Shown here piece by piece: positions 1-64,000 of a stretch of 64,000 nt of DNA. The translations under genes and the position numbers were made by a program. Location of the stretch: the NCBI GenBank assembly GCA_028715785.1, contig JAQURC010000007.1, forward strand, positions 22,884 to 86,883. The letters are read 5' to 3'. The notes beneath the pieces are model-generated. The model was not told the DNA's origin, ran no database searches, and worked only from the letters and a program-made list of their open reading frames with translations. The number at the start of each line of letters is the position of its first letter. The stretch's first letter is position 1. The DNA comes from Candidatus Omnitrophota bacterium (lineage in GTDB: Bacteria > Omnitrophota > Gorgyraeia > Gygaellales > Profunditerraquicolaceae).

Positions 1-468
1 GGTGCCGCCCTGATGCATATTCAAATTTAAAGATTTACCGGCTGAATAAATGCCGGCGCTAAGCTGCGGGCATACCGGCTGGCTAAAAACAATATGGCTG
101 ACAATGCCCCGGTCAAAAAAACTCATTTTGCGGCCGGAATTTGTGCGGTCGACAAACTGGTCCACCACCACAAAATCCAAAGGTTTCATCTCTTCCTTCA
201 GGCTTCCGCAGGCAGTCACCGAAATAATCCTTTCCACGCCTAATTTTTTCATCGCGAAAATATTGGCCCGGTAATTTATCTGGCTGGGAGAGATACGGTG
301 CCCTACGCCATGGCGCGGCAAAAAAACCACCTCTTTATTTTCAAGCTTTCCGATTGTAAATTTATCCGAAGGCCGGCCAAAAGGGGTCTTGACCGCCGCC
401 CGTTTTACAACCTCTATCCCGTCGATTTTATATAAACCGCTTCCGCCGATAATTCCGATCCGTGACAT
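1..468 (-). CDS. mtnP: S-methyl-5'-thioadenosine phosphorylase (MTAP/purine nucleoside phosphorylase family), C-terminus runs off window edge
   Basis: Reverse-strand translation from the ATG at 466-468 gives MSRIGIIGGSGLYKIDGIEVVKRAAVKTPFGRPSDKFTIGKLENKEVVFLPRHGVGHRISPSQINYRANIFAMKKLGVERIISVTACGSL, a typical MTAP N-terminus. The ORF is open to position 1. Confidence 0.85.
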   Translation of the reverse strand, partial: MSRIGIIGGSGLYKIDGIEVVKRAAVKTPFGRPSDKFTIGKLENKEVVFLPRHGVGHRISPSQINYRANIFAMKKLGVERIISVTACGSLKEEMKPLDFVVVDQFVDRTNSGRKMSFFDRGIVSHIVFSQPVCPQLSAGIYSAGKSLNLNMHQGGT

Positions 469-470
469 AC

Positions 471-1322
471 TTACTCCTTTTTTGATAACTCCTGGGCGCG
501 CTTCTTGGCAGCCAGCGCTGCCTCAGGCCAGGAACCCCCATTAGTTATAACTTTAAGAGCCGCTTCGGTTGTTCCGGCGGGCGAAGTAATCATCTTGCGC
601 AGCTGAGCGGGAGAATTGCCTGTTTGCTCCAGAAGGCCAATGCTGGAAGCCGCCGTATCAATAGACAAATGCGCTGCGATTTCGGGCTCAAACCCCACCG
701 CAAGCGCAGCATCCGTTAACCTCCCGGCATATTCCTTCACAAGTTCTTTTGAAATCTTTGAAGGATCTATATTTTTAATCTCCAGATCATAAAAAATATA
801 CGCCGGCCCGCTGCCGGAAATAGCGGTAACAGAATCCATCATTTCTTCTTTTAATTCCCAGACCTTGCCCACGATTTTGAATATTTTTTTTGCCAAAGAC
901 AAATCTTTATTTTTTGCGTACCTTCCCCCGCATATACCTGTTTGGGCTTTCGCTATTTTTACCGCGATATTCGGCATAACCCTTATTACTCTGGCCTCTC
1001 CTAAAACTTTTTCAATATAACCCGTAGTAATACCGGCGGCAATGCTGATAATTAACTTATCCTGTATAAAATTTTTGATTTCATTGAGCAGGGTATCGAA
1101 ATCCTGCGGCTTGACTGCCAGAATAATAATTTCGGATTGCCTGGCCAGCTCGACCGGATTATCGGCAGCGGCTATATCCTTTAAGGCATTGATTTTGTTT
1201 TTGTCTTTATCAAAAACACAGACGGCATATTTATTTTTTATGCCCTCGGCAATTGCAGAGCCCATATTTCCAAATCCAATAATCCCGATTTTTTTTCTCA
1301 AGAAATTAAACATTGTCTTCAA
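471..1322 (-). CDS. proC: pyrroline-5-carboxylate reductase
   Basis: 283 aa with the NADP-binding GxGxxG motif (IGIIGFGNMGSAIAEG) and a P5CR dimerisation-domain C-terminus. Confidence 0.9.
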   Translation of the reverse strand: MKTMFNFLRKKIGIIGFGNMGSAIAEGIKNKYAVCVFDKDKNKINALKDIAAADNPVELARQSEIIILAVKPQDFDTLLNEIKNFIQDKLIISIAAGITTGYIEKVLGEARVIRVMPNIAVKIAKAQTGICGGRYAKNKDLSLAKKIFKIVGKVWELKEEMMDSVTAISGSGPAYIFYDLEIKNIDPSKISKELVKEYAGRLTDAALAVGFEPEIAAHLSIDTAASSIGLLEQTGNSPAQLRKMITSPAGTTEAALKVITNGGSWPEAALAAKKRAQELSKKE

Positions 1323-1965
1323 ATATTGCCCTGCCCAACCTTATGATATCGGCGCCCTCTTCAATAGCCGCCAGAAAATCATCGCTCATCCCCATCGAAA
1401 GCAGCCAGGCGGGATTTAATTTATCGCGTAATTGCCTAAGCTCTGCGAAATATGGACGTGCTTCTTCGGCATTACTTACAAGCGGGGCAATAGTCATTAA
1501 TCCTTTAATTTTTATATTCCTCAACTTGGTAATTTCCGCGCAAGCAACGTTTAAGGCTTGCGAAGAAAACCCGAATTTTGCGGCTTCGGGGGAAGTTTTG
1601 ACCTCAAGGAACACATCCTGAATTTTATTTATCCTGGCTGCCTGCTTATCAATCGCTTGGACTAAACTGATGGAATCAACAGAATGGATAAAATCAAATA
1701 TTTTTACGGCCTCTTTTACCTTATTTGACTGCAAGTGCCCGATCATATGCCAAGTCAGTCCGGAAAACTGCTTATATTTTTCCATGGCCTCCTGCACCCT
1801 GTTTTCGCCGATATCTTTCAGGCCGTAGCTTGCTGCTTCTTGAATTTGGATAACCGTCCTGCCTTTGGTTACGCAAACTATGGTAATTTTACCGGGATCA
1901 GCCTTAATCTTTACGCAAGCCTGCCCGATACGCCGCCTGACTCTCTCGATATTCTCTTTTATCAT
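1306..1965 (-). CDS. yggS: YggS/PLPBP family pyridoxal-phosphate homeostasis protein (alanine-racemase-fold)
   Basis: 219 aa, VCVTKGRTVIQIQEA...IGHLQSNKVKEA...LMTIAPL, characteristic of the YggS family. Overlaps proC by 17 nt. Confidence 0.85.
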   Translation of the reverse strand: MIKENIERVRRRIGQACVKIKADPGKITIVCVTKGRTVIQIQEAASYGLKDIGENRVQEAMEKYKQFSGLTWHMIGHLQSNKVKEAVKIFDFIHSVDSISLVQAIDKQAARINKIQDVFLEVKTSPEAAKFGFSSQALNVACAEITKLRNIKIKGLMTIAPLVSNAEEARPYFAELRQLRDKLNPAWLLSMGMSDDFLAAIEEGADIIRLGRAIFEDNV

Positions 1966-2217
1966 AGATTAGATTAATATATTATACACAATAACCTAGG
2001 AGGGTCAATTAAAACAAAATGGATAGCGGGTCCTTCCTTAAGCGTCTGCCTTGCCTTGTTTTCTCGCAGGGACGCTTGTTTGCCCCTGCGCGGCAAACTG
2101 CGCTCGGGTTTCGGCCTCGCTCTGCCGGAGCATTTATTGTGGGCAGCCGTGCCCGCTCGGCCTGCAAACGCCCTGCTCGAAATCAAGCCAAGCCATCCGC
2201 TGATAATATATATAGAT

Positions 2218-2432
2218 GACCCTGCCAAGTTTCGCAGCGAATGTCGATTTTAGCCAATGGAGCTTGAGTATTCCGGGTATCCCGGTGGAGCAAAGCGACA
2301 ACACCGGGATGGCGAAGCTGTCTGAGGCCGTCTCCGCTAGAGCGGGACGGCCGAGTTCTGCAGCCACCGGAATACGAAAGATCATTGGCGTTAAAAAATC
2401 AACCTGAGCGAGAAACTTGGCAGGGTCATTTA
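2218..2432. ncRNA. Unclassified structured RNA, copy 1 (paralog of 27345-27559)
   Basis: A 16-bp terminal helix GACCCUGCCAAGUUUC/GAAACUUGGCAGGGUC encloses a series of internal helices: GUCGAUUUU/AAAAUCAAC, GCCAAUG/CAUUGGC, GUAUUCCGG/CCGGAAUAC, and hairpins CCCGGUG-14nt-CACCGGG and GGCCGUCUCCGC-UAGA-GCGGGACGGCC. All are maintained by compensatory substitutions in copy 2. GC-rich relative to flanks, with no ORF. Orientation is ambiguous: each strand gets one G.U wobble and one mismatch. Confidence 0.65.
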
Positions 2433-2441
2433 TGGGAAAAA

Positions 2442-3698
2442 TTAGAAATATTCCTGGTAAACTTCCTTGAAGCGGTTTATCGCTTTGAAAAATAAATTTT
2501 TGGCAGGCTTGACTAAAGGCGAACTCCCTACGGTCTTATTTTCTAAATCTTCACAGACCATTCCCAGGCAGGTCAGGTAAGTCAGGTATTTTTGCCCGGC
2601 TAAATCATTATTTTCCTTGACTAACGCGGCGATCTCCGGATTTTTAATCCGGCCGATCTTAACCGGAATACCCATTAAACTCTCCGTCATCTCGATGAAC
2701 CCATCGGTCAAGAGCGTTTTGCCGGCCATGACAAAATGATCAATTTCATGCAAAGCCACCTTTTTCTCTATGGCATCCTTAATCTGCGCGCAGATCAGGC
2801 GGCCGGAATTGGTGGTCATTAAAGCCACATCGCGTTGTTTCAGGGGTTTATAGAATTCATCTTTCTTGACCAAGATTTCCTTATTTTCCGCAATACTGCC
2901 GGCATCGCCGATAACTCCGTAAGAACGCTTGATATCTTCTGCCAGCTCAAAATTAATTTTTAATCCTTCCGAGAGCTGGGCTGTCATACTGTTGCCGCCT
3001 AAAGATAGGATCTGGATATCCTGCAGGAGCCCGTCTTTAAATATAAGCAGTTCCGTAACATCGCTGCCACAATCGCAAAATACGCTCAACCCTTTTTTTT
3101 CTTCCCTGCCAAACACTGCCTTGCTGGTAGCCAGCCCCGAAAAAGAAAGGTCCCTGATCTCATAACCGACCTGGCTGATAACCCGGCTTAAGCTCTGCAA
3201 GGAAGAGATCCTGGCGCAGACCAGATACAGGTCCACTTCCAGCCTGTGGCTGTATAAACCGATAGGATTAATAACATTGCTTTTGGAATCAATGGTGTAG
3301 CTTGACGGGATCACATGGATTATTTCCTCTTCCAAGCTGGAGCCAAGGATGCGCGCCTGTTCATTAGCGCTGGCTATATCGGTGGAGGTGATCACCTTAT
3401 TGCCGCGTTCGGCAAGCGGGATGATCGCGTGGCTGTGTTTGGTTAAGATATCCTTTCCGGAAAAATTAGCATGGACATACTTAATCCTCAATCCGGATCT
3501 GGTTTTCAGGCTCTTAATAATTTTTGTCAGGCAAACCACTAATTGCGTCGCATCGACAATCACCCCTTCTTTAACGCCGGAGGATGGCATAACATCAAGA
3601 AAAATATTCTCTATCCGGTTTTTCCTTATCTTTGCCAGGCAGCCTGCGATTTTATTCGAACCTATGTCTATTGCGCAAATATAATTATTATTTAACAT
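2442..3698 (-). CDS. ftsA: cell division protein FtsA (actin-like ATPase)
   Basis: 418 aa with an N-terminal ICAIDIGSNKIAGCLA phosphate-1 motif and SHS2 insert, the last gene of the dcw cluster. Confidence 0.9.
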   Translation of the reverse strand: MLNNNYICAIDIGSNKIAGCLAKIRKNRIENIFLDVMPSSGVKEGVIVDATQLVVCLTKIIKSLKTRSGLRIKYVHANFSGKDILTKHSHAIIPLAERGNKVITSTDIASANEQARILGSSLEEEIIHVIPSSYTIDSKSNVINPIGLYSHRLEVDLYLVCARISSLQSLSRVISQVGYEIRDLSFSGLATSKAVFGREEKKGLSVFCDCGSDVTELLIFKDGLLQDIQILSLGGNSMTAQLSEGLKINFELAEDIKRSYGVIGDAGSIAENKEILVKKDEFYKPLKQRDVALMTTNSGRLICAQIKDAIEKKVALHEIDHFVMAGKTLLTDGFIEMTESLMGIPVKIGRIKNPEIAALVKENNDLAGQKYLTYLTCLGMVCEDLENKTVGSSPLVKPAKNLFFKAINRFKEVYQEYF

Positions 3699-4476
3699 TG
3701 TTGAGCTTGATCACCGGCTCCTTAAACCTAAGGTCAATATATTTTATATTGCCCCACTCCTTACGCGCCTGGAGAATCAGGCCGCCTAAGATTATCATTT
3801 TTTGCCTGATATTACTTTGCCCTGTGCGCACCTCAAAACCCGCCCACTCTGTTTGGGCAACGGGTTTTGTATAATCGGCCGGCTGTTTGGGCAGAAGAAT
3901 GAAAAAACCCGCGCTCTCCGGGTCCGCCACATCAATTCTTTTCAAGGTAAAACCCTGAAAAGTTTTATTGGCTTTAAATTCCTTAATTATGCTTAAAGCC
4001 AGATCAATTTCAGCCCTTCTGTATCTTGTTCCCGGCTTGGGGGCAAATATCTTTGTTTCCAAGCCATAGACTACCGGCAGAGCCGCCTCCTCAATAGCCG
4101 CATTTGGATAGAACAACACCCCCTGCTCATCTATGGCAAAATCTTTATAGAATTTAACCAGGGCAAGAGGCTGGCGTTTCAGGAAATCCACAAATACGCA
4201 GTTGGGAAGTATCCGGGCAAGCCTGACCTTGCGGCAATCCGGGCAGCTTAAAATAGCCCTGCGGGATTCACCGTTTAAATCCAGGCTAAAAATATTCCTG
4301 CCTTTCAAATAATCAAACGACCTGTCGGAATTCCTCACGACAACCCGGCTAACGGCAAAGAAATCCGAACGCGTTAAAACCCTCCAAATATATCCTATTA
4401 TAAAAGAGAAGGCAAGTAAAATTATTGCCGTAAATAAAATAATCTTTACCGGAAAATTAAACCTTTGCTTTTTCAT
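3688..4476 (-). CDS. ftsQ: cell division protein FtsQ/DivIB (POTRA domain)
   Basis: 262 aa with a single N-terminal TM segment followed by a POTRA-like domain. Sits between ddl and ftsA as in canonical dcw clusters. Confidence 0.8.
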   Translation of the reverse strand: MKKQRFNFPVKIILFTAIILLAFSFIIGYIWRVLTRSDFFAVSRVVVRNSDRSFDYLKGRNIFSLDLNGESRRAILSCPDCRKVRLARILPNCVFVDFLKRQPLALVKFYKDFAIDEQGVLFYPNAAIEEAALPVVYGLETKIFAPKPGTRYRRAEIDLALSIIKEFKANKTFQGFTLKRIDVADPESAGFFILLPKQPADYTKPVAQTEWAGFEVRTGQSNIRQKMIILGGLILQARKEWGNIKYIDLRFKEPVIKLNNVK

Positions 4477-5401
4477 AACCTAATTCCAGCAGCTTAAGAC
4501 AGAGCCGGTTAAAATCTATGCCGATGATTTTGGCAGCCTTGGGCAAGAGGCTGGTTGCGGTCATCCCCGGTATGGTATTGACCTCCAGGACATAAGGCAA
4601 ACCGTCTTTACTCAATATGATATCCGTGCGCGAGCAGCCAAAACACCCCAGGAGCTTATGCGCCGCTAAAGCTGTTTGCTGGACTTTTTTAGCAAGGCCC
4701 TCCTCTAAATGAGCAGGGATAATATAATCCGTTAATCCCGCCTGGTATTTAGCTTCGAAATCAAAAAATTTATTTTTGGGGATAATTTCGATTACCGGCA
4801 AAGCCATCTCATCCAAAACCCCCACCGTCAACTCCCTTCCAAATATGTATTCTTCGATAATTATGCGTTCGTCAAACTGAAAAGCCAGTTCGATAGCCGC
4901 GGATATCCCTTTATCAGCCTCCACAAGCGAAAGCCCGATACTTGAACCGTGATTAGCCGGCTTGATTACCAAAGGCAGCCCGAGGTCATTTTCATAAATC
5001 CTGTTTTTCCCATAGGCTGATTTCTCTAAAAAATGGGATTTAGGCACGCACAACCCTGCGTCTTTGAATTTCTTTAGCGAACTGATCTTGTCCATAGCCA
5101 GCCGGCTGGCCGCGACTCCGGAAGCGGTATAAGGCAAATTCATTTTTTCCAGGATATCCTGGATTGAACCGTCTTCTCCAAAACGGCCGTGCAAAGCAAT
5201 GAATACGGAATTTAAATTATGGCTTTGAAGCCGCCGGATATTCTCTTGCGCATTATCAGTGGTTATATCAATACCTACCGCATCTACCCCCAATTCAAGC
5301 AGCGCGGATAATACGGCCTTGCCGCTTTTCAAAGAAATCCCCCTCTCGGAAGAAGGCCCGCCCATTAAAACCCCGACCCTGCCAAAATCCTTTATCTCCA
5401 T
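4457..5401 (-). CDS. ddl: D-alanine--D-alanine ligase
   Basis: 314 aa with an ATP-grasp fold (GVLMGGPSSERGISLKSG, EVNTIPGMT). Confidence 0.9.
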   Translation of the reverse strand: MEIKDFGRVGVLMGGPSSERGISLKSGKAVLSALLELGVDAVGIDITTDNAQENIRRLQSHNLNSVFIALHGRFGEDGSIQDILEKMNLPYTASGVAASRLAMDKISSLKKFKDAGLCVPKSHFLEKSAYGKNRIYENDLGLPLVIKPANHGSSIGLSLVEADKGISAAIELAFQFDERIIIEEYIFGRELTVGVLDEMALPVIEIIPKNKFFDFEAKYQAGLTDYIIPAHLEEGLAKKVQQTALAAHKLLGCFGCSRTDIILSKDGLPYVLEVNTIPGMTATSLLPKAAKIIGIDFNRLCLKLLELGYEKAKV

Positions 5402-6273
5402 ATTTTTATCTCTGGCTGCAAATTAATTTTAAATCTCTCTTTTACTTTTCTGCGCATTAAATCCATAAGCGACAAAACATCGCCGCTCTTTGCTTTACCT
5501 AAGTTTAGAATAAAATTTGCATGGACCCTGGAAATCAAGGCTGCGCCTTTTGTTTTCCCCTTTAATCCGCAGGCATCAATAAGTGAGCCAGCCGGAGATT
5601 TAGCCGGATTCTTAAAAACACACCCGGCATTAGGCAGGCTGCTGCCCTGAGTTTTGCTGCGCTTCAAAAGATATTCTTTGATTTTAAAAGCGATCCTCTC
5701 TTTATCCGCGGGATGTAATTTAAGTTTCGCCGAAAGAATAATATATTTATTTAAATTGGATTTCCGGTAAGCAAACTTTAATTTCCTGCCGGCCAAAAGC
5801 TTCTGCCTGCCGTTATAATCCAAAACGGATACTTCCTTGACTTGCTCCCCTATTGACTTGCCCCAGGCGCCGGCATTACCGGCCAATGATCCTCCCAGGG
5901 TCCCGGGGACTCCGGCAAGAAACTCTAAACCGGACAGGCCTTTATCTTTAGCAAATAAAATCAACTGATTTAATTTTAAGCCGCTTCCGGCTGTTATGCA
6001 AGTACCTTTATTGTCCAGACCTTTAAAATCCCGGCCGCTTAACTTAATTACCATCCCATCTATCCCGGAATCGCTGGCTAAAATATTACTGCCGGCTCCC
6101 AATATGAAAACTTTCACTTTCGCCTTCCTGGCACAGGCCAAGGCCTCTTGCAAACTTTTAAGGTCCCTTGGCTCAAAGAAGAACCTCGCCCTGCCGCCGA
6201 TCTTAAAACTCGTAAGATCGGCCAGCTTTATTCCGGTTTTTATTTCTTTATTTAAGTTTTTCGGCCAGAGCAT
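5392..6273 (-). CDS. murB: UDP-N-acetylenolpyruvoylglucosamine reductase
   Basis: 293 aa with an FAD-binding PCMH domain (KIGGRARFFFEP...ILGAGSNIL). Confidence 0.9.
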   Translation of the reverse strand: MLWPKNLNKEIKTGIKLADLTSFKIGGRARFFFEPRDLKSLQEALACARKAKVKVFILGAGSNILASDSGIDGMVIKLSGRDFKGLDNKGTCITAGSGLKLNQLILFAKDKGLSGLEFLAGVPGTLGGSLAGNAGAWGKSIGEQVKEVSVLDYNGRQKLLAGRKLKFAYRKSNLNKYIILSAKLKLHPADKERIAFKIKEYLLKRSKTQGSSLPNAGCVFKNPAKSPAGSLIDACGLKGKTKGAALISRVHANFILNLGKAKSGDVLSLMDLMRRKVKERFKINLQPEIKIWR

Positions 6274-7606
6274 CGGAAACCTTTACAATATCTCCTGCGC
6301 CTAGAGTAATCACCAGGTCATTCTCGCAGATAATCCCTAAAACATGCTCAAGGATATCCTCTTTAGGCAAATACAGGACTTCTTTATCTTTAGCGTGTTC
6401 CTTTATTTTTTCCATTAATTTCCGGGCGGCCACACCCTCTATGGGCTCTTCGCTTGCCGCGTAAATATCCGTAATAATCAGGTAATCCGACTGGTCAAAA
6501 GACTTGGCAAAATCATCTAAGAGCAGCTGCGTGCGGGTATAACGATGCGGCTGGAAGATAACAATCAAGCGCCCGGCTTTTAAATTAGCGATTGCCGCCA
6601 AAGTAGCTTTTATTTCCGAAGGATGATGGGCATAATCATCGATCACCAGGTATTTGTCACTCTTAAATTTTATCTCTAACCTGCGGCCGGCCCCTTTATA
6701 GCCTTCCAGGGTCCTGCGGATACAATCCAGATCAATACCCAGCTCCATGCCTAAGCCAATTACCGCCAAAGAATTTGAAATATTATGTTTGCCCCCCAGG
6801 GCCAGGTGGAAACGGCAGACAAATTTATGTTTAAAATAACAATCGAAATCCGAAACTAAACCGCTAAATGAAATATTCCTGGCGTTTATATCGGCGTTGC
6901 TATTTAAACCAAAAGACAGATGCCTGCCTTTATAGATGCTCATCATATTTAAAAGATTAGGGTCATCGGAACAGGTAAAAACACAGCCCCCTTTTTGAGT
7001 GCGCCCTATAAAAGAGTTAAAGGCCTCCAATTCATTATCGAAATTATGGTAATAATCCAAATGCTCCCGGTCGATATTGGTAATAATCGAATATTTAGGC
7101 GCATAATTTAAGAATGAACCGTCGGATTCATCGGCTTCGGCGACAAAAAAATCGCCATCCCCCAGGCAGGCATTGGTATCAATATTATTAAGTATCCCTC
7201 CGATAGCTACCGTGGGGTTTAACCCGGCCTCAAGCAGCATATAAGAAACCAATGAAGTAGTGGTAGTTTTACCGTGGCTGCCGGCAACGGTTATGGCGGT
7301 CTTGCCCTGCATCAGGCCGGCTAATGCCTCTGCCCTTTTAATCAGAGGCATTCCTAAAGCTTTGGCCCGCAGTATTTCGGGGTTATCCGCACCGATCGCC
7401 GAAGAATAAACCAGCACATCCTGGCCGGTAATATTTGAGGCGTTGTGGCCGATGGATATCTTGGCTCCCAGGCCTTTAAGCTCATCGGTAATATGGTTCT
7501 CCTTTAAGTCTGAACCGCTTACCTTAAAACCGCTTTTAAGCATTAGACGGGCGATCCCGCTCATCCCTATTCCGCCGATTCCGATAAAATGATAATATTT
7601 TTTCAT
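6248..7606 (-). CDS. murC: UDP-N-acetylmuramate--L-alanine ligase
   Basis: 452 aa with a Mur ligase N-terminus (HFIGIGGIGMSGIARLM) and the GSHGKTTTTS P-loop. Confidence 0.92.
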   Translation of the reverse strand: MKKYYHFIGIGGIGMSGIARLMLKSGFKVSGSDLKENHITDELKGLGAKISIGHNASNITGQDVLVYSSAIGADNPEILRAKALGMPLIKRAEALAGLMQGKTAITVAGSHGKTTTTSLVSYMLLEAGLNPTVAIGGILNNIDTNACLGDGDFFVAEADESDGSFLNYAPKYSIITNIDREHLDYYHNFDNELEAFNSFIGRTQKGGCVFTCSDDPNLLNMMSIYKGRHLSFGLNSNADINARNISFSGLVSDFDCYFKHKFVCRFHLALGGKHNISNSLAVIGLGMELGIDLDCIRRTLEGYKGAGRRLEIKFKSDKYLVIDDYAHHPSEIKATLAAIANLKAGRLIVIFQPHRYTRTQLLLDDFAKSFDQSDYLIITDIYAASEEPIEGVAARKLMEKIKEHAKDKEVLYLPKEDILEHVLGIICENDLVITLGAGDIVKVSDALAEKLK

Positions 7607-8373
7607 TCTAAAATATATGTCTTCCAGGCGTTTTCAAAATCTTCCATACCGGCAAAAGAATATGCCTTTGATAAAGCTCTGGCTAAATTTTTATCGTCCC
7701 GCAGGCTCTGGCAGAAAAATACGAACCTGTCTCTGCCAAACTCTGAAATTAAATACTTTACCAGGCTATACGATTCCGCATAAAATAATTCTACCTTTGC
7801 CCTGTCTCTTGAACCGGACACCTCTGTCCGGCTTAACTCATCCAGGCTAATGAAATTACCCTGCCTTAGCTTATTGGCCAGATACGCCTTTACCGAAGAA
7901 ATATCCCTCTGCTGATAGCCGGCGACTCCTTCCTGGAGCCAAAGGGGGACGGCTGGATTATTAAAACCCACCATCTCGTTAAAAATAATATGCGCCAATT
8001 CATGCGGAAGGATATTATCCAAAAATCCCGGGGCGGTTTGAAAAGTCATAATTGTCTTGCTGGCGACATTTGCCTCTCCTGCCGACCAGTCCGCGGCATG
8101 GGTTTCTTTTTTGTATTCCTCATGGTTATTAAAGAGATAAATTTTTGCCCGGTTATCCCAGGTCCAAAAATTAAAACGGTTAAAGCCTAAATCCTCAGTA
8201 ATACTATTATAACAGTTCTCGGCTTTTTGAGCCAACTCATTGAGTGAATTTTCCGAGGCATCTTTATAAAAAACCACAAAATGCGTGCTTTTAAATACCT
8301 GCCAACCCTGGCCATCCGCAAAGACAGCCAATGGAAGCAACAAGAATATAAAGAATAATTTAAATCGGCGCAT
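7603..8373 (-). CDS. secreted HExxH zinc metallopeptidase-like protein (gluzincin/Peptidase_MA-like), embedded in the dcw cluster
   Basis: 256 aa with an N-terminal signal peptide (MRRFKLFFIFLLLPLAVFA). A HELAHIIF motif is followed 24 aa later by LWLQEGVAGY, giving an HExxH...E arrangement. The start overlaps the murG stop and the stop overlaps the murC start. Confidence 0.6.
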   Translation of the reverse strand: MRRFKLFFIFLLLPLAVFADGQGWQVFKSTHFVVFYKDASENSLNELAQKAENCYNSITEDLGFNRFNFWTWDNRAKIYLFNNHEEYKKETHAADWSAGEANVASKTIMTFQTAPGFLDNILPHELAHIIFNEMVGFNNPAVPLWLQEGVAGYQQRDISSVKAYLANKLRQGNFISLDELSRTEVSGSRDRAKVELFYAESYSLVKYLISEFGRDRFVFFCQSLRDDKNLARALSKAYSFAGMEDFENAWKTYILE

Positions 8374-9491
8374 TAATTTAAACTTAACACTTCCTTAGCT
8401 AATAAACAAGAGGCATCCGGGACAGAAAACTGCGCGTATGCCTGGCGCATGGCTTCTAGCTTCTCCGGATCTGCTAAAAATACATTTAATTTATCGCTTA
8501 ATTTTTCCACAGACAATTCCTCATCTTTGATGATCAGGGCGGCCCCGGCATCCGCCAGTATACGGGCATTGGCCTCTTGATGGCCGTAAGCAAAAGGATA
8601 AGGAATCAATATCGCCGGGATCCTGAATTTCTGCAATTCCGAGATTGTCGCCGCTCCCGAGCGGCAGATTACCAGGTCCGCTACGCTATAAGCATATTGC
8701 ATGGCCGGAAAAAATTCAAACAACCCGCAGCTTAAATCCAAAGAGCCATATTTTGATTTAAGCCGGGGATAATCCCGGGTTCCCGAAATATGTATCAGTT
8801 GCAGGCCGTCTTTTTTTGGATAAGCAGTTATTGCCTCAAAACAAACAGAATTTAACTTGACCGACCCCTGGCTTCCTCCGGTAATTAATATATTGAATTT
8901 TCCTTCCTTAAACTTAAAAAAATCCAACGCCTGCTTTCTATCTATCAGGATCAAATCCTTGCGCAGAGGATTACCCGTTACGGCAATTTTTTTAGCGGAT
9001 ATATTTAGATATTTATTTGTCTGGCTAAAGGACACCGCTACCCTGTCAGCCAACTTAGCCAATAACCGGTTTGCCCTGCCGGGAATAACATTCTGTTCAT
9101 GAATTATGGTTTTTATCCTGAATAACCAGGCCCAGAAGATCAGGGCTACAGTATTAAGGCTGCCGAATCCAACCACCACATCCGGCCGGAATTTTAAAAT
9201 AATCAGCATCCCTTCCCAGGCGCCCAATAAAAATGAACACGCGCCGGCGATATTCCTGCCGCTTAAATTAAAACTTAAAGCAGCCGCGTGGATGTATTTA
9301 ATTTGCGCAAATCCAACGGGGATATTATTATCCTTGCTTCTCTTTGGTAAGACTAAGAGCAAATCAGCGCATGAATCCTTTAATGCATCTACCAAAGCCA
9401 GCGCGGGAAAAATGTGCCCGCCGCTTGAGCCGCTGACAACCAAAACACGCATTAGTGAATCTCCGTTAAGGATACTCTCCGGTACGGGCAA
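8373..9491 (-). CDS. murG: UDP-N-acetylglucosamine--N-acetylmuramyl-(pentapeptide) pyrophosphoryl-undecaprenol N-acetylglucosamine transferase
   Basis: 372 aa with a GT28 fold (VVSGSSGGHIFPALAL...GGSQG). Confidence 0.9.
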   Translation of the reverse strand: MPVPESILNGDSLMRVLVVSGSSGGHIFPALALVDALKDSCADLLLVLPKRSKDNNIPVGFAQIKYIHAAALSFNLSGRNIAGACSFLLGAWEGMLIILKFRPDVVVGFGSLNTVALIFWAWLFRIKTIIHEQNVIPGRANRLLAKLADRVAVSFSQTNKYLNISAKKIAVTGNPLRKDLILIDRKQALDFFKFKEGKFNILITGGSQGSVKLNSVCFEAITAYPKKDGLQLIHISGTRDYPRLKSKYGSLDLSCGLFEFFPAMQYAYSVADLVICRSGAATISELQKFRIPAILIPYPFAYGHQEANARILADAGAALIIKDEELSVEKLSDKLNVFLADPEKLEAMRQAYAQFSVPDASCLLAKEVLSLN

Positions 9492-10560
9492 TGTTGATTA
9501 ATATGCCCAGGCTGACCATATCAAATATCAGCGAAGAACCGCCATAGCTGATAAAGGGCAGCGGTAAACCTTTCGTGGGAAAAACCCCGCAAGAAACACC
9601 GATATTTACAATCGCCTTAAGGGAAATCATCAGGACCAGCCCCAGGGCAAGAAAATATCCGAATTTATCCTGGGCATTCTTGATAATTTTAAGCCCCTGC
9701 TGGATAAAGATCATAAAGAGCGCGACTATTCCCAGTGTACCGGCCAAGCCCAGCTCTTCTCCGATAATCGAAAAAATAAAATCCGTGTGGGCGGCCGGAA
9801 GATAAAAAAGCTTCTGTTGTGAATGCCCAAGCCCCCTGCCGAATAATCCGCCGGAGCCGATGGCAATCTGTGATTGGATAATCTGAAAGCCCGTGCCCTT
9901 AGGGTCGAGCCAGGGGTTTAAAAACGCCAGGATCCTGCTGCGCCGGTAAGGGACTTTAAAAACCAAAAGATAAAGCGCCGGCAAACTGCAAAGCAATAAA
10001 CTCAAAATATAACTTCCTCTTGAGCCGGCGACAAAAAGCATGATCAGGATTACGCTGCCCAAAGCAATGACCGTACCCAGATCCGGCTGTAAAAGTATGA
10101 GCAAAGCGATTGCCCCCAATACGCATACCGGAGGTATAAATCCTTTAAGCAGCAGCTTGATCTTGTCTCCTTTGCGGCAAATAAAATCTGAAATATAAAT
10201 AATCAGCGCCAGGTTGGCAAACTCCGCCGGCTGGAAGCTGATAAATTTAAATCTAAACCAACGCCTGGCTCCGGAGACCTCCCTGCCGATGCCGGGAATA
10301 AGCACTAAAACAAGCAGGGCAAAAGCGATCCAAAGCAACAGGCGGGCGTGTTTTCTGAACAGGTGATAATCAACAAGCATGACTAAGAAAGTCAATAATA
10401 GCCCTGCCAGTAAAAAAAATAAATGCCGTTTTAAAAAATAAAAACTATCTCCGTACTTCTCCCAGGCATAAATACTTGAAGAGCTATAAATCATCACTAT
10501 GCCGATACAGATAAGCAGGACTGATATAGTAAACAGATTAATCCGTGTTTTTCTAACCAT
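9466..10560 (-). CDS. ftsW: peptidoglycan glycosyltransferase FtsW (SEDS family)
   Basis: 364 aa, polytopic, with SEDS signature regions. Sits in the dcw position between murD and murG. Confidence 0.88.
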   Translation of the reverse strand: MVRKTRINLFTISVLLICIGIVMIYSSSSIYAWEKYGDSFYFLKRHLFFLLAGLLLTFLVMLVDYHLFRKHARLLLWIAFALLVLVLIPGIGREVSGARRWFRFKFISFQPAEFANLALIIYISDFICRKGDKIKLLLKGFIPPVCVLGAIALLILLQPDLGTVIALGSVILIMLFVAGSRGSYILSLLLCSLPALYLLVFKVPYRRSRILAFLNPWLDPKGTGFQIIQSQIAIGSGGLFGRGLGHSQQKLFYLPAAHTDFIFSIIGEELGLAGTLGIVALFMIFIQQGLKIIKNAQDKFGYFLALGLVLMISLKAIVNIGVSCGVFPTKGLPLPFISYGGSSLIFDMVSLGILINIARTGEYP

Positions 10561-11830
10561 CTATTGAGGCTGCGCTGCCTAAATTCAGCACAATTTCCTT
10601 AAAGGCCCTGCCCCGGTCTTCGTAATCTTTGAACATATCAAAACTCGAGCACATCGGCGATAATAATACCGAATATCCCGGCTTGGCCAAAACAAATGCC
10701 TTCTCTACCGCCTCCTTTAAACTGGAGGCATTTTGTATCGGAAATTCACCGCCAAGCGCAGCGGCGATCTTCTCTTTTGCCTCTCCGATAAGGACCAGGT
10801 GTTTAACCTTGTCCCGGGCGCACTCGCGGATTACCCGGTAATCAATCCCTTTGTGCCTGCCTCCGGCAATAAGGATTATGGGGGTATTGATATTCTCAAT
10901 TGCCCAGATTGCCGAATCTGCCGTCGTTGCTTTGGAGTCATTGATAAATTTTACCCCGTCAATTTCCCGCACATCCTCCAGGCGGTGCTGGATCCCTTTG
11001 AATTTACCAAAGACATCCAGAATCAACCCTTTATCAATCCCCAATATTCTCCCGACACTAAGGACTGCGCTCTGATTAGGGTTGAGGCCATCCTGCTTGT
11101 TAAAAAAAACGACTTTTGATTTCGCCTGGGCGGCAATCTCTTTAAGCAAAGCGTCATCCGCGTTTAAAATTAAAAAATCATCCTGGCCCTGATTCAGCAT
11201 AATCCGCTTCTTGGCATCCAAATACTCCTGCATGTTATTATAGCGGTCAAGATGATTGGGGGTTAAATTCAAAATCACCGCAATTTTAGGCTTAAAGCCC
11301 CTGATCGTCTCAAGCTGGAAGGAGCTTACCTCAAGGACAACAAAATCGCCCTCCTGCATTGCCTCCACTTCACCGCAGAATGGATTGCCGATATTTCCGC
11401 ATACAAAAACTCTCTTTCCTGCCGCAGCCAAAACTTTTCCGATCAAGGTAGTCACCGTGGTTTTCCCGTTTGAACCGGTTACCGCGATAATCTGGGCAGG
11501 ACATAAGATACTTGCCACCTCAATTTCACTGACGACCGGTATATTAAATTCGCCTGCCCACTTGATCGGCAGGGCATCCGCAGGCACCCCGGGAGAGATA
11601 ACCACTAAATCCGCCTGCTTGATAAAATCCCGGCTGTGCCTGCCCAATTCAACTGAAATATCGCCTGAACAAAGTTTGGCGCAAGCCTCTTTGGTCTGCG
11701 CATTATCTTTGTTATCCGTAATGCTCACGGAAGCCCCCAGCCCATGCAACAGGTTAACGCAGGCTATCCCGGAGCGGGCAAGGCCGACAATGGTTATCTT
11801 TTTGTTTTTAAAGTAACTGCTATTACGCAT
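10553..11830 (-). CDS. murD: UDP-N-acetylmuramoylalanine--D-glutamate ligase
   Basis: 425 aa with a Mur ligase fold (ITIVGLARSGIA...VTGSNGKTTVTT). Confidence 0.9.
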   Translation of the reverse strand: MRNSSYFKNKKITIVGLARSGIACVNLLHGLGASVSITDNKDNAQTKEACAKLCSGDISVELGRHSRDFIKQADLVVISPGVPADALPIKWAGEFNIPVVSEIEVASILCPAQIIAVTGSNGKTTVTTLIGKVLAAAGKRVFVCGNIGNPFCGEVEAMQEGDFVVLEVSSFQLETIRGFKPKIAVILNLTPNHLDRYNNMQEYLDAKKRIMLNQGQDDFLILNADDALLKEIAAQAKSKVVFFNKQDGLNPNQSAVLSVGRILGIDKGLILDVFGKFKGIQHRLEDVREIDGVKFINDSKATTADSAIWAIENINTPIILIAGGRHKGIDYRVIRECARDKVKHLVLIGEAKEKIAAALGGEFPIQNASSLKEAVEKAFVLAKPGYSVLLSPMCSSFDMFKDYEDRGRAFKEIVLNLGSAASIDG

Positions 11831-11833
11831 AGG

Positions 11834-12922
11834 TTATCTGATTTTTAACGTAACTAAGGTAAAGAGGGCAAGTAAACCGGCAACGATCCAGAACCTGACA
11901 ATTACTTTGTTCTCAGGCACATCCAAAAACTGAAAATGATGGTGCAGCGGGGCGATTCTAAAAATACGCTTTTTGGTCAGCTTGTAAGTTCCCACTTGCA
12001 ATATAACCGAGAGCGCCTCCAGGACAAATATGCCTCCGACAATGATCAGCAGCATCTCTTTTTTGATCAATAACGCCACTGTCCCGATAGCCCCGCCTAA
12101 GGCCAGCGATCCGACATCTCCCATGAAGATCGAGGCAGGATAACAGTTAAACCAGAGAAAACCCAAACCCGCTCCCACGATACTGGCGCAAAAAATAGTC
12201 AGTTCTCCGGCGCCTTTGATATAAGGGATCAGGAGGTAATTGCTTAAATTAAGGTTGCCGGAAACATAGCTTAACACGCTAAAGGCAATGCCCACCATCA
12301 CCATGATGCCGATAGCCAGCCCGTCTAGTCCGTCGGTGAGATTCACGGCATTGGATGAACCGGTAATTACCAGGATCACAAATAAAATATACAAACCGTC
12401 CAAATCAAAACCGCCGCCTTTGAGAAAAGGAATCTCAAGCCTGGCATTATACTGAGTATCCATAATGATAATTATACCCAAGATCAAACCCAGGATAACC
12501 TGGCTGGCAAGTTTTACGCTGGGAGAAATGCCCCTGGCCTTGTTTTTTATCTGCTTAAAATAATCATCCATAAATCCGGTCAAGCCCAGCCAAACAGTGC
12601 TGAATAAAACAACCCAAATACAGCGATGGGTAATATCCGACCAGAGCAGGGTTGAAACTACCACTGCCCCAAGTATAAGAATCCCTCCCATCGTCGGAGT
12701 GCCCTGCTTATTGTGATGCAGCTCATCCAGCTTCAAGCTATCCGCTTTATTTATCTTCTCTCCGACTTTAAGCGCCTTTAATTTTTTGATTAACGGCGGG
12801 CCGAAAATCAGGCTCAGGATAAAAGCAGTCAAGGCAGCCATGACCGCGCGAAAGGTAATGTAGCGGAATATATTGAAAGCAAAAATTAAATCCCTAAGAG
12901 GATAAAATAAATGGTAAAGCAT
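11834..12922 (-). CDS. mraY: phospho-N-acetylmuramoyl-pentapeptide transferase
   Basis: 362 aa polytopic membrane protein with MraY motifs (NAVNLTDGLDGLA, VGSL). Confidence 0.9.
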   Translation of the reverse strand: MLYHLFYPLRDLIFAFNIFRYITFRAVMAALTAFILSLIFGPPLIKKLKALKVGEKINKADSLKLDELHHNKQGTPTMGGILILGAVVVSTLLWSDITHRCIWVVLFSTVWLGLTGFMDDYFKQIKNKARGISPSVKLASQVILGLILGIIIIMDTQYNARLEIPFLKGGGFDLDGLYILFVILVITGSSNAVNLTDGLDGLAIGIMVMVGIAFSVLSYVSGNLNLSNYLLIPYIKGAGELTIFCASIVGAGLGFLWFNCYPASIFMGDVGSLALGGAIGTVALLIKKEMLLIIVGGIFVLEALSVILQVGTYKLTKKRIFRIAPLHHHFQFLDVPENKVIVRFWIVAGLLALFTLVTLKIR

Positions 12923-14283
12923 TAAACTTTAAAAACCTCCTCCATTTTCATCGACCGGGACCCCTTTACCAGGATTATATCGGAAACGCCCGGAGATATT
13001 TTATCGAACAGTAAATCCCTGGCCTGCGGGGCGCTGGCGCAACAAAATATATCTTTACGCTTAAAGCCTCCCTCTGCGGCTGCCTGGGCCGTGATCCGGG
13101 CCAAGCTGCCCACTGCTACTAACACATCACAGGTATTAGTTATACTCCTGGCGATTTGCCTATGCAATAATTCTTTTTGCCTGCCTAACTCCAGCATATC
13201 CCCCATAATTAAAATTTTTTTACCTTTGCACTTGGCGGCAGTTAGAGCCGTAAGCGCCGCTTCCAAGGAAAGGGGATTGGAATTGTAGGTATCGTCGATA
13301 AAAGTAAGCCCCTTAAATTCAATAAGATTAAGCCTGCCCTTGGGAAATTTGAAAGCAGCCAGCCTTGCGGCAATTTCAGGATAACTCAAGCCCAATATCC
13401 TGCTCACCGAAATTGCGGCTAAGGCGTTATAGATATTATAATAGCCCAAGGTGGATAATGCAAAAACAAATTTGGAGTTGACTTCAAATTCTAATTTAGC
13501 GTTACGGAATTTGATCGCGGATGCGCAAAAATCGCTCTTCTCGTTAATCCCGTAAGTAAAAACATGCGCCCCCTTATCCTTGCGTGTAATTATACGTTTG
13601 AGCAATTTGTCGTCGGCGCAAACAACCGCAATTCCGGGCTTGGCTAAATTATCCAGCAGGGTTGATTTCTCTTTCAAAACCCCGTTTAAATTTCTTAAAA
13701 ACTCAAGGTGGCTTAAGCCGATATTGGTAATTACCCCGATATTAGGACAGGCAATCCTTGCCAGGTAATCGACCTCCCCGAAATGATTAGTGCCTATCTC
13801 AACTGCCGCAAAATCATCTTTTTCCGAAAGCCGGATTAATGTCTGGGGCAGGCCGATCTGATTATTCTTGGTCCCTTCATTTTTCAATACCCGGGCATTG
13901 CCTGATAAAATCCAGGCGATCATCTCTTTAGTTGTGGTCTTGCCGTTTGAACCGGTAACGGCAATAACCGGCAGCTTAAATTTTTGCCTCTGGAACCTTG
14001 CTATGTCCCCTAAAGCCAAAGTCGTGTCTTTTACCTTAACCACCGCTATCCCTTCAGGGATCGGGCATTCAGGCATTCTTTCGACAATTAAACCGCCGGC
14101 TCCTGACTTTAAAGCCCCGGCAATAAAATCATGGCCGTCAAAATTATTTCCCTTTAAAGCCAAAAACGCCTCCTGCGGCTTTATTCCCCTTGAATCGGTA
14201 GAGACAGTCTTCAGCCTATCCGCCGGCTTTCCCTGGATAAGCTTACCGCCTGCGGCTTTGATTATTTCATTGACTTTAAACAC
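12922..14283 (-). CDS. murF: UDP-N-acetylmuramoyl-tripeptide--D-alanyl-D-alanine ligase
   Basis: 453 aa with a Mur ligase fold (VIAVTGSNGKTTTKEM). Confidence 0.9.
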   Translation of the reverse strand: MFKVNEIIKAAGGKLIQGKPADRLKTVSTDSRGIKPQEAFLALKGNNFDGHDFIAGALKSGAGGLIVERMPECPIPEGIAVVKVKDTTLALGDIARFQRQKFKLPVIAVTGSNGKTTTKEMIAWILSGNARVLKNEGTKNNQIGLPQTLIRLSEKDDFAAVEIGTNHFGEVDYLARIACPNIGVITNIGLSHLEFLRNLNGVLKEKSTLLDNLAKPGIAVVCADDKLLKRIITRKDKGAHVFTYGINEKSDFCASAIKFRNAKLEFEVNSKFVFALSTLGYYNIYNALAAISVSRILGLSYPEIAARLAAFKFPKGRLNLIEFKGLTFIDDTYNSNPLSLEAALTALTAAKCKGKKILIMGDMLELGRQKELLHRQIARSITNTCDVLVAVGSLARITAQAAAEGGFKRKDIFCCASAPQARDLLFDKISPGVSDIILVKGSRSMKMEEVFKV

Positions 14284-15677
14284 TTCAGGACCACCTCTTT
14301 ATCGTTAAAATGCACGGCCCCATCTTTTAAGACCTGATAATTTTCATGGCCTTTACCGGCAAGCAGCAAACAATCGTCTTTTTTGGCCATAGATAACCCC
14401 GCGCGGATGGCTTCAAAACGCCCGGGCTTGCGGCAGTAATTATTTTTATCAATACCCGCGCAGACATCTTCGATTATCCGCAGCGGATCCTCGGAGCGGG
14501 GGTTATCGCTGGTAATAATCGCGTAGTCTGCCAGCTCCGTAACCACCCTGCCCATTTTCGGCCGCTTTAGCTTATCGCGCTCTCCTCCGCAGCCAAAGAC
14601 TACGATCATCCTGCCCTTGACCAACGGCCTTAAGGCGCTGATGACATTAAATAGCGCATCCGGAGTATGCGCGTAATCCACAAAAATACTGTATCCTCTT
14701 TTACAGACAACCTTCTCCAGCCTGCCGCAGACATTCTTGAATTTTTCTATGGCGGACTTGATATCTTTTATGCTTAGTTTCTCGCTTATGCCCCAGGCAA
14801 TAGCCGCCAGCATATTATAAATATTATGCCGGCCCACAAGGTGCGTTTTGATCCGCAGATTTATTTTTGGCGCAACCAAAGTAAATTCAGCCCCATGCAT
14901 GTCAAAATCAATATCTTTAGCCATAACCGCCGAAGGCCTTTTTATGCCATAAGTCAGGATCTTAGCGCCAGTCAACCGCTTGATCCGGCGGCCATAGCTG
15001 TCATCGTTATTGATTATTGCCACTCCGGATGAAGGCAAAGAACGAAAAAGCCTGGCTTTTGCCTGGAAATAATTTTCTAAATTCTTATGATAATCCAGAT
15101 GGTCCTGGGTAAGGTTGGTAAAAATAGCGCGGTTAAAGTTGATCCCCGCTACCCTGTCCTGGTCCAAAGCGTGGGATGAAACCTCCATGGCGCAATATTT
15201 AACGCCTCCGGCATACATCCGGGCAAGCAAACTTTGCAATTCTACGCAGCCCGGCGTGGTATTTTTAGATTCGATCACTTTACCTTTAAAATGATAATCG
15301 ATCGTGCCGATTACTCCGCAGGCGTGTCCGGATTCTTTAGCCAAAGCTTCAATCAAATATGAAATAGTCGTTTTACCATTGGTACCGGTGGTACCGACGA
15401 CCTTAAGTTTAGCCGAAGGAAACCCGTAAAATTTGTTTGCCGCTTTGGCTAAAAATTTACGGCAATCATTTACCGTAATTAATTTGACCTTTCCGGGAAT
15501 TTTTATCTGCGGCCTTTTTTTCTGAACAACCACGGCGCTGGCGCCCCGGGCAATTGCCTCATTGATAAAACAGCTTCCATCCTGGCGGTTCCCCTTGATG
15601 GCTACAAAAACAAAACCTTTCTTTACCTGCTTGGAGTCGGAAGTAATGCCTTTAATTTTAATACCTGCGATTTTCAT
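14262..15677 (-). CDS. murE: UDP-N-acetylmuramoyl-L-alanyl-D-glutamate--2,6-diaminopimelate ligase
   Basis: 471 aa with a Mur ligase fold (VGTTGTNGKTTISY). Confidence 0.9.
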   Translation of the reverse strand: MKIAGIKIKGITSDSKQVKKGFVFVAIKGNRQDGSCFINEAIARGASAVVVQKKRPQIKIPGKVKLITVNDCRKFLAKAANKFYGFPSAKLKVVGTTGTNGKTTISYLIEALAKESGHACGVIGTIDYHFKGKVIESKNTTPGCVELQSLLARMYAGGVKYCAMEVSSHALDQDRVAGINFNRAIFTNLTQDHLDYHKNLENYFQAKARLFRSLPSSGVAIINNDDSYGRRIKRLTGAKILTYGIKRPSAVMAKDIDFDMHGAEFTLVAPKINLRIKTHLVGRHNIYNMLAAIAWGISEKLSIKDIKSAIEKFKNVCGRLEKVVCKRGYSIFVDYAHTPDALFNVISALRPLVKGRMIVVFGCGGERDKLKRPKMGRVVTELADYAIITSDNPRSEDPLRIIEDVCAGIDKNNYCRKPGRFEAIRAGLSMAKKDDCLLLAGKGHENYQVLKDGAVHFNDKEVVLKCLKSMK

Positions 15678-17371
15678 TGTGCCAGGGCCACAGTAGGCAT
15701 TTCATTTCCTTTTAGATAACGTATCGCATCCCCGGCGACCTTTTGGAACACCGGAGCAGCGACTACCCCGCCAAAATAAACCGGATGCGGCTCATCAACC
15801 GTTACGACAATAGCCAGCAATGGATCCTCAGCGGGGGAAAAACCGATAAAAGAAGCGACAAATTTATTATGTGAATAAGCGCCGTTGGCTTCAAGCTTCT
15901 GGGCGGTCCCGGTTTTTCCCGCGGCGCTGAATCCGGAAACCTTGGCCAGCCTGCCGGTGCCCTCCTCTACTGCTCCGGTAAGGATCTTCTTGATGCGCAT
16001 GGCAGTATCGACTGAAATTACCTTGCGGATCAATGCGGGCTTATTCTGCTTGATCACCTGGCCCTGATTATCGCGCACCGAATCAATAATATAAGGCTTC
16101 ATCAGTTGCCCGCCATTGGCAATTACCGAAATTGCGCTGGCCAATTGTAAAGCAGTCACCCCAACCTCCTGTCCGATAGGTATGGCGGTAATCGATGTCT
16201 TTGACCACTGGCGCACCGGCTTGATCATTCCGGAAATTTCTCCCGACAGGTCAATCCCCAATTTTGACCCAAAACCAAAAGCCTTTAAATACCGGTAAAT
16301 CGTGTCGGGGCCCAAAATTTGGGCGACTTTTACGGTGCCGATATTGCTTGACTCTTCAATTACCTGCTTAAAAGTAAGCAAGCCATGCGACTGATGATCA
16401 TGCAAGATGCGTCCGGCTACCCGATAAGATCCATTCTCGCAGAAGAAAGCGTCCTCTTCTTTAACCTTTTTCTCTTCGAGGGCAGCCGAGGCAGTGACAA
16501 TTTTAAAAACCGATCCGGGCTCAAACAAATCGCAAATAGCCCGGTTGCGTATCGCATCCTTGCCGACTCCGGAATAGTGATTTAGATCATAATTGGGGCG
16601 GCTGGCCATAGCCAAAATCCTGCCCGTATGAGGGTCCATCACGATGATGCTGGCGCCTTTTGCGTGAAAACTCTTAAAGGCCTTATCCAGCTCTCTTTCG
16701 GCGATATATTGAATAACCTCATCGATAGTCAGAACCAGGTCCAAACCATCGACGGGCAAAACCATCTTTTCCCAAATGTCTAATTTTTTTAAGCGCGCAT
16801 CGCGTAAAAAAACCGCCCAGCCGGGTATCCCCGCCAGATACCGGTTAAAATCCCTTTCTACCCCCTCCAAACCCAGATTATCCATTCCGCTAAAACCAAT
16901 TACGTGGCTGGCCAGATAGCTGTTAGGATAAATACGCTTGGTCTCCTTCATAAACCCCAGGCCCTTAATATTTAATTTCTTGATTGCCTCGGATTTCTCC
17001 GGAGCCAGTTTACGCGCTATCCAGATAAATGACTTTTTGCGGCTTAATCTTTCCTGCAGATAAGCGCGCTCCACTCCCAATATAGGCAACAGCTGCCTGA
17101 TCACAATTTCTTTATTCTTAATCGCATTGGGTACCGCATACAAGGAATCCAGGGACATGTTAAATGCCTGCATCTTAAGATTACAGTCATAGATTGCCCC
17201 GCGCCGCGGCTCAAGCTCCACAAGTTGGTTATGCTGCTTATTCGCTATTGAAGTAAGGTAATTTGAACGGAAAAACTGGATGAAAAAAAGGCGGCTTACG
17301 CAGATCAGGAGAAAAATAAAAAAGACTAAAAATACCGCCTCGTTCCTTCGGCGATAATTGCTGATATACAT
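15674..17371 (-). CDS. ftsI: peptidoglycan D,D-transpeptidase FtsI (class B PBP)
   Basis: 565 aa with an N-terminal TM anchor, a PBP dimerisation domain, and a transpeptidase with SVFK, SSN and KTGT motifs. Confidence 0.9.
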   Translation of the reverse strand: MYISNYRRRNEAVFLVFFIFLLICVSRLFFIQFFRSNYLTSIANKQHNQLVELEPRRGAIYDCNLKMQAFNMSLDSLYAVPNAIKNKEIVIRQLLPILGVERAYLQERLSRKKSFIWIARKLAPEKSEAIKKLNIKGLGFMKETKRIYPNSYLASHVIGFSGMDNLGLEGVERDFNRYLAGIPGWAVFLRDARLKKLDIWEKMVLPVDGLDLVLTIDEVIQYIAERELDKAFKSFHAKGASIIVMDPHTGRILAMASRPNYDLNHYSGVGKDAIRNRAICDLFEPGSVFKIVTASAALEEKKVKEEDAFFCENGSYRVAGRILHDHQSHGLLTFKQVIEESSNIGTVKVAQILGPDTIYRYLKAFGFGSKLGIDLSGEISGMIKPVRQWSKTSITAIPIGQEVGVTALQLASAISVIANGGQLMKPYIIDSVRDNQGQVIKQNKPALIRKVISVDTAMRIKKILTGAVEEGTGRLAKVSGFSAAGKTGTAQKLEANGAYSHNKFVASFIGFSPAEDPLLAIVVTVDEPHPVYFGGVVAAPVFQKVAGDAIRYLKGNEMPTVALAQ

Positions 17372-17380
17372 AGAAATCTA

Positions 17381-17435
17381 GGGGACGGTTCTGTTTTTCC
17401 GTCATCTGGCTAGGTTGAAAAATAGAACCGTCCCC
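17381..17435 (-). promoter_or_regulatory. Extended stem-loop filling the ftsL-ftsI intergenic gap
   Basis: GGGGACGGUUCU pairs with AGAACCGUCCCC (12 bp) and continues into UUUUUC/GAAAAA. This gives about an 18-bp stem with a 17-nt loop, ending 10 nt upstream of the ftsI ATG. On the minus strand it is not followed by a clean U-tract, so it is more likely an attenuator, processing site or RBS-occluding structure than a terminator. Confidence 0.5.
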
Positions 17436-17446
17436 TTTGCTTTTTA

Positions 17447-17815
17447 TTAAGGGTTAATTGTTTTTGCTTGAGCTTCCCGCTTTAAGCTAAAAATCCGCGC
17501 CAGCAGGCCTTCCCTGTTCTGGCTCTGGTCCGCAAGCCTTAAGCCTTCTTTGGAAGGGACAAACTTAACAAAACGGTAATTATCCGGCATCTGGAAATCC
17601 TGGGTCTGGCTTATACGGTTACCGATATTTACCAAAGAAGAGCTTTTATTAATATTATATCTTAAGGCGGTGTTTTTATCCAGCAATTCCGTAAAGACAG
17701 CCTGCTTCTTCTGGCCCAAATAAGCCAGGCGGAAAATCTCGCTTTGCTGGTAAACATAAAGCACTGAAAAGGAAGTAATAAATACTACCGTAGATAAAAA
17801 CTTGGTCAGCTTCAT
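17447..17815 (-). CDS. ftsL: FtsL-like cell division protein (small bitopic)
   Basis: 122 aa with a single N-terminal TM helix followed by a coiled-coil-like region. Sits between rsmH and ftsI as in canonical dcw clusters. Confidence 0.65.
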   Translation of the reverse strand: MKLTKFLSTVVFITSFSVLYVYQQSEIFRLAYLGQKKQAVFTELLDKNTALRYNINKSSSLVNIGNRISQTQDFQMPDNYRFVKFVPSKEGLRLADQSQNREGLLARIFSLKREAQAKTINP

Positions 17816-17821
17816 ATTGTC

Positions 17822-18724
17822 CTATATCCTTTGGGCTACCCTGAACTTAGAGCTGCGGCTGGAGGGATTTTTTTCTATCTCGCTAGCCATAGGAGTCAGG
17901 GGTTTGGTTGTAATAATATCGATTGTTCCGTCGGCTTTAAGCGCGCGGAATGTATGTTTAATTACGCGATCTTCTAAAGAATGAAAAGAAATTACGCATA
18001 TTCTAGCCTGCTTTTTTAAAATTGCAACGGCTTTTTTAATCGCGCTTTCTAAAATTTCCAGCTCCCGGTTCACCGCGATTCTCACTGCCTGAAAAGTGCG
18101 GGTAGCCGGATGGATGCGGTAATAACTCCTGCGGTACCTGTGCGGAATAGCCCGCACCACCAGATCCGCTAATTGCCTGGTGGTAGCAATCGGAGCCGCC
18201 TTGCGCTCTTCAACCAACAGATGGGCAATACGGTTATGCCAACGTTCCTGGCCGAAACTCCAGAGCAGATGCGAGATTTCATTTTCATTGAGGTTATTCA
18301 CTAAATCATACGCGGATATATAACTGCTTTTATCTAAACGCATATCTAGCGGCCCCTCCTCCTGGAAACTAAACCCTCTCTGGGGATCTTTTAATTGATA
18401 AGTAGAAATCCCCAGATCAAAAACAATTCCGTCAATACTATCTATGCCCAGCCCCGCTAAAACCTGGTCTAAATCCGAAAAATTAGCGTGCACAAATTCG
18501 CAGGCGCCTTTAAATTCACTTAACCTTTGCCGGCAAATTTTCAACGAGTCCTCGTCCCGGTCTATCCCGATCAATCTGCCCCCGGGAGTGATCCTTTTTA
18601 ATATCTCCAAACTATGCCCGCCGGTTCCCATCGTGGCATCAACAATCGTTTGCCCGGGCGCAAGTTTCAGATAATCTATAACTTCAGCCAGCATTACCGG
18701 CGTATGCAAAGGCGCTTCTAACAT
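17822..18724 (-). CDS. rsmH: 16S rRNA (cytosine1402-N4)-methyltransferase
   Basis: 300 aa with a SAM-binding DATMGTGGHS motif, in the MraW position. Confidence 0.9.
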   Translation of the reverse strand: MLEAPLHTPVMLAEVIDYLKLAPGQTIVDATMGTGGHSLEILKRITPGGRLIGIDRDEDSLKICRQRLSEFKGACEFVHANFSDLDQVLAGLGIDSIDGIVFDLGISTYQLKDPQRGFSFQEEGPLDMRLDKSSYISAYDLVNNLNENEISHLLWSFGQERWHNRIAHLLVEERKAAPIATTRQLADLVVRAIPHRYRRSYYRIHPATRTFQAVRIAVNRELEILESAIKKAVAILKKQARICVISFHSLEDRVIKHTFRALKADGTIDIITTKPLTPMASEIEKNPSSRSSKFRVAQRI

Positions 18725-19162
18725 TTATACGTCCATCAATTTCTCGGCAATCTCTTCAAAAGACTGGCGGCTGTTGGCGTAAAAATCATGCCAGGAACCT
18801 TTTGCCCAAATCTCGATGCGGTTGGAAACTCCGACGATCATTACATCCCTTTTGATTGCGGCAAAATCTTTCAGGTATTGCGGCACCAAAATCCTGCCCT
18901 GCTTATCCGGGCTAGTCTCCACAGCTCCGCTAAAAAGCAGCCGGTTAAAAATACGCGACTGCTGTTTGGTAAAAGACATGGTCTTAAATTTATTTTCCTG
19001 GGAACGCCATTCTTCTTCGGTAAACATAAAAAGGCATTTATCCAAACCGCGGGTGATAAAGAATTTTTCCACGAATTGGTTTTTGGCAGCTTCACGGAAC
19101 TTGGCAGGCAATATCAGGCGGCCTTTACGGTCTATAGAATGCTCGAACTCGCCGTAGAACAT
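18725..19162 (-). CDS. mraZ: transcriptional regulator MraZ
   Basis: 145 aa with duplicated MraZ/SpoVT-AbrB domains (two DxxxR-like repeats). First gene of the dcw cluster. Confidence 0.9.
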   Translation of the reverse strand: MFYGEFEHSIDRKGRLILPAKFREAAKNQFVEKFFITRGLDKCLFMFTEEEWRSQENKFKTMSFTKQQSRIFNRLLFSGAVETSPDKQGRILVPQYLKDFAAIKRDVMIVGVSNRIEIWAKGSWHDFYANSRQSFEEIAEKLMDV

Positions 19163-19174
19163 TTTTTCTTCCCT

Positions 19175-19199
19175 TCCACTTTACTCCACTTTTATCCAC
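19175..19199 (-). promoter_or_regulatory. MraZ box: three direct GTGGA repeats at 10-bp spacing in the mraZ leader
   Basis: The minus strand reads GTGGATAAAAGTGGAGTAAAGTGGAAGGG between the -10 and the mraZ start. This matches the known MraZ operator architecture of GTGG[A/G/T] repeats with one helical turn of spacing. Confidence 0.7.
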
Positions 19200-19209
19200 T
19201 AACAACCAA

Positions 19210-19238
19210 AGTATAGACAAAATCCTCCCTTTTGTCAA
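19210..19238 (-). promoter_or_regulatory. sigma70-type promoter of the dcw operon (TTGACA-17-TATACT)
   Basis: The minus strand reads TTGACAaaagggaggattttgtcTATACT, with the -35 at about 19233-19238 and the -10 at about 19210-19215. The MraZ box lies immediately downstream. Confidence 0.65.
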
Positions 19239-19301
19239 GAAAAAATTTTCCTAAATTCAGCAAATACAATCAATTGGGGATAAAACGGGCCTGGTGCCCA
19301 G

Positions 19302-20225
19302 CTATTGTGGTTTTTTGCGCGGCTGCCGCAGGGCCTGGCGGCAGGAAATTATATCTTTTTGGATTTGCGATGATAACTCTCCCAAAGAAGCGAATTTTTT
19401 ATCCGGCCGTATCAATTTAACAAATTGGATCTCAAGCGTCCGGCCATAAATATTTTTATGGAAACCAAATATGTGCACCTCGACGTGGATAGATTTATTT
19501 TTAGAATCAATTGTCGGCCTTCTGCCGATATAACAGATACCATCATAGCGCTTGGCGGAAAATACGATCTCAACCGCGTAAATGCCGGCTGAAGGAATGA
19601 CTTCATGATGCGGATTAATATTGGCGGTAGGAAAACCTAAAATACGGGCAAGCCGGCTGCCTTTAATTACCGAACCCAGGATGCTTACCCTGCGGCCAAG
19701 CAGCTCTTCTGCCTCTTCGATCTTTGCGCTCTTGATTAATTTTCTTATGACGGTGCTGCTGATCGAGGCCCCCTTTGATTTCAGGACGTTGAAAATTTTA
19801 AGCTTAAAATTATATTTTCTTGCCGCGTCCCTAAGCAAACTATAATCGCCGCTAGCTTTGTTGCCGAAACGGAAATTCTTTCCCACGCAGACAAACCTGG
19901 CGCCGATTTTTTTAACCAGTATTTCAGCTACAAAATCATCGGCGGTTACCTTCGCAAAGTTGCGGCTGAAATTTACCACTATACATACGTCAATACCCAG
20001 CTCGGCAATTAACCTTAAACGGTGCTCCAAAGAATAAAGGCTGGGCTCCTTCTGCGGATGCGGGGAAAAAGTCAAAACAATACTTGTCCCTTTGTCCCTG
20101 CGCGCTATCCTTACAGCCGCTTGTAAAATATTACGATGGCCGCGATGCACTCCGTCAAAAACGCCTAAAGCCACCGCCGGCCGGGCGTATTTTTTGATTT
20201 TATCTATTCCGCGGATTATAATCAT
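19302..20225 (-). CDS. ribF: bifunctional riboflavin kinase / FMN adenylyltransferase
   Basis: 307 aa with a FAD-synthetase N-domain (LGVFDGVHRGH) and a riboflavin kinase C-domain. Confidence 0.9.
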   Translation of the reverse strand: MIIIRGIDKIKKYARPAVALGVFDGVHRGHRNILQAAVRIARRDKGTSIVLTFSPHPQKEPSLYSLEHRLRLIAELGIDVCIVVNFSRNFAKVTADDFVAEILVKKIGARFVCVGKNFRFGNKASGDYSLLRDAARKYNFKLKIFNVLKSKGASISSTVIRKLIKSAKIEEAEELLGRRVSILGSVIKGSRLARILGFPTANINPHHEVIPSAGIYAVEIVFSAKRYDGICYIGRRPTIDSKNKSIHVEVHIFGFHKNIYGRTLEIQFVKLIRPDKKFASLGELSSQIQKDIISCRQALRQPRKKPQ

Positions 20226-20232
20226 TGAAAAA

Positions 20233-21204
20233 TCATCTTAAGGATTGCCGGATCCTGGCGATAACTTTTTTGGCAATTTTTTTGATATCGCCGGTTAAAG
20301 TGCATCCGGCGGCATTCTTATGCCCCCCTCCATCAAAAGAGGCGGCAATCTCATTTACGTCAACTTTTCCCTGACTCCTTAAATTAACGCGCACCTCATT
20401 ATTTTCTCCGAGGTTTTCTTTAAACAATGCCACAACCTCTACCCCCTTAATTGCCCGGCCAAAACTCAAAGCCAGATCCGCTAAATCAACAGAGGGTTTG
20501 CCGTCCTTAAACAGTTCTTTTTTAATCTGAAATCCGACGACCCTGCCCTGGCAATGGAATTCTATTTTTGGAAGGAGTTTGAGCAGTAATTTTACATCGG
20601 CAGGCGGAATATTCTCATAGGTAGCCCGATAAATTTGGGCGGCATCTATACCGAACTTCAAGAGTTCGGAAGCAGCCTTAAACGTATAGCTGGAAGTGTT
20701 TGAGTAGTGGAAAGAGCCGGTATCGGTCATTATCCCGGTATATAAAGCCACCGCCGCATCCTTATCCATCGGCAGGCGCAATTTTTTATATATTTTATAA
20801 ACCATCTCCGAACATGAAGACGCCCCTGAGTCAACCCAGTTTAGGTCGCCGAAATTACGGTTGCTGATGTGGTGATCGATATTTAATACCGGTTTCTTAT
20901 CCTTATTCAATTTATAAACATCTCCGGTGCGTTTTAGGTCCGCGCAGTCTAATACCGCCAAACAATCAAAATCAACATTCTTAGAGCTCTTATTCAACAG
21001 GCGGATAAGTTTACTGCCCGGCAGAAAATCATAGCCGTAGGGTAATTTATCCTCATTGATGATTGCCCCTCTCTTGCCCAGTTTCTTGATCAGGCTATAA
21101 AATCCTAGCTCTGCGCCCAAGGCATCGCCTTCAGGGCTGGTGTGGACGGTAATCAGGAAACTATTATATTTCTTTATGCTTGCGCAAACTTCATTCAGGC
21201 TCAT
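20233..21204 (-). CDS. nrnA: DHH/DHHA1 family phosphoesterase (NrnA-like oligoribonuclease/pAp phosphatase)
   Basis: 323 aa with a DHH motif (NIDHHISN) and a DHHA1 GGGH motif near the C-terminus. Confidence 0.8.
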   Translation of the reverse strand: MSLNEVCASIKKYNSFLITVHTSPEGDALGAELGFYSLIKKLGKRGAIINEDKLPYGYDFLPGSKLIRLLNKSSKNVDFDCLAVLDCADLKRTGDVYKLNKDKKPVLNIDHHISNRNFGDLNWVDSGASSCSEMVYKIYKKLRLPMDKDAAVALYTGIMTDTGSFHYSNTSSYTFKAASELLKFGIDAAQIYRATYENIPPADVKLLLKLLPKIEFHCQGRVVGFQIKKELFKDGKPSVDLADLALSFGRAIKGVEVVALFKENLGENNEVRVNLRSQGKVDVNEIAASFDGGGHKNAAGCTLTGDIKKIAKKVIARIRQSLR

Positions 21205-21581
21205 TGCGCATCCCCCTTATGCTTGCCTTTGGTTTCTTCAGCAGAAGGCTTCTTTATCTCATTCAGTATTTCTTCAATCCGCACGCTATATTCAGTAGAG
21301 CGGTCTTCTTTAAACATAAGCTCGGTAGCAAAACGCATATTGATCCTCTGTGCGACCAGGCTGCGGATAAACCCAAGGGCCGAATCTAAAGCCAGCTTGG
21401 TCTTTTTATGCGCATCTTCTTTGCCTAAAACACTGTAAAAAATCTCAGCGTTCCTTAAATCCTTCGATAACTTTACCCGGGTTATGGTAACAAAACCGAC
21501 CCTGGGATCTTTAAGCTCATCATGGATAATCGTGCTTACCTCTTTTTTTATCGCTTCTTCAACTCGTTCATACCTAGGCAT
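21201..21581 (-). CDS. rbfA: ribosome-binding factor A
   Basis: 126 aa with a KH-like RbfA signature (RVGFVTITRVKLSKDLRNAEIFYSV). Confidence 0.88.
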   Translation of the reverse strand: MPRYERVEEAIKKEVSTIIHDELKDPRVGFVTITRVKLSKDLRNAEIFYSVLGKEDAHKKTKLALDSALGFIRSLVAQRINMRFATELMFKEDRSTEYSVRIEEILNEIKKPSAEETKGKHKGDAQ

Positions 21582-21597
21582 TGGATCAGCTCCATTT

Positions 21598-22878
21598 CTA
21601 ATGTTGAGTTTTTATTAATCTCTTAATCAAGGCTAATTCTTGGCGGCGGGTTTTTACCCGGCCGTTGAGCTTGGCCGCTAAAACCTGGGCGAAGATCCTT
21701 TGATATCTTGGGCCGGGCAAAATACCCAAGCCGTGCAGATCATGTCCGGAGACATAAAGCCGCATCCCATTATAAATTTCAAGAAAATCCGTGATATATT
21801 CCTTAAGATATTTGTTTTGGCATCCGGCAGAACGCAGCAAAACAATCTCTTCGTAACTTAATGGTTCAAGCAGAGAAAAAATACGGGAAGGCCGGATCCC
21901 TTTTTTGCTCAATAAAGGAATAAGCTTATGGCTCTCCTGGCAATAGCTAATGATCCGTTTCTCTTCGCCTTTGCGCAGCCCCAGCTTGCCGGTAACCAGC
22001 TTGAGCTGGGCCAAACTAAGGGGTTTTAAAAGCGCCGTAAAATAGATCAGCCAGGCATCAAGCTGCCTGCGCGCAGAATAGTTTTTCGCAAACCAGCAAA
22101 TCTCTTTGTCTATGGCTTTAAACAAATCCTGCGTGGATTTGCCAAACTTCAATTTATCGCTCAAGAAAGACAAGCCGCCTAAATCGCCAAGCCTCTTGAT
22201 TTGCTTTAGCGGATCTTTTTCCTTAAGCATTAAGATCAGGTCATCGCGCGTCCTGTGCGCGTGGGCCTTATTTAACAGGCCGGCTCCGACCGCCTCCTTA
22301 AGCAGCGCCAGGGTCTTAGGTTCGATCTTAAAATCAAAGCGCTGCTCAAAACGGACAGCCCTTAAGATGCGCGTCGGGTCGTCTTTAAAACTTAAATCGT
22401 GTAAGATGCGTATCCTTCCGGATGTTAAATCATCTTTTCCGCCGAAAGGATCGATCAACTCTTGTTTATCCCCCTCGGCAATGCTTACCGCCATGGCATT
22501 AATGGTAAAGTCCCGGCGCATAAGGTCTTCTTTTAAAGACCCTGAACTTACCACCGGAAGGCAGGCGCAAGAGGGGTATTTCTCTTTACGCGTGGTAGCA
22601 ATGTCGACTTTCAGGCAATTATCCAAAGTTAAAGTAGCGGTCCCAAACCGCTCATGGATCCTTATCCCTGATTTTAATTTTTTAGCCAGCTTCTGGGCAA
22701 AAATAATGCCGCTGCCTTCGACAGCAATATCTAAATCAAAGTTGGCCACTCCCAAAATTAAATCCCTTAGAAATCCGCCAACCAGGTAAGCCGGCATTGC
22801 GGTTTCTTCGGAGACCTCTGCGGCAAGGCCAATAATCCTTTTTAATTCCTGCGGTAATTTTTCCAGGTATTTTTTCAT
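21598..22878 (-). CDS. cca: CCA-adding enzyme / poly(A) polymerase family nucleotidyltransferase
   Basis: 426 aa with a pol-beta-like head (YLVGGFLRDLILG...DLDIAV) and an HD-less class II body. The adjacent tRNA-Pro gene lacks an encoded CCA. Confidence 0.8.
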   Translation of the reverse strand: MKKYLEKLPQELKRIIGLAAEVSEETAMPAYLVGGFLRDLILGVANFDLDIAVEGSGIIFAQKLAKKLKSGIRIHERFGTATLTLDNCLKVDIATTRKEKYPSCACLPVVSSGSLKEDLMRRDFTINAMAVSIAEGDKQELIDPFGGKDDLTSGRIRILHDLSFKDDPTRILRAVRFEQRFDFKIEPKTLALLKEAVGAGLLNKAHAHRTRDDLILMLKEKDPLKQIKRLGDLGGLSFLSDKLKFGKSTQDLFKAIDKEICWFAKNYSARRQLDAWLIYFTALLKPLSLAQLKLVTGKLGLRKGEEKRIISYCQESHKLIPLLSKKGIRPSRIFSLLEPLSYEEIVLLRSAGCQNKYLKEYITDFLEIYNGMRLYVSGHDLHGLGILPGPRYQRIFAQVLAAKLNGRVKTRRQELALIKRLIKTQH

Positions 22879-22881
22879 CTT

Positions 22882-23769
22882 TTATGGCCGCGGATGAAAC
22901 TGTTTATGAACAGTCTTGAGCCGCTCTTTATCAATGTGCGTATAGATCTGCGTTGTCGAAATATTCGAATGCCCGAGCATCTCCTGCACCGAACGCAGGT
23001 CAGCGCCCCTCTCCAATAAATGCGTGGCAAAAGAATGCCTTAAGGTGTGCACCTTGATCGGTTTTTTAATTTTTGCCTCTTTGGCGTAGCGCTTAATCAA
23101 TTTCCAGACAGATTGCCGGGACAACCTGGCCCCGGAACGGCTGATAAAGAGGCATTCTGAGGTTTTTTTCTTTAAAAAATACGGCCGGCTAAACTCTAAA
23201 TACCGCTTAATGCTCTGGATTGCCTTTTTGCCCAGGGGTATGATCCTCTCCTTGTTTCCTTTTCCGATACAACGCAGGAACCCGATATCCAGATTCACAT
23301 TATTAGTTTTAAGATCCGTAGATTCGGATACCCGCATCCCTGTGGCATAAAGAGTCTCCAGGATCGCCTTGTCCCTGGCCCCCTGACGGTCGCGCGCTTG
23401 CGGCTGGCCGATCAACGCCTCTACTTCATTTAAAGAAAGCGTATCCGGGACCTTCTTCCATAATTTTGGCGAATCGATTAAAACAGTCGGGTCGCTTTTG
23501 ATGACCCTTTCCCTGCTTAAGAAACGATGGAACATCCGGATTGCCGCCAGCCGGCGGGAAATGCTGGTTGGCGATATCCCGTTATCTTTTTCAAAAAGCA
23601 TGAATTCAACAATATCGTTTTTATTTATTCTGGAAAGCGCCTCTATCTTGCGCTTAATCATAAAATCCAGATACATATTTAAGTCCTGGCGGTAAGCTGC
23701 GATTGTATTTTTTGCCAAAGCCCGCTCAACCGAAAGATAATCCAGGAACGAATCGATAAGTTCTTTCAT
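22882..23769 (-). CDS. tyrosine site-specific recombinase XerC/XerD
   Basis: 295 aa with an N-terminal SAM-like domain and a catalytic R...HxxR...Y domain (HTLRHSFATHLL...IYTH). Confidence 0.85.
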   Translation of the reverse strand: MKELIDSFLDYLSVERALAKNTIAAYRQDLNMYLDFMIKRKIEALSRINKNDIVEFMLFEKDNGISPTSISRRLAAIRMFHRFLSRERVIKSDPTVLIDSPKLWKKVPDTLSLNEVEALIGQPQARDRQGARDKAILETLYATGMRVSESTDLKTNNVNLDIGFLRCIGKGNKERIIPLGKKAIQSIKRYLEFSRPYFLKKKTSECLFISRSGARLSRQSVWKLIKRYAKEAKIKKPIKVHTLRHSFATHLLERGADLRSVQEMLGHSNISTTQIYTHIDKERLKTVHKQFHPRP

Positions 23770-24385
23770 CAGCCCCCAAAGAGATTGTTATTCTTTTCCC
23801 TGCCGATGGTAGTTAACGGCCCATGGCCGGGATAAACCATGGTTTCAGAAGGCAAAACAAATAATCTTTCTTTGATTGCCTTTTCTAACTGGCTGCGGCT
23901 GCCGCCGGCTAAATCATAACGGCCTATGCCATGATTGAATAATGTGTCGCCGGTAAAAACAATACCTGCCTGCGGTTTCTTCAACAAAAGCCCGATACCT
24001 CCCGGAGTATGCCCAGGCAAATGTATAACCTCCAGCTCCAGGCAATCCAATTTGATAATCTCTTTATCCTCCAAAGTTTTAATTTCGGATTTGACTTTAT
24101 AAGCCGATGAAAAGCTGGAAGAAAGATTTTTGTCCGCCTCCTGAAGCATCGGTAAATCCAGCTTATGCGCGTAAACCGTTACACCAAACTCATCGTCGCA
24201 GCCGATATGGTCGTAATGGCCATGAGTATTAATCACCATCGCCGGCCTAAGCTTATATTTCTTTAAGGCCGAATTTATCTTGGATGCCTGATCGCCGGGA
24301 TCGATGATTACCGCTTCCCCGGCTGAAGCGCAAGCCAGTATATAACAATTAACCTGCATCGGCCCGACATTAACGGTTTCAAGGA

Positions 24386-24389
<4 letters not shown>
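23769..24389 (-). CDS. MBL-fold metallo-hydrolase (GloB-like)
   Basis: 206 aa with an HxHxDH motif (NTHGHYDHIG). Confidence 0.8.
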
Positions 24390-27161
<2,772 letters not shown>

Positions 27162-27173
27162 AAAAAATTAATG

Positions 27174-27247
27174 TCGGGGCGGTGCGACTTGAACGCACGA
27201 CCTCTTGCTCCCGAAGCAAGCGCTCTACCAAACTGAGCCACGCCCCG
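27174..27247 (-). tRNA. tRNA-Pro (anticodon CGG); 3' CCA not encoded
   Basis: The reverse complement reads CGGGGCGUGGCUCAGUUUGGUAGAGCGCUUGCUUCGGGAGCAAGAGGUCGUGCGUUCAAGUCGCACCGCCCCGA. It has a 7-bp acceptor stem, D and T arms, a UUCGGGA anticodon loop and discriminator A. Confidence 0.9.
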
Positions 27248-27344
27248 TATTAGTTCAACAAGTATACCAGAAATCCAGAGTATGCGCAATAATAGAACTC
27301 TGCGCGAGTCCAAGGCTCGCCACCCGCTAACAACATGCATAAAT

Positions 27345-27559
27345 GGCACTGACAAGTTTCGCAGCGAATGTCGATTTTAGCAAAAGCAGCTTGAGCAGTG
27401 AAGGTATCCCCGTGGAGCGGTTAGCGACAAAACGGGGACGGCGAGGATGTTTGAGTGGTTTTTGCAAGAGCAAAAACCACGAGTTCCGCAGCCGCTGAAC
27501 TGCGAAAGACCTTTTGCGTTAAAAAATCGACTTGAGCGAGAAGCTTGGCAGGGCCATTT
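27345..27559. ncRNA. Unclassified structured RNA, copy 2 (paralog of 2218-2432)
   Basis: About 70% identical to copy 1. Every helix is kept by compensatory changes: GCAAAAG/CUUUUGC replaces GCCAAUG/CAUUGGC, GCAGU/ACUGC replaces GUAUUC/GAAUAC, CCCCGU/ACGGGG replaces CCCGGUG/CACCGGG, and the 11-bp hairpin GUGGUUUUUGC-AAGA-GCAAAAACCAC replaces GGCCGUCUCCGC-UAGA-GCGGGACGGCC. Single-stranded blocks (UUCGCAGCGAAUGUCGAUUUUAGC, AGCGACAA, GAGUUC, GCAGCC, CGAAAGA, GCGUUAAAAAAUC) are conserved. Confidence 0.65.
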
Positions 27560-27616
27560 GTAACATGCGGCGAAAAATTTCAGCGACGGAAGTAAAAGAC
27601 GGAAAGCTTAAGTTAG

Positions 27617-28192
27617 CTAGGAAGGATTCTTTTTGGCGAGGATATCGAATTCCACGTTCAATTTATCTGAGTGACCTTTAAAATTTAAAGTCGTATTCTT
27701 AAGGGTGTGAGGAATAATACAAACATTAATGATATTTGCGCGCGCATTGGCTAAAGTTAAACTGATTCCATCCAGGGCAATTGATCCTTTAGGCAGACAG
27801 TAGCGCATAAAAGCCGCGGGAATCGAGATCTCAAATTCAAAGCTGCCATTACGCACACTTTTCCTGCGCACCAGCCCCAGGCAATCAATATGTCCGCTGA
27901 CAAAATGCCCGCTGACCCGGTCTCCCACCTTAAGGCTGCGCTCAAGATTTACTCCCTGCCCGATCTTTAATAATCCCAGGTTGGTATTTTTGCGCGTAGT
28001 ATCGACAACTTCAAAACTAACCGAATTACTCCCTATAGAAACTACAGTAAGGCATACGCCGTTAACCGCGATGCTATCGCCGATCTTAGTGCCGGCCAAA
28101 ACTTCTTTAGCAATAATCTCAAGAACAGCTATTCCCGCATGGCGAGCTATTTTTTTTACCTGCCCCAGCTCTTCGACAATACCGGTAAACAT
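27617..28192 (-). CDS. ribE: riboflavin synthase alpha subunit
   Basis: Canonical MFTGIVEELG start, internally duplicated lumazine-binding domains. The ORF track's longer start at 28213 would overlap ribD by 20 nt, so the internal ATG at 28192 is preferred. Confidence 0.88.
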   Translation of the reverse strand: MFTGIVEELGQVKKIARHAGIAVLEIIAKEVLAGTKIGDSIAVNGVCLTVVSIGSNSVSFEVVDTTRKNTNLGLLKIGQGVNLERSLKVGDRVSGHFVSGHIDCLGLVRRKSVRNGSFEFEISIPAAFMRYCLPKGSIALDGISLTLANARANIINVCIIPHTLKNTTLNFKGHSDKLNVEFDILAKKNPS

Positions 28193-28193
28193 T

Positions 28194-29288
28194 TTAGCCA
28201 ACCCTTGCCTCAATTAAAAATTCTTCATCAAAACGCCTGATCTTTAAATCGTGTAATTTTATTGCCTGGCTTACATGCTTAACCCCGGCGCCCATTACCG
28301 ATGAAACAGCGTCTTTGCCTCCGATGATCTTCGGGCTGATAAAAAATAAAACCTTATCTACCAGCTTTTCATCAAAGAGCGAGCCGATCAGCGTCCCTCC
28401 GCCTTCGACGATAATATTGCTGATTTGCAATTGCGCCAGTTTCTTAAGCGCATCGCGTAAATTAATCTGCCCGCTTTTCTCCTTAACCTCAAGGATTCTG
28501 GCTTTTGCCGCCAGGTGCTTGCGGTTTTCGGTCTCCTGGCCCGGACGGCTGGGCAAAGTAATAATGATCACCTGGGCATCCCCTGAAAAAATATCGGAAT
28601 TTTCAGGAGTGCTTAAATTACTATCGATAATTATTTTGATTAATTTTTTTGGGGAAAACCAGCTGTTCAGGCGCGGGTTATCCCTTAAAACGGTATTGAC
28701 CCCCACCATAATGGCGTCATAATCCTGGCGTAATTTATGCGCAAAACTCCGCGACTTATCGGAAGTAATCCATTTGGAGTCCCCGGTGCGCGTGGCGATA
28801 CGGCCATCCAAGGACTGGCCGACTTTTACCGTGACAAACGGGATCCTGGTGGTAATATATTTTATAAAACTTTCATTGATTTTTTTTAGTTGATCCTCTA
28901 AAAACCCCGCTCTTACTTTAATATTACGCTGCTTAAGCAACATAAGGCCGCGGCCATTATTCAAAGGGTTGGGATCGATCATCCCGACAACCACCTCTTT
29001 TATGCCGCTTTCAATTATCCGGTTAACGCAAGGCGCGGTCCTGCCGGTATGGGCGCAGGGCTCAAGAGTAACATAGAGAGTTGCCCCCTTTGCTTTATTT
29101 CCCGCTTTATCCAAAGCAATAATCTCCGCATGCGCCAGCCCGGCTTTAGCATGAAAACCCCGGCCGACAATCCTGCCTGCTTTAACCACCAATGAGCCGA
29201 CCAAAGGATTAGGGGAAGTTTTTCCTTTTGCTTTAAGCGCCAACTTTAAAGCTAACCCCATATAATATTCATCCGTACGCTTAATCAT
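28194..29288 (-). CDS. ribD: bifunctional diaminohydroxyphosphoribosylaminopyrimidine deaminase / 5-amino-6-(5-phosphoribosylamino)uracil reductase
   Basis: 364 aa with a CMP/dCMP-type zinc-binding deaminase motif (HAE...PCAHTG) and a C-terminal RibD reductase domain. Confidence 0.9.
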   Translation of the reverse strand: MIKRTDEYYMGLALKLALKAKGKTSPNPLVGSLVVKAGRIVGRGFHAKAGLAHAEIIALDKAGNKAKGATLYVTLEPCAHTGRTAPCVNRIIESGIKEVVVGMIDPNPLNNGRGLMLLKQRNIKVRAGFLEDQLKKINESFIKYITTRIPFVTVKVGQSLDGRIATRTGDSKWITSDKSRSFAHKLRQDYDAIMVGVNTVLRDNPRLNSWFSPKKLIKIIIDSNLSTPENSDIFSGDAQVIIITLPSRPGQETENRKHLAAKARILEVKEKSGQINLRDALKKLAQLQISNIIVEGGGTLIGSLFDEKLVDKVLFFISPKIIGGKDAVSSVMGAGVKHVSQAIKLHDLKIRRFDEEFLIEARVG

Positions 29289-30099
29289 TTTTTAGCCCGC
29301 GAAGTTTTTCCACCAGTTCAATTGGTATTTTAATCATGCCCAACTTTATATCCGGCTTCGCGCTGCCGTGAAAATCGCTGCCTCCGGTAACCGCAAGGTT
29401 GAGTTTCCTGGCCAGCTCTAAATAAAAATTAATCATCGATTGGGAATGTTCGGGATAATAAATCTCTATCCCCTGCAATCCATAACCCGCAAATTCGGTA
29501 ATCAAGGCATCATTACGCAGTAAATAAGGATGCGCCAAAACAGCCACCCCGCCGGCATCTTTAATCATTTTTATCGCATCCGGCACGGAAAGGTAAAAAC
29601 CCAAAACATAGGCAGGAGATCTGTCTCCTATATATTTGCGAAATGCCTCTGGGATATTGGCAACATGGCCCTCCTTGACCAATGCCCGGGCAATATGCAT
29701 CCGGCCCACCGTGGACTCTCCGGAAATGCCAAAAACGGTCTGGGCATCAAGATCAACTCCCAACCCCTCTAAATTTTTTACGATTTTATGCACCCGTTCA
29801 ATGCGGTTTTGCCGCAATGAAACTAATTTTTTTAGCAGCGCCTTATTTTGATAATCCAGGAAATACCCGAGCATATGCAACTCCTGGCCTTCATGCTGGC
29901 AGGTCAGCTCAATCCCGGGAATAATTTCCAGATCTTTACCTTCCGCTTCGGCTGTTGCCGCAGGAATTGCATCCAGGGTGTCATGGTCAACTATGGCAAT
30001 CGCCGAAAGCTTGCGCTTGATACTTTCCTTGACTAATTGCGCAGGCCCGTAGGTGCCGTCGCTGGCCAAAGTATGCACGTGCAGATCAGCGTATTTCAT
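29281..30099 (-). CDS. PHP-domain phosphoesterase (TrpH/YciV-like) encoded inside the rib operon
   Basis: 272 aa with PHP metal-binding motifs (DLHVHTLASDG, AIVDHD, GGSDFHG). Overlaps the nusB stop and the ribD start. Confidence 0.8.
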   Translation of the reverse strand: MKYADLHVHTLASDGTYGPAQLVKESIKRKLSAIAIVDHDTLDAIPAATAEAEGKDLEIIPGIELTCQHEGQELHMLGYFLDYQNKALLKKLVSLRQNRIERVHKIVKNLEGLGVDLDAQTVFGISGESTVGRMHIARALVKEGHVANIPEAFRKYIGDRSPAYVLGFYLSVPDAIKMIKDAGGVAVLAHPYLLRNDALITEFAGYGLQGIEIYYPEHSQSMINFYLELARKLNLAVTGGSDFHGSAKPDIKLGMIKIPIELVEKLRGLKND

Positions 30100-30512
30100 T
30101 TTTCTTTCTCGATTTTTACCTGGTCCAATATGGCATTGACAAATTTTCCGGATTCAAGGCCGGAATATTTCTTGGCCAGTTCCACCGCTTCATTGATCGC
30201 AACTTTAGGCGGGATATCCTGCCGGAAAAGAAGTTCAAAACAACCCAGGCGCATAATATTGCGGTCCACAAATGCCATACGCTCAAGCTGCCAGTTGGCC
30301 GCGTATTTGCTGATCTTTTTATCGATCTCCTGCATGTGGTTGACTACCCCGCCAAGCAGCTGTGCGGAAAAATCCTTAAGTTCGCCGGGTACGTCTTTAC
30401 GCTCATTACCCTGCCAGAAATTTTCCAAAGTTTCCTGCCAATTACCGCGGGTAATCTCCACCTGATAAAGCATTTGCAATACATATTCACGCGCTTTAGT
30501 CCGTTTTCTCAT
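30096..30512 (-). CDS. nusB: transcription antitermination factor NusB
   Basis: 138 aa NusB fold, downstream of ribH as in many rib operons. Confidence 0.88.
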   Translation of the reverse strand: MRKRTKAREYVLQMLYQVEITRGNWQETLENFWQGNERKDVPGELKDFSAQLLGGVVNHMQEIDKKISKYAANWQLERMAFVDRNIMRLGCFELLFRQDIPPKVAINEAVELAKKYSGLESGKFVNAILDQVKIEKEK

Positions 30513-30519
30513 CAGATTA

Positions 30520-30987
30520 TTATTTTAATTCTCCCGATAAATTAACCATCTCAATAGCAGAAAGAGCCGCGTCCCTGCCTTTGTTGCCATCCTTAGAACC
30601 TGCCCGCTCCACTGCCTGCTCGATGCTGTCTGCGGTAATTATACCAAAGATAACCGGTAAATTGCAATCTAAAGATACCTTGGCGATTCCTTTTGCAACT
30701 TCGGAAGCAATATAATCAAAATGCGGAGTTGCCCCGCGGATCACCGTGCCTAAGCAGATCAGGGCGTCAAAAGATTTTGTTTTAGCCATTTTCTGGGCGA
30801 TCATCGGGACCTCAAATGCCCCGGGAACCCAGGCTACCGTAATATCTTTTTCTTCAACGCCATGCCTGATCAAAGTATCGATACAGCCGCTGACCAGCTC
30901 CTTGGTCATAAAATCATTAAACCGGGAAGCCACCAAACCAAAACTCTGCCCCTTTGCCAACAGTTTGCCTTCAATTACTTTTACCAT
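30520..30987 (-). CDS. ribH: 6,7-dimethyl-8-ribityllumazine synthase
   Basis: 155 aa lumazine synthase ([12 protein letters not shown]...GAFEVP). Confidence 0.9.
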
Positions 30988-31001
30988 ATTTCCTCCTCTT
31001 C

Positions 31002-32210
31002 TTAGAGCTCTAACTGATGCCCTAGTTTCTCTTTTTTTGTTTTTAAATATTTATAATTTTCCGCGTTAGGCTCAATCTCTAAAGGCAGGCGCTCGGAAAC
31101 CTCCAGGCCATAACCTTCTAAACCCACAATCTTGCGCGGGTTATTCGTCAATAACCTTATCTTTTTAACCCCTAAATCTACCAGGACCTGGGCCCCGATG
31201 CCGTAATCGCGCAGATCAGCCTTATGCCCCAATGCTTCATTGGCCTGGACAGTATCCATACCCTGATCCTGAAGATTATAGGCGCGCATCTTCTCAACCA
31301 ATCCAATGCCCCTGCCCTCCTGGTTCATATAAAGGATTACGCCTTTCTTCTGGCGGGCAATAATCTGCATGGCCTTCTCTAACTGCCGGCCGCAGTCACA
31401 GCGTAATGAACCAAAAACATCTCCTGTCAAGCACTCCGAATGCACGCGCACTAATATTGATTCATCCGACCAGCTGCCCATGCACAAAGCAATATGCGTT
31501 TGGCCGTTAGTTTTATCGCGATAAATAATTAATTTAAATTCTCCGAATTTTGTCGGCAATTTCGTCTGGACAATTGCTTCCACTAATTTTTCTCTCCTGC
31601 GGCGGTATTCAATAAGGCCAGCAATAGTGCAGATCTTTAAACTATGCTTCTTGGCAAACTCCAGGAGCTGCGGCAGGCGGGCCATGGAGCCGTCATCATT
31701 CATAATCTCGCAAATCACTCCGGCCGGATAAAGCCCGGCCAGGCGCATTAAATCCAGGCTGGCTTCTGTATGCCCTGCCCTGACTAAAACTCCGCCCAGG
31801 CGGCAGCGTAAAGGAAAAACATGCCCCGGACGGATCAAATCCTCCGGCTTGGTTTGAGGATTAATCAAAACTTCAATTGTCCTGGCCCGGTCATGGGCGG
31901 AAATTCCCGTAGTTACCCCGCGGGAAGCGTCCACCGAAATCATCCAGGCAGTCTTAAAAGGATCTTCTTTGGAAACCGCCAGAGTATTCTTAAGCATCGG
32001 GTCAAGCTCCAGGAAACGCAGCCTTTCTTCCTCCATCGGAACACAGATCAGCCCCCGTCCGAATTTAGCCATAAAGTTTATGTCTTCGGGCTTTACGCTT
32101 GAGGCAGCCATCACCAAATCGCCTTCATTTTCGCGGTCCTCATCGTCAATGACGACCACCATCTTTCCGGCTTTTAAATCCTCAAGAATTTCTGGAATAC
32201 TGTTAAACAC
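31002..32210 (-). CDS. ribBA: bifunctional 3,4-dihydroxy-2-butanone-4-phosphate synthase / GTP cyclohydrolase II
   Basis: 402 aa with a DHBP synthase N-half ([12 protein letters not shown]) and a GCHII C-half (CxxC...C zinc site, RCDCGRQL). GTG start at 32208-32210. Confidence 0.9.
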
Positions 32211-32225
32211 CTAAACTTGCTCCTT

Positions 32226-32259
32226 TTAAAAAAAATAACCCGAAGAGGCAATCTTCGGG
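32226..32259 (-). terminator. FMN-riboswitch expression platform: intrinsic terminator
   Basis: The minus strand reads CCCGAAGA-GGCAA-UCUUCGGG followed by UUAUUUUUUUUAA, lying between the aptamer and the ribBA start codon. Confidence 0.75.
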
Positions 32260-32274
32260 CGCATTAATTTTAAT

Positions 32275-32392
32275 CTTCTCTCATCTGGACTATCACCATC
32301 GGCCCTGGAATCTCACCAGATCTGCTCGCCACTGAACTAATGGCAGGCTCGCGGGCTAAACCGCCGGTAAGGATTTACACCTTGCCCTAAAG
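32275..32392 (-). promoter_or_regulatory. FMN riboswitch (RFN element) aptamer controlling ribBA-ribH-nusB-PHP-ribD-ribE
   Basis: The minus strand reads ...AGGGCAAGGUGUAAAUCCUUACCGGCGGUUUAGCCCGCGAGC...CAGAUCUGGUGAGAUUCCAGGGCCGAUGGUGAUAGUCCAGAUGAGAGAAG. This matches the conserved RFN cores GGGCAGGGUGAAAUUCCC..ACCGGCGGU..AGCCCGCGAGC and GGUGAGAUUCCGGAGCCGACGGUAUAGUCCGGAUGGGAGAAG. Confidence 0.85.
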
Positions 32393-32406
32393 ATTAATTG
32401 TTTATT

Positions 32407-32434
32407 ATTATAGCAGAGAACAAATTCTTGTCAA
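32407..32434 (-). promoter_or_regulatory. sigma70-type promoter of the rib operon/riboswitch (TTGACA-16-TATAAT)
   Basis: The minus strand reads TTGACAagaatttgttctctgcTATAAT, ending about 8 nt before the aptamer start. Its -35 overlaps the -35 of the divergent plus-strand promoter. Confidence 0.6.
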
Positions 32435-32456
32435 TACAATTAAAAACGATTATAAT
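32428..32456 (+). promoter_or_regulatory. sigma70-type promoter (TTGTCA-17-TATAAT) for the CinA-C/thpR genes; predicts a leaderless or near-leaderless mRNA
   Basis: The plus strand reads TTGTCAatacaattaaaaacgatTATAAT. The -10 ends 1 nt before the GTG at 32457 and 7 nt before the ATG at 32463. Confidence 0.5.
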
Positions 32457-32939
32457 GTGGTTATGCCCTATAAAATCCTAAAGCAGGCGCATAAAAAATT
32501 GCTTGAGAAGAAAAAAACCGTCGCCGTTGCCGAATCCTGCAGCGGAGGGCTTCTCTCTTACCTCTTAACTGATATTCCCGGCTCTTCAAGATATTTTCTT
32601 TTAGGGGTAGTTGCCTACAGCAACAACTCCAAAGAAAAAATCCTGAATATTCCCGCAAAAACAATTGCCAGATACACGGCGGTATCCGGCCGGGTAGCGG
32701 CATTAATGGCAGAAAATGTCCGCAAAAAAGCAAAATCCGACTTTGGCTTAAGCATAACCGGGATTGCCGGGCCCGCGGGAGCAACCGCGAATAAACCCGT
32801 AGGCACTGTCTTTATCTGCCTGTCCGATAAAAACAAAACCAACTGCCGGAAATTTTCATTCCGGGGAAACCGCCGGCAGATCCGCAAGAGATCCGCAGAA
32901 GAGGCATTGCGTTTATTATGCGCGCGTTTATCGCCATAA
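32457..32939 (+). CDS. CinA C-terminal domain protein (PncC-like NMN amidohydrolase)
   Basis: 160 aa with a CinA-C signature (TVAVAESCSGGLLSYLLTDIPGSS...GIAGPAG). The true start may be the ATG at 32463. Confidence 0.85.
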   Translation: MVMPYKILKQAHKKLLEKKKTVAVAESCSGGLLSYLLTDIPGSSRYFLLGVVAYSNNSKEKILNIPAKTIARYTAVSGRVAALMAENVRKKAKSDFGLSITGIAGPAGATANKPVGTVFICLSDKNKTNCRKFSFRGNRRQIRKRSAEEALRLLCARLSP

Positions 32940-33490
32940 AGCTGCCTGCCGATATCAAAAACGCTGTTTCCAGAATGCAGGATAAATTAAAACTTGTCTT
33001 GCCTAAAGTCAGCTGGGTCAAACCGGTTAACCTGCACCTTAGCTTAAAATTCCTCGGCGAGATTTCTCCCAAACAACTGGACAAAATTAATCAAATCACC
33101 GCGGAAACAGTAGAAACAATTACTGCCTTTAGAATTAAACTGGAGTCTCTGGGGGCATTCCCGAATCTTGCTTCTGCCCGGATAATTTGGATAGGCGCCG
33201 ACCAGCTGCCCAAGGCCTTAGAACAAATTGTCGCGCAGCTGGAAACCAAGCTTGCCGGAATAGGAATAGCCAAAGAGGACCGCCCCTTCCGCGCGCATAT
33301 TACTATCGGCCGCATCAAAGGCCGCCTTGATCCTGGCGATTTAGAAAAAGGGATCAATCAGGCAAAGAATGATGTGGTTTATGAAAATTTGGAATTTAAC
33401 ACCCCGGGAATTACTTTGTTTGAAAGCACGCCGGGTAAGGATGGGCCAACTTATACCGTCTTAAAAGAAACTAATTTTAAAATTACCTGA
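32918..33490 (+). CDS. thpR: RNA 2',3'-cyclic phosphodiesterase (2H family, LigT/ThpR)
   Basis: 190 aa with two HxT/S motifs (HLSLKF and HITIGR). Confidence 0.85.
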   Translation: MRAFIAIKLPADIKNAVSRMQDKLKLVLPKVSWVKPVNLHLSLKFLGEISPKQLDKINQITAETVETITAFRIKLESLGAFPNLASARIIWIGADQLPKALEQIVAQLETKLAGIGIAKEDRPFRAHITIGRIKGRLDPGDLEKGINQAKNDVVYENLEFNTPGITLFESTPGKDGPTYTVLKETNFKIT

Positions 33491-33930
33491 AGCAGGATAT
33501 TGGTATAAACCCCGGCGATCAAATCATCGGCCATCACCCCGGCTGAGCCGTGCAGATCCTGCAGCCTTCCGGCAGGATAGGGCTTAAAGGTATCCAGGAT
33601 CCGAAAGATCACAAAAGCCAGGACAACAATTTTTAAATCCGCCGGCAGAAAACTAAGGGCAATAAGCATACCCGCCACTTCATCGATAACCACGCAGCTG
33701 GGGTCTTTTTTATTCAACAACTTCTCCATCCGGCCGCTGGTTAAAAACCCCAAAACTATTATGCAAAGGACACCTAAAAAATAAACAAGCCGACCGGATC
33801 CCCAAAGCAAGTAAAACAAGCCGGCCCCGGCGATACTGCCGAATGTCCCCGGTATTAAAGGCAGATAGCCGATAAAAAAAACCGAGGCTATTGTTTTAAC
33901 CAGGAAATTCCCCAAATTATTGAACTTCAT
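33451..33930 (-). CDS. pgpA: phosphatidylglycerophosphatase A
   Basis: PgpA family (IGYLPLIPGTFGS). Preferred start is the internal MKFNNLG at 33928-33930, which gives a 4-nt overlap with the pgsA stop. The ORF track's upstream extension to 34044 would run 118 nt into pgsA. Confidence 0.8.
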   Translation of the reverse strand: MKFNNLGNFLVKTIASVFFIGYLPLIPGTFGSIAGAGLFYLLWGSGRLVYFLGVLCIIVLGFLTSGRMEKLLNKKDPSCVVIDEVAGMLIALSFLPADLKIVVLAFVIFRILDTFKPYPAGRLQDLHGSAGVMADDLIAGVYTNILLQVILKLVSFKTV

Positions 33931-34505
33931 AGGCGGGTAATTACCTTGCGGTTTTCCCAAAGGTATGACAAACCGGAATAAAGAGTTAAGCCGACGGTGA
34001 TTAACATCAGGAAAAAGATCCCCTGGCGGAAGACCTTTTCCCATCCGGGGTTCCAGGTATAATATTGCAGCACGATCTCTTTAAACAGGATAAAACCAAG
34101 GATCGCGAAGATAACGCTCATCTGCAGAACAGTTTTATGCTTGCCTGCCCGGCCGGCGGATAAGACCTTGCCTTTATTTAAAGCAAACATCCGCAGCGAA
34201 GTGATCAGTATCTCGCGCGAAACAATAATCACAAACATCCAGGCATCGATTAACTGCAGCTGCACAAATGCCGCAAAAGCAGCCAGGACCAGGATTTTAT
34301 CGGCGATAGGGTCCATCAGCCTGCCGAAATCCGTCACCATATTCCTGCGCTGGGCGATCATTCCGTCAAATAAATCGGATAACGCTGCCAGGGTAAAAAC
34401 GACCAGGCTAAGCACTTTAAACCAAAGCCCATGGCAAAACAAAAAGAACATAAATACAAAAGTCAATAAGATCCGCGACATGGTAAGACGGTTGGCAAGG
34501 TTCAT
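33927..34505 (-). CDS. pgsA: CDP-diacylglycerol--glycerol-3-phosphate 3-phosphatidyltransferase
   Basis: 192 aa with the CDP-alcohol phosphatidyltransferase motif (DxxDGxxAR...G...D: ALSDLFDGMIAQRRNMVTDFGRLMDPIADK). Confidence 0.88.
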   Translation of the reverse strand: MNLANRLTMSRILLTFVFMFFLFCHGLWFKVLSLVVFTLAALSDLFDGMIAQRRNMVTDFGRLMDPIADKILVLAAFAAFVQLQLIDAWMFVIIVSREILITSLRMFALNKGKVLSAGRAGKHKTVLQMSVIFAILGFILFKEIVLQYYTWNPGWEKVFRQGIFFLMLITVGLTLYSGLSYLWENRKVITRL

Positions 34506-35749
34506 AGTTTTAATTCCCCCACTAAATCATACTCTAAAGTATCGGTAATTTTAACCTTCACGAATTCACCCTCTAAAAGCCGCTTCTTGCTATTTACATA
34601 AACCATCCCGTCCACCTCCGGGGCATCCGCCTGGCTGCGGCCGATATATACGCCATCCTGTTTTTCTTCGATAAGGACCGGAATGGTTTTACCCAAAAAC
34701 CTGGAATTTAATTCCGCGGCTATTTTCTGCTGCGCCGACATAATCGCCTCAAACCTGTCCTGCTTAAGCTTGCGGGCGATTTGCCCTTTAAAGTTGTAGG
34801 CCGGAGTGCCTTCTTCCCGGGAATAAACAAAGACCCCTAACCTGTCAAATTTTGCCTCTTTAACGAATTCGAGCAATTCGCCAAACTCTTCCTTTGTTTC
34901 CGAAGGAAAACCCGCAATTAGCGAGGTGCGCAAACAAACACCGGGAATTTTCTTCCTGATCTTGCCGATTAAAGACAAGATTTCCTGCCTGGTAATTTTA
35001 CGGTTCATCAGCTTCAGGATACGGTCATTGATATGCTGTATGGGCAGATCAATATATTTACATACCCGTTTGCAAGAAGCGATTAACTCAAGCAGTTCAT
35101 CGCTAATGCGTCCGGGATTCAAATACAACAGGCGGATCCAGCCGATATCAGGCGAATTACGGATTATTTTTTTTAAAAGACCTGTTAACCGGCTTCTGCC
35201 GCTAATATCTACACCAAAGCCGGTTATATCCTGGCCGATAATATTGAGTTCTGAAATTTTCTCCCGGTTGAGCCGCCTGACTTTTTGGATGATTGTCTCT
35301 TCATCCAGGCTTACCAATTTACCTTTAATTTTGGGGATCACGCAATAGCTGCATTTATTCAGGCAGCCTTCACATATTTTCAGGTAAGCGTAGTGCTTAG
35401 GGGTTAAAGCAAACCTTAATTGTTGATGGTTTGGCCCCAGTGTCCCCACAAAAGCATCAACTTCGGGCAGCTGGTTTTTTAAATCTTTGTAACGCTGCGC
35501 CAGGCAACCGTGAACAATTATCTTTTCAAGCCTTCCCTGCTTTTTTAACTCGATCAACTCAAGGATAGCATCGATTGATTCGCGTTTTGCTTCTTCGATA
35601 AAAGCACAGGTATTTACTAAAACTACCTGCGCATCTTTCAGGTCATCGACAATGGAATAACCTTTAGAATTAAGCCGCCCAAGGAGGTTTTCGGCGTCCA
35701 CCAGGTTCCTTGGGCAGCCTAAACTCAATATTCCTAATTTTTGCTTCAT
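34502..35749 (-). CDS. rimO: ribosomal protein S12 methylthiotransferase (radical SAM MTTase)
   Basis: 415 aa with an MTTase N-domain (LGILSLGCPRNLVD), a radical SAM CxxxCxxC (CEGCLNKCSYC) and a TRAM domain. Closest to RimO: PKHYAYLKICEGC aligns with E. coli RimO RHYAYLKISEGC. Confidence 0.85.
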   Translation of the reverse strand: MKQKLGILSLGCPRNLVDAENLLGRLNSKGYSIVDDLKDAQVVLVNTCAFIEEAKRESIDAILELIELKKQGRLEKIIVHGCLAQRYKDLKNQLPEVDAFVGTLGPNHQQLRFALTPKHYAYLKICEGCLNKCSYCVIPKIKGKLVSLDEETIIQKVRRLNREKISELNIIGQDITGFGVDISGRSRLTGLLKKIIRNSPDIGWIRLLYLNPGRISDELLELIASCKRVCKYIDLPIQHINDRILKLMNRKITRQEILSLIGKIRKKIPGVCLRTSLIAGFPSETKEEFGELLEFVKEAKFDRLGVFVYSREEGTPAYNFKGQIARKLKQDRFEAIMSAQQKIAAELNSRFLGKTIPVLIEEKQDGVYIGRSQADAPEVDGMVYVNSKKRLLEGEFVKVKITDTLEYDLVGELKL

Positions 35750-36534
35750 CTGGCAATCTTTAAGCCTTCTTTATTAATCAGGATATTTTTCAAAGGCTTG
35801 CCGCGCCTGCCCAGATTAGGAAAACGCTGGTCATTAACCTGCAACTCTACCGCCCCGGCGTCCCCCAATGACAATTCAATTTTTTCTTTAGCATGCCAGG
35901 TTTGGCTCCTGCCGCGGCCAAGAGCTCCGTGAAAAATAGTCTTGCCGTCGGCCTTGGCAGATATCCAGGATTTATCGCGGGCAAATATCCCCACTGTAAC
36001 CCCTTGGATCAGGTCTTTGGAAACCTTTGCCTGCGCAGCAGCGGCTGATTTCTGCGTAGAAGCAACCATAAGGATCTTGGCTTTTTCTAAAGGGCTCTTT
36101 TTACGCGAAAAGATAAACTTGATCAAATTAACTCCCAAGAATATAAAAATTACCCCCAACAGGACAAATACAGCCATCTTCTTGAGATTAAGCGAAAGGT
36201 TCATGGCATTTAATTTCATTGAAGCATCTTTAATAAAAGAAGGCTTATTTTCGATACGCCCTCCTATGGGCCTGCCGACAGTAGCATTCAATACCGGCTT
36301 AACCGGCGGCTGGCTGCTTGAGCCGATATAGTCTGCCGGATCAAGGCCAAGCGAACCACAATAAATTTTAATAAAACCTTTTAAATAAATCGGGCTTAAA
36401 TTCGAGATACTGTCGCCTTCGATGGCGCGCAACACGTTAAGATGGATCTTGGTCTTCTTCTGCACATCTTCAAGAGACAAACCTTTTTCCTGACGGATCT
36501 TTTTTAGCCGGGCCCCGGCTGTTTCGATATTCAT
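35746..36534 (-). CDS. rodZ: RodZ-like cytoskeleton protein (HTH-XRE, TM, DUF4115)
   Basis: 262 aa with an N-terminal XRE-type HTH (LKKIRQEKGLSLEDVQKKTKI), a central TM helix and a C-terminal beta-rich domain. Confidence 0.7.
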   Translation of the reverse strand: MNIETAGARLKKIRQEKGLSLEDVQKKTKIHLNVLRAIEGDSISNLSPIYLKGFIKIYCGSLGLDPADYIGSSSQPPVKPVLNATVGRPIGGRIENKPSFIKDASMKLNAMNLSLNLKKMAVFVLLGVIFIFLGVNLIKFIFSRKKSPLEKAKILMVASTQKSAAAAQAKVSKDLIQGVTVGIFARDKSWISAKADGKTIFHGALGRGRSQTWHAKEKIELSLGDAGAVELQVNDQRFPNLGRRGKPLKNILINKEGLKIAR

Positions 36535-36579
36535 GGTTTTTCTACCTCCTTGGCCACAAGGCCATACCCGCGTAACTCC

Positions 36580-38766
36580 TTATAAACGTGGGGTATTACC
36601 GCCGGTTAAATCCTTAAGCCAGGCCTGCCGGTCAACTAAAATCCTGCGCGGCTTGCTCCCTTCAAACTGGCCGACCAAACCCTCCGTCTCCATAGTATCG
36701 ATAATCCGCGCGGCGCGCGTGTACCCTAAACGCATACGCCTCTGTAGTATAGAAACCGAGGCCTGATTACTTTCCATTATAACACGCACCGCTTCATCGT
36801 AAAGCTCATCTTTTTCTCCGCCGCCAGCCAAACTGCCTTTTTGCTGGTCCTTAAGGATCTGGTCATCATAAACCGGCTCCCCTTGCGCTTTAATAAAATC
36901 GACAACCCTTTCAATCTCTGAATCTTTAACCAAAGCCCCCTGGATACGGATTAAATCTTCTTTCCCTGGCTGTAAAAATAACATATCCCCTTTACCCAGC
37001 AAAGTTTCCGCGCCATTCATATCCAGCACTGTGCGTGAATCCACTTTAGAAGCTACCTTAAAAGATACGCGGGCCGGTAAATTCGCTTTGATAACCCCGG
37101 TAATTACATCAACGCTGGGCCGCTGCGTCGCCAAAATCAAATGTATTCCTACCGCGCGGGAAAGCTGGGCCAGGCGGGTAATGGCGTTCTCAATCTGATC
37201 GCGCGCCACGCTCATTAGGTCGGCGAACTCATCTACGACTACGATGATATAAGGGATCTTCTCCTGCTTCTGGTTATAAGCCTCGATATTCCTTGCCCCG
37301 GCTTTAGACAAAAGCACATAGCGGGACTCCATTTCAGAAACCACCCAATTAAGCGCAACCGCCGCTTTCTTGGCATCCGTAACCACCGGGCATAAAAGAT
37401 GCGGCAGGCCGTTAAAAGGCATCAGCTCGACCATCTTCGGGTCAATCATTAAAAATTTCAAATCATTGGGAGATTCTTTAAAAAGCAAAGATAAGATACA
37501 GGTATTCACGCAAACGGTTTTGCCTGAACCGGTAGTCCCGGCGATCAAAAGATGCGGCATGTCATCTAAATCGCCAAATACCGGTTTACCGGTAATATCC
37601 TTGCCCAATGCCAAAGTCAAAGCTGATCTTGGTTTATGAAAATCCGCGGAAGTAAGTAAATCTTTAATGCAGACTAAAGCGCTGTGCAAATTAGGAACCT
37701 CAACCCCCACCCTGCCCTTGCCCGGGATCGGAGCAATGATCCTGATCGACTGGGCTTTAATGGCCAAAGCAATATCATCGCTTAATGCTTCGATACGGTT
37801 AATCTTTACTCCCGGAGCCGGCTCAAGCTCATAACGGGTAATTACCGGCCCGCGGATAATATCGGTGACTTTTGCCGAAATTCCGAAATCCTCCAACGTA
37901 TCTTCTAACGTCCTGGCGCAGGCCTCAAGGTCTTCCTTAATTTGCCTGGTATCGGGAGCAGGCGGCTCATCCAATAAATCTACGGAAGGCAAATGATAAT
38001 CGCCGATTTTTAACTCACCGGCCTTGGGCTTGACCTTTTCCTCCTGCGGCCTGGCCTTAATCTGAATATTTAACTTCGGCTGGTTGCCGGACTCAGGCAT
38101 AAATATTTTTGGTTTTGCCGAAGCCTGCTGCTCTTCTTTCCTAGAAAAAAGATTGGCTTTATTTTGAGGGCTGAGTTTGACTTTAACCGGAGTAGCTTTT
38201 GGCGTATTCGAAAAAGCGAATAGCCCGGAAAAAATAGATTTTAATTTTTCAACGGAGTTAAGAAACAAAGAGGAGATGAGAATCTCGGTGACTAAAGCCA
38301 AAGAAAGTATAATAAAGGTAATAAAAATAATAAACCCGCCCAAGCGGCTAAAATAAGTAGTTACAAAATTAGCGGTAAGAGTACCGAAGAATCCTGCGGT
38401 CTGGAACCTAAAGGGATCGTTGCTTAAATTAAACATTCCGATTAACGAACTTATCGAAACCAGCAATACGAACATTCCTAAAATACGCGGGATGCTTAAA
38501 TAAGGCTTGTCTTGACGGAAATATTTTACGCCAAGGGCAATCACTAAAAACGGGATAGTAAAACTGGAGATATTGCCGAAAAGCAGGACAATTATGCCGG
38601 CTAAATAGGCGCCGAAAACTCCCAGAAGGTTTTTAGGGGGAAAATTTGGATGCGAAGTGTAAAAAACAAGGTCAAGGCGGTCAAAGCGGATAAGGCTGGC
38701 TAAAACCATCAGCCCTACTGCTACCAGAACGACGCCTTTAACCTCATTTATTCTTCTTTCTCTCAC
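36580..38766 (-). CDS. ftsK: DNA translocase FtsK/SpoIIIE
   Basis: 728 aa with N-terminal TM helices, an AAA+ motor (GTTGSGKT Walker A) and a C-terminal winged-helix gamma domain. Confidence 0.92.
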   Translation of the reverse strand: MRERRINEVKGVVLVAVGLMVLASLIRFDRLDLVFYTSHPNFPPKNLLGVFGAYLAGIIVLLFGNISSFTIPFLVIALGVKYFRQDKPYLSIPRILGMFVLLVSISSLIGMFNLSNDPFRFQTAGFFGTLTANFVTTYFSRLGGFIIFITFIILSLALVTEILISSLFLNSVEKLKSIFSGLFAFSNTPKATPVKVKLSPQNKANLFSRKEEQQASAKPKIFMPESGNQPKLNIQIKARPQEEKVKPKAGELKIGDYHLPSVDLLDEPPAPDTRQIKEDLEACARTLEDTLEDFGISAKVTDIIRGPVITRYELEPAPGVKINRIEALSDDIALAIKAQSIRIIAPIPGKGRVGVEVPNLHSALVCIKDLLTSADFHKPRSALTLALGKDITGKPVFGDLDDMPHLLIAGTTGSGKTVCVNTCILSLLFKESPNDLKFLMIDPKMVELMPFNGLPHLLCPVVTDAKKAAVALNWVVSEMESRYVLLSKAGARNIEAYNQKQEKIPYIIVVVDEFADLMSVARDQIENAITRLAQLSRAVGIHLILATQRPSVDVITGVIKANLPARVSFKVASKVDSRTVLDMNGAETLLGKGDMLFLQPGKEDLIRIQGALVKDSEIERVVDFIKAQGEPVYDDQILKDQQKGSLAGGGEKDELYDEAVRVIMESNQASVSILQRRMRLGYTRAARIIDTMETEGLVGQFEGSKPRRILVDRQAWLKDLTGGNTPRL

Positions 38767-38774
38767 TTCAAGAT

Positions 38775-40865
38775 TTAACTGCTTTGCTGCGGGCCTTCAG
38801 CCTGTTTTTTACTTAAATTGATCCTGCCCAATTCATCTATGCCGATGACCTTGACTTTGAATTCATCGCCGACTTTAACCACATCGTCGATCTTTTTGAC
38901 GAATGTAGCGGATAATTCAGACACGTGCACCAGCCCCTCTTTACGCGGGGCGATCTCGACAAATGCGCCAAATTGCATGATCCTCTTTACCTTGCCAAAA
39001 TAAATCCTGCCCACCTCTACCTCATCGGTGATTGCTTTGATCATTTTAATCGCCGCATCAGACTTGGCCGCGTCGGTTGAACCGACTAAAACCGTGCCGT
39101 CATCCTTGATATCGATACTGGCGCCGGTTGCCGCGATTATCGCCTTGATCGTCTTGCCTCCCGGGCCGATCAATTCCCCGATCTTTTCAGTATTGATCTT
39201 TAAGACATCAATGCGCGGGGCAAAACTGGAGAGCTCTTCCCTGGGGCTTTTTAATGCCGCGCTCATCTTATCCAAAATAAATAACCTTCCTTCTTTGGAT
39301 TGCGCCAGGCATTCCTTAAGCAGCTCTAAAGATATCCCGTCAATTTTAAGGTCCAATTGCACCGCGGTAACTCCGGAGCATGTGCCGGCAACTTTAAAAT
39401 CCATATCTCCAAAATGGTCCTCAAGCCCGGCGATATCGGTTAAAATTATCGCTTTATTCCCTTCTTTAACTAATCCTAAAGCAACCCCGCCCACAGCTTC
39501 TTTAACCGGGACACCGGCATCCATTAATGACAAAGTAGCGGCGCATACCGAAGCCATGGAACTGGAGCCGTTGGATTCTAAAATTTCAGAAACTACTCTT
39601 ATAGTATAAGGGAATTTTTCTTTTGAAGGCATTACTGCAAGCAATGCCTTCTCTGCCAGGGCGCCGTGGCCGATCTCGCGCCTGCCGGGACTGCGCACGG
39701 GCCTTGTTTCTCCGACGCTAAAAGACGGAAAATTATAATGCAGCATGAAAGATTTTTTCCTCTCCCCGTCTAAAGCTTCGATCAATTGTTCATCTTCACC
39801 CGTGCCTAATGTGGTTACTGCCAAGCTCTGAGTTTGTCCGCGGGTAAAAAGGCTTGAACCATGGGTGCGCGGCAGGACCGAGACCTCGCAGGAGATCGGG
39901 CGGATCTCCTTAAAAGACCTGCCGTCGATACGGATGTTCTCGACAGAAATCATTTTACGCACCTGCCTCTTCTCTACTTCCTCAAGGCCCTTACGGATAT
40001 CCGAGGCCAAGAACCCTTCATTAATTAGTTGCGATTCCAGCTCCTTGGCCAGCAAAGCTACTTTTTCTTCACGCTCTTCCTTCTTGCTTAACTTATACAC
40101 ATCGGCTAATTTCTTCTGGGAAAGCGATTCGATCTTCTGCATCAAAGCAGGATCGATTAATTTAAGCTCGACCTTGGCTTTTGGCTGGCCATAAAGGCGG
40201 GTAAATTCTTCCTGCATGCTCAATATGGGCTTTAAGCTGTCCAACCCGAATTTTACCGCCTCAAGATATGTTTCTTCGGAAACTTCTTTGGCTTTTGATT
40301 CAAGCATCACCACCCCGTTATTGTTAGCAGCCACGACTACTTCCAAATCGGCGCTCTCGATTTCAGCGTAAGTAGGATTTAACACCAATTCATTGTTTAC
40401 CCGGGCAACCCGGCAGCTGGCTAAAGGGCCTTTAAAAGGAATATCCGAAATGGATAAAGCCGCGCTTGCCCCGATCAACGCCAGGACATTCGGGTCATTC
40501 TCTCCGTCGCTTGAGAGGACGATCGCCATCACCTGGACTTCATTTAAAAATCCTTCGGGAAACAACGGACGGATCGGCCGGTCGATCAAGCGGGAACCTA
40601 AAATTTCATTTTCCGAAGGCCTGCCCTCGCGCTTAAAAAATCCTCCGGGAATCCTTCCGGCGGCGTAGGTTTTCTCCTGGTACTCAACGGTCAGAGGGAA
40701 AAAATCCTGGCCTTCTTTTATTTCACCGGACATACAGGCAGTAACCAGGATCACGGTTGCTCCGTAAGTAACGGTAACCGAACCATTGGCCTGCTTGGCA
40801 ATTTTACCGGTCTCTAAGATAAGGTCGTTTTTGCCAAATTTAATTTTTAAACTTTTACTTTGCAT
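38775..40865 (-). CDS. pnp: polyribonucleotide nucleotidyltransferase (PNPase)
   Basis: 696 aa with two RNase PH domains plus KH and S1 domains. Confidence 0.95.
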   Translation of the reverse strand: MQSKSLKIKFGKNDLILETGKIAKQANGSVTVTYGATVILVTACMSGEIKEGQDFFPLTVEYQEKTYAAGRIPGGFFKREGRPSENEILGSRLIDRPIRPLFPEGFLNEVQVMAIVLSSDGENDPNVLALIGASAALSISDIPFKGPLASCRVARVNNELVLNPTYAEIESADLEVVVAANNNGVVMLESKAKEVSEETYLEAVKFGLDSLKPILSMQEEFTRLYGQPKAKVELKLIDPALMQKIESLSQKKLADVYKLSKKEEREEKVALLAKELESQLINEGFLASDIRKGLEEVEKRQVRKMISVENIRIDGRSFKEIRPISCEVSVLPRTHGSSLFTRGQTQSLAVTTLGTGEDEQLIEALDGERKKSFMLHYNFPSFSVGETRPVRSPGRREIGHGALAEKALLAVMPSKEKFPYTIRVVSEILESNGSSSMASVCAATLSLMDAGVPVKEAVGGVALGLVKEGNKAIILTDIAGLEDHFGDMDFKVAGTCSGVTAVQLDLKIDGISLELLKECLAQSKEGRLFILDKMSAALKSPREELSSFAPRIDVLKINTEKIGELIGPGGKTIKAIIAATGASIDIKDDGTVLVGSTDAAKSDAAIKMIKAITDEVEVGRIYFGKVKRIMQFGAFVEIAPRKEGLVHVSELSATFVKKIDDVVKVGDEFKVKVIGIDELGRINLSKKQAEGPQQSS

Positions 40866-40906
40866 GATTTAGCTCTTTCTTTTTTGGATTTGAAATCTTA
40901 CGGGGC

Positions 40907-41176
40907 TTACTTCCTAAGCTTAAGCTTTCCCAGGATCTCTTCATACTTCTTCATATCCTTGTCCTTGAGGTACTTAAGGAGTCTGCGGCGCCTGCTTACC
41001 AATAGGAGCAGACCGCGGCGAGAGTGGAGATCATTCTTATGTGTTTTAAAGTGCTCCCCCAAATCGTTGATTCTCTCGGTTAAAATAGCTATCTGGACCT
41101 CGGCAGAGCCGGTGTCCCTGGAATGCACCTTAAAGTTATCGATCAATTTTGCTTTTTGTTCCTTTACCAAAACCAA
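40907..41176 (-). CDS. rpsO: 30S ribosomal protein S15 (TTG start)
   Basis: 89 aa S15 ([35 protein letters not shown]). TTG start with an AAGGGAGG RBS 7 nt upstream, and a TTGACT-17-TATAAT promoter at about 41201-41229. Confidence 0.9.
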
Positions 41177-41270
41177 ATTTCTACCTCCCTTTTTTTTAAG
41201 ATTATACGCTAATTAACCCAACAAGTCAATAAATTAATGCACGATTTAACATTTTAACATAAAAAAATGT

Positions 41271-41687
41271 TTATGCAACCTCAATTTCACGGATTTTTCT
41301 GCGCGTGGATTTTTTTTCAGAATGCCGGCGCTTGTTCTCCAGGATCTTTATTTTCAGGCGCTTTGGCTTCTTCCGGTTCCGGCGCATAATTTGGGCCTTA
41401 AGCGACTGCTTCTGCAATCTATCCTGCCGCATCCTCTGGGCAATCTTGCTTAAAAGGATATGCCTGGCCAAAGAACGGTTTAATAACTGCGAGCGCTGGC
41501 GCTGGCATTTTACTTCTAAGCCCGTAGGCAGGTGCTTCAAATACACGCAAGTGGATGTCTTATTGACATTCTGCCCGCCGGGGCCGCCGGAACGGATAAA
41601 TTTTTCTACAATATCTTCTTCGCGCACGCCCAGCTGCGCCATTCTTTCTTCCAGGGTCATTGTCTTAACTGATTCAGGCGGCATCAA
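41271..41687 (-). CDS. arfB: alternative ribosome-rescue factor ArfB (peptidyl-tRNA hydrolase, GGQ motif)
   Basis: 138 aa with an RF-1-domain GGQ motif (SGGPGGQNVNKTST) and a basic C-terminal tail. Confidence 0.85.
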   Translation of the reverse strand: MMPPESVKTMTLEERMAQLGVREEDIVEKFIRSGGPGGQNVNKTSTCVYLKHLPTGLEVKCQRQRSQLLNRSLARHILLSKIAQRMRQDRLQKQSLKAQIMRRNRKKPKRLKIKILENKRRHSEKKSTRRKIREIEVA

Positions 41688-41689
41688 AA

Positions 41690-42346
41690 TTACTCCTTAA
41701 CCTCTAAATCGATATTCTTAATTAAGGCGTCCAGGTCTTTAATCAGCGGGGCAGGAAGCAGTTTTAACACCTGCACCTCCTGCTTAAGCAGGCGTAATTG
41801 GCCAAGCAGCCTGTTTACCGTCGAGCGCTTTCTTTTTTCCTGCGCCTCAACCGGATCCAGCTCCTGCCTCTGCCGGATGATCACCCCTAAATTTTTCTTA
41901 ATCTCCTGGGCATCGCGTCCTTTTTCAAAAATCTCTTTCTTTAAATTGCTGTAATCGTCTTCATCCAGGCTCTTATTATTTTTTGCCTGGCGTAAGACAT
42001 TAACCGATTCATAACTTGGGATATTGGCGGGCTTGGCAGAATCGGCGTAATCGGTCTTTAAATACTGCGGCTCCTCTTTTTCCAAAAAATAATACGACTT
42101 AAGCAGCTTCATCGCGGTTTGCTTGCGGATCCCGATTTCACGGCTGACATAAATATCGAAATTAACATATCCCCACTCTTTGTACATCTTGTCTTTGTAG
42201 GCCGAATATAAAAAACGGCCCAGCTCAATCCATGAAGATTTAAAATTCTTTGCGCTCTCTAAGATATGATAACGCAGGGAATTGACATCCAGGTTTTCCA
42301 TTTTGGCTTCGATGTTCCGAAGTGACTTTGTTTTAGCCTCTTCCAT
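41690..42346 (-). CDS. hypothetical protein
   Basis: 218 aa, charged and partly coiled-coil, with no recognisable motif. Its start is 3 nt from the arfB stop. Confidence 0.5.
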   Translation of the reverse strand: MEEAKTKSLRNIEAKMENLDVNSLRYHILESAKNFKSSWIELGRFLYSAYKDKMYKEWGYVNFDIYVSREIGIRKQTAMKLLKSYYFLEKEEPQYLKTDYADSAKPANIPSYESVNVLRQAKNNKSLDEDDYSNLKKEIFEKGRDAQEIKKNLGVIIRQRQELDPVEAQEKRKRSTVNRLLGQLRLLKQEVQVLKLLPAPLIKDLDALIKNIDLEVKE

Positions 42347-42357
42347 TTGCTTTTTCC

Positions 42358-43419
42358 CTATTTTCCAAAGATATTTTTTAGTTCCTTGCCTAAATCTTTA
42401 TACTTATTGATGGCGTTGGTTACCTTGTCCACTAACTGCTCCGGGGACTGCCTGGACAGGTTTTTTGCCGCCGCTTTTAAAATTATTTTCCTGATCTTTT
42501 CCTGGCTTAAGGCCGGATTATCCAGCGCGGTATCGATCTTAAACTCTAATTTTAAATTACCATCGGCATCAGCGAAGAAGTCCAAAGCATCTTGCATTAA
42601 ATTTAGATCCGGCTGCTGTTCTTCGGTCTTCTCATAAACAATCTTGGAAAGATTAAAATTCGTAATAATCTCTAGGGCATTGTTTTTGGCCTTAAAGGTG
42701 GAACTTAAATCGAGCATGGCTTTAAGAAGCTTCCTGCTGGATATGAAATTACCGTAATAAGGGGAAAAATTAGTAACATCCAGATCCTTAACCTCTAATT
42801 TAGCATCCATATCTTTGGCCGGATAATCCAGCCAGCCGCCAAATACGATATTACCAAAAGCCCTGCCCCGAGCATTGACCATCTCGGCGCTTATTTTGAA
42901 ATTTGTTGCCAGCGAAGTGACCGGGAGAGCGACTTTAACCGCTTTAACATTTAATTTATTCACAATAACCTGAAAGCCTTCGGGAGCAACTTTCCTGTCC
43001 GTAAAAATTACTTTTCCGTTCTGCACCTTCAGGCTGGTTAAATAAACCGCGGGGGGCTTTCCCTTCTGCCCTAAGGCCGGCAGGTTTAATTTTCCATTTG
43101 CTGACTGCTCAAGATTAATCACCGGCTCAACGACATTTAAACCATGGATGACTATCTTGCCGAATAACAGCCCGATTAAATTCGGCGATAACGCTACCTT
43201 CTTAACACTGACAAGGTCGCCGATCTCTAATCCTTCAAGGGTAATGGTGAACGGCGGGCTTAAGCTTATTTTTCTAAGGCTGGTTTTAAGTTTTAGGTTC
43301 TGCTCGATCTGCTGCTCGATAATCCGCGGGGCATAAACTGCGGTCAAAATACCGGCCACCAGGAAAATTGCCAATAAAACCGCAAAAACCCAAATTATAA
43401 TTTTAAACTTTGTTTTCAT
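42358..43419 (-). CDS. AsmA-like/DUF748-like membrane-anchored periplasmic protein
   Basis: The preferred start is the internal MKTKFKIIIWVFAVLLAIFLVAGIL, which forms a signal anchor; the ORF track starts 27 codons earlier at 43500. It has a beta-rich repetitive body resembling AsmA-family lipid-transport proteins. Confidence 0.55.
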   Translation of the reverse strand: MKTKFKIIIWVFAVLLAIFLVAGILTAVYAPRIIEQQIEQNLKLKTSLRKISLSPPFTITLEGLEIGDLVSVKKVALSPNLIGLLFGKIVIHGLNVVEPVINLEQSANGKLNLPALGQKGKPPAVYLTSLKVQNGKVIFTDRKVAPEGFQVIVNKLNVKAVKVALPVTSLATNFKISAEMVNARGRAFGNIVFGGWLDYPAKDMDAKLEVKDLDVTNFSPYYGNFISSRKLLKAMLDLSSTFKAKNNALEIITNFNLSKIVYEKTEEQQPDLNLMQDALDFFADADGNLKLEFKIDTALDNPALSQEKIRKIILKAAAKNLSRQSPEQLVDKVTNAINKYKDLGKELKNIFGK

Positions 43420-43513
43420 CGCACTACCTAATGATGGGACCAACGCAATATTCGCCAGAAGGCGAACACTTGCCCAATTCCTATCTGGGCAAGGTGCCAA
43501 TTAGCGTCGGGCG

Positions 43514-44236
43514 TCATTCCTCCAGCGCTTCCTGGATCTTAAAGCGGACAGTATCTCTAAGAGAAGCGAAATCTCCGGGGCCAAACCCGTCGGTTGCAAT
43601 CTCCGGCAGCACAGTAACCGTCCCGTCCACTTTAGCCTTAAAAATCCAACTGCCCTTAGGGATTGCCTCCTGCGTCCCCTTGATGCAAACCGGGAGGATC
43701 GGCTTTTTTTCTTTGATCGCCAGCTTAAATGCGCCGTTCTGAAATTCACCCATCTGGTCATTGCTGCTGCGGGTGCCTTCAGGGAAAAATAATACCGACA
43801 TATCTTTACGCAGCCAGGCGCTTGCCTGGTGGTAAATCTCTTTTATGCTGGCAAAGTCGCCGCGGGTAAGCTTGATGTGTTTAATCAGGCTTAAGCACCA
43901 GCCGACAAAAGGAAGCTTGAATAAACTAGCTTTAGCTACCCATTTAAATTGCGTCTTGAGTTGATAGAGCACCGCGATATCGGCCATGCTCTGATGATTA
44001 GCAATGATTACGTAGGTTTTTTTATGGTCGATATTCTCAAGGCCTTTGACCCTCACATTCCAAAAAGGATTTAAGCCGATTACCGCATCCGACCACCAGA
44101 AACACTGCGCGTGAGTTATCTTCTTATTTTTATCAAACGGAAAAAGCAGAATGGTTAAAAACAAGACCACAAAAAACAGCAGGATGGTAATTAGAATACT
44201 GCCGATCCAGATACCTATAGAAATAATCGCTTTCAT
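43514..44236 (-). CDS. plsC: 1-acyl-sn-glycerol-3-phosphate acyltransferase
   Basis: 240 aa with the HX4D motif (NHQSMAD) and an FPEGTR motif. Has its own TTGACA-17-TATAGT promoter at about 44249-44277. Confidence 0.85.
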   Translation of the reverse strand: MKAIISIGIWIGSILITILLFFVVLFLTILLFPFDKNKKITHAQCFWWSDAVIGLNPFWNVRVKGLENIDHKKTYVIIANHQSMADIAVLYQLKTQFKWVAKASLFKLPFVGWCLSLIKHIKLTRGDFASIKEIYHQASAWLRKDMSVLFFPEGTRSSNDQMGEFQNGAFKLAIKEKKPILPVCIKGTQEAIPKGSWIFKAKVDGTVTVLPEIATDGFGPGDFASLRDTVRFKIQEALEE

Positions 44237-44374
44237 GCTCCTCGTTTAACTATATCCCAAATCCCGAGGATTGTCAACTTTTAGATTCCGTGTTTATTCT
44301 TACAGAAAGGCCCTCAAGCCACAAGCAGGTAATATAATAAGTCTTTCCTTAATCAATTTCTTCTATCTCCTTTT

Positions 44375-46279
44375 TTATTCATAAGATAGAATAATTCTAA
44401 ATGTCTCTCTAGACTTATCAAAATTTTTTGGTAATAGTGGAAATGGCGAAGAATCTTTAACCGCTTTTACTGCCCAAGAAGCCAATGACGGATCAGCCGT
44501 GTTCAGGATTTTCGGTTCATCTACTAAATCTCCTTGACGGGAAACTGTAAAACTAAGGAATACCTCCCCTTTTCCCTCTTTCGGCAAATTTAACTTCGAA
44601 AAGCGGTTAATTTTATCGATGACAATAAGAGAATATTCTCTTAACCATGCACTATCAGGCCCTAAAGCTGCCATGGCTGTTTCTTCACTGTCAGTTGAAA
44701 CTTTACTAATGATAACCTTGCCCTTAACCATTTTTGCCACAGCTCCGTCTTTAGGTTTTATCTCTGAGAAATCCGAATAGGAAGTCTCTCCCGACATTAT
44801 GTGCGGAGTCAAAAGGATTACTAAATCACTTTTCTCCAGCTTATCGTCTATACTCCTAAAAAAATATCCCAATAACGGGATATCTCCAAGTATAGGAACT
44901 TGCTTCACGGTCTTTATTCTTTTATCTTTTCTTAAACCGGCAATGATTACTGTTATGCCATCTTTTACCGTAACAGTAGTCTCTGATTCGGAGGTCGTAA
45001 CAATAGGAACATAATTATGTGCTGTGGCTGTGCCAAAATCTTTATATTCGCTGGAGCTTATTTCAGGTTTAATCTTCATAGTTACGAAATTATCTTTATT
45101 AATTGCAGGAGTAACATAAAGCTTGATGCCCACATCAACAAAATTTACCTGGTCAGCCGTTATTTCCGTTCCGGTTCCGGATTGCGAAATAGACTGAGTA
45201 ACATATGCCTCTTTGGTACCTACAAGTATCTTCGCCTCTTGGTTATTTAATGCCATCACCCGCGGGCTTGAGAGTATTTTCGTGTCCCCTATTGTGCGTA
45301 AAATATCTATAATTGCTTGAGACTGCCCCTTTTTAGTGGGAGTAGAATTGGCCGTGCCTAAAATTAAGGCTCCGGTCGTATTTATGGGAAACCCCATCTT
45401 AACATCAAAATATTTTTGAATCCAAAAGTTCCAATCTACCCCCATCTTGAATTGATCAGACGGAGTAATTTCGATAATCTGGGCATCAATTAAAACCTGC
45501 GCGGTCTTTTCGTCAAAAGCCTTGACGATCTCTTCAATCTCCGCAAGCTTCGCAGGATAATCAGTTACAGCAATTTTGTTCGTGCGCTCATCAAATCTAA
45601 TTAACCCCACGCCTTTGGTAATAACTTCCTGCAATTTGGGGTTTAATTTATCCGCCAACGCATAATTAAGGTTGAATATCTTTGTCTTAAGCGGCTGGTC
45701 GGTTGATTTAATAAAATCTTCCATAGCCTTGACCTTCTCAGGCCCGTCTATTAAGATAACGGTGTTTGAGCCCTGATCCACAACTACCTTTCCGAGATCG
45801 CTTTTTAGCTGGGTTAAAGCTACTGCCGAATCCACTGCTTTTGAATATTTTAAGTGGATAATCTTGGCCTGTTTCTTATTCTGGAAACTTTCTCCATAAA
45901 GTAGCTCATAATCCCTTTGTGTCATAACATTAACGATTTGGCCCTTCTTCTCATAAGCAAGGTCATTGGCTGAAATGACTATTTCAAAAACATCATTGAT
46001 TTCTACGTCTTTTAAAAATAAAGTTACCCTTCCAACAACATTCTTCCCTATCACAATATTCATCCCTGAACGCGCAGAGATAATCTTTAATACATCGACC
46101 ACATCCATACCTTTAACATCTAAGGTGATTTTATTCGAGACAACAACGGAACGCTCAATAGTTTCCATAGGGGCAGCAAACGGTTTGTTTTTCTCTTCTA
46201 CGCCATTCTGCTCATCTTGCGCATAAACGGCAGATACAAAAAATATTAGAACCAACATTAACAATAACTTATTTTTCAT
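44375..46279 (-). CDS. gspD: secretin (GspD/PilQ family) with C-terminal TonB-C-like extension
   Basis: 634 aa with a signal peptide, N-terminal secretin N domains and a secretin domain (ILGDIPLLGYFFRS). The last ~100 aa resemble a TonB C-terminal fold (EGKGEVFLSFTVSRQGDLV...ASWAVKAVKDSSPFPLLP). Confidence 0.85.
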   Translation of the reverse strand: MKNKLLLMLVLIFFVSAVYAQDEQNGVEEKNKPFAAPMETIERSVVVSNKITLDVKGMDVVDVLKIISARSGMNIVIGKNVVGRVTLFLKDVEINDVFEIVISANDLAYEKKGQIVNVMTQRDYELLYGESFQNKKQAKIIHLKYSKAVDSAVALTQLKSDLGKVVVDQGSNTVILIDGPEKVKAMEDFIKSTDQPLKTKIFNLNYALADKLNPKLQEVITKGVGLIRFDERTNKIAVTDYPAKLAEIEEIVKAFDEKTAQVLIDAQIIEITPSDQFKMGVDWNFWIQKYFDVKMGFPINTTGALILGTANSTPTKKGQSQAIIDILRTIGDTKILSSPRVMALNNQEAKILVGTKEAYVTQSISQSGTGTEITADQVNFVDVGIKLYVTPAINKDNFVTMKIKPEISSSEYKDFGTATAHNYVPIVTTSESETTVTVKDGITVIIAGLRKDKRIKTVKQVPILGDIPLLGYFFRSIDDKLEKSDLVILLTPHIMSGETSYSDFSEIKPKDGAVAKMVKGKVIISKVSTDSEETAMAALGPDSAWLREYSLIVIDKINRFSKLNLPKEGKGEVFLSFTVSRQGDLVDEPKILNTADPSLASWAVKAVKDSSPFPLLPKNFDKSRETFRIILSYE

Positions 46280-46299
46280 ATCTTGTCTTGCCCCCTTTA

Positions 46300-46932
46300 T
46301 CAGATACTTAACTCGAACCTCTGGCCGCTGTAATTTAATATGATTTTACCGTCACCGATATTCTCAACCTGAAATTCCCCCATCATCTGGCCTTTAGTTA
46401 CATAGTAGGTCTTCTGCGACTTCTTATCTTCAATAACCGCCTGCGGGCTATCGCCCGATATTACACCTAGCAAATTAATATCCTTAATTAAATTTGCTCC
46501 GACTGTAATATTAGATTCTTGGGTTGACTGAGCGGATACCACCCCGAATATTTGTTTATTTTTTATGCCTTGAGTATAAAAATCATATGGCTTTATTTCT
46601 TCCTGTTTTATTACCTCTTTTGATTCAGCTATTTTATCAAAAGATTTCTCTTGCAAAAAAATAATCTTCTTGGTAACAAATAAAGGATAGGCAAAAGCGC
46701 TTAGAAGATATAAAAAAGAGGTAGTAAGCCCGATTAAGATTAAAGTATTTGTATTAAGCTGCGAAAGGTATTTTTCAAATTTGAAAACCCGCTCTTGATG
46801 TAGAACGCCTCCCTGTATTTTCACCCACACAGGAGCATTTAGATTGCCTTCTGCTAACACGGGAATACGGATTTTCTTCCGACCCCTTATGAGCCGGAGT
46901 AATTTTTCCTCTGGAGAAATATTATCCTTCAT
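46300..46932 (-). CDS. GspC/PilP-like bitopic secretin-interacting protein
   Basis: 210 aa with one TM helix and a C-terminal beta-sandwich-like region (YYVTKGQMMGEFQVENIGDGKIILNYSGQRFELSI). Sits between exeA and the secretin. Confidence 0.6.
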   Translation of the reverse strand: MKDNISPEEKLLRLIRGRKKIRIPVLAEGNLNAPVWVKIQGGVLHQERVFKFEKYLSQLNTNTLILIGLTTSFLYLLSAFAYPLFVTKKIIFLQEKSFDKIAESKEVIKQEEIKPYDFYTQGIKNKQIFGVVSAQSTQESNITVGANLIKDINLLGVISGDSPQAVIEDKKSQKTYYVTKGQMMGEFQVENIGDGKIILNYSGQRFELSI

Positions 46933-47750
46933 GCATTTATCTCATGAATTTCAAGAAGACTATTTATTGTCTGGACGTCAACTTGCACCTGCTCCTTCAT
47001 AACTATTATCTCAAGAGCATCATGGCAGATCATAGCAATCTTACGGGGATGCCCTTGAGTGAGTTGATAAATCATTTTGATTGCATCGTCCGTAAATAAT
47101 GGTGTTGGATTATTATAGCCTGCCTGGTTTAACCTAAACTCAACCATTTTCTTAGTTTCAGGCTCATCAAATGGATTAATCGTATATTTTAAAGCAATCC
47201 TATCCATAAAATTACGCATCCGCTTTACCCGCGGCAGTAATTCTACTTGAGTCATAATTACAAGTTGCAATAGTTTATATTCATTAGTTTCATAATTAAG
47301 CAATGTCCTTAAGGCCTCTAGATTTTCTAAAGTAATCTTCTGCCCCTCATCGATTAAGAGAACAATAGTTTTATCCTTGTCCACCCCTTGATAAAAAAGA
47401 TATTTTTCCAATGCTTCTTTAAGATCAAGGGCAGATTTAGACGAAGTGGTTATATCAAATAATCTAACTAAACTTTGCAGAAACTGGAATTCAGATTTAT
47501 ATCCGGGATCTAAAATCATATGCAAAATGAAATCTTCCTCATCCTTAAAAGTTTGCAATAAAGTGCGCATTAAGGTGGTTTTACCAACCCCTACATCGCC
47601 TAAAATTAAACTTAAGCCCCTACGCAGCCTGATAGTTATTTCAAGACGCTTAAGAGCAGTTTCATGGCTTATGGACCGGTAGAAAAAATCCGGGTCAGGA
47701 CTGGTGGAAAACGGCTCTTTTTGTAAGCCCAGAACGCTATAATAACTCAT
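46929..47750 (-). CDS. gspA: ExeA/GspA-like AAA ATPase
   Basis: 273 aa with a Walker A motif (GDVGVGKTT) and Walker B motif (LLIDEGQ), an AAA_22 fold. Confidence 0.8.
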   Translation of the reverse strand: MSYYSVLGLQKEPFSTSPDPDFFYRSISHETALKRLEITIRLRRGLSLILGDVGVGKTTLMRTLLQTFKDEEDFILHMILDPGYKSEFQFLQSLVRLFDITTSSKSALDLKEALEKYLFYQGVDKDKTIVLLIDEGQKITLENLEALRTLLNYETNEYKLLQLVIMTQVELLPRVKRMRNFMDRIALKYTINPFDEPETKKMVEFRLNQAGYNNPTPLFTDDAIKMIYQLTQGHPRKIAMICHDALEIIVMKEQVQVDVQTINSLLEIHEINA

Positions 47751-47958
47751 CTTTAATTTCCTTTAACGACTTGCCTTCTTTTCTCAAGCTGCGGATTTTT
47801 TTTAATTTTTCCACAGTAGTTTCGTCAAAATAACGATACCTGGTTTCAGGACTGCGGTTAACTTCTTTAATCAGGCCAGTTTTTAAGTAGAATTTAAGCG
47901 TATAGACAGAAAAACCAGTTGTTCTTGATAAGTCTTTAATAAGCAATACATTAATCAT
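47737..47958 (-). CDS. MerR-family HTH transcriptional regulator (short)
   Basis: 73 aa with an N-terminal MerR-type HTH (IKDLSRTTGFSVYTLKFYLKTGLI). First gene of the gspA-C-D operon. Confidence 0.7.
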   Translation of the reverse strand: MINVLLIKDLSRTTGFSVYTLKFYLKTGLIKEVNRSPETRYRYFDETTVEKLKKIRSLRKEGKSLKEIKDELL

Positions 47959-47971
47959 AATTTTACTCTCA

Positions 47972-48013
47972 CTCTCTAACTAGAGAGTATAGCAGTAACT
48001 TACGACTTGTCAA
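47972..48013 (-). promoter_or_regulatory. Promoter (TTGACA-16-TATACT) with palindromic operator ACTCTCTA-GT-TAGAGAGT overlapping -10/+1
   Basis: The minus strand reads TTGACAagtcgtaagttactgcTATACTCTCTAGTTAGAGAGTgagagtaaaattATG. The palindrome arms are 8 bp. Confidence 0.55.
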
Positions 48014-48017
48014 ATAA

Positions 48018-48939
48018 AGAATTATACTGCCCCCTATTAACAGAAAGGGTATTTTAAGCCAGATCGCCCGGACTCAATACTACCAGTGGCGCGATCAATT
48101 GCTTAAGCATGGAAAATCAGCTTTTGAAACCAAAGACGCCACTAAAAAAGAACAGCACTTGGAACTTGAAAACCAAAAGCTTAAACGGATAATCGGTGAC
48201 TTAACCGTTGAGCTTAAAAAAAACGAATTTTAACCATGAAAAGAGCAAAATCTCAAAGCGTTATAGAACGCAATCAAGCGCTGCTTACGCAAATTCAGGA
48301 GATCAAGACCGACCATCCCCTCTGGGGCTACCGTAGAATCTGGTTATACCTGAAATACCGCCAAGGCATACCGGTGAATAAGAAACGCATCTACCGCCTG
48401 ATGAAAGAACAAAACTTAATCGTTACCCCCAACGCCAGACTTAAAGCTAAACGCGGCCCTCTTCGTCCCAAGCCGCATGCCGAGCGGCCCAATCACTTCC
48501 GGGGTATTGATATGACTAAGATCAAGATGGCCGGCTGGGGATGGCTGTATCTTACTGTGGTTCTTGACTGGTACACCAAGGAGATTGTCGGCTATCATCT
48601 TGGGTTACAGCCTAAAACCGAAGACTGGCTGAAAGCCTTGTACCAGGCCGTCAGTCGACATCGCAGAGATTTATGATGAATTGCGCTTGTTTGGGTATTA
48701 AGCAGATATTTACCACCTGGAGCAACCCTAAAGGCAATTTCGATACCGAACGCGTCATGCGCACGATCAAAGAAGATATTGTCTGGTGCTATGACTGGGA
48801 TAACCCGTTTGATTTTGAAATCGCACTCAACAAATGGATAGACAATTATAACACGGATTACCCGCATCAGGCATTAAACAACCTGACGCCAAAACAGTAC
48901 TGCGAAACTTATTTCAACAAAGAGCCGGTTCTAACTTGA
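48018..48939 (+). mobile_element. Decayed IS3-family insertion sequence (5'-truncated orfA, frameshifted/internally deleted orfB)
   Basis: The orfA fragment at 48018-48230 encodes only ...ILSQIARTQYYQWRDQLLKHGKSAFETKDATKKEQHLELENQKLKRIIGDLTVELKKNEF, an IS3 OrfA C-half, and ends in an A7 slippery tract. The orfB integrase-core is split into 48236-48676 and 48673-48939, and about 25 aa are missing around the HSDxGSQY region. No intact terminal inverted repeats were found. Confidence 0.8.
48236..48939 (+). pseudogene. IS3-family transposase OrfB (rve integrase core), disrupted
   Basis: Two consecutive ORFs in different frames: LWGYRRIWLYLKYRQGIPVNKKRIYRLMKEQNL...WLYLTVVLDWYTKEIVGYHL, then ...GIKQIFTTWSNPKGNFDTERVMRTIKEDIV...YPHQALNNLTPKQY. 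The DDE middle is deleted. Confidence 0.8.
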
Positions 48940-49041
48940 AAACCCCTTGACTAATGGGGAGTATTACAACAGCTTTATGGACATCTGTATACGGCTTATA
49001 AACAGGTCAATATCATCTTTGATTAAAACATCAATAAATTA

Positions 49042-50494
49042 CTATTTAAGATCAAAAAAGATAAGATTATTATAGGTGAAATATGTGTATCTACTTGATA
49101 GAAACTTTACCAAGCCTGTATTTTCTTCCTGAGGAATAACTATCATAAGTGATAATTTCTTGACAGCGTTGATTTTTTCAAATTCTTCTATACTTTTGAT
49201 AACCGTGTATTTTCTATCTACATACCAACTCGTTGGGACTGAAATTCTAAAACTTACTCCTATTTCTTCATTGGGCATAGATACTGAATTAATCTTAACC
49301 GCAATCTTGTGACTTATATCAAATTTAAAAGAATGCAAAGAGAGAAAGTTAAGATAAGACTGTATAAGAAATAAAATGATAAAACTTAAAATAAGAATTT
49401 GAGATATTCTTTTGTTATGCAAAATTTTTTCCAGTGATAATAACCCTACTGCAGAAACGATAGAAAAAAATGGAAGAAAATAGTAGAGTTGATAATCATG
49501 CTCCCAGGCTCCCTCTCGAAACAAAAAAACATTTACTAAAGGCAAACTGAGAAAAATAATGATCAAACTTTTTCCCCAAGATAGATTTAAACTTCTTTTT
49601 ACAGCAAAAAAAAATAATGCCCCATAAAGCAAGAAAGGAAATGACAGGTGTAAATAAAAACTTGATCCGGTTACTTTCTAATAGTAAAAATTCCGTCCAA
49701 GTAAATTGATGGATTTTATTTGGACCAAAACGACTAATAATTGAATTAATATTATCGCTTAACGACCCTTTTATGGAATAAATCCAAAAGATATAAATAA
49801 GTGCGAATATCGCGGGCAACAAAGAAAACATAACAATTGGCCTTTTATCCTTAATATTTTTATAACCGAAAATTAAATAATGAATTAACAGAAGTATCGA
49901 AAAATAGAAAGTCGCCCATGCAGTCAAATAGGCTAATATAAAGCTGGCTATTATTCCTACTAGGTATAAAATTTTTCTTTTATCCAGGTATTTTAGATAT
50001 AGAAGCATTATTAAAAAATAAAGGAATAAAAAAACAGGTTCGTGGTTTGCCATTCTTCCATAATAGATAAACATCGGGGTAAAACCCAAAAAAACTAAAG
50101 ATAACAAAGCAATAATTTTATCTTTGTAAGATCTAACAATTAGATAAAATAAAATTAGTGCCAACACAGAAAATATAATAGGAACTATCCTGGCGCTCCA
50201 TTCATGGATACCAAATAATTTAAAACTGATGGCTACAAAATAAGCGACCATAGGAGGATGATGGAGATAGTAATCAAAATTCTGCGGGGCTACGCTACCC
50301 ATATCCCACGTAGGAGACATTTTTGTTTTTAAAAACCCAAAGGTGAGGAAATTCTTTGCAAATCTACTGTACACCGTACCATTAAAATCAAACAAACCTA
50401 CCCATGGCTGGCTTATTTCATAACATAACCCTATAGTAACTATGATAATTATTACTAGAATTAATATTACTTCTTTATGTTTCATCAGTAACAA
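49042..50494 (-). CDS. GT-C fold glycosyltransferase (family 39/ArnT/PMT-like), reading frame broken by a homopolymer tract
   Basis: Two overlapping ORFs, 49496-50494 (332 aa, polytopic) and 49042-49632 (196 aa), both hydrophobic across the overlap. An A9/T9 run at 49606-49614 and an A7 run at 49523-49529 lie in the overlap. The joined length of about 520 aa matches ArnT-like enzymes. Confidence 0.65.
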
Positions 50495-50606
50495 TACATT
50501 GGTTTTTCTTAGCGCACATTAATAATAAACCCGTCTCTGAATGGAAAGCGGGTTTAGAAAATTTAAAACCTAAGATAAATTGATACAATTATACTTTAAT
50601 TCCAAA

Positions 50607-52859
50607 TTATAAATCTCCTGGATCATACGGAACGTTGGAAATTTTCAACCCATCACATAGAGTCGAATACGTTTCATTAAAAGTCCCCGATATGTTTAGT
50701 GTATTCTGGTCAAAAAAACCAAAAGAATTAAAACTAATTCCCTCAATAGAAAGTCGAGTCCAGGAAGTTAGCGTATGGCTATTATATCCAATACCTTCAC
50801 CGGAAATCCTTGCAGTATCAAGACTGACCACTACACTTTCAGATGGATAAGAAGTCATGTTTTGCTGGAAGAACCACGCACTACCCGGATTATAGGGAGA
50901 ACTTTTAGGCAGAGTAAGTATATAACCTTCAGAATTCACTGCAGCATAAAGATGATGTGCATTCAATGTTGAATGAGCAAAACTATATGCAATACTCAAT
51001 CGCACCTGACTTAAGGATATTGTAATATTTTCACTAATTGATGAGCTTGCAGAAAATGTGGGCGCTTCTCCTCTCTCTTCAGTATTAAACTGACCACCAT
51101 ATACAGCTGCATGAAGCATTGTACTAACTCCCCTGAACACTCCAGGAAATGTTATAGAATCACCTAAATAATATGACCCTCTCCAAGTACCCCAAATCCC
51201 TACGCCGGAATCATCCCACCAGCCACAAGTATAATTTTCTGTTTTACTTTTCCTATCAGAAATACTACCGCTTATTAAGGCACCTGCATCTATTGAAGTC
51301 CTCGTAAATGTAAATGTTAGTTCTTGTGTTGTTTCTCCAATAACATCTATATTTTGTTCCAAAACCATGCCGTTGAACTTCGCTTTAATTGTATGGTTAC
51401 CTGAGGGAATCGATATAGGCTTGCCATGAGTAGCGGCATCATAGGCCCCGGAACCAATTAAAACATCGCCATCATATATCCCAACGCTGCCTTGACCCAG
51501 CCCTTTTATGCTCCCGATCTCCTTGCCTTCCGGATTATGGCAATGGACAATGATGTTAGCGCTTGACTGGGCCGTTACTTTGACCCAGAATACCTTTATA
51601 ACTGAAGCCAGGCCGGCGGGGTTCTTGATCTGGCAGGAAACCTTGTAGGTGCCTTCTCCCGGGAAGGCAATGGCCTGGTCAAACTCTGCTACCGGTGAAT
51701 CGGGGTTATTGGGGATCCAGAGGCCTGAGGGTTCAAGCAGGCTGGTTTGCACAGGCATAGTATAACCATCGCTCTGCCTGATAATAGTCATATTCAGAAC
51801 GCTGTCCGCCGGAAGATATTCCTTGTAAACCTTGCCTTTGATTGAGATTGAGTTGGTGTTGATTTCGGTAGTAGAATCTGCCTGAGGATTATCCAGAGTA
51901 AATTCGGGAGGGGTGGAGTCGAGGAAGGCGAGGATTTTATTATCGGTTTCTTCTGAGGCTATTTTAGGCTCTCGCCAATGGTTAGCGTATATCTGTGAGG
52001 ACTGTTTCAAAGAAACATAGCTGGTCCCTAACTGACTAACTTTTGAAACTAGCGAATCTCCACCTTTCCAATCTTTAAACAAAAACCAGTTAGCTAAATT
52101 ACCATCTATACCAATTATTCCGTAATAATTTATGGTTGAGGATTGACCAACTTTATTTAGCTTATCTATAAAACCACTTCCTCCAGGGCTATTATCCAAA
52201 TCATCGATTGCTTCTCCGTTAATATCTATAGAGAATGCATTAGTATATAAATCGACATTATCTCTTACAAAAGACATTACGCTGCTTACTGGCACCAAAG
52301 TTAACCAACCAAGTTTCGGTATCTTTGATAGTGCATTTGCCGACTCAGCCAAAGGGGAACCTAAATTTGGCACTCCTATTAAAATTATTTTTTCTGTGAA
52401 GTTAGAAGAATAATTAGCTAAATACCATCTTGCTGCTAAACCACCCATGCTGTGGCAGACTAGATTTAATTTAGTCGCATAGTTACCGTATTTCGTTGTA
52501 GATAATAATTCATTTACTTTATCTTGTAATTTATCAGACCAACCTTTGGAATTACCTTGAGGATTTAGTTTTCCGGAATCATAAGTATCAACCGAGCCAT
52601 TGGGATCTTGAAAGTCTATAGTTTCTATATAACTATAAGTATTGAGATATTTGGAAAAGTATTTGGCTAATGATGTTCTAGCAGTATCCCAGCTTCCAGA
52701 ACCACCGGTTGCAAAACCATGTAAAAAAAGTACTGGACGAGGCTTGTATGCTTTAGAATCATTCCAGCTGGGGAGGACTCCGGCAAAGCAACTCTGCGTT
52801 GAAAATAAAACAAGTATGGTGACAAAGAAAAAAATAAAACGTTTATTTCTTTTGGTCAT
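50607..52859 (-). CDS. secreted alpha/beta-hydrolase (lipase/esterase-like, GHSMGG nucleophile elbow) with large beta-rich C-terminal region
   Basis: 750 aa with a signal peptide, LFLHGFATGG, and VCHSMGGLAARW (GxSxG). It sits next to the T2SS genes, so it is a probable T2SS cargo. Confidence 0.7.
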   Translation of the reverse strand: MTKRNKRFIFFFVTILVLFSTQSCFAGVLPSWNDSKAYKPRPVLFLHGFATGGSGSWDTARTSLAKYFSKYLNTYSYIETIDFQDPNGSVDTYDSGKLNPQGNSKGWSDKLQDKVNELLSTTKYGNYATKLNLVCHSMGGLAARWYLANYSSNFTEKIILIGVPNLGSPLAESANALSKIPKLGWLTLVPVSSVMSFVRDNVDLYTNAFSIDINGEAIDDLDNSPGGSGFIDKLNKVGQSSTINYYGIIGIDGNLANWFLFKDWKGGDSLVSKVSQLGTSYVSLKQSSQIYANHWREPKIASEETDNKILAFLDSTPPEFTLDNPQADSTTEINTNSISIKGKVYKEYLPADSVLNMTIIRQSDGYTMPVQTSLLEPSGLWIPNNPDSPVAEFDQAIAFPGEGTYKVSCQIKNPAGLASVIKVFWVKVTAQSSANIIVHCHNPEGKEIGSIKGLGQGSVGIYDGDVLIGSGAYDAATHGKPISIPSGNHTIKAKFNGMVLEQNIDVIGETTQELTFTFTRTSIDAGALISGSISDRKSKTENYTCGWWDDSGVGIWGTWRGSYYLGDSITFPGVFRGVSTMLHAAVYGGQFNTEERGEAPTFSASSSISENITISLSQVRLSIAYSFAHSTLNAHHLYAAVNSEGYILTLPKSSPYNPGSAWFFQQNMTSYPSESVVVSLDTARISGEGIGYNSHTLTSWTRLSIEGISFNSFGFFDQNTLNISGTFNETYSTLCDGLKISNVPYDPGDL

Positions 52860-53493
52860 TTTTAATAGGCTTAACGATTATTTCTTTTTTAACTAATTTA
52901 CCATTTTTGTAATACTCTCTTATATTTGGCTTACCATCATAGTCAGTATCGATTTCTTTTTTATAAACTTCACCGTTCTTATAGTATTCCCAAACATCAG
53001 GCTTGCCATCAAGATTAGCGTCATAGTCAACTTCAGTAAGCCTATCATAGATATCGTTATGAACCCACTTATGTGCTTTACCATCACCTACAGTATCAAC
53101 TGTTCCAACGTGCTCCTTCCCAGATTGTAACTCCCTTACGAATTGATTAACTGGTTGAAATAATAACACTCCAATTGCAAAACAAACAATACAAAAAATA
53201 ACGAAGACAATTTTAATTTGCTTATTAGTAAAATTTTTGGGTATCAAGAATTTAAAAACAACGTGAGCAACTAATCCTATAGCTCCAGCAATAATGATCC
53301 CGATTACAGCTATACCGCATAGCAAAAAATAACCTACTAAGATTAAAAAAGTCGGTAGAAGATAACTAAAGTTTTTCCAATCAAACATCATATTTACCAT
53401 CATTAATAAATAGACTAAAGAAAATCCTAAAAAATTAGATACCCCTATAATAATCGCCGCTTTAAGTGGCCTTATATTTTTATCCTCTTCCAT
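52843..53493 (-). CDS. membrane protein with C-terminal MORN_2/YwqK-like repeats
   Basis: 216 aa with 3-4 TM helices followed by repeats (KWVHNDIYDRLTEVDYDANLDGKPDVWEYYKNGEVYKKEIDTDYDGKPNIREYYKNGKL). Confidence 0.6.
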   Translation of the reverse strand: MEEDKNIRPLKAAIIIGVSNFLGFSLVYLLMMVNMMFDWKNFSYLLPTFLILVGYFLLCGIAVIGIIIAGAIGLVAHVVFKFLIPKNFTNKQIKIVFVIFCIVCFAIGVLLFQPVNQFVRELQSGKEHVGTVDTVGDGKAHKWVHNDIYDRLTEVDYDANLDGKPDVWEYYKNGEVYKKEIDTDYDGKPNIREYYKNGKLVKKEIIVKPIKNDQKK

Positions 53494-53503
53494 CTCTTCT
53501 CTC

Positions 53504-55084
53504 CTATTGTCTATTGGGGTCGAAAATATCGTCTGATAGATTTTGATTGATTTTCAAGTTGTTATAAATTAAAGTCGAGATCAATTTTCCAGAAGTTAAA
53601 TTCGGGTTCTTGGTCATCTTAACCGGCAGCCAAGCGCCATTAGGCAATTTTCGGAAGCCCACAGCAGCAGTTTCTTGAACTAACTCAAGGATATTGGCTT
53701 GGTTTATTCGATAAATTGAAAACTTAGTAATTAAACCTTTCTTATAATCGATTAAAATACCGAGTTTATCATAGATATTATTTTTCTCATTAGGACTGGC
53801 ATCTAAGGCAATGATCATATTATTGAAATCGGTGTTAAGGTCATTTCTTGAAACTGTATTCTTACTTAAAAAAAGTGTTTGGTTATAATGAAGGTCTAGC
53901 TGGCTAAACTCAGTTGAGCTAATCCCGGCATCAGCCAGTAAATCTACAGTCTGTTTTATATTTGCTATTGGGTTAATTAAATGCATATTAGTGCCGCTGA
54001 TTATGATAATGTCGTTTTTAACTTTTCTTGCAGCATCATTAAATGTCTCGGTCTTCTCCTTATTCGGGGCTTTGAAGTAGTAGCGGCAGTAATCGGTTGC
54101 TCCAAAGGGTTTTGCGTTTAAGGTCGAGGATAAAGTCATATTCGCGCTAAAGTCAGAGATTTTGGCATAGTTATCCGCTACTCTTTTTAAGACTTCCTGG
54201 GCAGTTGGGTCGATGATGCGTATAGAGATAGTTTTTGAGGTTAGATTGGAGTTTGAGTCTTTTACTTCACAAGTGATGCTTACAGCCCCCTTATCAGCTG
54301 GTGATGTCTGCCAAATATAGGTATTTGAAGACGACCAGGCTTGTTTTACAGTTCCGCCGATAGAAAACTGATACTGCAGGGGGTCATGATCGGGGCCAAA
54401 GGCATAGGCTTTAATATTGATCGCGGCTCCGGCTAAAAAGACAGAGTTATCTTTTGGAAGAATACGAGCTATCACGGGGGGCTTATTGCTTACAGTTATA
54501 TTCCAGGTTCCCTTCTGCACCCAGCCGCTGGAGGCATTGGCATTGTCTTTTACCGAAAGATAGGCCTTCTTGGCACCGATAGAGGCGGCCTTAAAGGTTA
54601 CCGCCCACTTAACGGTTAAGGTATTGCCTGAACCTGAAATTGTAGTTTTAGAGCAATCTAATTTAACATAGGAGTTTTCAATGATCCTGGCTGAACGGGG
54701 GGCGAATCCGCCTAACCAGGCGGTGTTAGCGTTATTGCGCAGGTAGAGCTTGTTTATAGAACGGTTGTAATAACCGTAGAAGCAGTTTGCTCCATTGGCC
54801 GAGGTATTAATAAGCAGATTGGCGGATTTGATATCTTGCCAGCCGTTGGCATCAGAATAAGTAGTGGTAAAGTTCACTGGCTGGTAAGGATTAGATGTCC
54901 CGCTTACAGGAGTAATGGTCCCGGCAGCAGGCTTGTAGTTTGCGGCAAAGGCGTTGGTTAGAAGTAAACAAAAAAATAGGAATAACCCTAAAAAGGTTAT
55001 TCCTTTAGCTGCTAGTTTTGTGTTCAGACAGGGCATTATTTGCTTCCTTGGCTGGCTTGCGGCAGATTGAAAGCAACTTAACAT
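53504..55084 (-). CDS. secreted protein with Ig-like N-region and LolA-like C-terminal domain
   Basis: 526 aa with a signal peptide (ITFLGLFLFFCLLLTNAFA, probable start at M17) and beta-rich repeats. The C-terminal ~200 aa resemble lipoprotein-carrier/LolA-like folds. Low-confidence domain call. Confidence 0.5.
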   Translation of the reverse strand: MLSCFQSAASQPRKQIMPCLNTKLAAKGITFLGLFLFFCLLLTNAFAANYKPAAGTITPVSGTSNPYQPVNFTTTYSDANGWQDIKSANLLINTSANGANCFYGYYNRSINKLYLRNNANTAWLGGFAPRSARIIENSYVKLDCSKTTISGSGNTLTVKWAVTFKAASIGAKKAYLSVKDNANASSGWVQKGTWNITVSNKPPVIARILPKDNSVFLAGAAINIKAYAFGPDHDPLQYQFSIGGTVKQAWSSSNTYIWQTSPADKGAVSITCEVKDSNSNLTSKTISIRIIDPTAQEVLKRVADNYAKISDFSANMTLSSTLNAKPFGATDYCRYYFKAPNKEKTETFNDAARKVKNDIIIISGTNMHLINPIANIKQTVDLLADAGISSTEFSQLDLHYNQTLFLSKNTVSRNDLNTDFNNMIIALDASPNEKNNIYDKLGILIDYKKGLITKFSIYRINQANILELVQETAAVGFRKLPNGAWLPVKMTKNPNLTSGKLISTLIYNNLKINQNLSDDIFDPNRQ

Positions 55085-55134
55085 ATAACTCTATAAATTG
55101 CAAGAATATTTTTCATGAGGCTAGATAGCCCGCT

Positions 55135-55674
55135 TTAGTTAGATAATGGAATCTGTGAGATGGTAAAGACGCCTTCAAGGGCTGCGGAATTACTCTTGGA
55201 CAGTAGTTGAAACTTTTTAATGCGTAGTATCCAAAGCGAATTTTCAATATCATAGATAAATTTAAGGTACCCCTCCATTGAACCTTCCGCCCTCATATCT
55301 ATAATTATTTCTTTATATGGCTGGCTTTTTGTTTTTGCTCCCTGCTGCGGACGCAGGTCGATAATGCGAATATCCGCGCTCTTGGCCAGATTCTGCAATT
55401 CAGATAAAACGACAACCAGAGAATCCTGCCTAAACTCAGGCAAACCAGAAACAGAATTGAATTTATCCGAATATTTTTTCTGAATCTTCTCCTTTTGACT
55501 CAACAAGGACATATATTTTCTTAATTTTACGCTGGTAACCGTAATCTCTTTATTCAGATTTGCGTATTTTGTCATCACAGGCGAGATTATAAAATTAAAA
55601 ATAAGGTTAAACAATATGAAACCTATGATCAGGTAAAGAATTGTCTTTTCTCTTTTTTTAAGTAGTCTGATCAT
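55135..55674 (-). CDS. gspM: T2SS protein M (GspM/PilO-like)
   Basis: 179 aa with one TM helix and a periplasmic ferredoxin-like domain. Directly downstream of gspL. Confidence 0.65.
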   Translation of the reverse strand: MIRLLKKREKTILYLIIGFILFNLIFNFIISPVMTKYANLNKEITVTSVKLRKYMSLLSQKEKIQKKYSDKFNSVSGLPEFRQDSLVVVLSELQNLAKSADIRIIDLRPQQGAKTKSQPYKEIIIDMRAEGSMEGYLKFIYDIENSLWILRIKKFQLLSKSNSAALEGVFTISQIPLSN

Positions 55675-57140
55675 TTCTTAGCGCCGCCTATTTCAAAATC
55701 AATTAATTCTCCTAGGGTTGACTTTTTATTCGAAGCGTATTTTACTTTAATCTCAAAACCTCTAAATACGGCGGATTTTTCAAGCTGGGTAACAAACTCA
55801 AAGACGTTATTCATCTGAGGCGTTTGGCCGCGTAAAACAATTTGACCGCTATCATCATAACTAAAACTGGTCAAAACAACCTCTGCCGGAATAATTTGAT
55901 GTAACTCATATAGAATATCCAAAGCGGACGGTTTTTTCTGATGGCTCTTTTCCACAAACTCAATACGCTCCTGAAGCTCTCCTATCGAACGGGCATCTTT
56001 CTCAACATTGCTCAGTTCTGCCTTGATATACCCCAGAAACCTCGCTTTATTATCTATATTCTTTAATATTCCCAAGGCAAATATTATTACTATACATGAT
56101 AAAAAATACACCATCCGAAGCTTCTCTCTTGCTTTAATGCTATTTCTTTTTTGGCTTCTTATTCCCGGAGGCAGAAGGCTAAGCGATTCGGGGATACTTT
56201 TCAATCCCAGCCCTACGAGATTAGCATAAGACCCGCTTGGACCAGAAACCTGATTCAATAAAGCTTGAGGAAAAGATAATCTTTGCCAATAAGGGAATAC
56301 CTCAACCGGAATAATTGTTTGTTGCTTTACTATTTCCGATAAGCCCTGAAAATTATCCGGCGAGCCAAATATTACGATTTTCTCAGCATCTTTATAGGAG
56401 GTATCTTTCAGGTAGGCATTTCTGGTTTTACTTATCTCTCCTGCAATTATATTCTCCCACCCGGGGAGATTTCGTGAAACCTTAAATGAACGGCTAAAAA
56501 AGAAATTATCTTTATCAACAATAGCAATCTCCGCCTGGTCGGTATCAATGTCAATAAGTATCGCAGAACTATTTATTTGAGGATTTACAGTATAATATAA
56601 ATTTAGCAGCCCTATTGAGCTGAGGAAAAGAGAATAATTCTTAACGTTTAATTTCTTGAAGATCTTGATATAATCTTCAATTATATCTCTATGCGCGATA
56701 AATAAATTAATATGCGTGTATCCATCTTTGTCAATTAAAATAGGCTGGTAAGCGGTAATTAATTCATTTGCCTGATATGGCAGATAACGCGGCGCCTGCA
56801 GGCTGGCAATCTGATCTACCTCAACGGGTATTTTACTGGGTATTTTTAAGTAACGGCAGGTTGCTTGCGCGCGAGGTAAAGAAGCGATTAAAAGATTGCC
56901 CCTAAAATCCAGCTCTTTAAGGATCCGGCCCAAGTTAAAAGATAAAGTTTCTTTATCCGCTAAAGCAGAGGACTCCTGCGTCTTGGCTTCTAAGAATTCT
57001 ACTCTTCTGGCAATAGTATGGGCGCACTTTATTACCCTTAATTTGGTTTCGCTAAGCTGACAGATAAAAAATATATCCACCTTTCTAATAGGTTTGCGGT
57101 TAGCCCGAAAAAACTTATCTTTTATAATTTTATACAACAT
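55671..57140 (-). CDS. gspL: T2SS protein L (cytoplasmic actin-like domain, TM, periplasmic domain; PilM-PilN-fusion-like)
   Basis: 489 aa with an N-terminal PilM/GspL actin-like domain, a central TM (MVYFLSCIVIIFALGIL) and a C-terminal periplasmic domain. Confidence 0.7.
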   Translation of the reverse strand: MLYKIIKDKFFRANRKPIRKVDIFFICQLSETKLRVIKCAHTIARRVEFLEAKTQESSALADKETLSFNLGRILKELDFRGNLLIASLPRAQATCRYLKIPSKIPVEVDQIASLQAPRYLPYQANELITAYQPILIDKDGYTHINLFIAHRDIIEDYIKIFKKLNVKNYSLFLSSIGLLNLYYTVNPQINSSAILIDIDTDQAEIAIVDKDNFFFSRSFKVSRNLPGWENIIAGEISKTRNAYLKDTSYKDAEKIVIFGSPDNFQGLSEIVKQQTIIPVEVFPYWQRLSFPQALLNQVSGPSGSYANLVGLGLKSIPESLSLLPPGIRSQKRNSIKAREKLRMVYFLSCIVIIFALGILKNIDNKARFLGYIKAELSNVEKDARSIGELQERIEFVEKSHQKKPSALDILYELHQIIPAEVVLTSFSYDDSGQIVLRGQTPQMNNVFEFVTQLEKSAVFRGFEIKVKYASNKKSTLGELIDFEIGGAKK

Positions 57141-57176
57141 AGTATTATTGTATCTGCGTTTTTTACCTATCTCAAG

Positions 57177-58259
57177 TTAATTCTCATGCCAATAGATAAT
57201 TTTATTCACGGGAGAACGGCTAAAAACACAAGTTATTGTTTTTGATATAGTTTTGCCGGTAATTTCACCTGTGGAATTTATACGGAAATTATTTGATTTA
57301 AAAGTAATTATTTCAGTTAATTTATTTAAAACATTTTTTTCTTCTGAGCTTAAGTTATTAGGAACGGAAACGCTGCTTAAGGCGCCCGAATTCTCAAAAG
57401 GAGTATCTTTCCTAATTGTAGAAATTAAATTTACAAGATTCTGTGAGTCAGGCCTCACAGTTATTGCGCCATTATTAATACACTCATCTATGCAGGAGTT
57501 GATCAAAATTCCCAATATTTCTTCACTGGCGGTATTTATATTTACTCTTCCATCTCCATAAACAGTAATTAAATCTTTTATTTTTTCGTATATCTCTTTT
57601 GCTTTTAGAGAAGGGCTGTTTTCATCTTTATAAAAAAATTCCAATATTGGCAGGAGCTCTTGGACAGTCTCAAGATCACTATTCTTGAATATTTGGCCAG
57701 GGTCTTCATCCTTATTATTTATTGCCGGGTTAATCCATTTTATCACTAAATTTTTTAAACCATCGGCATCTGTAACTCCAGCAAAATAAAATAATTTTGT
57801 TAATATTAGTTGCCCTAAGGGTTGCGATATTGGATCAGCAACAGCTTTATTTATATTGATTTTTCTCTCCTCGTCCATCATACAAAGATATTTTTTATCA
57901 TCATAAGGGTAATGCACGGTGAATTTCTCACCGGAGCCATCTCTTATCTCCACATTTTCAAAAAGCGGCTCGCTTGTTAATGGATCAACACCGGTGCTCC
58001 AAATACTTTTAAAACTATTATAAAAAGGGCTGGCAGATGCATCTTCCTTTAATTGCTGTATCGCCTGATTTATTCCTGCTTTAGCTAAATAAGATGCTTT
58101 TAGGCTGTCTCTTTGATACACACAGAGCCTTAGGGCAATTGAGCTGCGATGGCCCAAACTTACAGCCAGGATAACTAAAATTAACAATACCCATGAACTA
58201 ATTAATAATATGGATCCCTTTTTATTTTGCATAGAGCGGTATCGTCTTGTTAAATTCAA
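57177..58259 (-). CDS. gspK: T2SS minor pseudopilin K
   Basis: 360 aa with an N-terminal hydrophobic segment and the GspK-typical helix-hairpin-helix (VNINTASEEILGIL). Confidence 0.75.
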   Translation of the reverse strand: MNLTRRYRSMQNKKGSILLISSWVLLILVILAVSLGHRSSIALRLCVYQRDSLKASYLAKAGINQAIQQLKEDASASPFYNSFKSIWSTGVDPLTSEPLFENVEIRDGSGEKFTVHYPYDDKKYLCMMDEERKININKAVADPISQPLGQLILTKLFYFAGVTDADGLKNLVIKWINPAINNKDEDPGQIFKNSDLETVQELLPILEFFYKDENSPSLKAKEIYEKIKDLITVYGDGRVNINTASEEILGILINSCIDECINNGAITVRPDSQNLVNLISTIRKDTPFENSGALSSVSVPNNLSSEEKNVLNKLTEIITFKSNNFRINSTGEITGKTISKTITCVFSRSPVNKIIYWHEN

Positions 58260-58833
58260 CTAAACTATTATCCTTTTGTTTTAAGACAAGCTTTATTTTT
58301 ACGGCAACAGGCAATTGCTTCTTCTGATCAACATCTCCGTCTTTTGGCCAAAGATCCTGCCATTCATAGAGTCTAGCGGAAACTATAGAAGGAGCAGCAA
58401 ATTGCAAGGATAATTCTTCTACCCCGGATAAAAAAGATTCACCTTCCTCCTTCAGTCCGGCTTTTAACGCCAGTATCCCCTCGGATTCCTTGCGCGTTAA
58501 AGAATTGTCGAGAATCTCATACCGGATATGCCCAATATTGGAAGAAATCTTACCCTCTTTATCATACGCGTCAAGAATACTAAAAAATTCCATTGATCCG
58601 GAACTACCAATAAACTTTGAGTCGAGCTTGGCATAAACAAAAACATTCTTTATTTCAGCCTCTATTAAACTCAAAGACAACCTCGCCTTTTGATAAAGAT
58701 TAGCCGCAGCATCTATTTTTTCATGGCTTGATAAACCCGTCCGAAAAGCCGAATAGATACTAAGTATTAATAAAGAAAAGATAACGCTAACTATCATTAG
58801 CTCGATGAAGGTAAAACCGTTTTTCTTATTCAT
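58222..58833 (-). CDS. gspJ: T2SS minor pseudopilin J (prepilin-type N-terminal cleavage/methylation domain)
   Basis: 203 aa with a GFTFIELMIV prepilin motif. Confidence 0.7.
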   Translation of the reverse strand: MNKKNGFTFIELMIVSVIFSLLILSIYSAFRTGLSSHEKIDAAANLYQKARLSLSLIEAEIKNVFVYAKLDSKFIGSSGSMEFFSILDAYDKEGKISSNIGHIRYEILDNSLTRKESEGILALKAGLKEEGESFLSGVEELSLQFAAPSIVSARLYEWQDLWPKDGDVDQKKQLPVAVKIKLVLKQKDNSLVEFNKTIPLYAK

Positions 58834-58838
58834 ATTTA

Positions 58839-59219
58839 TTACGACACAAGATAAGTGTCAAATTCAAGAGAATATTCTTTTTCCCGTAAGTTCTCTCGCC
58901 AGCAAACAATAAACTCAAGATAAACCAAATTAGAACTTCCTAGTCTTTTCGCCTGATACATCCATTTAAAATATTTACCCTGTATCTTTTCGTTCCCCTG
59001 CTGGCTTTCTATCGGCCCTGCCTTACCCTTTTGTTCTTGTTCCAGCTCCCAGATTTTGTTTTCCGCGAAAAAACAGGCAAGAGTCATATTCTGGCTGAAT
59101 TTTACACTGGAGAGTGAGGAGGTCAATGAACGGAATATAAAAACAATAGCCGTGCATAAGATCACCAGGGCTATCAAAACCTCAAGCAAAGTAAAAGCTC
59201 TATTGAATCTGGATATCAT
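58839..59219 (-). CDS. gspI: T2SS minor pseudopilin I
   Basis: 126 aa with an RAFTLLEVLIALVIL prepilin motif. Confidence 0.7.
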   Translation of the reverse strand: MISRFNRAFTLLEVLIALVILCTAIVFIFRSLTSSLSSVKFSQNMTLACFFAENKIWELEQEQKGKAGPIESQQGNEKIQGKYFKWMYQAKRLGSSNLVYLEFIVCWRENLREKEYSLEFDTYLVS

Positions 59220-59661
59220 TGTTTATACTTTTTGTATCTATTACAATCTTTTTCCCAAATCTATCCGTAAAAATAATAGAGATACCGTCGATCTTACCAT
59301 TGGGGAAAAAACATATATATTCAGCTTCGGGCTCTATATTCACCTTGCTTGCTTCCGGAGCTTTGAATACTTTCGAGAATCTCCCCTTTAAAGCTGCAGC
59401 TTCGTTATTTTCAAGGCGCCTTGCCATAAATCCAGCCTTCTCTTTATCAATATTTAGATAATAAATTTTCTTTTCGACAATAGCGCTATTTTGAAGATAC
59501 TGCATAAGATAATAGATACTCTTGGAGAAATTCTCGAATTCAAATCTATCATAGGCTTTCTTAAAACACGGAACTGCTGCTGCCGTAAGAATTCCTATAA
59601 TTATAATAACAATAAGCAACTCAATAAGACTAAAACCTCTCTTAGTTGCAGATATCATCAT
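59200..59661 (-). CDS. pseudopilin, GspG/GspH-like (first pseudopilin after gspF)
   Basis: 153 aa with a KRGFSLIELLIVIIIIGIL prepilin motif and Glu at +5. Lacks the conserved GspG C-terminal motifs, so the G versus H assignment is uncertain. Confidence 0.65.
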   Translation of the reverse strand: MMISATKRGFSLIELLIVIIIIGILTAAAVPCFKKAYDRFEFENFSKSIYYLMQYLQNSAIVEKKIYYLNIDKEKAGFMARRLENNEAAALKGRFSKVFKAPEASKVNIEPEAEYICFFPNGKIDGISIIFTDRFGKKIVIDTKSINNDIQIQ

Positions 59662-59734
59662 CTGTTTTTTTCCAAGCTCGACCCAGCTGAAAAAAGTTTG
59701 AGATCTTTGCCGCTTGAATCTTTTTCATACCCCT

Positions 59735-60940
59735 TTATCTTGCAATTAAATTTATTTGAAATATTGGCAGAAGCATGGCTAAAACGATAAAACCAACCAC
59801 CAAACCAACGCCTAAAATTATAACCGGTTCAAGCATACGGGCTAGCGATTTTAAAGACCGGTCAACGTCCCTCTCATAGTCATCAGCAATGCGCATCAGG
59901 GATTTTTTCAACGTCCCGGTTTCCTCTCCGATGATTACGATATTAGTTACAAAATTGGGGAATAATTTGCATTTTTTCATAGAATTTGAAAGGCTCAATC
60001 CTCCTATAATATCAGCTTTAATCTGACTAGTCTCCAATTTTAAAACCCGATTTTCCAGTATCGAAGAAACTATATCCAAAGAAGGAACAAGTGACAAGCC
60101 TCCCGAGAGCAGTAATGATAATGTGCGCGTCAGACGGCTAATTTCCGTCTTTAGGGTAATTTCGCCTAATACCATTAATTTTAGTTTAAACTTATCCCAT
60201 GCTAACCTCCCCGGGGGGCTAAGATATAGCCTGCGCAGAAAAAATATAACAACCAACGCAAGCGCAATAATTATTATCCAATATTTGCTAAAAACTACCG
60301 AGGCCTCAATCAATATCTTTGTAGGTAAAGGTAAAACCTGCCCCATATCTTCGAACATATTCACCAGCCGCGGTATGACAAAACCTATAAGAACAATAAC
60401 CGTTAACACACCTACACAAAAAACAAAGGCGGGATATACTAACGCTAAGCGAACTGAATTCCTAAATTCTTCTTCTTTTTCAAGAAAATCTGCCAGCCGC
60501 GTAAGGGTAGTTTTCAGGCTTCCGCTTACTTCCCCAGAGTTGATTATCGCGGTATAAAGCCGGGGGAAAACTTCAGGGTGCGTTGCCAGGCTATCAGAGA
60601 ATGATTTACCGTCTTTTATCCTGCCGACCACATCTCCCAAAACTTCTTTTAAATAGAGATTGGGCATTTGGCTCATAACAATATTCAAGCCGCTTACAAT
60701 AGGTACTCCTGAATCTACGAGGGTGGATAACTGACGAATAAATAAAACAATATCGTGTTTGGAAATCTTCTTGGGAGTTTTATTTAAAACTCTTGAATTC
60801 TTAACTTTTGGGGTAACGGAAATCGGAAAATATCCAACTTGGCCAATTTTATTAATTGCCTCTTGAACTGATTCTGCCTCGATTTCTCCTTCTATAGTAT
60901 TTTGAGGATCAGTTTTTGCTAAATAGACAAAAATCGGCAT
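59735..60940 (-). CDS. gspF: T2SS inner-membrane platform protein F (GspF/PilC family)
   Basis: 401 aa with duplicated T2SSF domains and 3 TM segments. Confidence 0.88.
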   Translation of the reverse strand: MPIFVYLAKTDPQNTIEGEIEAESVQEAINKIGQVGYFPISVTPKVKNSRVLNKTPKKISKHDIVLFIRQLSTLVDSGVPIVSGLNIVMSQMPNLYLKEVLGDVVGRIKDGKSFSDSLATHPEVFPRLYTAIINSGEVSGSLKTTLTRLADFLEKEEEFRNSVRLALVYPAFVFCVGVLTVIVLIGFVIPRLVNMFEDMGQVLPLPTKILIEASVVFSKYWIIIIALALVVIFFLRRLYLSPPGRLAWDKFKLKLMVLGEITLKTEISRLTRTLSLLLSGGLSLVPSLDIVSSILENRVLKLETSQIKADIIGGLSLSNSMKKCKLFPNFVTNIVIIGEETGTLKKSLMRIADDYERDVDRSLKSLARMLEPVIILGVGLVVGFIVLAMLLPIFQINLIAR

Positions 60941-62655
60941 TAATCCTCGTGCGGTTCCTCTAATTGGGTTACGCGGAGCACTTCAGCAAAACTAGTCAGC
61001 CCTTTAAATACCTTATGCAGTCCGTCTTGGCGCAAAGTACGCATTCCCTGCGAGATAGCCTTCTGTTTTATTTGCTGACTGGAAACTCGGCTTAAAATTA
61101 ATTCCCTGATTGATTCGGTTACAGTCAAAATCTCATAAATTCCGGTTCTCCCTCGGTAACCGGTAAACCTGCAATATTCGCATCCCTTACCCCCGTAGAA
61201 TCTCATCTCCGATTCAGGCAGTTTAACATCTTTTATCTGGTCCAAAATATCCTTCTTCGGTTTTAATTCTATCTTGCATTTAGGACAGATTAAACGCACA
61301 AGGCGCTGGGCAATAAGACACCCCAGCGAAGATGAAACTAAAAATGGTTCCATCCCCATATCTAACAACCTTGTCACGGCGCCGGCGGCATCATTGGTAT
61401 GCAGGGTTGAGAAAACTAAATGCCCAGTCAGAGCCGACCTAATTGCGATTTCTGCTGTTTCAAAATCCCTAACTTCGCCAACCATCATCACATCGGGGTC
61501 ATGCCTCAACATATGCCTTAATGCTGTGGCAAAAGTAAACCCGATCTGTGGATTAACCTGAATCTGGCTTACGCCCCGCAACTGATATTCAACGGGGTCT
61601 TCAATAGTGATAATCTTTATAACGGATGAATTAATACGCGCCAAAGCTGCATAAAGGGAAGTAGATTTTCCAGAACCCGTCGGCCCAGTAACAAATATGA
61701 CTCCATGGGGTTTTTTAATCGCACTCTCAACAATCGATAAATCTTCCGGGCCCATTCCTAAATTCTCTAACTCCAGAAAGGATTGAGTACTCAAAATCCT
61801 AATATGCACTGCTTCCCCAAAAGCAGTCAAGAGAATCGAAACGCGCAAATCCAACTCTTTATCTTCAACTTTAATCTTTATCCTGCCATCCTGTGGAAGC
61901 CGGCGCTCGGCAATATTAAGCTGCGCCATAATTTTAATACGCGAGACAATAGCGAGACGAAAGTACTTAATGGTATCGGGGATATTTATATCATAAAGTA
62001 TACCATCGATGCGGAACCTCGTACGCAATTCATTCTGAAACGGCTCAAGATGTATATCAGTGGCTCTCTCTCTTATCGCCTCGGTAAGTATCTGATTAAC
62101 AAATCTGACTATAGAAGCATCTTCGGCCATTTCTTCAAGATTTTCGGTTTTCTCAGAGAACAACTTTAACTCTTCCTGCGGCTGCTTCTGCGCAATTATC
62201 TTCTCTAATGTATCAGCCCCTACTCCATAATATTTACGTATAGCCTCCTGGATCTCTGTTTCGCTGGACAAAACCCCTCTTACTTCCACCCCCAGAAGAA
62301 GCCTTATATCATCCAGAGTACGTACATCAAGAGGATCGATCATGGCTATAACCAAAACATTATTATCAATTTCTACGGGTATTATTTTGTAGTAACTAGC
62401 GAATTTGGCAGGAACTTTTTTAATTACCAGTGGATCGATATCGCGGTCTTTTAGATTAAGGCAGGGAATATTTAGCTGTTCAGAAAGAATTGCCAATACT
62501 TTCTCCTGAGTCGCAAAACCTAACCTTACCAGAATGGTGCAGATAAAATGGTATGTCTTTTTCTGTTCACGCAAACCCTCTTCCAGCTGTTCAGGCGTGA
62601 TTATGCCTTTACTTATCAATAACTGCCCGATTAGTATATCATTTTTCTGCGGCAT
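60940..62655 (-). CDS. gspE: T2SS ATPase E (GspE/PilB family)
   Basis: 571 aa with an N-terminal T2SSE_N domain, a Walker A motif (GPTGSGKST), Asp box, Walker B motif, His box and a tetracysteine motif (CPKC...CEYC). Has a TTTACT-17-TATAAT-like promoter upstream, at about 62670-62700. Confidence 0.9.
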   Translation of the reverse strand: MPQKNDILIGQLLISKGIITPEQLEEGLREQKKTYHFICTILVRLGFATQEKVLAILSEQLNIPCLNLKDRDIDPLVIKKVPAKFASYYKIIPVEIDNNVLVIAMIDPLDVRTLDDIRLLLGVEVRGVLSSETEIQEAIRKYYGVGADTLEKIIAQKQPQEELKLFSEKTENLEEMAEDASIVRFVNQILTEAIRERATDIHLEPFQNELRTRFRIDGILYDINIPDTIKYFRLAIVSRIKIMAQLNIAERRLPQDGRIKIKVEDKELDLRVSILLTAFGEAVHIRILSTQSFLELENLGMGPEDLSIVESAIKKPHGVIFVTGPTGSGKSTSLYAALARINSSVIKIITIEDPVEYQLRGVSQIQVNPQIGFTFATALRHMLRHDPDVMMVGEVRDFETAEIAIRSALTGHLVFSTLHTNDAAGAVTRLLDMGMEPFLVSSSLGCLIAQRLVRLICPKCKIELKPKKDILDQIKDVKLPESEMRFYGGKGCEYCRFTGYRGRTGIYEILTVTESIRELILSRVSSQQIKQKAISQGMRTLRQDGLHKVFKGLTSFAEVLRVTQLEEPHED

Positions 62656-62750
62656 TTTTATTATCTACTATTATTCGTACAAATTATAGGCGTTTATCAA
62701 AAAAAGTAAAGTATTTATTAAAAAGGTGCGTTAGCAATATTAAAAAGGAT

Positions 62751-64000
62751 TTAATGGATGACAGCAAAGGGGCAAATCTGGCTGTAAGCGCAATAAGTGC
62801 AGGCTTTATATTCGGGTTTGGCCGGGTACTCCTGTTGGCGGATACCTTTGGAAACGATAAGAATATCTTCTTTTACTTCCTCTAATTTATCTTCGGTAAC
62901 CTTATGCCTGCCGATAATTCCGGACTCTAAAAAGTATAGCTCTACCGCAGCAGGCAATACCCCGAAAATGTGCTGATAGGCCAAAGCATAAAGGATCAGC
63001 TGTTTATTCTCCCTGACCCGCTTGTCCGCGTCCTTCTGTGTCTTGATCTCGGAGGTCTTAAAATCCATAATCACCGCTCCGTCATCCCGGATATCGATGC
63101 GGTCAAACCTGCCGGTAATTTTATTATCCCCGATGACAAAAGAAAAATCTTTTTCAATGAATTTGGGTTCGGACCGGCGCCTTTCTTCATCCTTATAAAA
63201 TTTGGATAAAGCTTGCCTGCCGATACGAAAACGCTCCTCTTGATGCGCGGCATCTAAAAATCCCTGGGGATCAAAACTGGCTTCAAAACAATCCAGGAGT
63301 TCCTCCATAGAGACTTTAGCGCCATTAAGCTTGCGCAGTAAATACTGGCTGACCGCCTCATGCATTGCCCGGCCGTAGATAACCGTATGATGCTCCATAA
63401 TCGGCACGCGCAGGATGTTTACATATTTATATTTTAAAGGGCAGGTCAGGTAATCATCGATCTGATAATAGCTTAAAGTAATTAACTTATCTTCCGGGAT
63501 TTCCTGAAGAGCTGATTTAGGCAGTTCCTTCACCGGAGCAAAACGCCGGATGCTTTCAATCGCGGCGGTCTTTTTCTTTTCAATCTCTTCTACAGTTTTT
63601 TTACCTAACGCCTCCAGCACAAATTGACTTACTTTGCGCAGGCGCTTGCCGCCGTAATCATCGGCGCTGGTTAAATACAATTCTTCTTTAGAGCGGGTCA
63701 TACCCACATAAAAAAGCCGGCGCTCCTCCTGGGTATGAAAATCTCCTGTAGGCAGGACTTCTTTAATCAAGGAGTCCGGCAATTCGATTTGCTGCGAACG
63801 CCTGGGCAGCGGGAATTTTCCCTGCACCAGGCTGACTAAAAATACCACCCTAAATTCCAGGCCTTTTGCTTTATGGATGGTCAGAATATTCACCGCGTCC
63901 TGGTCTAGATCCGCCTCGACTGTCGGCGGGTCATCTCCGGAATCGATCAAAAGATTAAGGTGCTTGATAAAACTGATCACCCGGTCCTCTTTGGCGATCA
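62751..64000 (-). CDS. UvrD/PcrA-like helicase C-terminal region fused to PD-(D/E)XK nuclease with Fe-S Cys cluster (AddA/AdnB-like); N-terminus beyond window
   Basis: Helicase motif VI (TIHKAKGLEF) is followed by a RecB-like nuclease domain and a C-terminal CTYCAYSQIC motif. The ORF is open to the window edge. Confidence 0.7.
   Translation of the reverse strand, partial: IAKEDRVISFIKHLNLLIDSGDDPPTVEADLDQDAVNILTIHKAKGLEFRVVFLVSLVQGKFPLPRRSQQIELPDSLIKEVLPTGDFHTQEERRLFYVGMTRSKEELYLTSADDYGGKRLRKVSQFVLEALGKKTVEEIEKKKTAAIESIRRFAPVKELPKSALQEIPEDKLITLSYYQIDDYLTCPLKYKYVNILRVPIMEHHTVIYGRAMHEAVSQYLLRKLNGAKVSMEELLDCFEASFDPQGFLDAAHQEERFRIGRQALSKFYKDEERRRSEPKFIEKDFSFVIGDNKITGRFDRIDIRDDGAVIMDFKTSEIKTQKDADKRVRENKQLILYALAYQHIFGVLPAAVELYFLESGIIGRHKVTEDKLEEVKEDILIVSKGIRQQEYPAKPEYKACTYCAYSQICPFAVIH

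Follow-up and report, generated by a model that had tools for sequence, protein, structure and literature searches.

What separates gspM from merR in the T2SS locus of this uncultured Candidatus Omnitrophota bacterium, how did it arrive, and what does it do? The locus lies on a 94.8-kb MAG contig, from which a stretch of 64,000 nucleotides (the window) was analysed; all coordinates are those of the window. Comparison with relatives showed that the DNA absent from them spans ~48,024-55,097 and parts gspE..gspM from merR-gspA-gspC-gspD. The first-pass annotation had described a T2SS locus interrupted by a ~7.7-kb insert. The genes that it named were all found in place, and extra DNA is indeed present, but its size is ~7.1 kb. 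The block contains genes for an Ig/LolA-like protein, a membrane protein and a hydrolase (the trio), a PMT_2 GT-C gene, and a decayed IS3 fragment (Table 1). All named genes at the locus are on the minus strand, with the IS fragment as the sole exception. The extra block between gspM and merR is confirmed as a real feature of the locus.

Table 1. Features of the split T2SS locus, in window coordinates.
Feature	Position	Strand	Basis
GspD secretin, 634 aa	44375-46279	-	Pfam Secretin 9.7e-47, Secretin_N 7.5e-19
GspC-like protein, 210 aa	46300-46932	-	Pfam T2SSC 5.4e-6
GspA/ExeA-like AAA ATPase, 273 aa	46929-47750	-	Pfam AAA_22 8.6e-18
Small MerR-family HTH regulator, 73 aa	47737-47958	-	Pfam MerR_1 2.6e-17
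merR promoter and palindrome CTCTCTAGTTAGAGAG	47972-48013	-	TTGACA-N16-TATACT with extended TG
IS3-family orfA C-terminal remnant	~48042-48235	+	Read from sequence: ...GILSQIARTQYYQWRDQLL...leucine zipper...NEF*
IS3-family orfB (DDE transposase) remnant	48236-48939	+	Pfam HTH_21, rve, rve_3
GT-C fold glycosyltransferase, PMT_2/ArnT-like	49042-50494	-	Pfam PMT_2 4.5e-20; two overlapping ORFs
Secreted hydrolase, 750 aa, third trio gene	50607-52859	-	Homologue alignment, PDB profile, AF2, Foldseek
Membrane protein, 216 aa, middle trio gene	52843-53493	-	Hydropathy plot; alignment with counterparts in other trios
Ig/LolA-like secreted protein, 510 aa, first trio gene	53504-55036	-	Domain dissection, AF2, Foldseek
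Left junction, gspM stop to trio	55037-55134	-	Alignment of window with L001, L006, L008, L010, L004
GspM/PilO-like, 179 aa	55135-55674	-	Pfam PilO; NCBIfam GspM 1.4e-8
GspL-like PilM/PilN fusion, 489 aa	55671-57140	-	Pfam PilN, PilM_2
GspK-like minor pseudopilin, 360 aa	57177-58259	-	NCBIfam GspK 2.5e-12
Minor pseudopilins: GspJ (203 aa) and two N_methyl (126 and 153 aa)	58222-59661	-	Pfam N_methyl, T2SSJ
gspG 3' relic (major pseudopilin), ~85 bp	59645-59729	-	tblastn of L008/L010 GspG against window
GspF, 401 aa	59735-60940	-	Pfam T2SSF 1.6e-61
GspE ATPase, 571 aa, MshEN N-terminal domain	60940-62655	-	Pfam T2SSE 5.4e-134, MshEN 1.2e-20

On the merR side of the block, GspD has an N0/STN-like N-terminus and a C-terminal extension of ~140 aa, and is 85% identical in amino acids to the L006 orthologue. 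The GspC-like protein scores 26.7 bits against a T2SSC cut-off of 27, and its place is kept in relatives; the GspA-like ATPase matches the NCBIfam XrtA/PEP-CTERM-associated ATPase at 2e-51, under the cut-off. The merR gene overlaps gspA and in relatives sits immediately upstream of it; by gene order, most Omnitrophota relatives have merR as an integral member of the locus. Its promoter (11/12) is the top promoter match across 44-63 kb and is conserved, together with the palindrome, in L006, L008, and L004. The palindrome is a probable operator, and the promoter is predicted to mark the start of a second T2SS transcription unit. On the gspM side, gspG had been annotated as present, but only the 3' relic is left. 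In the alignment of the gspF-pseudopilin interval, a deletion bounded by two copies of TATGAAAAAGA has removed gspG codons ~1-99, and one A is extra. The deletion of the major pseudopilin gene here was unexpected. The other T2SS genes are still under purifying selection (dN/dS 0.08-0.35).

In the nearest relatives, L006/L007 (86% nucleotide identity) and L008/L009 (79%), merR-gspA-gspC-gspD with the same merR promoter comes 82-108 bp after gspM. Contiguous gspM-merR was found at 20 of 38 informative distinct loci, namely these closest relatives and 18 further distinct Omnitrophota loci, which bears out the proposal that the locus is split relative to uninterrupted relatives. Therefore, the split appears to be derived, with the direction read by parsimony from a small number of close relatives; at ~86% nucleotide identity, the window, L001, and L006 branch as a trichotomy. 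The left junction keeps TTCTTGCAA (55098-55106), which in the alignment falls on the merR -35 region of relatives with an uninterrupted locus, and the sequence beyond that point is new. This gspM-side junction is common to the window and L001, an independent assembly from another lake.

Other genes follow gspM at the remaining 18 of the 38 loci. S8 proteases, SpvB-like proteins, and giant Ig-rich proteins are often found in this slot: S8 subtilases in L051, L060, and L044, SpvB/ZU5 proteins in L010 and L035, and Ig-rich giants in L024 and L048, along with a dockerin protein in L036. Published work has tied giant genes of Omnitrophota to an upstream T2SS-like locus. The trio is near the T2SS in only 2 of ~40 informative T2SS loci. 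A distant Omnitrophota contig, P0020, has gspM, the trio with a PMT_2 GT-C gene, and then merR; its hydrolase is 47% identical to that of the window, and there is no transposase in its slot. The GT-C genes of the window and P0020 are on opposite strands, and one has TPR repeats.

Compositional skew had been suggested as a mark of insertion. GC3 is 0.26-0.44 in the block and 0.29-0.43 in the whole low-GC3 T2SS locus, and only the IS3 fragment, at 0.565, differs. Because the GC3 of the block equals that of the T2SS locus, a GC or codon test cannot discriminate.

The first trio gene starts at ATG 55036, with AGGAAG as RBS, and not at 55084 as annotated before; the NCBI call likewise gives 510 aa. 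The protein comprises a signal peptide, one ~150-aa β-sandwich repeat module, a Big_7-like Ig domain, and a ~230-aa LolA-superfamily domain. Its AF2 model (pLDDT 92.7) matches the LolA superfamily in Foldseek, with 3buu (1.2e-10, target TM 0.68), 3bk5, 4z48, and LolA3. Thus, fold and signal peptide uphold its description as a secreted LolA-like protein; the Pfam LolA_like score is 26.8 bits, under the cut-off of 30. The β-sandwich modules of the first trio protein are variable and adhesin-like, and also occur in SpvB, RHS, and dockerin proteins. Hydropathy places about four TM segments in the middle protein, whose C-terminal domain consists of DxDxDG / W-x-YY-x-NG repeats. Searches of Pfam and NCBIfam assigned this protein no family, and its earlier label as a MORN-repeat protein is not supported (Pfam MORN_2 E = 0.15, a single 12-residue stretch). 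The hydrolase start lies within the end of the middle gene, with 17 nt shared; an overlap is also seen in other trios, and the two genes are predicted to be translationally coupled.

A Sec-type signal peptide, conserved among homologues, opens the hydrolase and is followed by an α/β domain (~40-320) and two β-sandwich domains (~320-520); the C-terminal region is variable and here closes with ...SNVPYDPGDL. The catalytic triad is intact: Ser137, Asp268, and His294, with the HG oxyanion motif, are invariant among 52 hydrolase homologues, although the nucleophile elbow reads CHSMG rather than the literal GxSxG reported before. PDB profile matches are Burkholderia and Pseudomonas lipases. The AF2 model, with pLDDT of 78 overall and >90 at residues 40-520, gave Foldseek matches to the A. 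fulgidus lipase (3e-10) and P. aeruginosa LipA (1ex9, 1.8e-8). By sequence and model, the hydrolase is family-I-lipase-like and a predicted Ser-Asp-His enzyme.

Nine trio contexts were examined, and five place the trio beside a cluster of T2SS or T4P-like type: in the gspM|merR slot (window and P0020), immediately upstream of gspE (P0007 and P0038), or close to a second secretin/PilMN cluster, 2.3 kb away (P0017). In the other four, there is no T2SS within 10 kb of the trio. In L002, a Y1 (IS200-type) transposase lies between two tandem trios. Sequence comparison indicates that the trio is intact and conserved as a module. Because it adjoins T2SS/T4P-like clusters in five of nine contexts, a role of the lipase as a T2SS substrate is plausible. 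However, "obvious", as this role had been called, is too strong for one read from gene context at a locus from which gspG is gone.

The remaining genes of the block are damaged or possibly so. An apparent ±1 frameshift lies within a T9 run (49606-49614) of the GT-C gene, which is possibly damaged; read through, it would encode ~483 aa, with weak DUF2079 similarity in the C-terminal half. The orfA remnant lacks ~45 N-terminal codons as well as the left end of the IS, and has an A8 slippery run at ~48218-48225. The orfB remnant is split at 48676, and the region with the second catalytic Asp is missing; it covers 127-272 and 297-368 of the 369 positions of NCBIfam transpos_IS3 (108.9 and 45.8 bits, cut-off 160). 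The fragment is single-copy, unique, and degenerate. The search for IS3 terminal inverted repeats gave nothing significant, as 32% of shuffles did equally well, and no target duplication was detectable around the fragment.

The IS3 relic had been taken as the vehicle of a foreign block, trio and GT-C gene, brought into the T2SS operon, for example by a composite transposon, and since decayed. The relic does lie at one block edge, the block is absent from the nearest relatives, and the L002 arrangement indicates that the module can adjoin mobile elements. Nevertheless, we consider this origin quite unlikely. There is a single fragment, at one edge and in opposite orientation, the IS composition is unlike that of the block, which matches the T2SS genes, and the trio genes are not decayed, the damage being only in the IS and possibly the GT-C gene. 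Furthermore, P0020 has the trio and PMT_2 in the same slot without a transposase; the first-pass annotation had itself named such a relative as evidence against its view. The IS3 fragment is probably not the vehicle of the block. The P0020 arrangement could instead reflect an old occupied slot, lost in relatives, with the trio and GT-C gene ancestral between gspM and merR and later deleted precisely from one promoter-like repeat to the other. Such excision could be mediated by the -35 box resembling TTCTTG(A)CAA that is present at both window junctions, and short-repeat deletions are known at the locus, as for gspG. This history is unlikely, since it requires many independent precise losses, against few gains: 20 distinct loci phylum-wide, the two closest relatives included, are contiguous with conserved promoter and putative operator. 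The trio is also elsewhere or upstream of gspE in other lineages, and the -35 repeat is short and statistically not compelling. A chimeric contig joining two T2SS halves over unrelated DNA is hardly credible. Although the contig is metagenome-assembled and has an IS fragment and homopolymer frameshifts, the gspM-side junction recurs in L001, the same architecture is seen in P0020, the degenerate single-copy IS fragment is not a mis-join-prone repeat, and NCBI proteins of the same contig match at 100%.

Is the trio connected with the T2SS at all? It might serve the cell envelope instead: a phospholipase of the periplasm or outer membrane, a LolA-like carrier of lipid or lipoprotein, and an inner-membrane partner would work together in membrane-lipid or lipoprotein homeostasis, with only occasional T2SS proximity. 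The LolA superfamily consists mostly of periplasmic carriers, the middle protein is membrane-embedded, four of nine contexts have no T2SS, and the local T2SS is without gspG. We regard this possibility as doubtful, though worth keeping in mind. The five of nine contexts beside secretin-type machines far exceed the few percent that chance would give (our own estimate, assuming 2-4 loci per 2-3 Mb genome), classical exoenzymes occupy the same slot elsewhere, the adhesin-like modules of the first protein are typical of extracellular proteins, and the nearest lipase folds belong to secreted enzymes. Overall, the first-pass interpretation is partly supported.

We favor, with a probability of about 0.55, a permissive slot filled by a lipase module and a GT-C gene, with the IS3 as a later passenger and with T2SS-linked export. 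The Omnitrophota T2SS locus would be transcribed as two units, gspE...gspM and merR-gspA-gspC-gspD, and the short spacer at the merR promoter would be a permissive "cargo slot", used recurrently. In the window lineage, this slot may have been filled after divergence from the nearest sampled relatives, mainly by the three-gene lipolytic module, with the PMT_2 GT-C glycosyltransferase alongside. The IS3 fragment would have entered the same non-essential spacer later and then undergone 5' truncation, internal deletion, and frameshift. The membrane protein may serve the lipase as chaperone or partner, much as the Lif foldase, to which it would be analogous rather than homologous, does for the lipases that Pseudomonas and Burkholderia secrete through the T2SS. 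After Sec export, the lipase and the LolA-like protein would be released or displayed on the surface via the adjacent T2SS. The lipase may attack lipids of host, prey, or environment, and the LolA-like half-barrel may bind the lipid substrate or hydrophobic products.

All genuine genes between 44.3 and 62.7 kb lie on the minus strand, with the exception of the IS fragment. The first unit of the type II secretion system (T2SS) locus, as ordered by Pfam and NCBIfam, consists of gspE (with MshEN), gspF, two N_methyl pseudopilin genes, gspJ, a GspK-like gene, a PilM/PilN fusion that takes the GspL position (Pfam), and a GspM/PilO-like gene. Five additional genes follow before the second unit, composed of merR, gspA (an ExeA-like AAA ATPase), a GspC-like gene, and the secretin gene. 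The outer-membrane secretin GspD (Pfam Secretin 9.7e-47, Secretin_N 7.5e-19), the GspE ATPase and GspF platform (Pfam T2SSE 5.4e-134, T2SSF 1.6e-61), and minor pseudopilins (T2SSJ 1.5e-6, Pfam; GspK 2.5e-12, NCBIfam, below cut-off; two more with N_methyl) are present. GspM scores 34.6 bits against an NCBIfam cut-off of 60, and GspC 26.7 bits for T2SSC against a Pfam cut-off of 27. No prepilin peptidase GspO was found within 44.3-62.7 kb. The GC3 of the locus (44375-62655) is 0.29-0.43, and that of about 45 other window genes is 0.45-0.60. The flanks of the locus differ among genomes (L001, L006, and L008) that are 79-87% identical in nucleotides across it, and the locus as a whole may be an island or may often have moved. 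An FMN riboswitch (110 bits) and a tRNA gene elsewhere in the window are unrelated to the block, and an Rfam search of 47.7-55.3 kb for riboswitches and leaders gave zero matches at E ≤ 1.

The first-pass annotation had described the T2SS locus as interrupted, and a synteny comparison with the closest relatives, collected via their GspL homologues, bears this out. In the nearest contiguous relatives, L006/L007 (86% nucleotide identity over gspE-gspM) and L008/L009 (79%), merR-gspA-gspC-gspD starts 82-108 bp after gspM. The spacer of these relatives contains a TTGACA-N16/17-TA(T/C)ACT promoter and a CTCTCTAnnTAGAGAG palindrome, as does the sequence before merR in the window. The native locus thus comprises two transcription units, and it is precisely between them that the extra DNA is found. 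After gspM in the window, the alignment with the relatives holds as far as TTCTTGCAA, the -35 box, beyond which it breaks off, and on the merR side homology restarts some 10 nt upstream of the -35 box; these limits give an extra segment at ~48,024-55,097, or 7.1 kb. Scanning a genome collection with GspL yielded one relative, L001, an independent assembly from Lac Pavin with 87% nucleotide identity, which has the same gspM-side junction, with a gene start at the same place. This disfavours mis-assembly, L001 being informative for the left junction only, as its contig stops 152 bp after gspM. Nothing convincing was found in the way of direct repeats or a target duplication flanking the block; the -35-like TTCTTG(A)CAA present at either side is not long enough for interpretation. 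The 73-aa MerR-type protein, with an HTH and no effector domain, probably has the CTCTCTAnnTAGAGAG palindrome as its operator, which points to autoregulation of the merR-gspA-gspC-gspD unit.

Coordinates of features in the window, and occupants of the position after gspM in other Omnitrophota loci (L-numbers denote fetched loci)
Feature	Location	Strand	Remarks
tRNA gene	27174-27247	-	
FMN riboswitch	32269-32398	-	
Conserved palindrome	47972-47987	-	overlaps the merR promoter -10 box; same position in L004, L006, L008
IS3 orfA tail	~48042-48235	+	leucine zipper, A8 slippery run
IS3 orfB	48236-48939	+	HTH_21, rve, rve_3; split at 48676
GT-C glycosyltransferase	49042-50494	-	PMT_2 (ArnT-like), 72.9 bits vs cut-off 26.1
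LolA-like protein	start ATG 55036	-	510 aa
Hairpin	54978-55004	-	perfect 12-bp stem, 3-nt loop, U-run
gspG relic	59645-59729	-	~85-bp 3' end, frameshifted, 28 codons
gspE	60940-62655		N-terminal MshEN domain, 1.2e-20
Slot occupant: S8 subtilases	L051, L060, L044		
Slot occupant: SpvB/ZU5 proteins	L010, L035		
Slot occupant: dockerin protein	L036		
Slot occupant: H-type lectin-like protein	L010		
Slot occupant: Ig-rich proteins	L024, L048		1,185 to >2,500 aa
Slot occupant: toxin-antitoxin-like small genes	a few loci		
Slot occupant: ~100-117-aa protein	seven loci: L024 (12270-12939), L028, L033, L039, L045, L051, L065		motif 'LDKLGKD'

The annotation had further proposed that an IS3 element brought the block to this place and that the block is decaying foreign cargo. 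The truncated element itself is confirmed by a readable orfA tail and partial profile coverage of orfB. It resembles IS3-family elements in the leucine-zipper tail of orfA, the A-run slippery site, and the HTH_21, rve, and rve_3 domains of orfB, but it differs from them in being frameshifted and in having no left end, orfA N-terminus, second catalytic Asp, or detectable inverted repeats. OrfB covers only positions 127-272 and 297-368 of the 369 in the IS3 profile, below the NCBIfam cut-off, and since coverage stops at 272 and restarts at 297, orfB has lost the part that would hold the second catalytic Asp. No complete orfA/orfB DDE transposase was found. The candidate pair of terminal inverted repeats (48024-48039/48952-48964) scores 16, which 32% of shuffles equal, and no direct repeat flanks the relic as a target-site duplication. 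This fragment is a dead relic. Codon usage was uninformative as to a foreign origin of the block, as the GC3 of the trio and GT-C genes (0.26-0.44) is as low as that of the whole T2SS locus and indistinguishable from that of its genes; only the IS remnant (0.565) is distinct. This difference suggests that the IS is a later arrival in a non-essential spacer. Furthermore, the distant contig P0020, with a hydrolase 47% identical to that of the window, has the gene order gspE...gspM, trio, PMT_2-TPR GT-C on the opposite strand, and merR-gspA-gspC-secretin, with no transposase. The same gene order in a relative without IS traces had been named beforehand as evidence against delivery by the IS, and that proposal is abandoned here. 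The block is not decaying cargo either, because the trio is a conserved module.

The GT-C glycosyltransferase was correctly recognized from the start, PMT_2 being above the Pfam threshold, and its recurrence in P0020 suggests that it is a functional companion rather than random cargo. Its frame is interrupted, with two overlapping ORFs and a one-base shift inside a T9 run (49606-49614), and would give a protein of about 483 aa if read with T8. In a metagenome-assembled genome, a sequencing error, a real pseudogene, and phase variation would look alike.

What are the proteins of the trio? The 750-aa hydrolase had been annotated as a secreted GxSxG hydrolase, and its N-terminus, MTKRNKRFIFFFVTILVLFSTQSCFA followed by cleavage before G, has a Sec-type n-h-c pattern that, on a heuristic reading, is also kept in the homologues. 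The nucleophile elbow and Ser-Asp-His triad stand, although the motif is literally C-H-S137-M-G, a GxSxG variant with Cys as the first small residue; the corresponding motif of Bacillus LipA is AHSMG. In 52 homologues, S137, D268, H294, and G48 are invariant, and H47 of the oxyanion HG motif is nearly so (≥90%). Judged from these residues, the active site is lipase-like and competent. The AF2 model has pLDDT >90 over residues 40-520, including the lipase domain (40-320), and Foldseek matches it to 3w9u, 4gw3, 1ex9, 1cvl, and 6cl4 at E values of 3e-9 to 5e-8 and target TM of 0.52-0.62; the matches of the model include the A. fulgidus lipase, the Proteus and P. aeruginosa lipases, and Legionella PlaB. 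A family profile searched against the PDB finds Burkholderia, Chromobacterium, and Pseudomonas family-I lipases, Bacillus LipA, and PGAP1 (8e-10). The hydrolase is thus predicted from its modelled fold to be a family-I-like α/β lipase. Its exact protein sequence has no database record. Most of the homologues (P0002-P0089) end in [KR]-x-S-S-[VI]-P-Y-D-[LF]-x-G-x-x-[IV]-COOH, which is KISNVPYDPGDL (50607-50640) in the window protein, and the approximately 200 residues before this tail are hypervariable and poorly modelled. Two proteins with the same tail, P0087 and P0089, share only about 100 residues with the hydrolase. The tail could be the closing β-strand of a conserved domain with a variable insert, or a C-terminal sorting tag.

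The 510-aa protein consists of a signal peptide (...FLFFCLLLTNAFA, cleaved before A, with an n-h-c pattern kept in homologues on a heuristic reading), one copy of a repeat module of about 150 aa, an Ig domain, and a 230-aa domain. The earlier description of a LolA-like secreted protein is supported by the model of this last domain (pLDDT 92.7), which Foldseek matches to 3buu (1.2e-10) and to LolA of E. coli, P. aeruginosa, and V. cholerae (5e-8 to 1e-6), so that it is predicted to form the open β half-barrel with helical lid of the LolA superfamily. The window protein misses the Pfam gathering threshold for PF17131 LolA_like (24.8-26.8 bits vs 30); several homologues have precomputed PF17131 matches. 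The fold of the C-terminal 230 aa is that of LolA superfamily proteins without a known role (NE2245, 3buu; a VP protein, 3bk5; DUF1329, 4z48; P. gingivalis LolA3; and PF17131/TP_0789-like proteins; Foldseek E 1e-10, target TM 0.65-0.68), but here the domain lies behind Ig and repeat modules, a lipase gene accompanies it in every case, and it is distinct from the housekeeping LolA. The repeat module, a β-sandwich at residues ~30-190 (54470-54950) with no Pfam family, occurs in one to five tandem N-terminal copies in many Omnitrophota proteins, including P0174, P0178, P0186, and P0202, with C-termini as different as LolA-like, ZU5/SpvB, RHS, FG-GAP, β-helix, and LamG domains, among others; the carrier that was checked, the 510-aa window protein, has a signal peptide. 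We considered the module as a general tag of slot cargo and rejected this, as an HMM search of the fetched loci detected it in no proteins other than those of the trio. The terminator-like hairpin lies some 30 nt into the gene, within the signal-peptide codons, and has an MFE of -16.4 kcal/mol over 81 nt (z = -1.9). It could act as an attenuator, could terminate the gspE-M unit, or could have arisen by chance from Phe/Leu codons.

In the 216-aa membrane protein, about four hydrophobic segments are combined with a C-terminal domain of DxDxDG/W-x-YY-x-NG repeats. Its designation as a MORN-repeat protein is without statistical support: MORN_2 matches one 12-residue stretch at E=0.15 (0.29 for the L004 orthologue), and hints of EF-hand, dockerin, and FG-GAP-like repeats are as weak. 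A Lif foldase was also considered for this middle gene and rejected, since there is no Pfam Lipase_chap match and the type-B middle genes encode plain TPR proteins.

The same three-gene unit is found in all nine genomic contexts of hydrolase homologues, in the order variable β-sandwich modules with Ig and LolA-like domains, small membrane-anchored protein, and hydrolase. The middle gene occurs in a 4-TM/DxDxDG form and a single-TM TPR form and usually overlaps the hydrolase start. The trio occupies the gspM|merR slot in two contexts (the window and P0020), lies immediately upstream of gspE in two (P0007, at L004/L005/L050, and P0038, at L089), and is 2.3 kb from a second PilMN-secretin-E-F cluster in one (P0017, at L090); the remaining four lack a T2SS within 10 kb. 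Given that a genome of 2-3 Mb holds a few such clusters, we estimate that chance would place the trio beside one in a few percent of contexts, so the linkage seen in 5/9 is real, but not obligatory. A trio promoter shared across lineages was not found, as only L091 resembles the window. In locus L002 (7522-18084), two tandem trios, the second with a TPR-type middle gene, lie directly after the ribosomal-protein/rpoA operon, with an IS200/IS605-type Y1 transposase gene between them.

A metagenome scan by GspL alignment gave 77 further loci, which with the earlier ones form 70 distinct GspL groups, 38 of them informative. The second unit follows directly in 20 of the 38, with merR, gspA, or (one locus) gspC ≤300 bp after gspM; 0.85-3.95 kb of other genes precede merR in four; and in 14, other genes follow gspM and merR/gspA are absent from the available sequence. 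L010, whose T2SS is 77% identical in nucleotides to that of the window, carries different cargo in the same place. Because the occupants differ in this way, the site behind gspM is a variable slot that has been used repeatedly, mostly for signal-peptide proteins of types usually exported by T2SSs. The ~100-117-aa occupant, with the wider motif ...LDR.ELEFLDKLGKDA.FSTGHKL..., has no Pfam family and is absent from the window; the next gene is of the PilZ or a PilZ-like type in L024 (Pfam PilZ 3.4e-13), L033, and L039, and the occupant may regulate cargo genes. MshEN is a c-di-GMP-binding module, and its presence in GspE, with the PilZ genes beside cargo at other loci, hints at c-di-GMP control of the T2SS. 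In L008, where the slot is empty, a 1,215-aa S8 peptidase with a dockerin domain is located just downstream of the secretin (16788-20435); candidate substrates may also be found at this distal end of the locus.

Within the close clade, the slot is occupied in the window and L001, empty in L006 and L008, and filled with other cargo in L010. Parsimony over these states, together with the predominance of the contiguous state across the phylum, favours a gain in the lineage of the window and L001. The window, L001, and L006 form a trichotomy, and this, with the P0020 arrangement, keeps two alternatives alive: ancestral occupancy of the slot with later losses, and exchange of cassettes by recombination between the conserved flanks. 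Gain remains the favoured reading from these sequence comparisons.

The locus lacks the gene of the major pseudopilin, gspG. In L008, L010, L004, and L089, gspG sits between gspF and the gene of a 153-aa pseudopilin. The window retains only a relic, the endpoints of the deletion being two copies of the 11-bp repeat TATGAAAAAGA, and no T2SSG homologue was found elsewhere in the 64-kb window; another part of the genome may encode one. L001 (~7480-7530) and L006 (~7455-7510) have a different deletion, with the 5' end of gspG fused to the next pseudopilin gene, which indicates that gspG was lost there independently. The dN/dS of the other gsp genes is 0.08-0.35 between these genomes, so the machine seems to be preserved, perhaps using a pseudopilin from another source. 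That gspG was lost repeatedly while purifying selection still acts on the remaining machine genes is a puzzling feature of these T2SS variants.

The trio provides two Sec-type exported proteins, one with a lipase-like active site and the other with a LolA-like fold, and a membrane partner translationally coupled to the hydrolase. We suggest that these proteins would be exported through the T2SS, that the lipase would hydrolyse lipids outside the cell, and that the LolA-like domain would bind the hydrophobic products or substrates. The membrane protein would then be a partner or chaperone, analogous and not homologous to Lif of the Pseudomonas and Burkholderia lipases, and glycosylation by the GT-C enzyme is possible. 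The hydrolase had been called the obvious substrate of the T2SS. The signal peptide and the 5/9 contexts make it a plausible one; the missing gspG tempers the word 'obvious'. The main functional rival is that the trio is an envelope lipid or lipoprotein system and is not secreted.

P. aeruginosa LipA with LipH/Lif and Burkholderia LipA with LipB are family I.1/I.2 lipases that have a membrane-anchored foldase and are secreted by T2SSs (Xcp/Gsp systems). The hydrolase shares with them a Sec signal, the α/β fold class (Foldseek 1ex9, 1cvl; profile 1qge, 1cvl, 1tah), a tightly coupled gene for a membrane-anchored partner, and linkage to a T2SS. In contrast to those systems, the partner gene is upstream of the lipase gene and is not a Lif homologue, the hydrolase has CHSMG and about 430 extra β-domain residues, and the LolA-like protein is a constant third member. 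The top structural matches, the two-domain A. fulgidus lipase AFL (2zyh) and Legionella PlaB (6zth), resemble the hydrolase in having an N-terminal α/β hydrolase and C-terminal β-rich domain(s), but sequence identity amounts to 9-12%, the C-terminal regions cannot be superposed (overall TM 0.18-0.29), and the genomic contexts are different. Variable effector islands exist beside conserved secretion genes, for example, the vgrG-linked effector slots of T6SS loci. The gspM|merR slot may be considered analogous in that conserved machine genes flank content that varies between close relatives and probably encodes exported proteins; the secretion system is different.

Giant genes of Omnitrophota adjoin T2SS-like loci (West-Roberts et al., bioRxiv 10.1101/2023.11.21.568195; 10.64898/2026.06.07.730766). 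As here, these loci of the same phylum have gspD/E/F beside presumed secreted cargo and PilZ genes, and this pattern recurs after gspM in L024, L044, and L048. Unlike the published loci, with their giant protein, the window has a three-gene lipase module and a GT-C gene as cargo, and these genes separate the two halves of the locus at the merR promoter. The slot, the trio, and the merR-gspA unit are not described in 10.1101/2023.11.21.568195 or 10.64898/2026.06.07.730766, and the slot census extends the published observation. That secretion operons carry their own substrates is a known theme; what is notable here is the lipase/LolA-like trio and the variable gspM|merR slot.

On the most far-reaching reading, the gspM|merR position may be a dedicated cargo-exchange slot, and the trio a T2SS-linked system for harvesting lipids, served in this clade by a machine without canonical GspG; we consider this joint reading doubtful, with a probability of about one in four. 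Lineages would swap substrate cassettes, candidates being the lipase trio, subtilases, SpvB-like toxins, and giant adhesins, with the conserved flanking gsp genes as homology arms. A secreted family-I-like lipase, a LolA-like lipid shuttle, and the membrane partner would cooperate, allowing Omnitrophota, ultra-small and possibly dependent on hosts, to strip other cells of lipids.

If this reading is true, the trio would constitute a T2SS-linked lipid-harvesting system not described before. Widespread and uncultured, the Omnitrophota are in many cases ultra-small and are suspected to be predators or parasites; ideas of how they attack other cells or feed on them derive largely from giant genes beside T2SS-like loci. 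A defined variable position in the T2SS operon holds exoenzymes of ordinary size too, not giant proteins alone, and the module of lipase, LolA-like protein, and membrane partner offers concrete, clonable candidates for lipid attack or scavenging. The gene content between gspM and merR is thereby a simple genomic marker for cataloguing candidate secreted proteins of the phylum.
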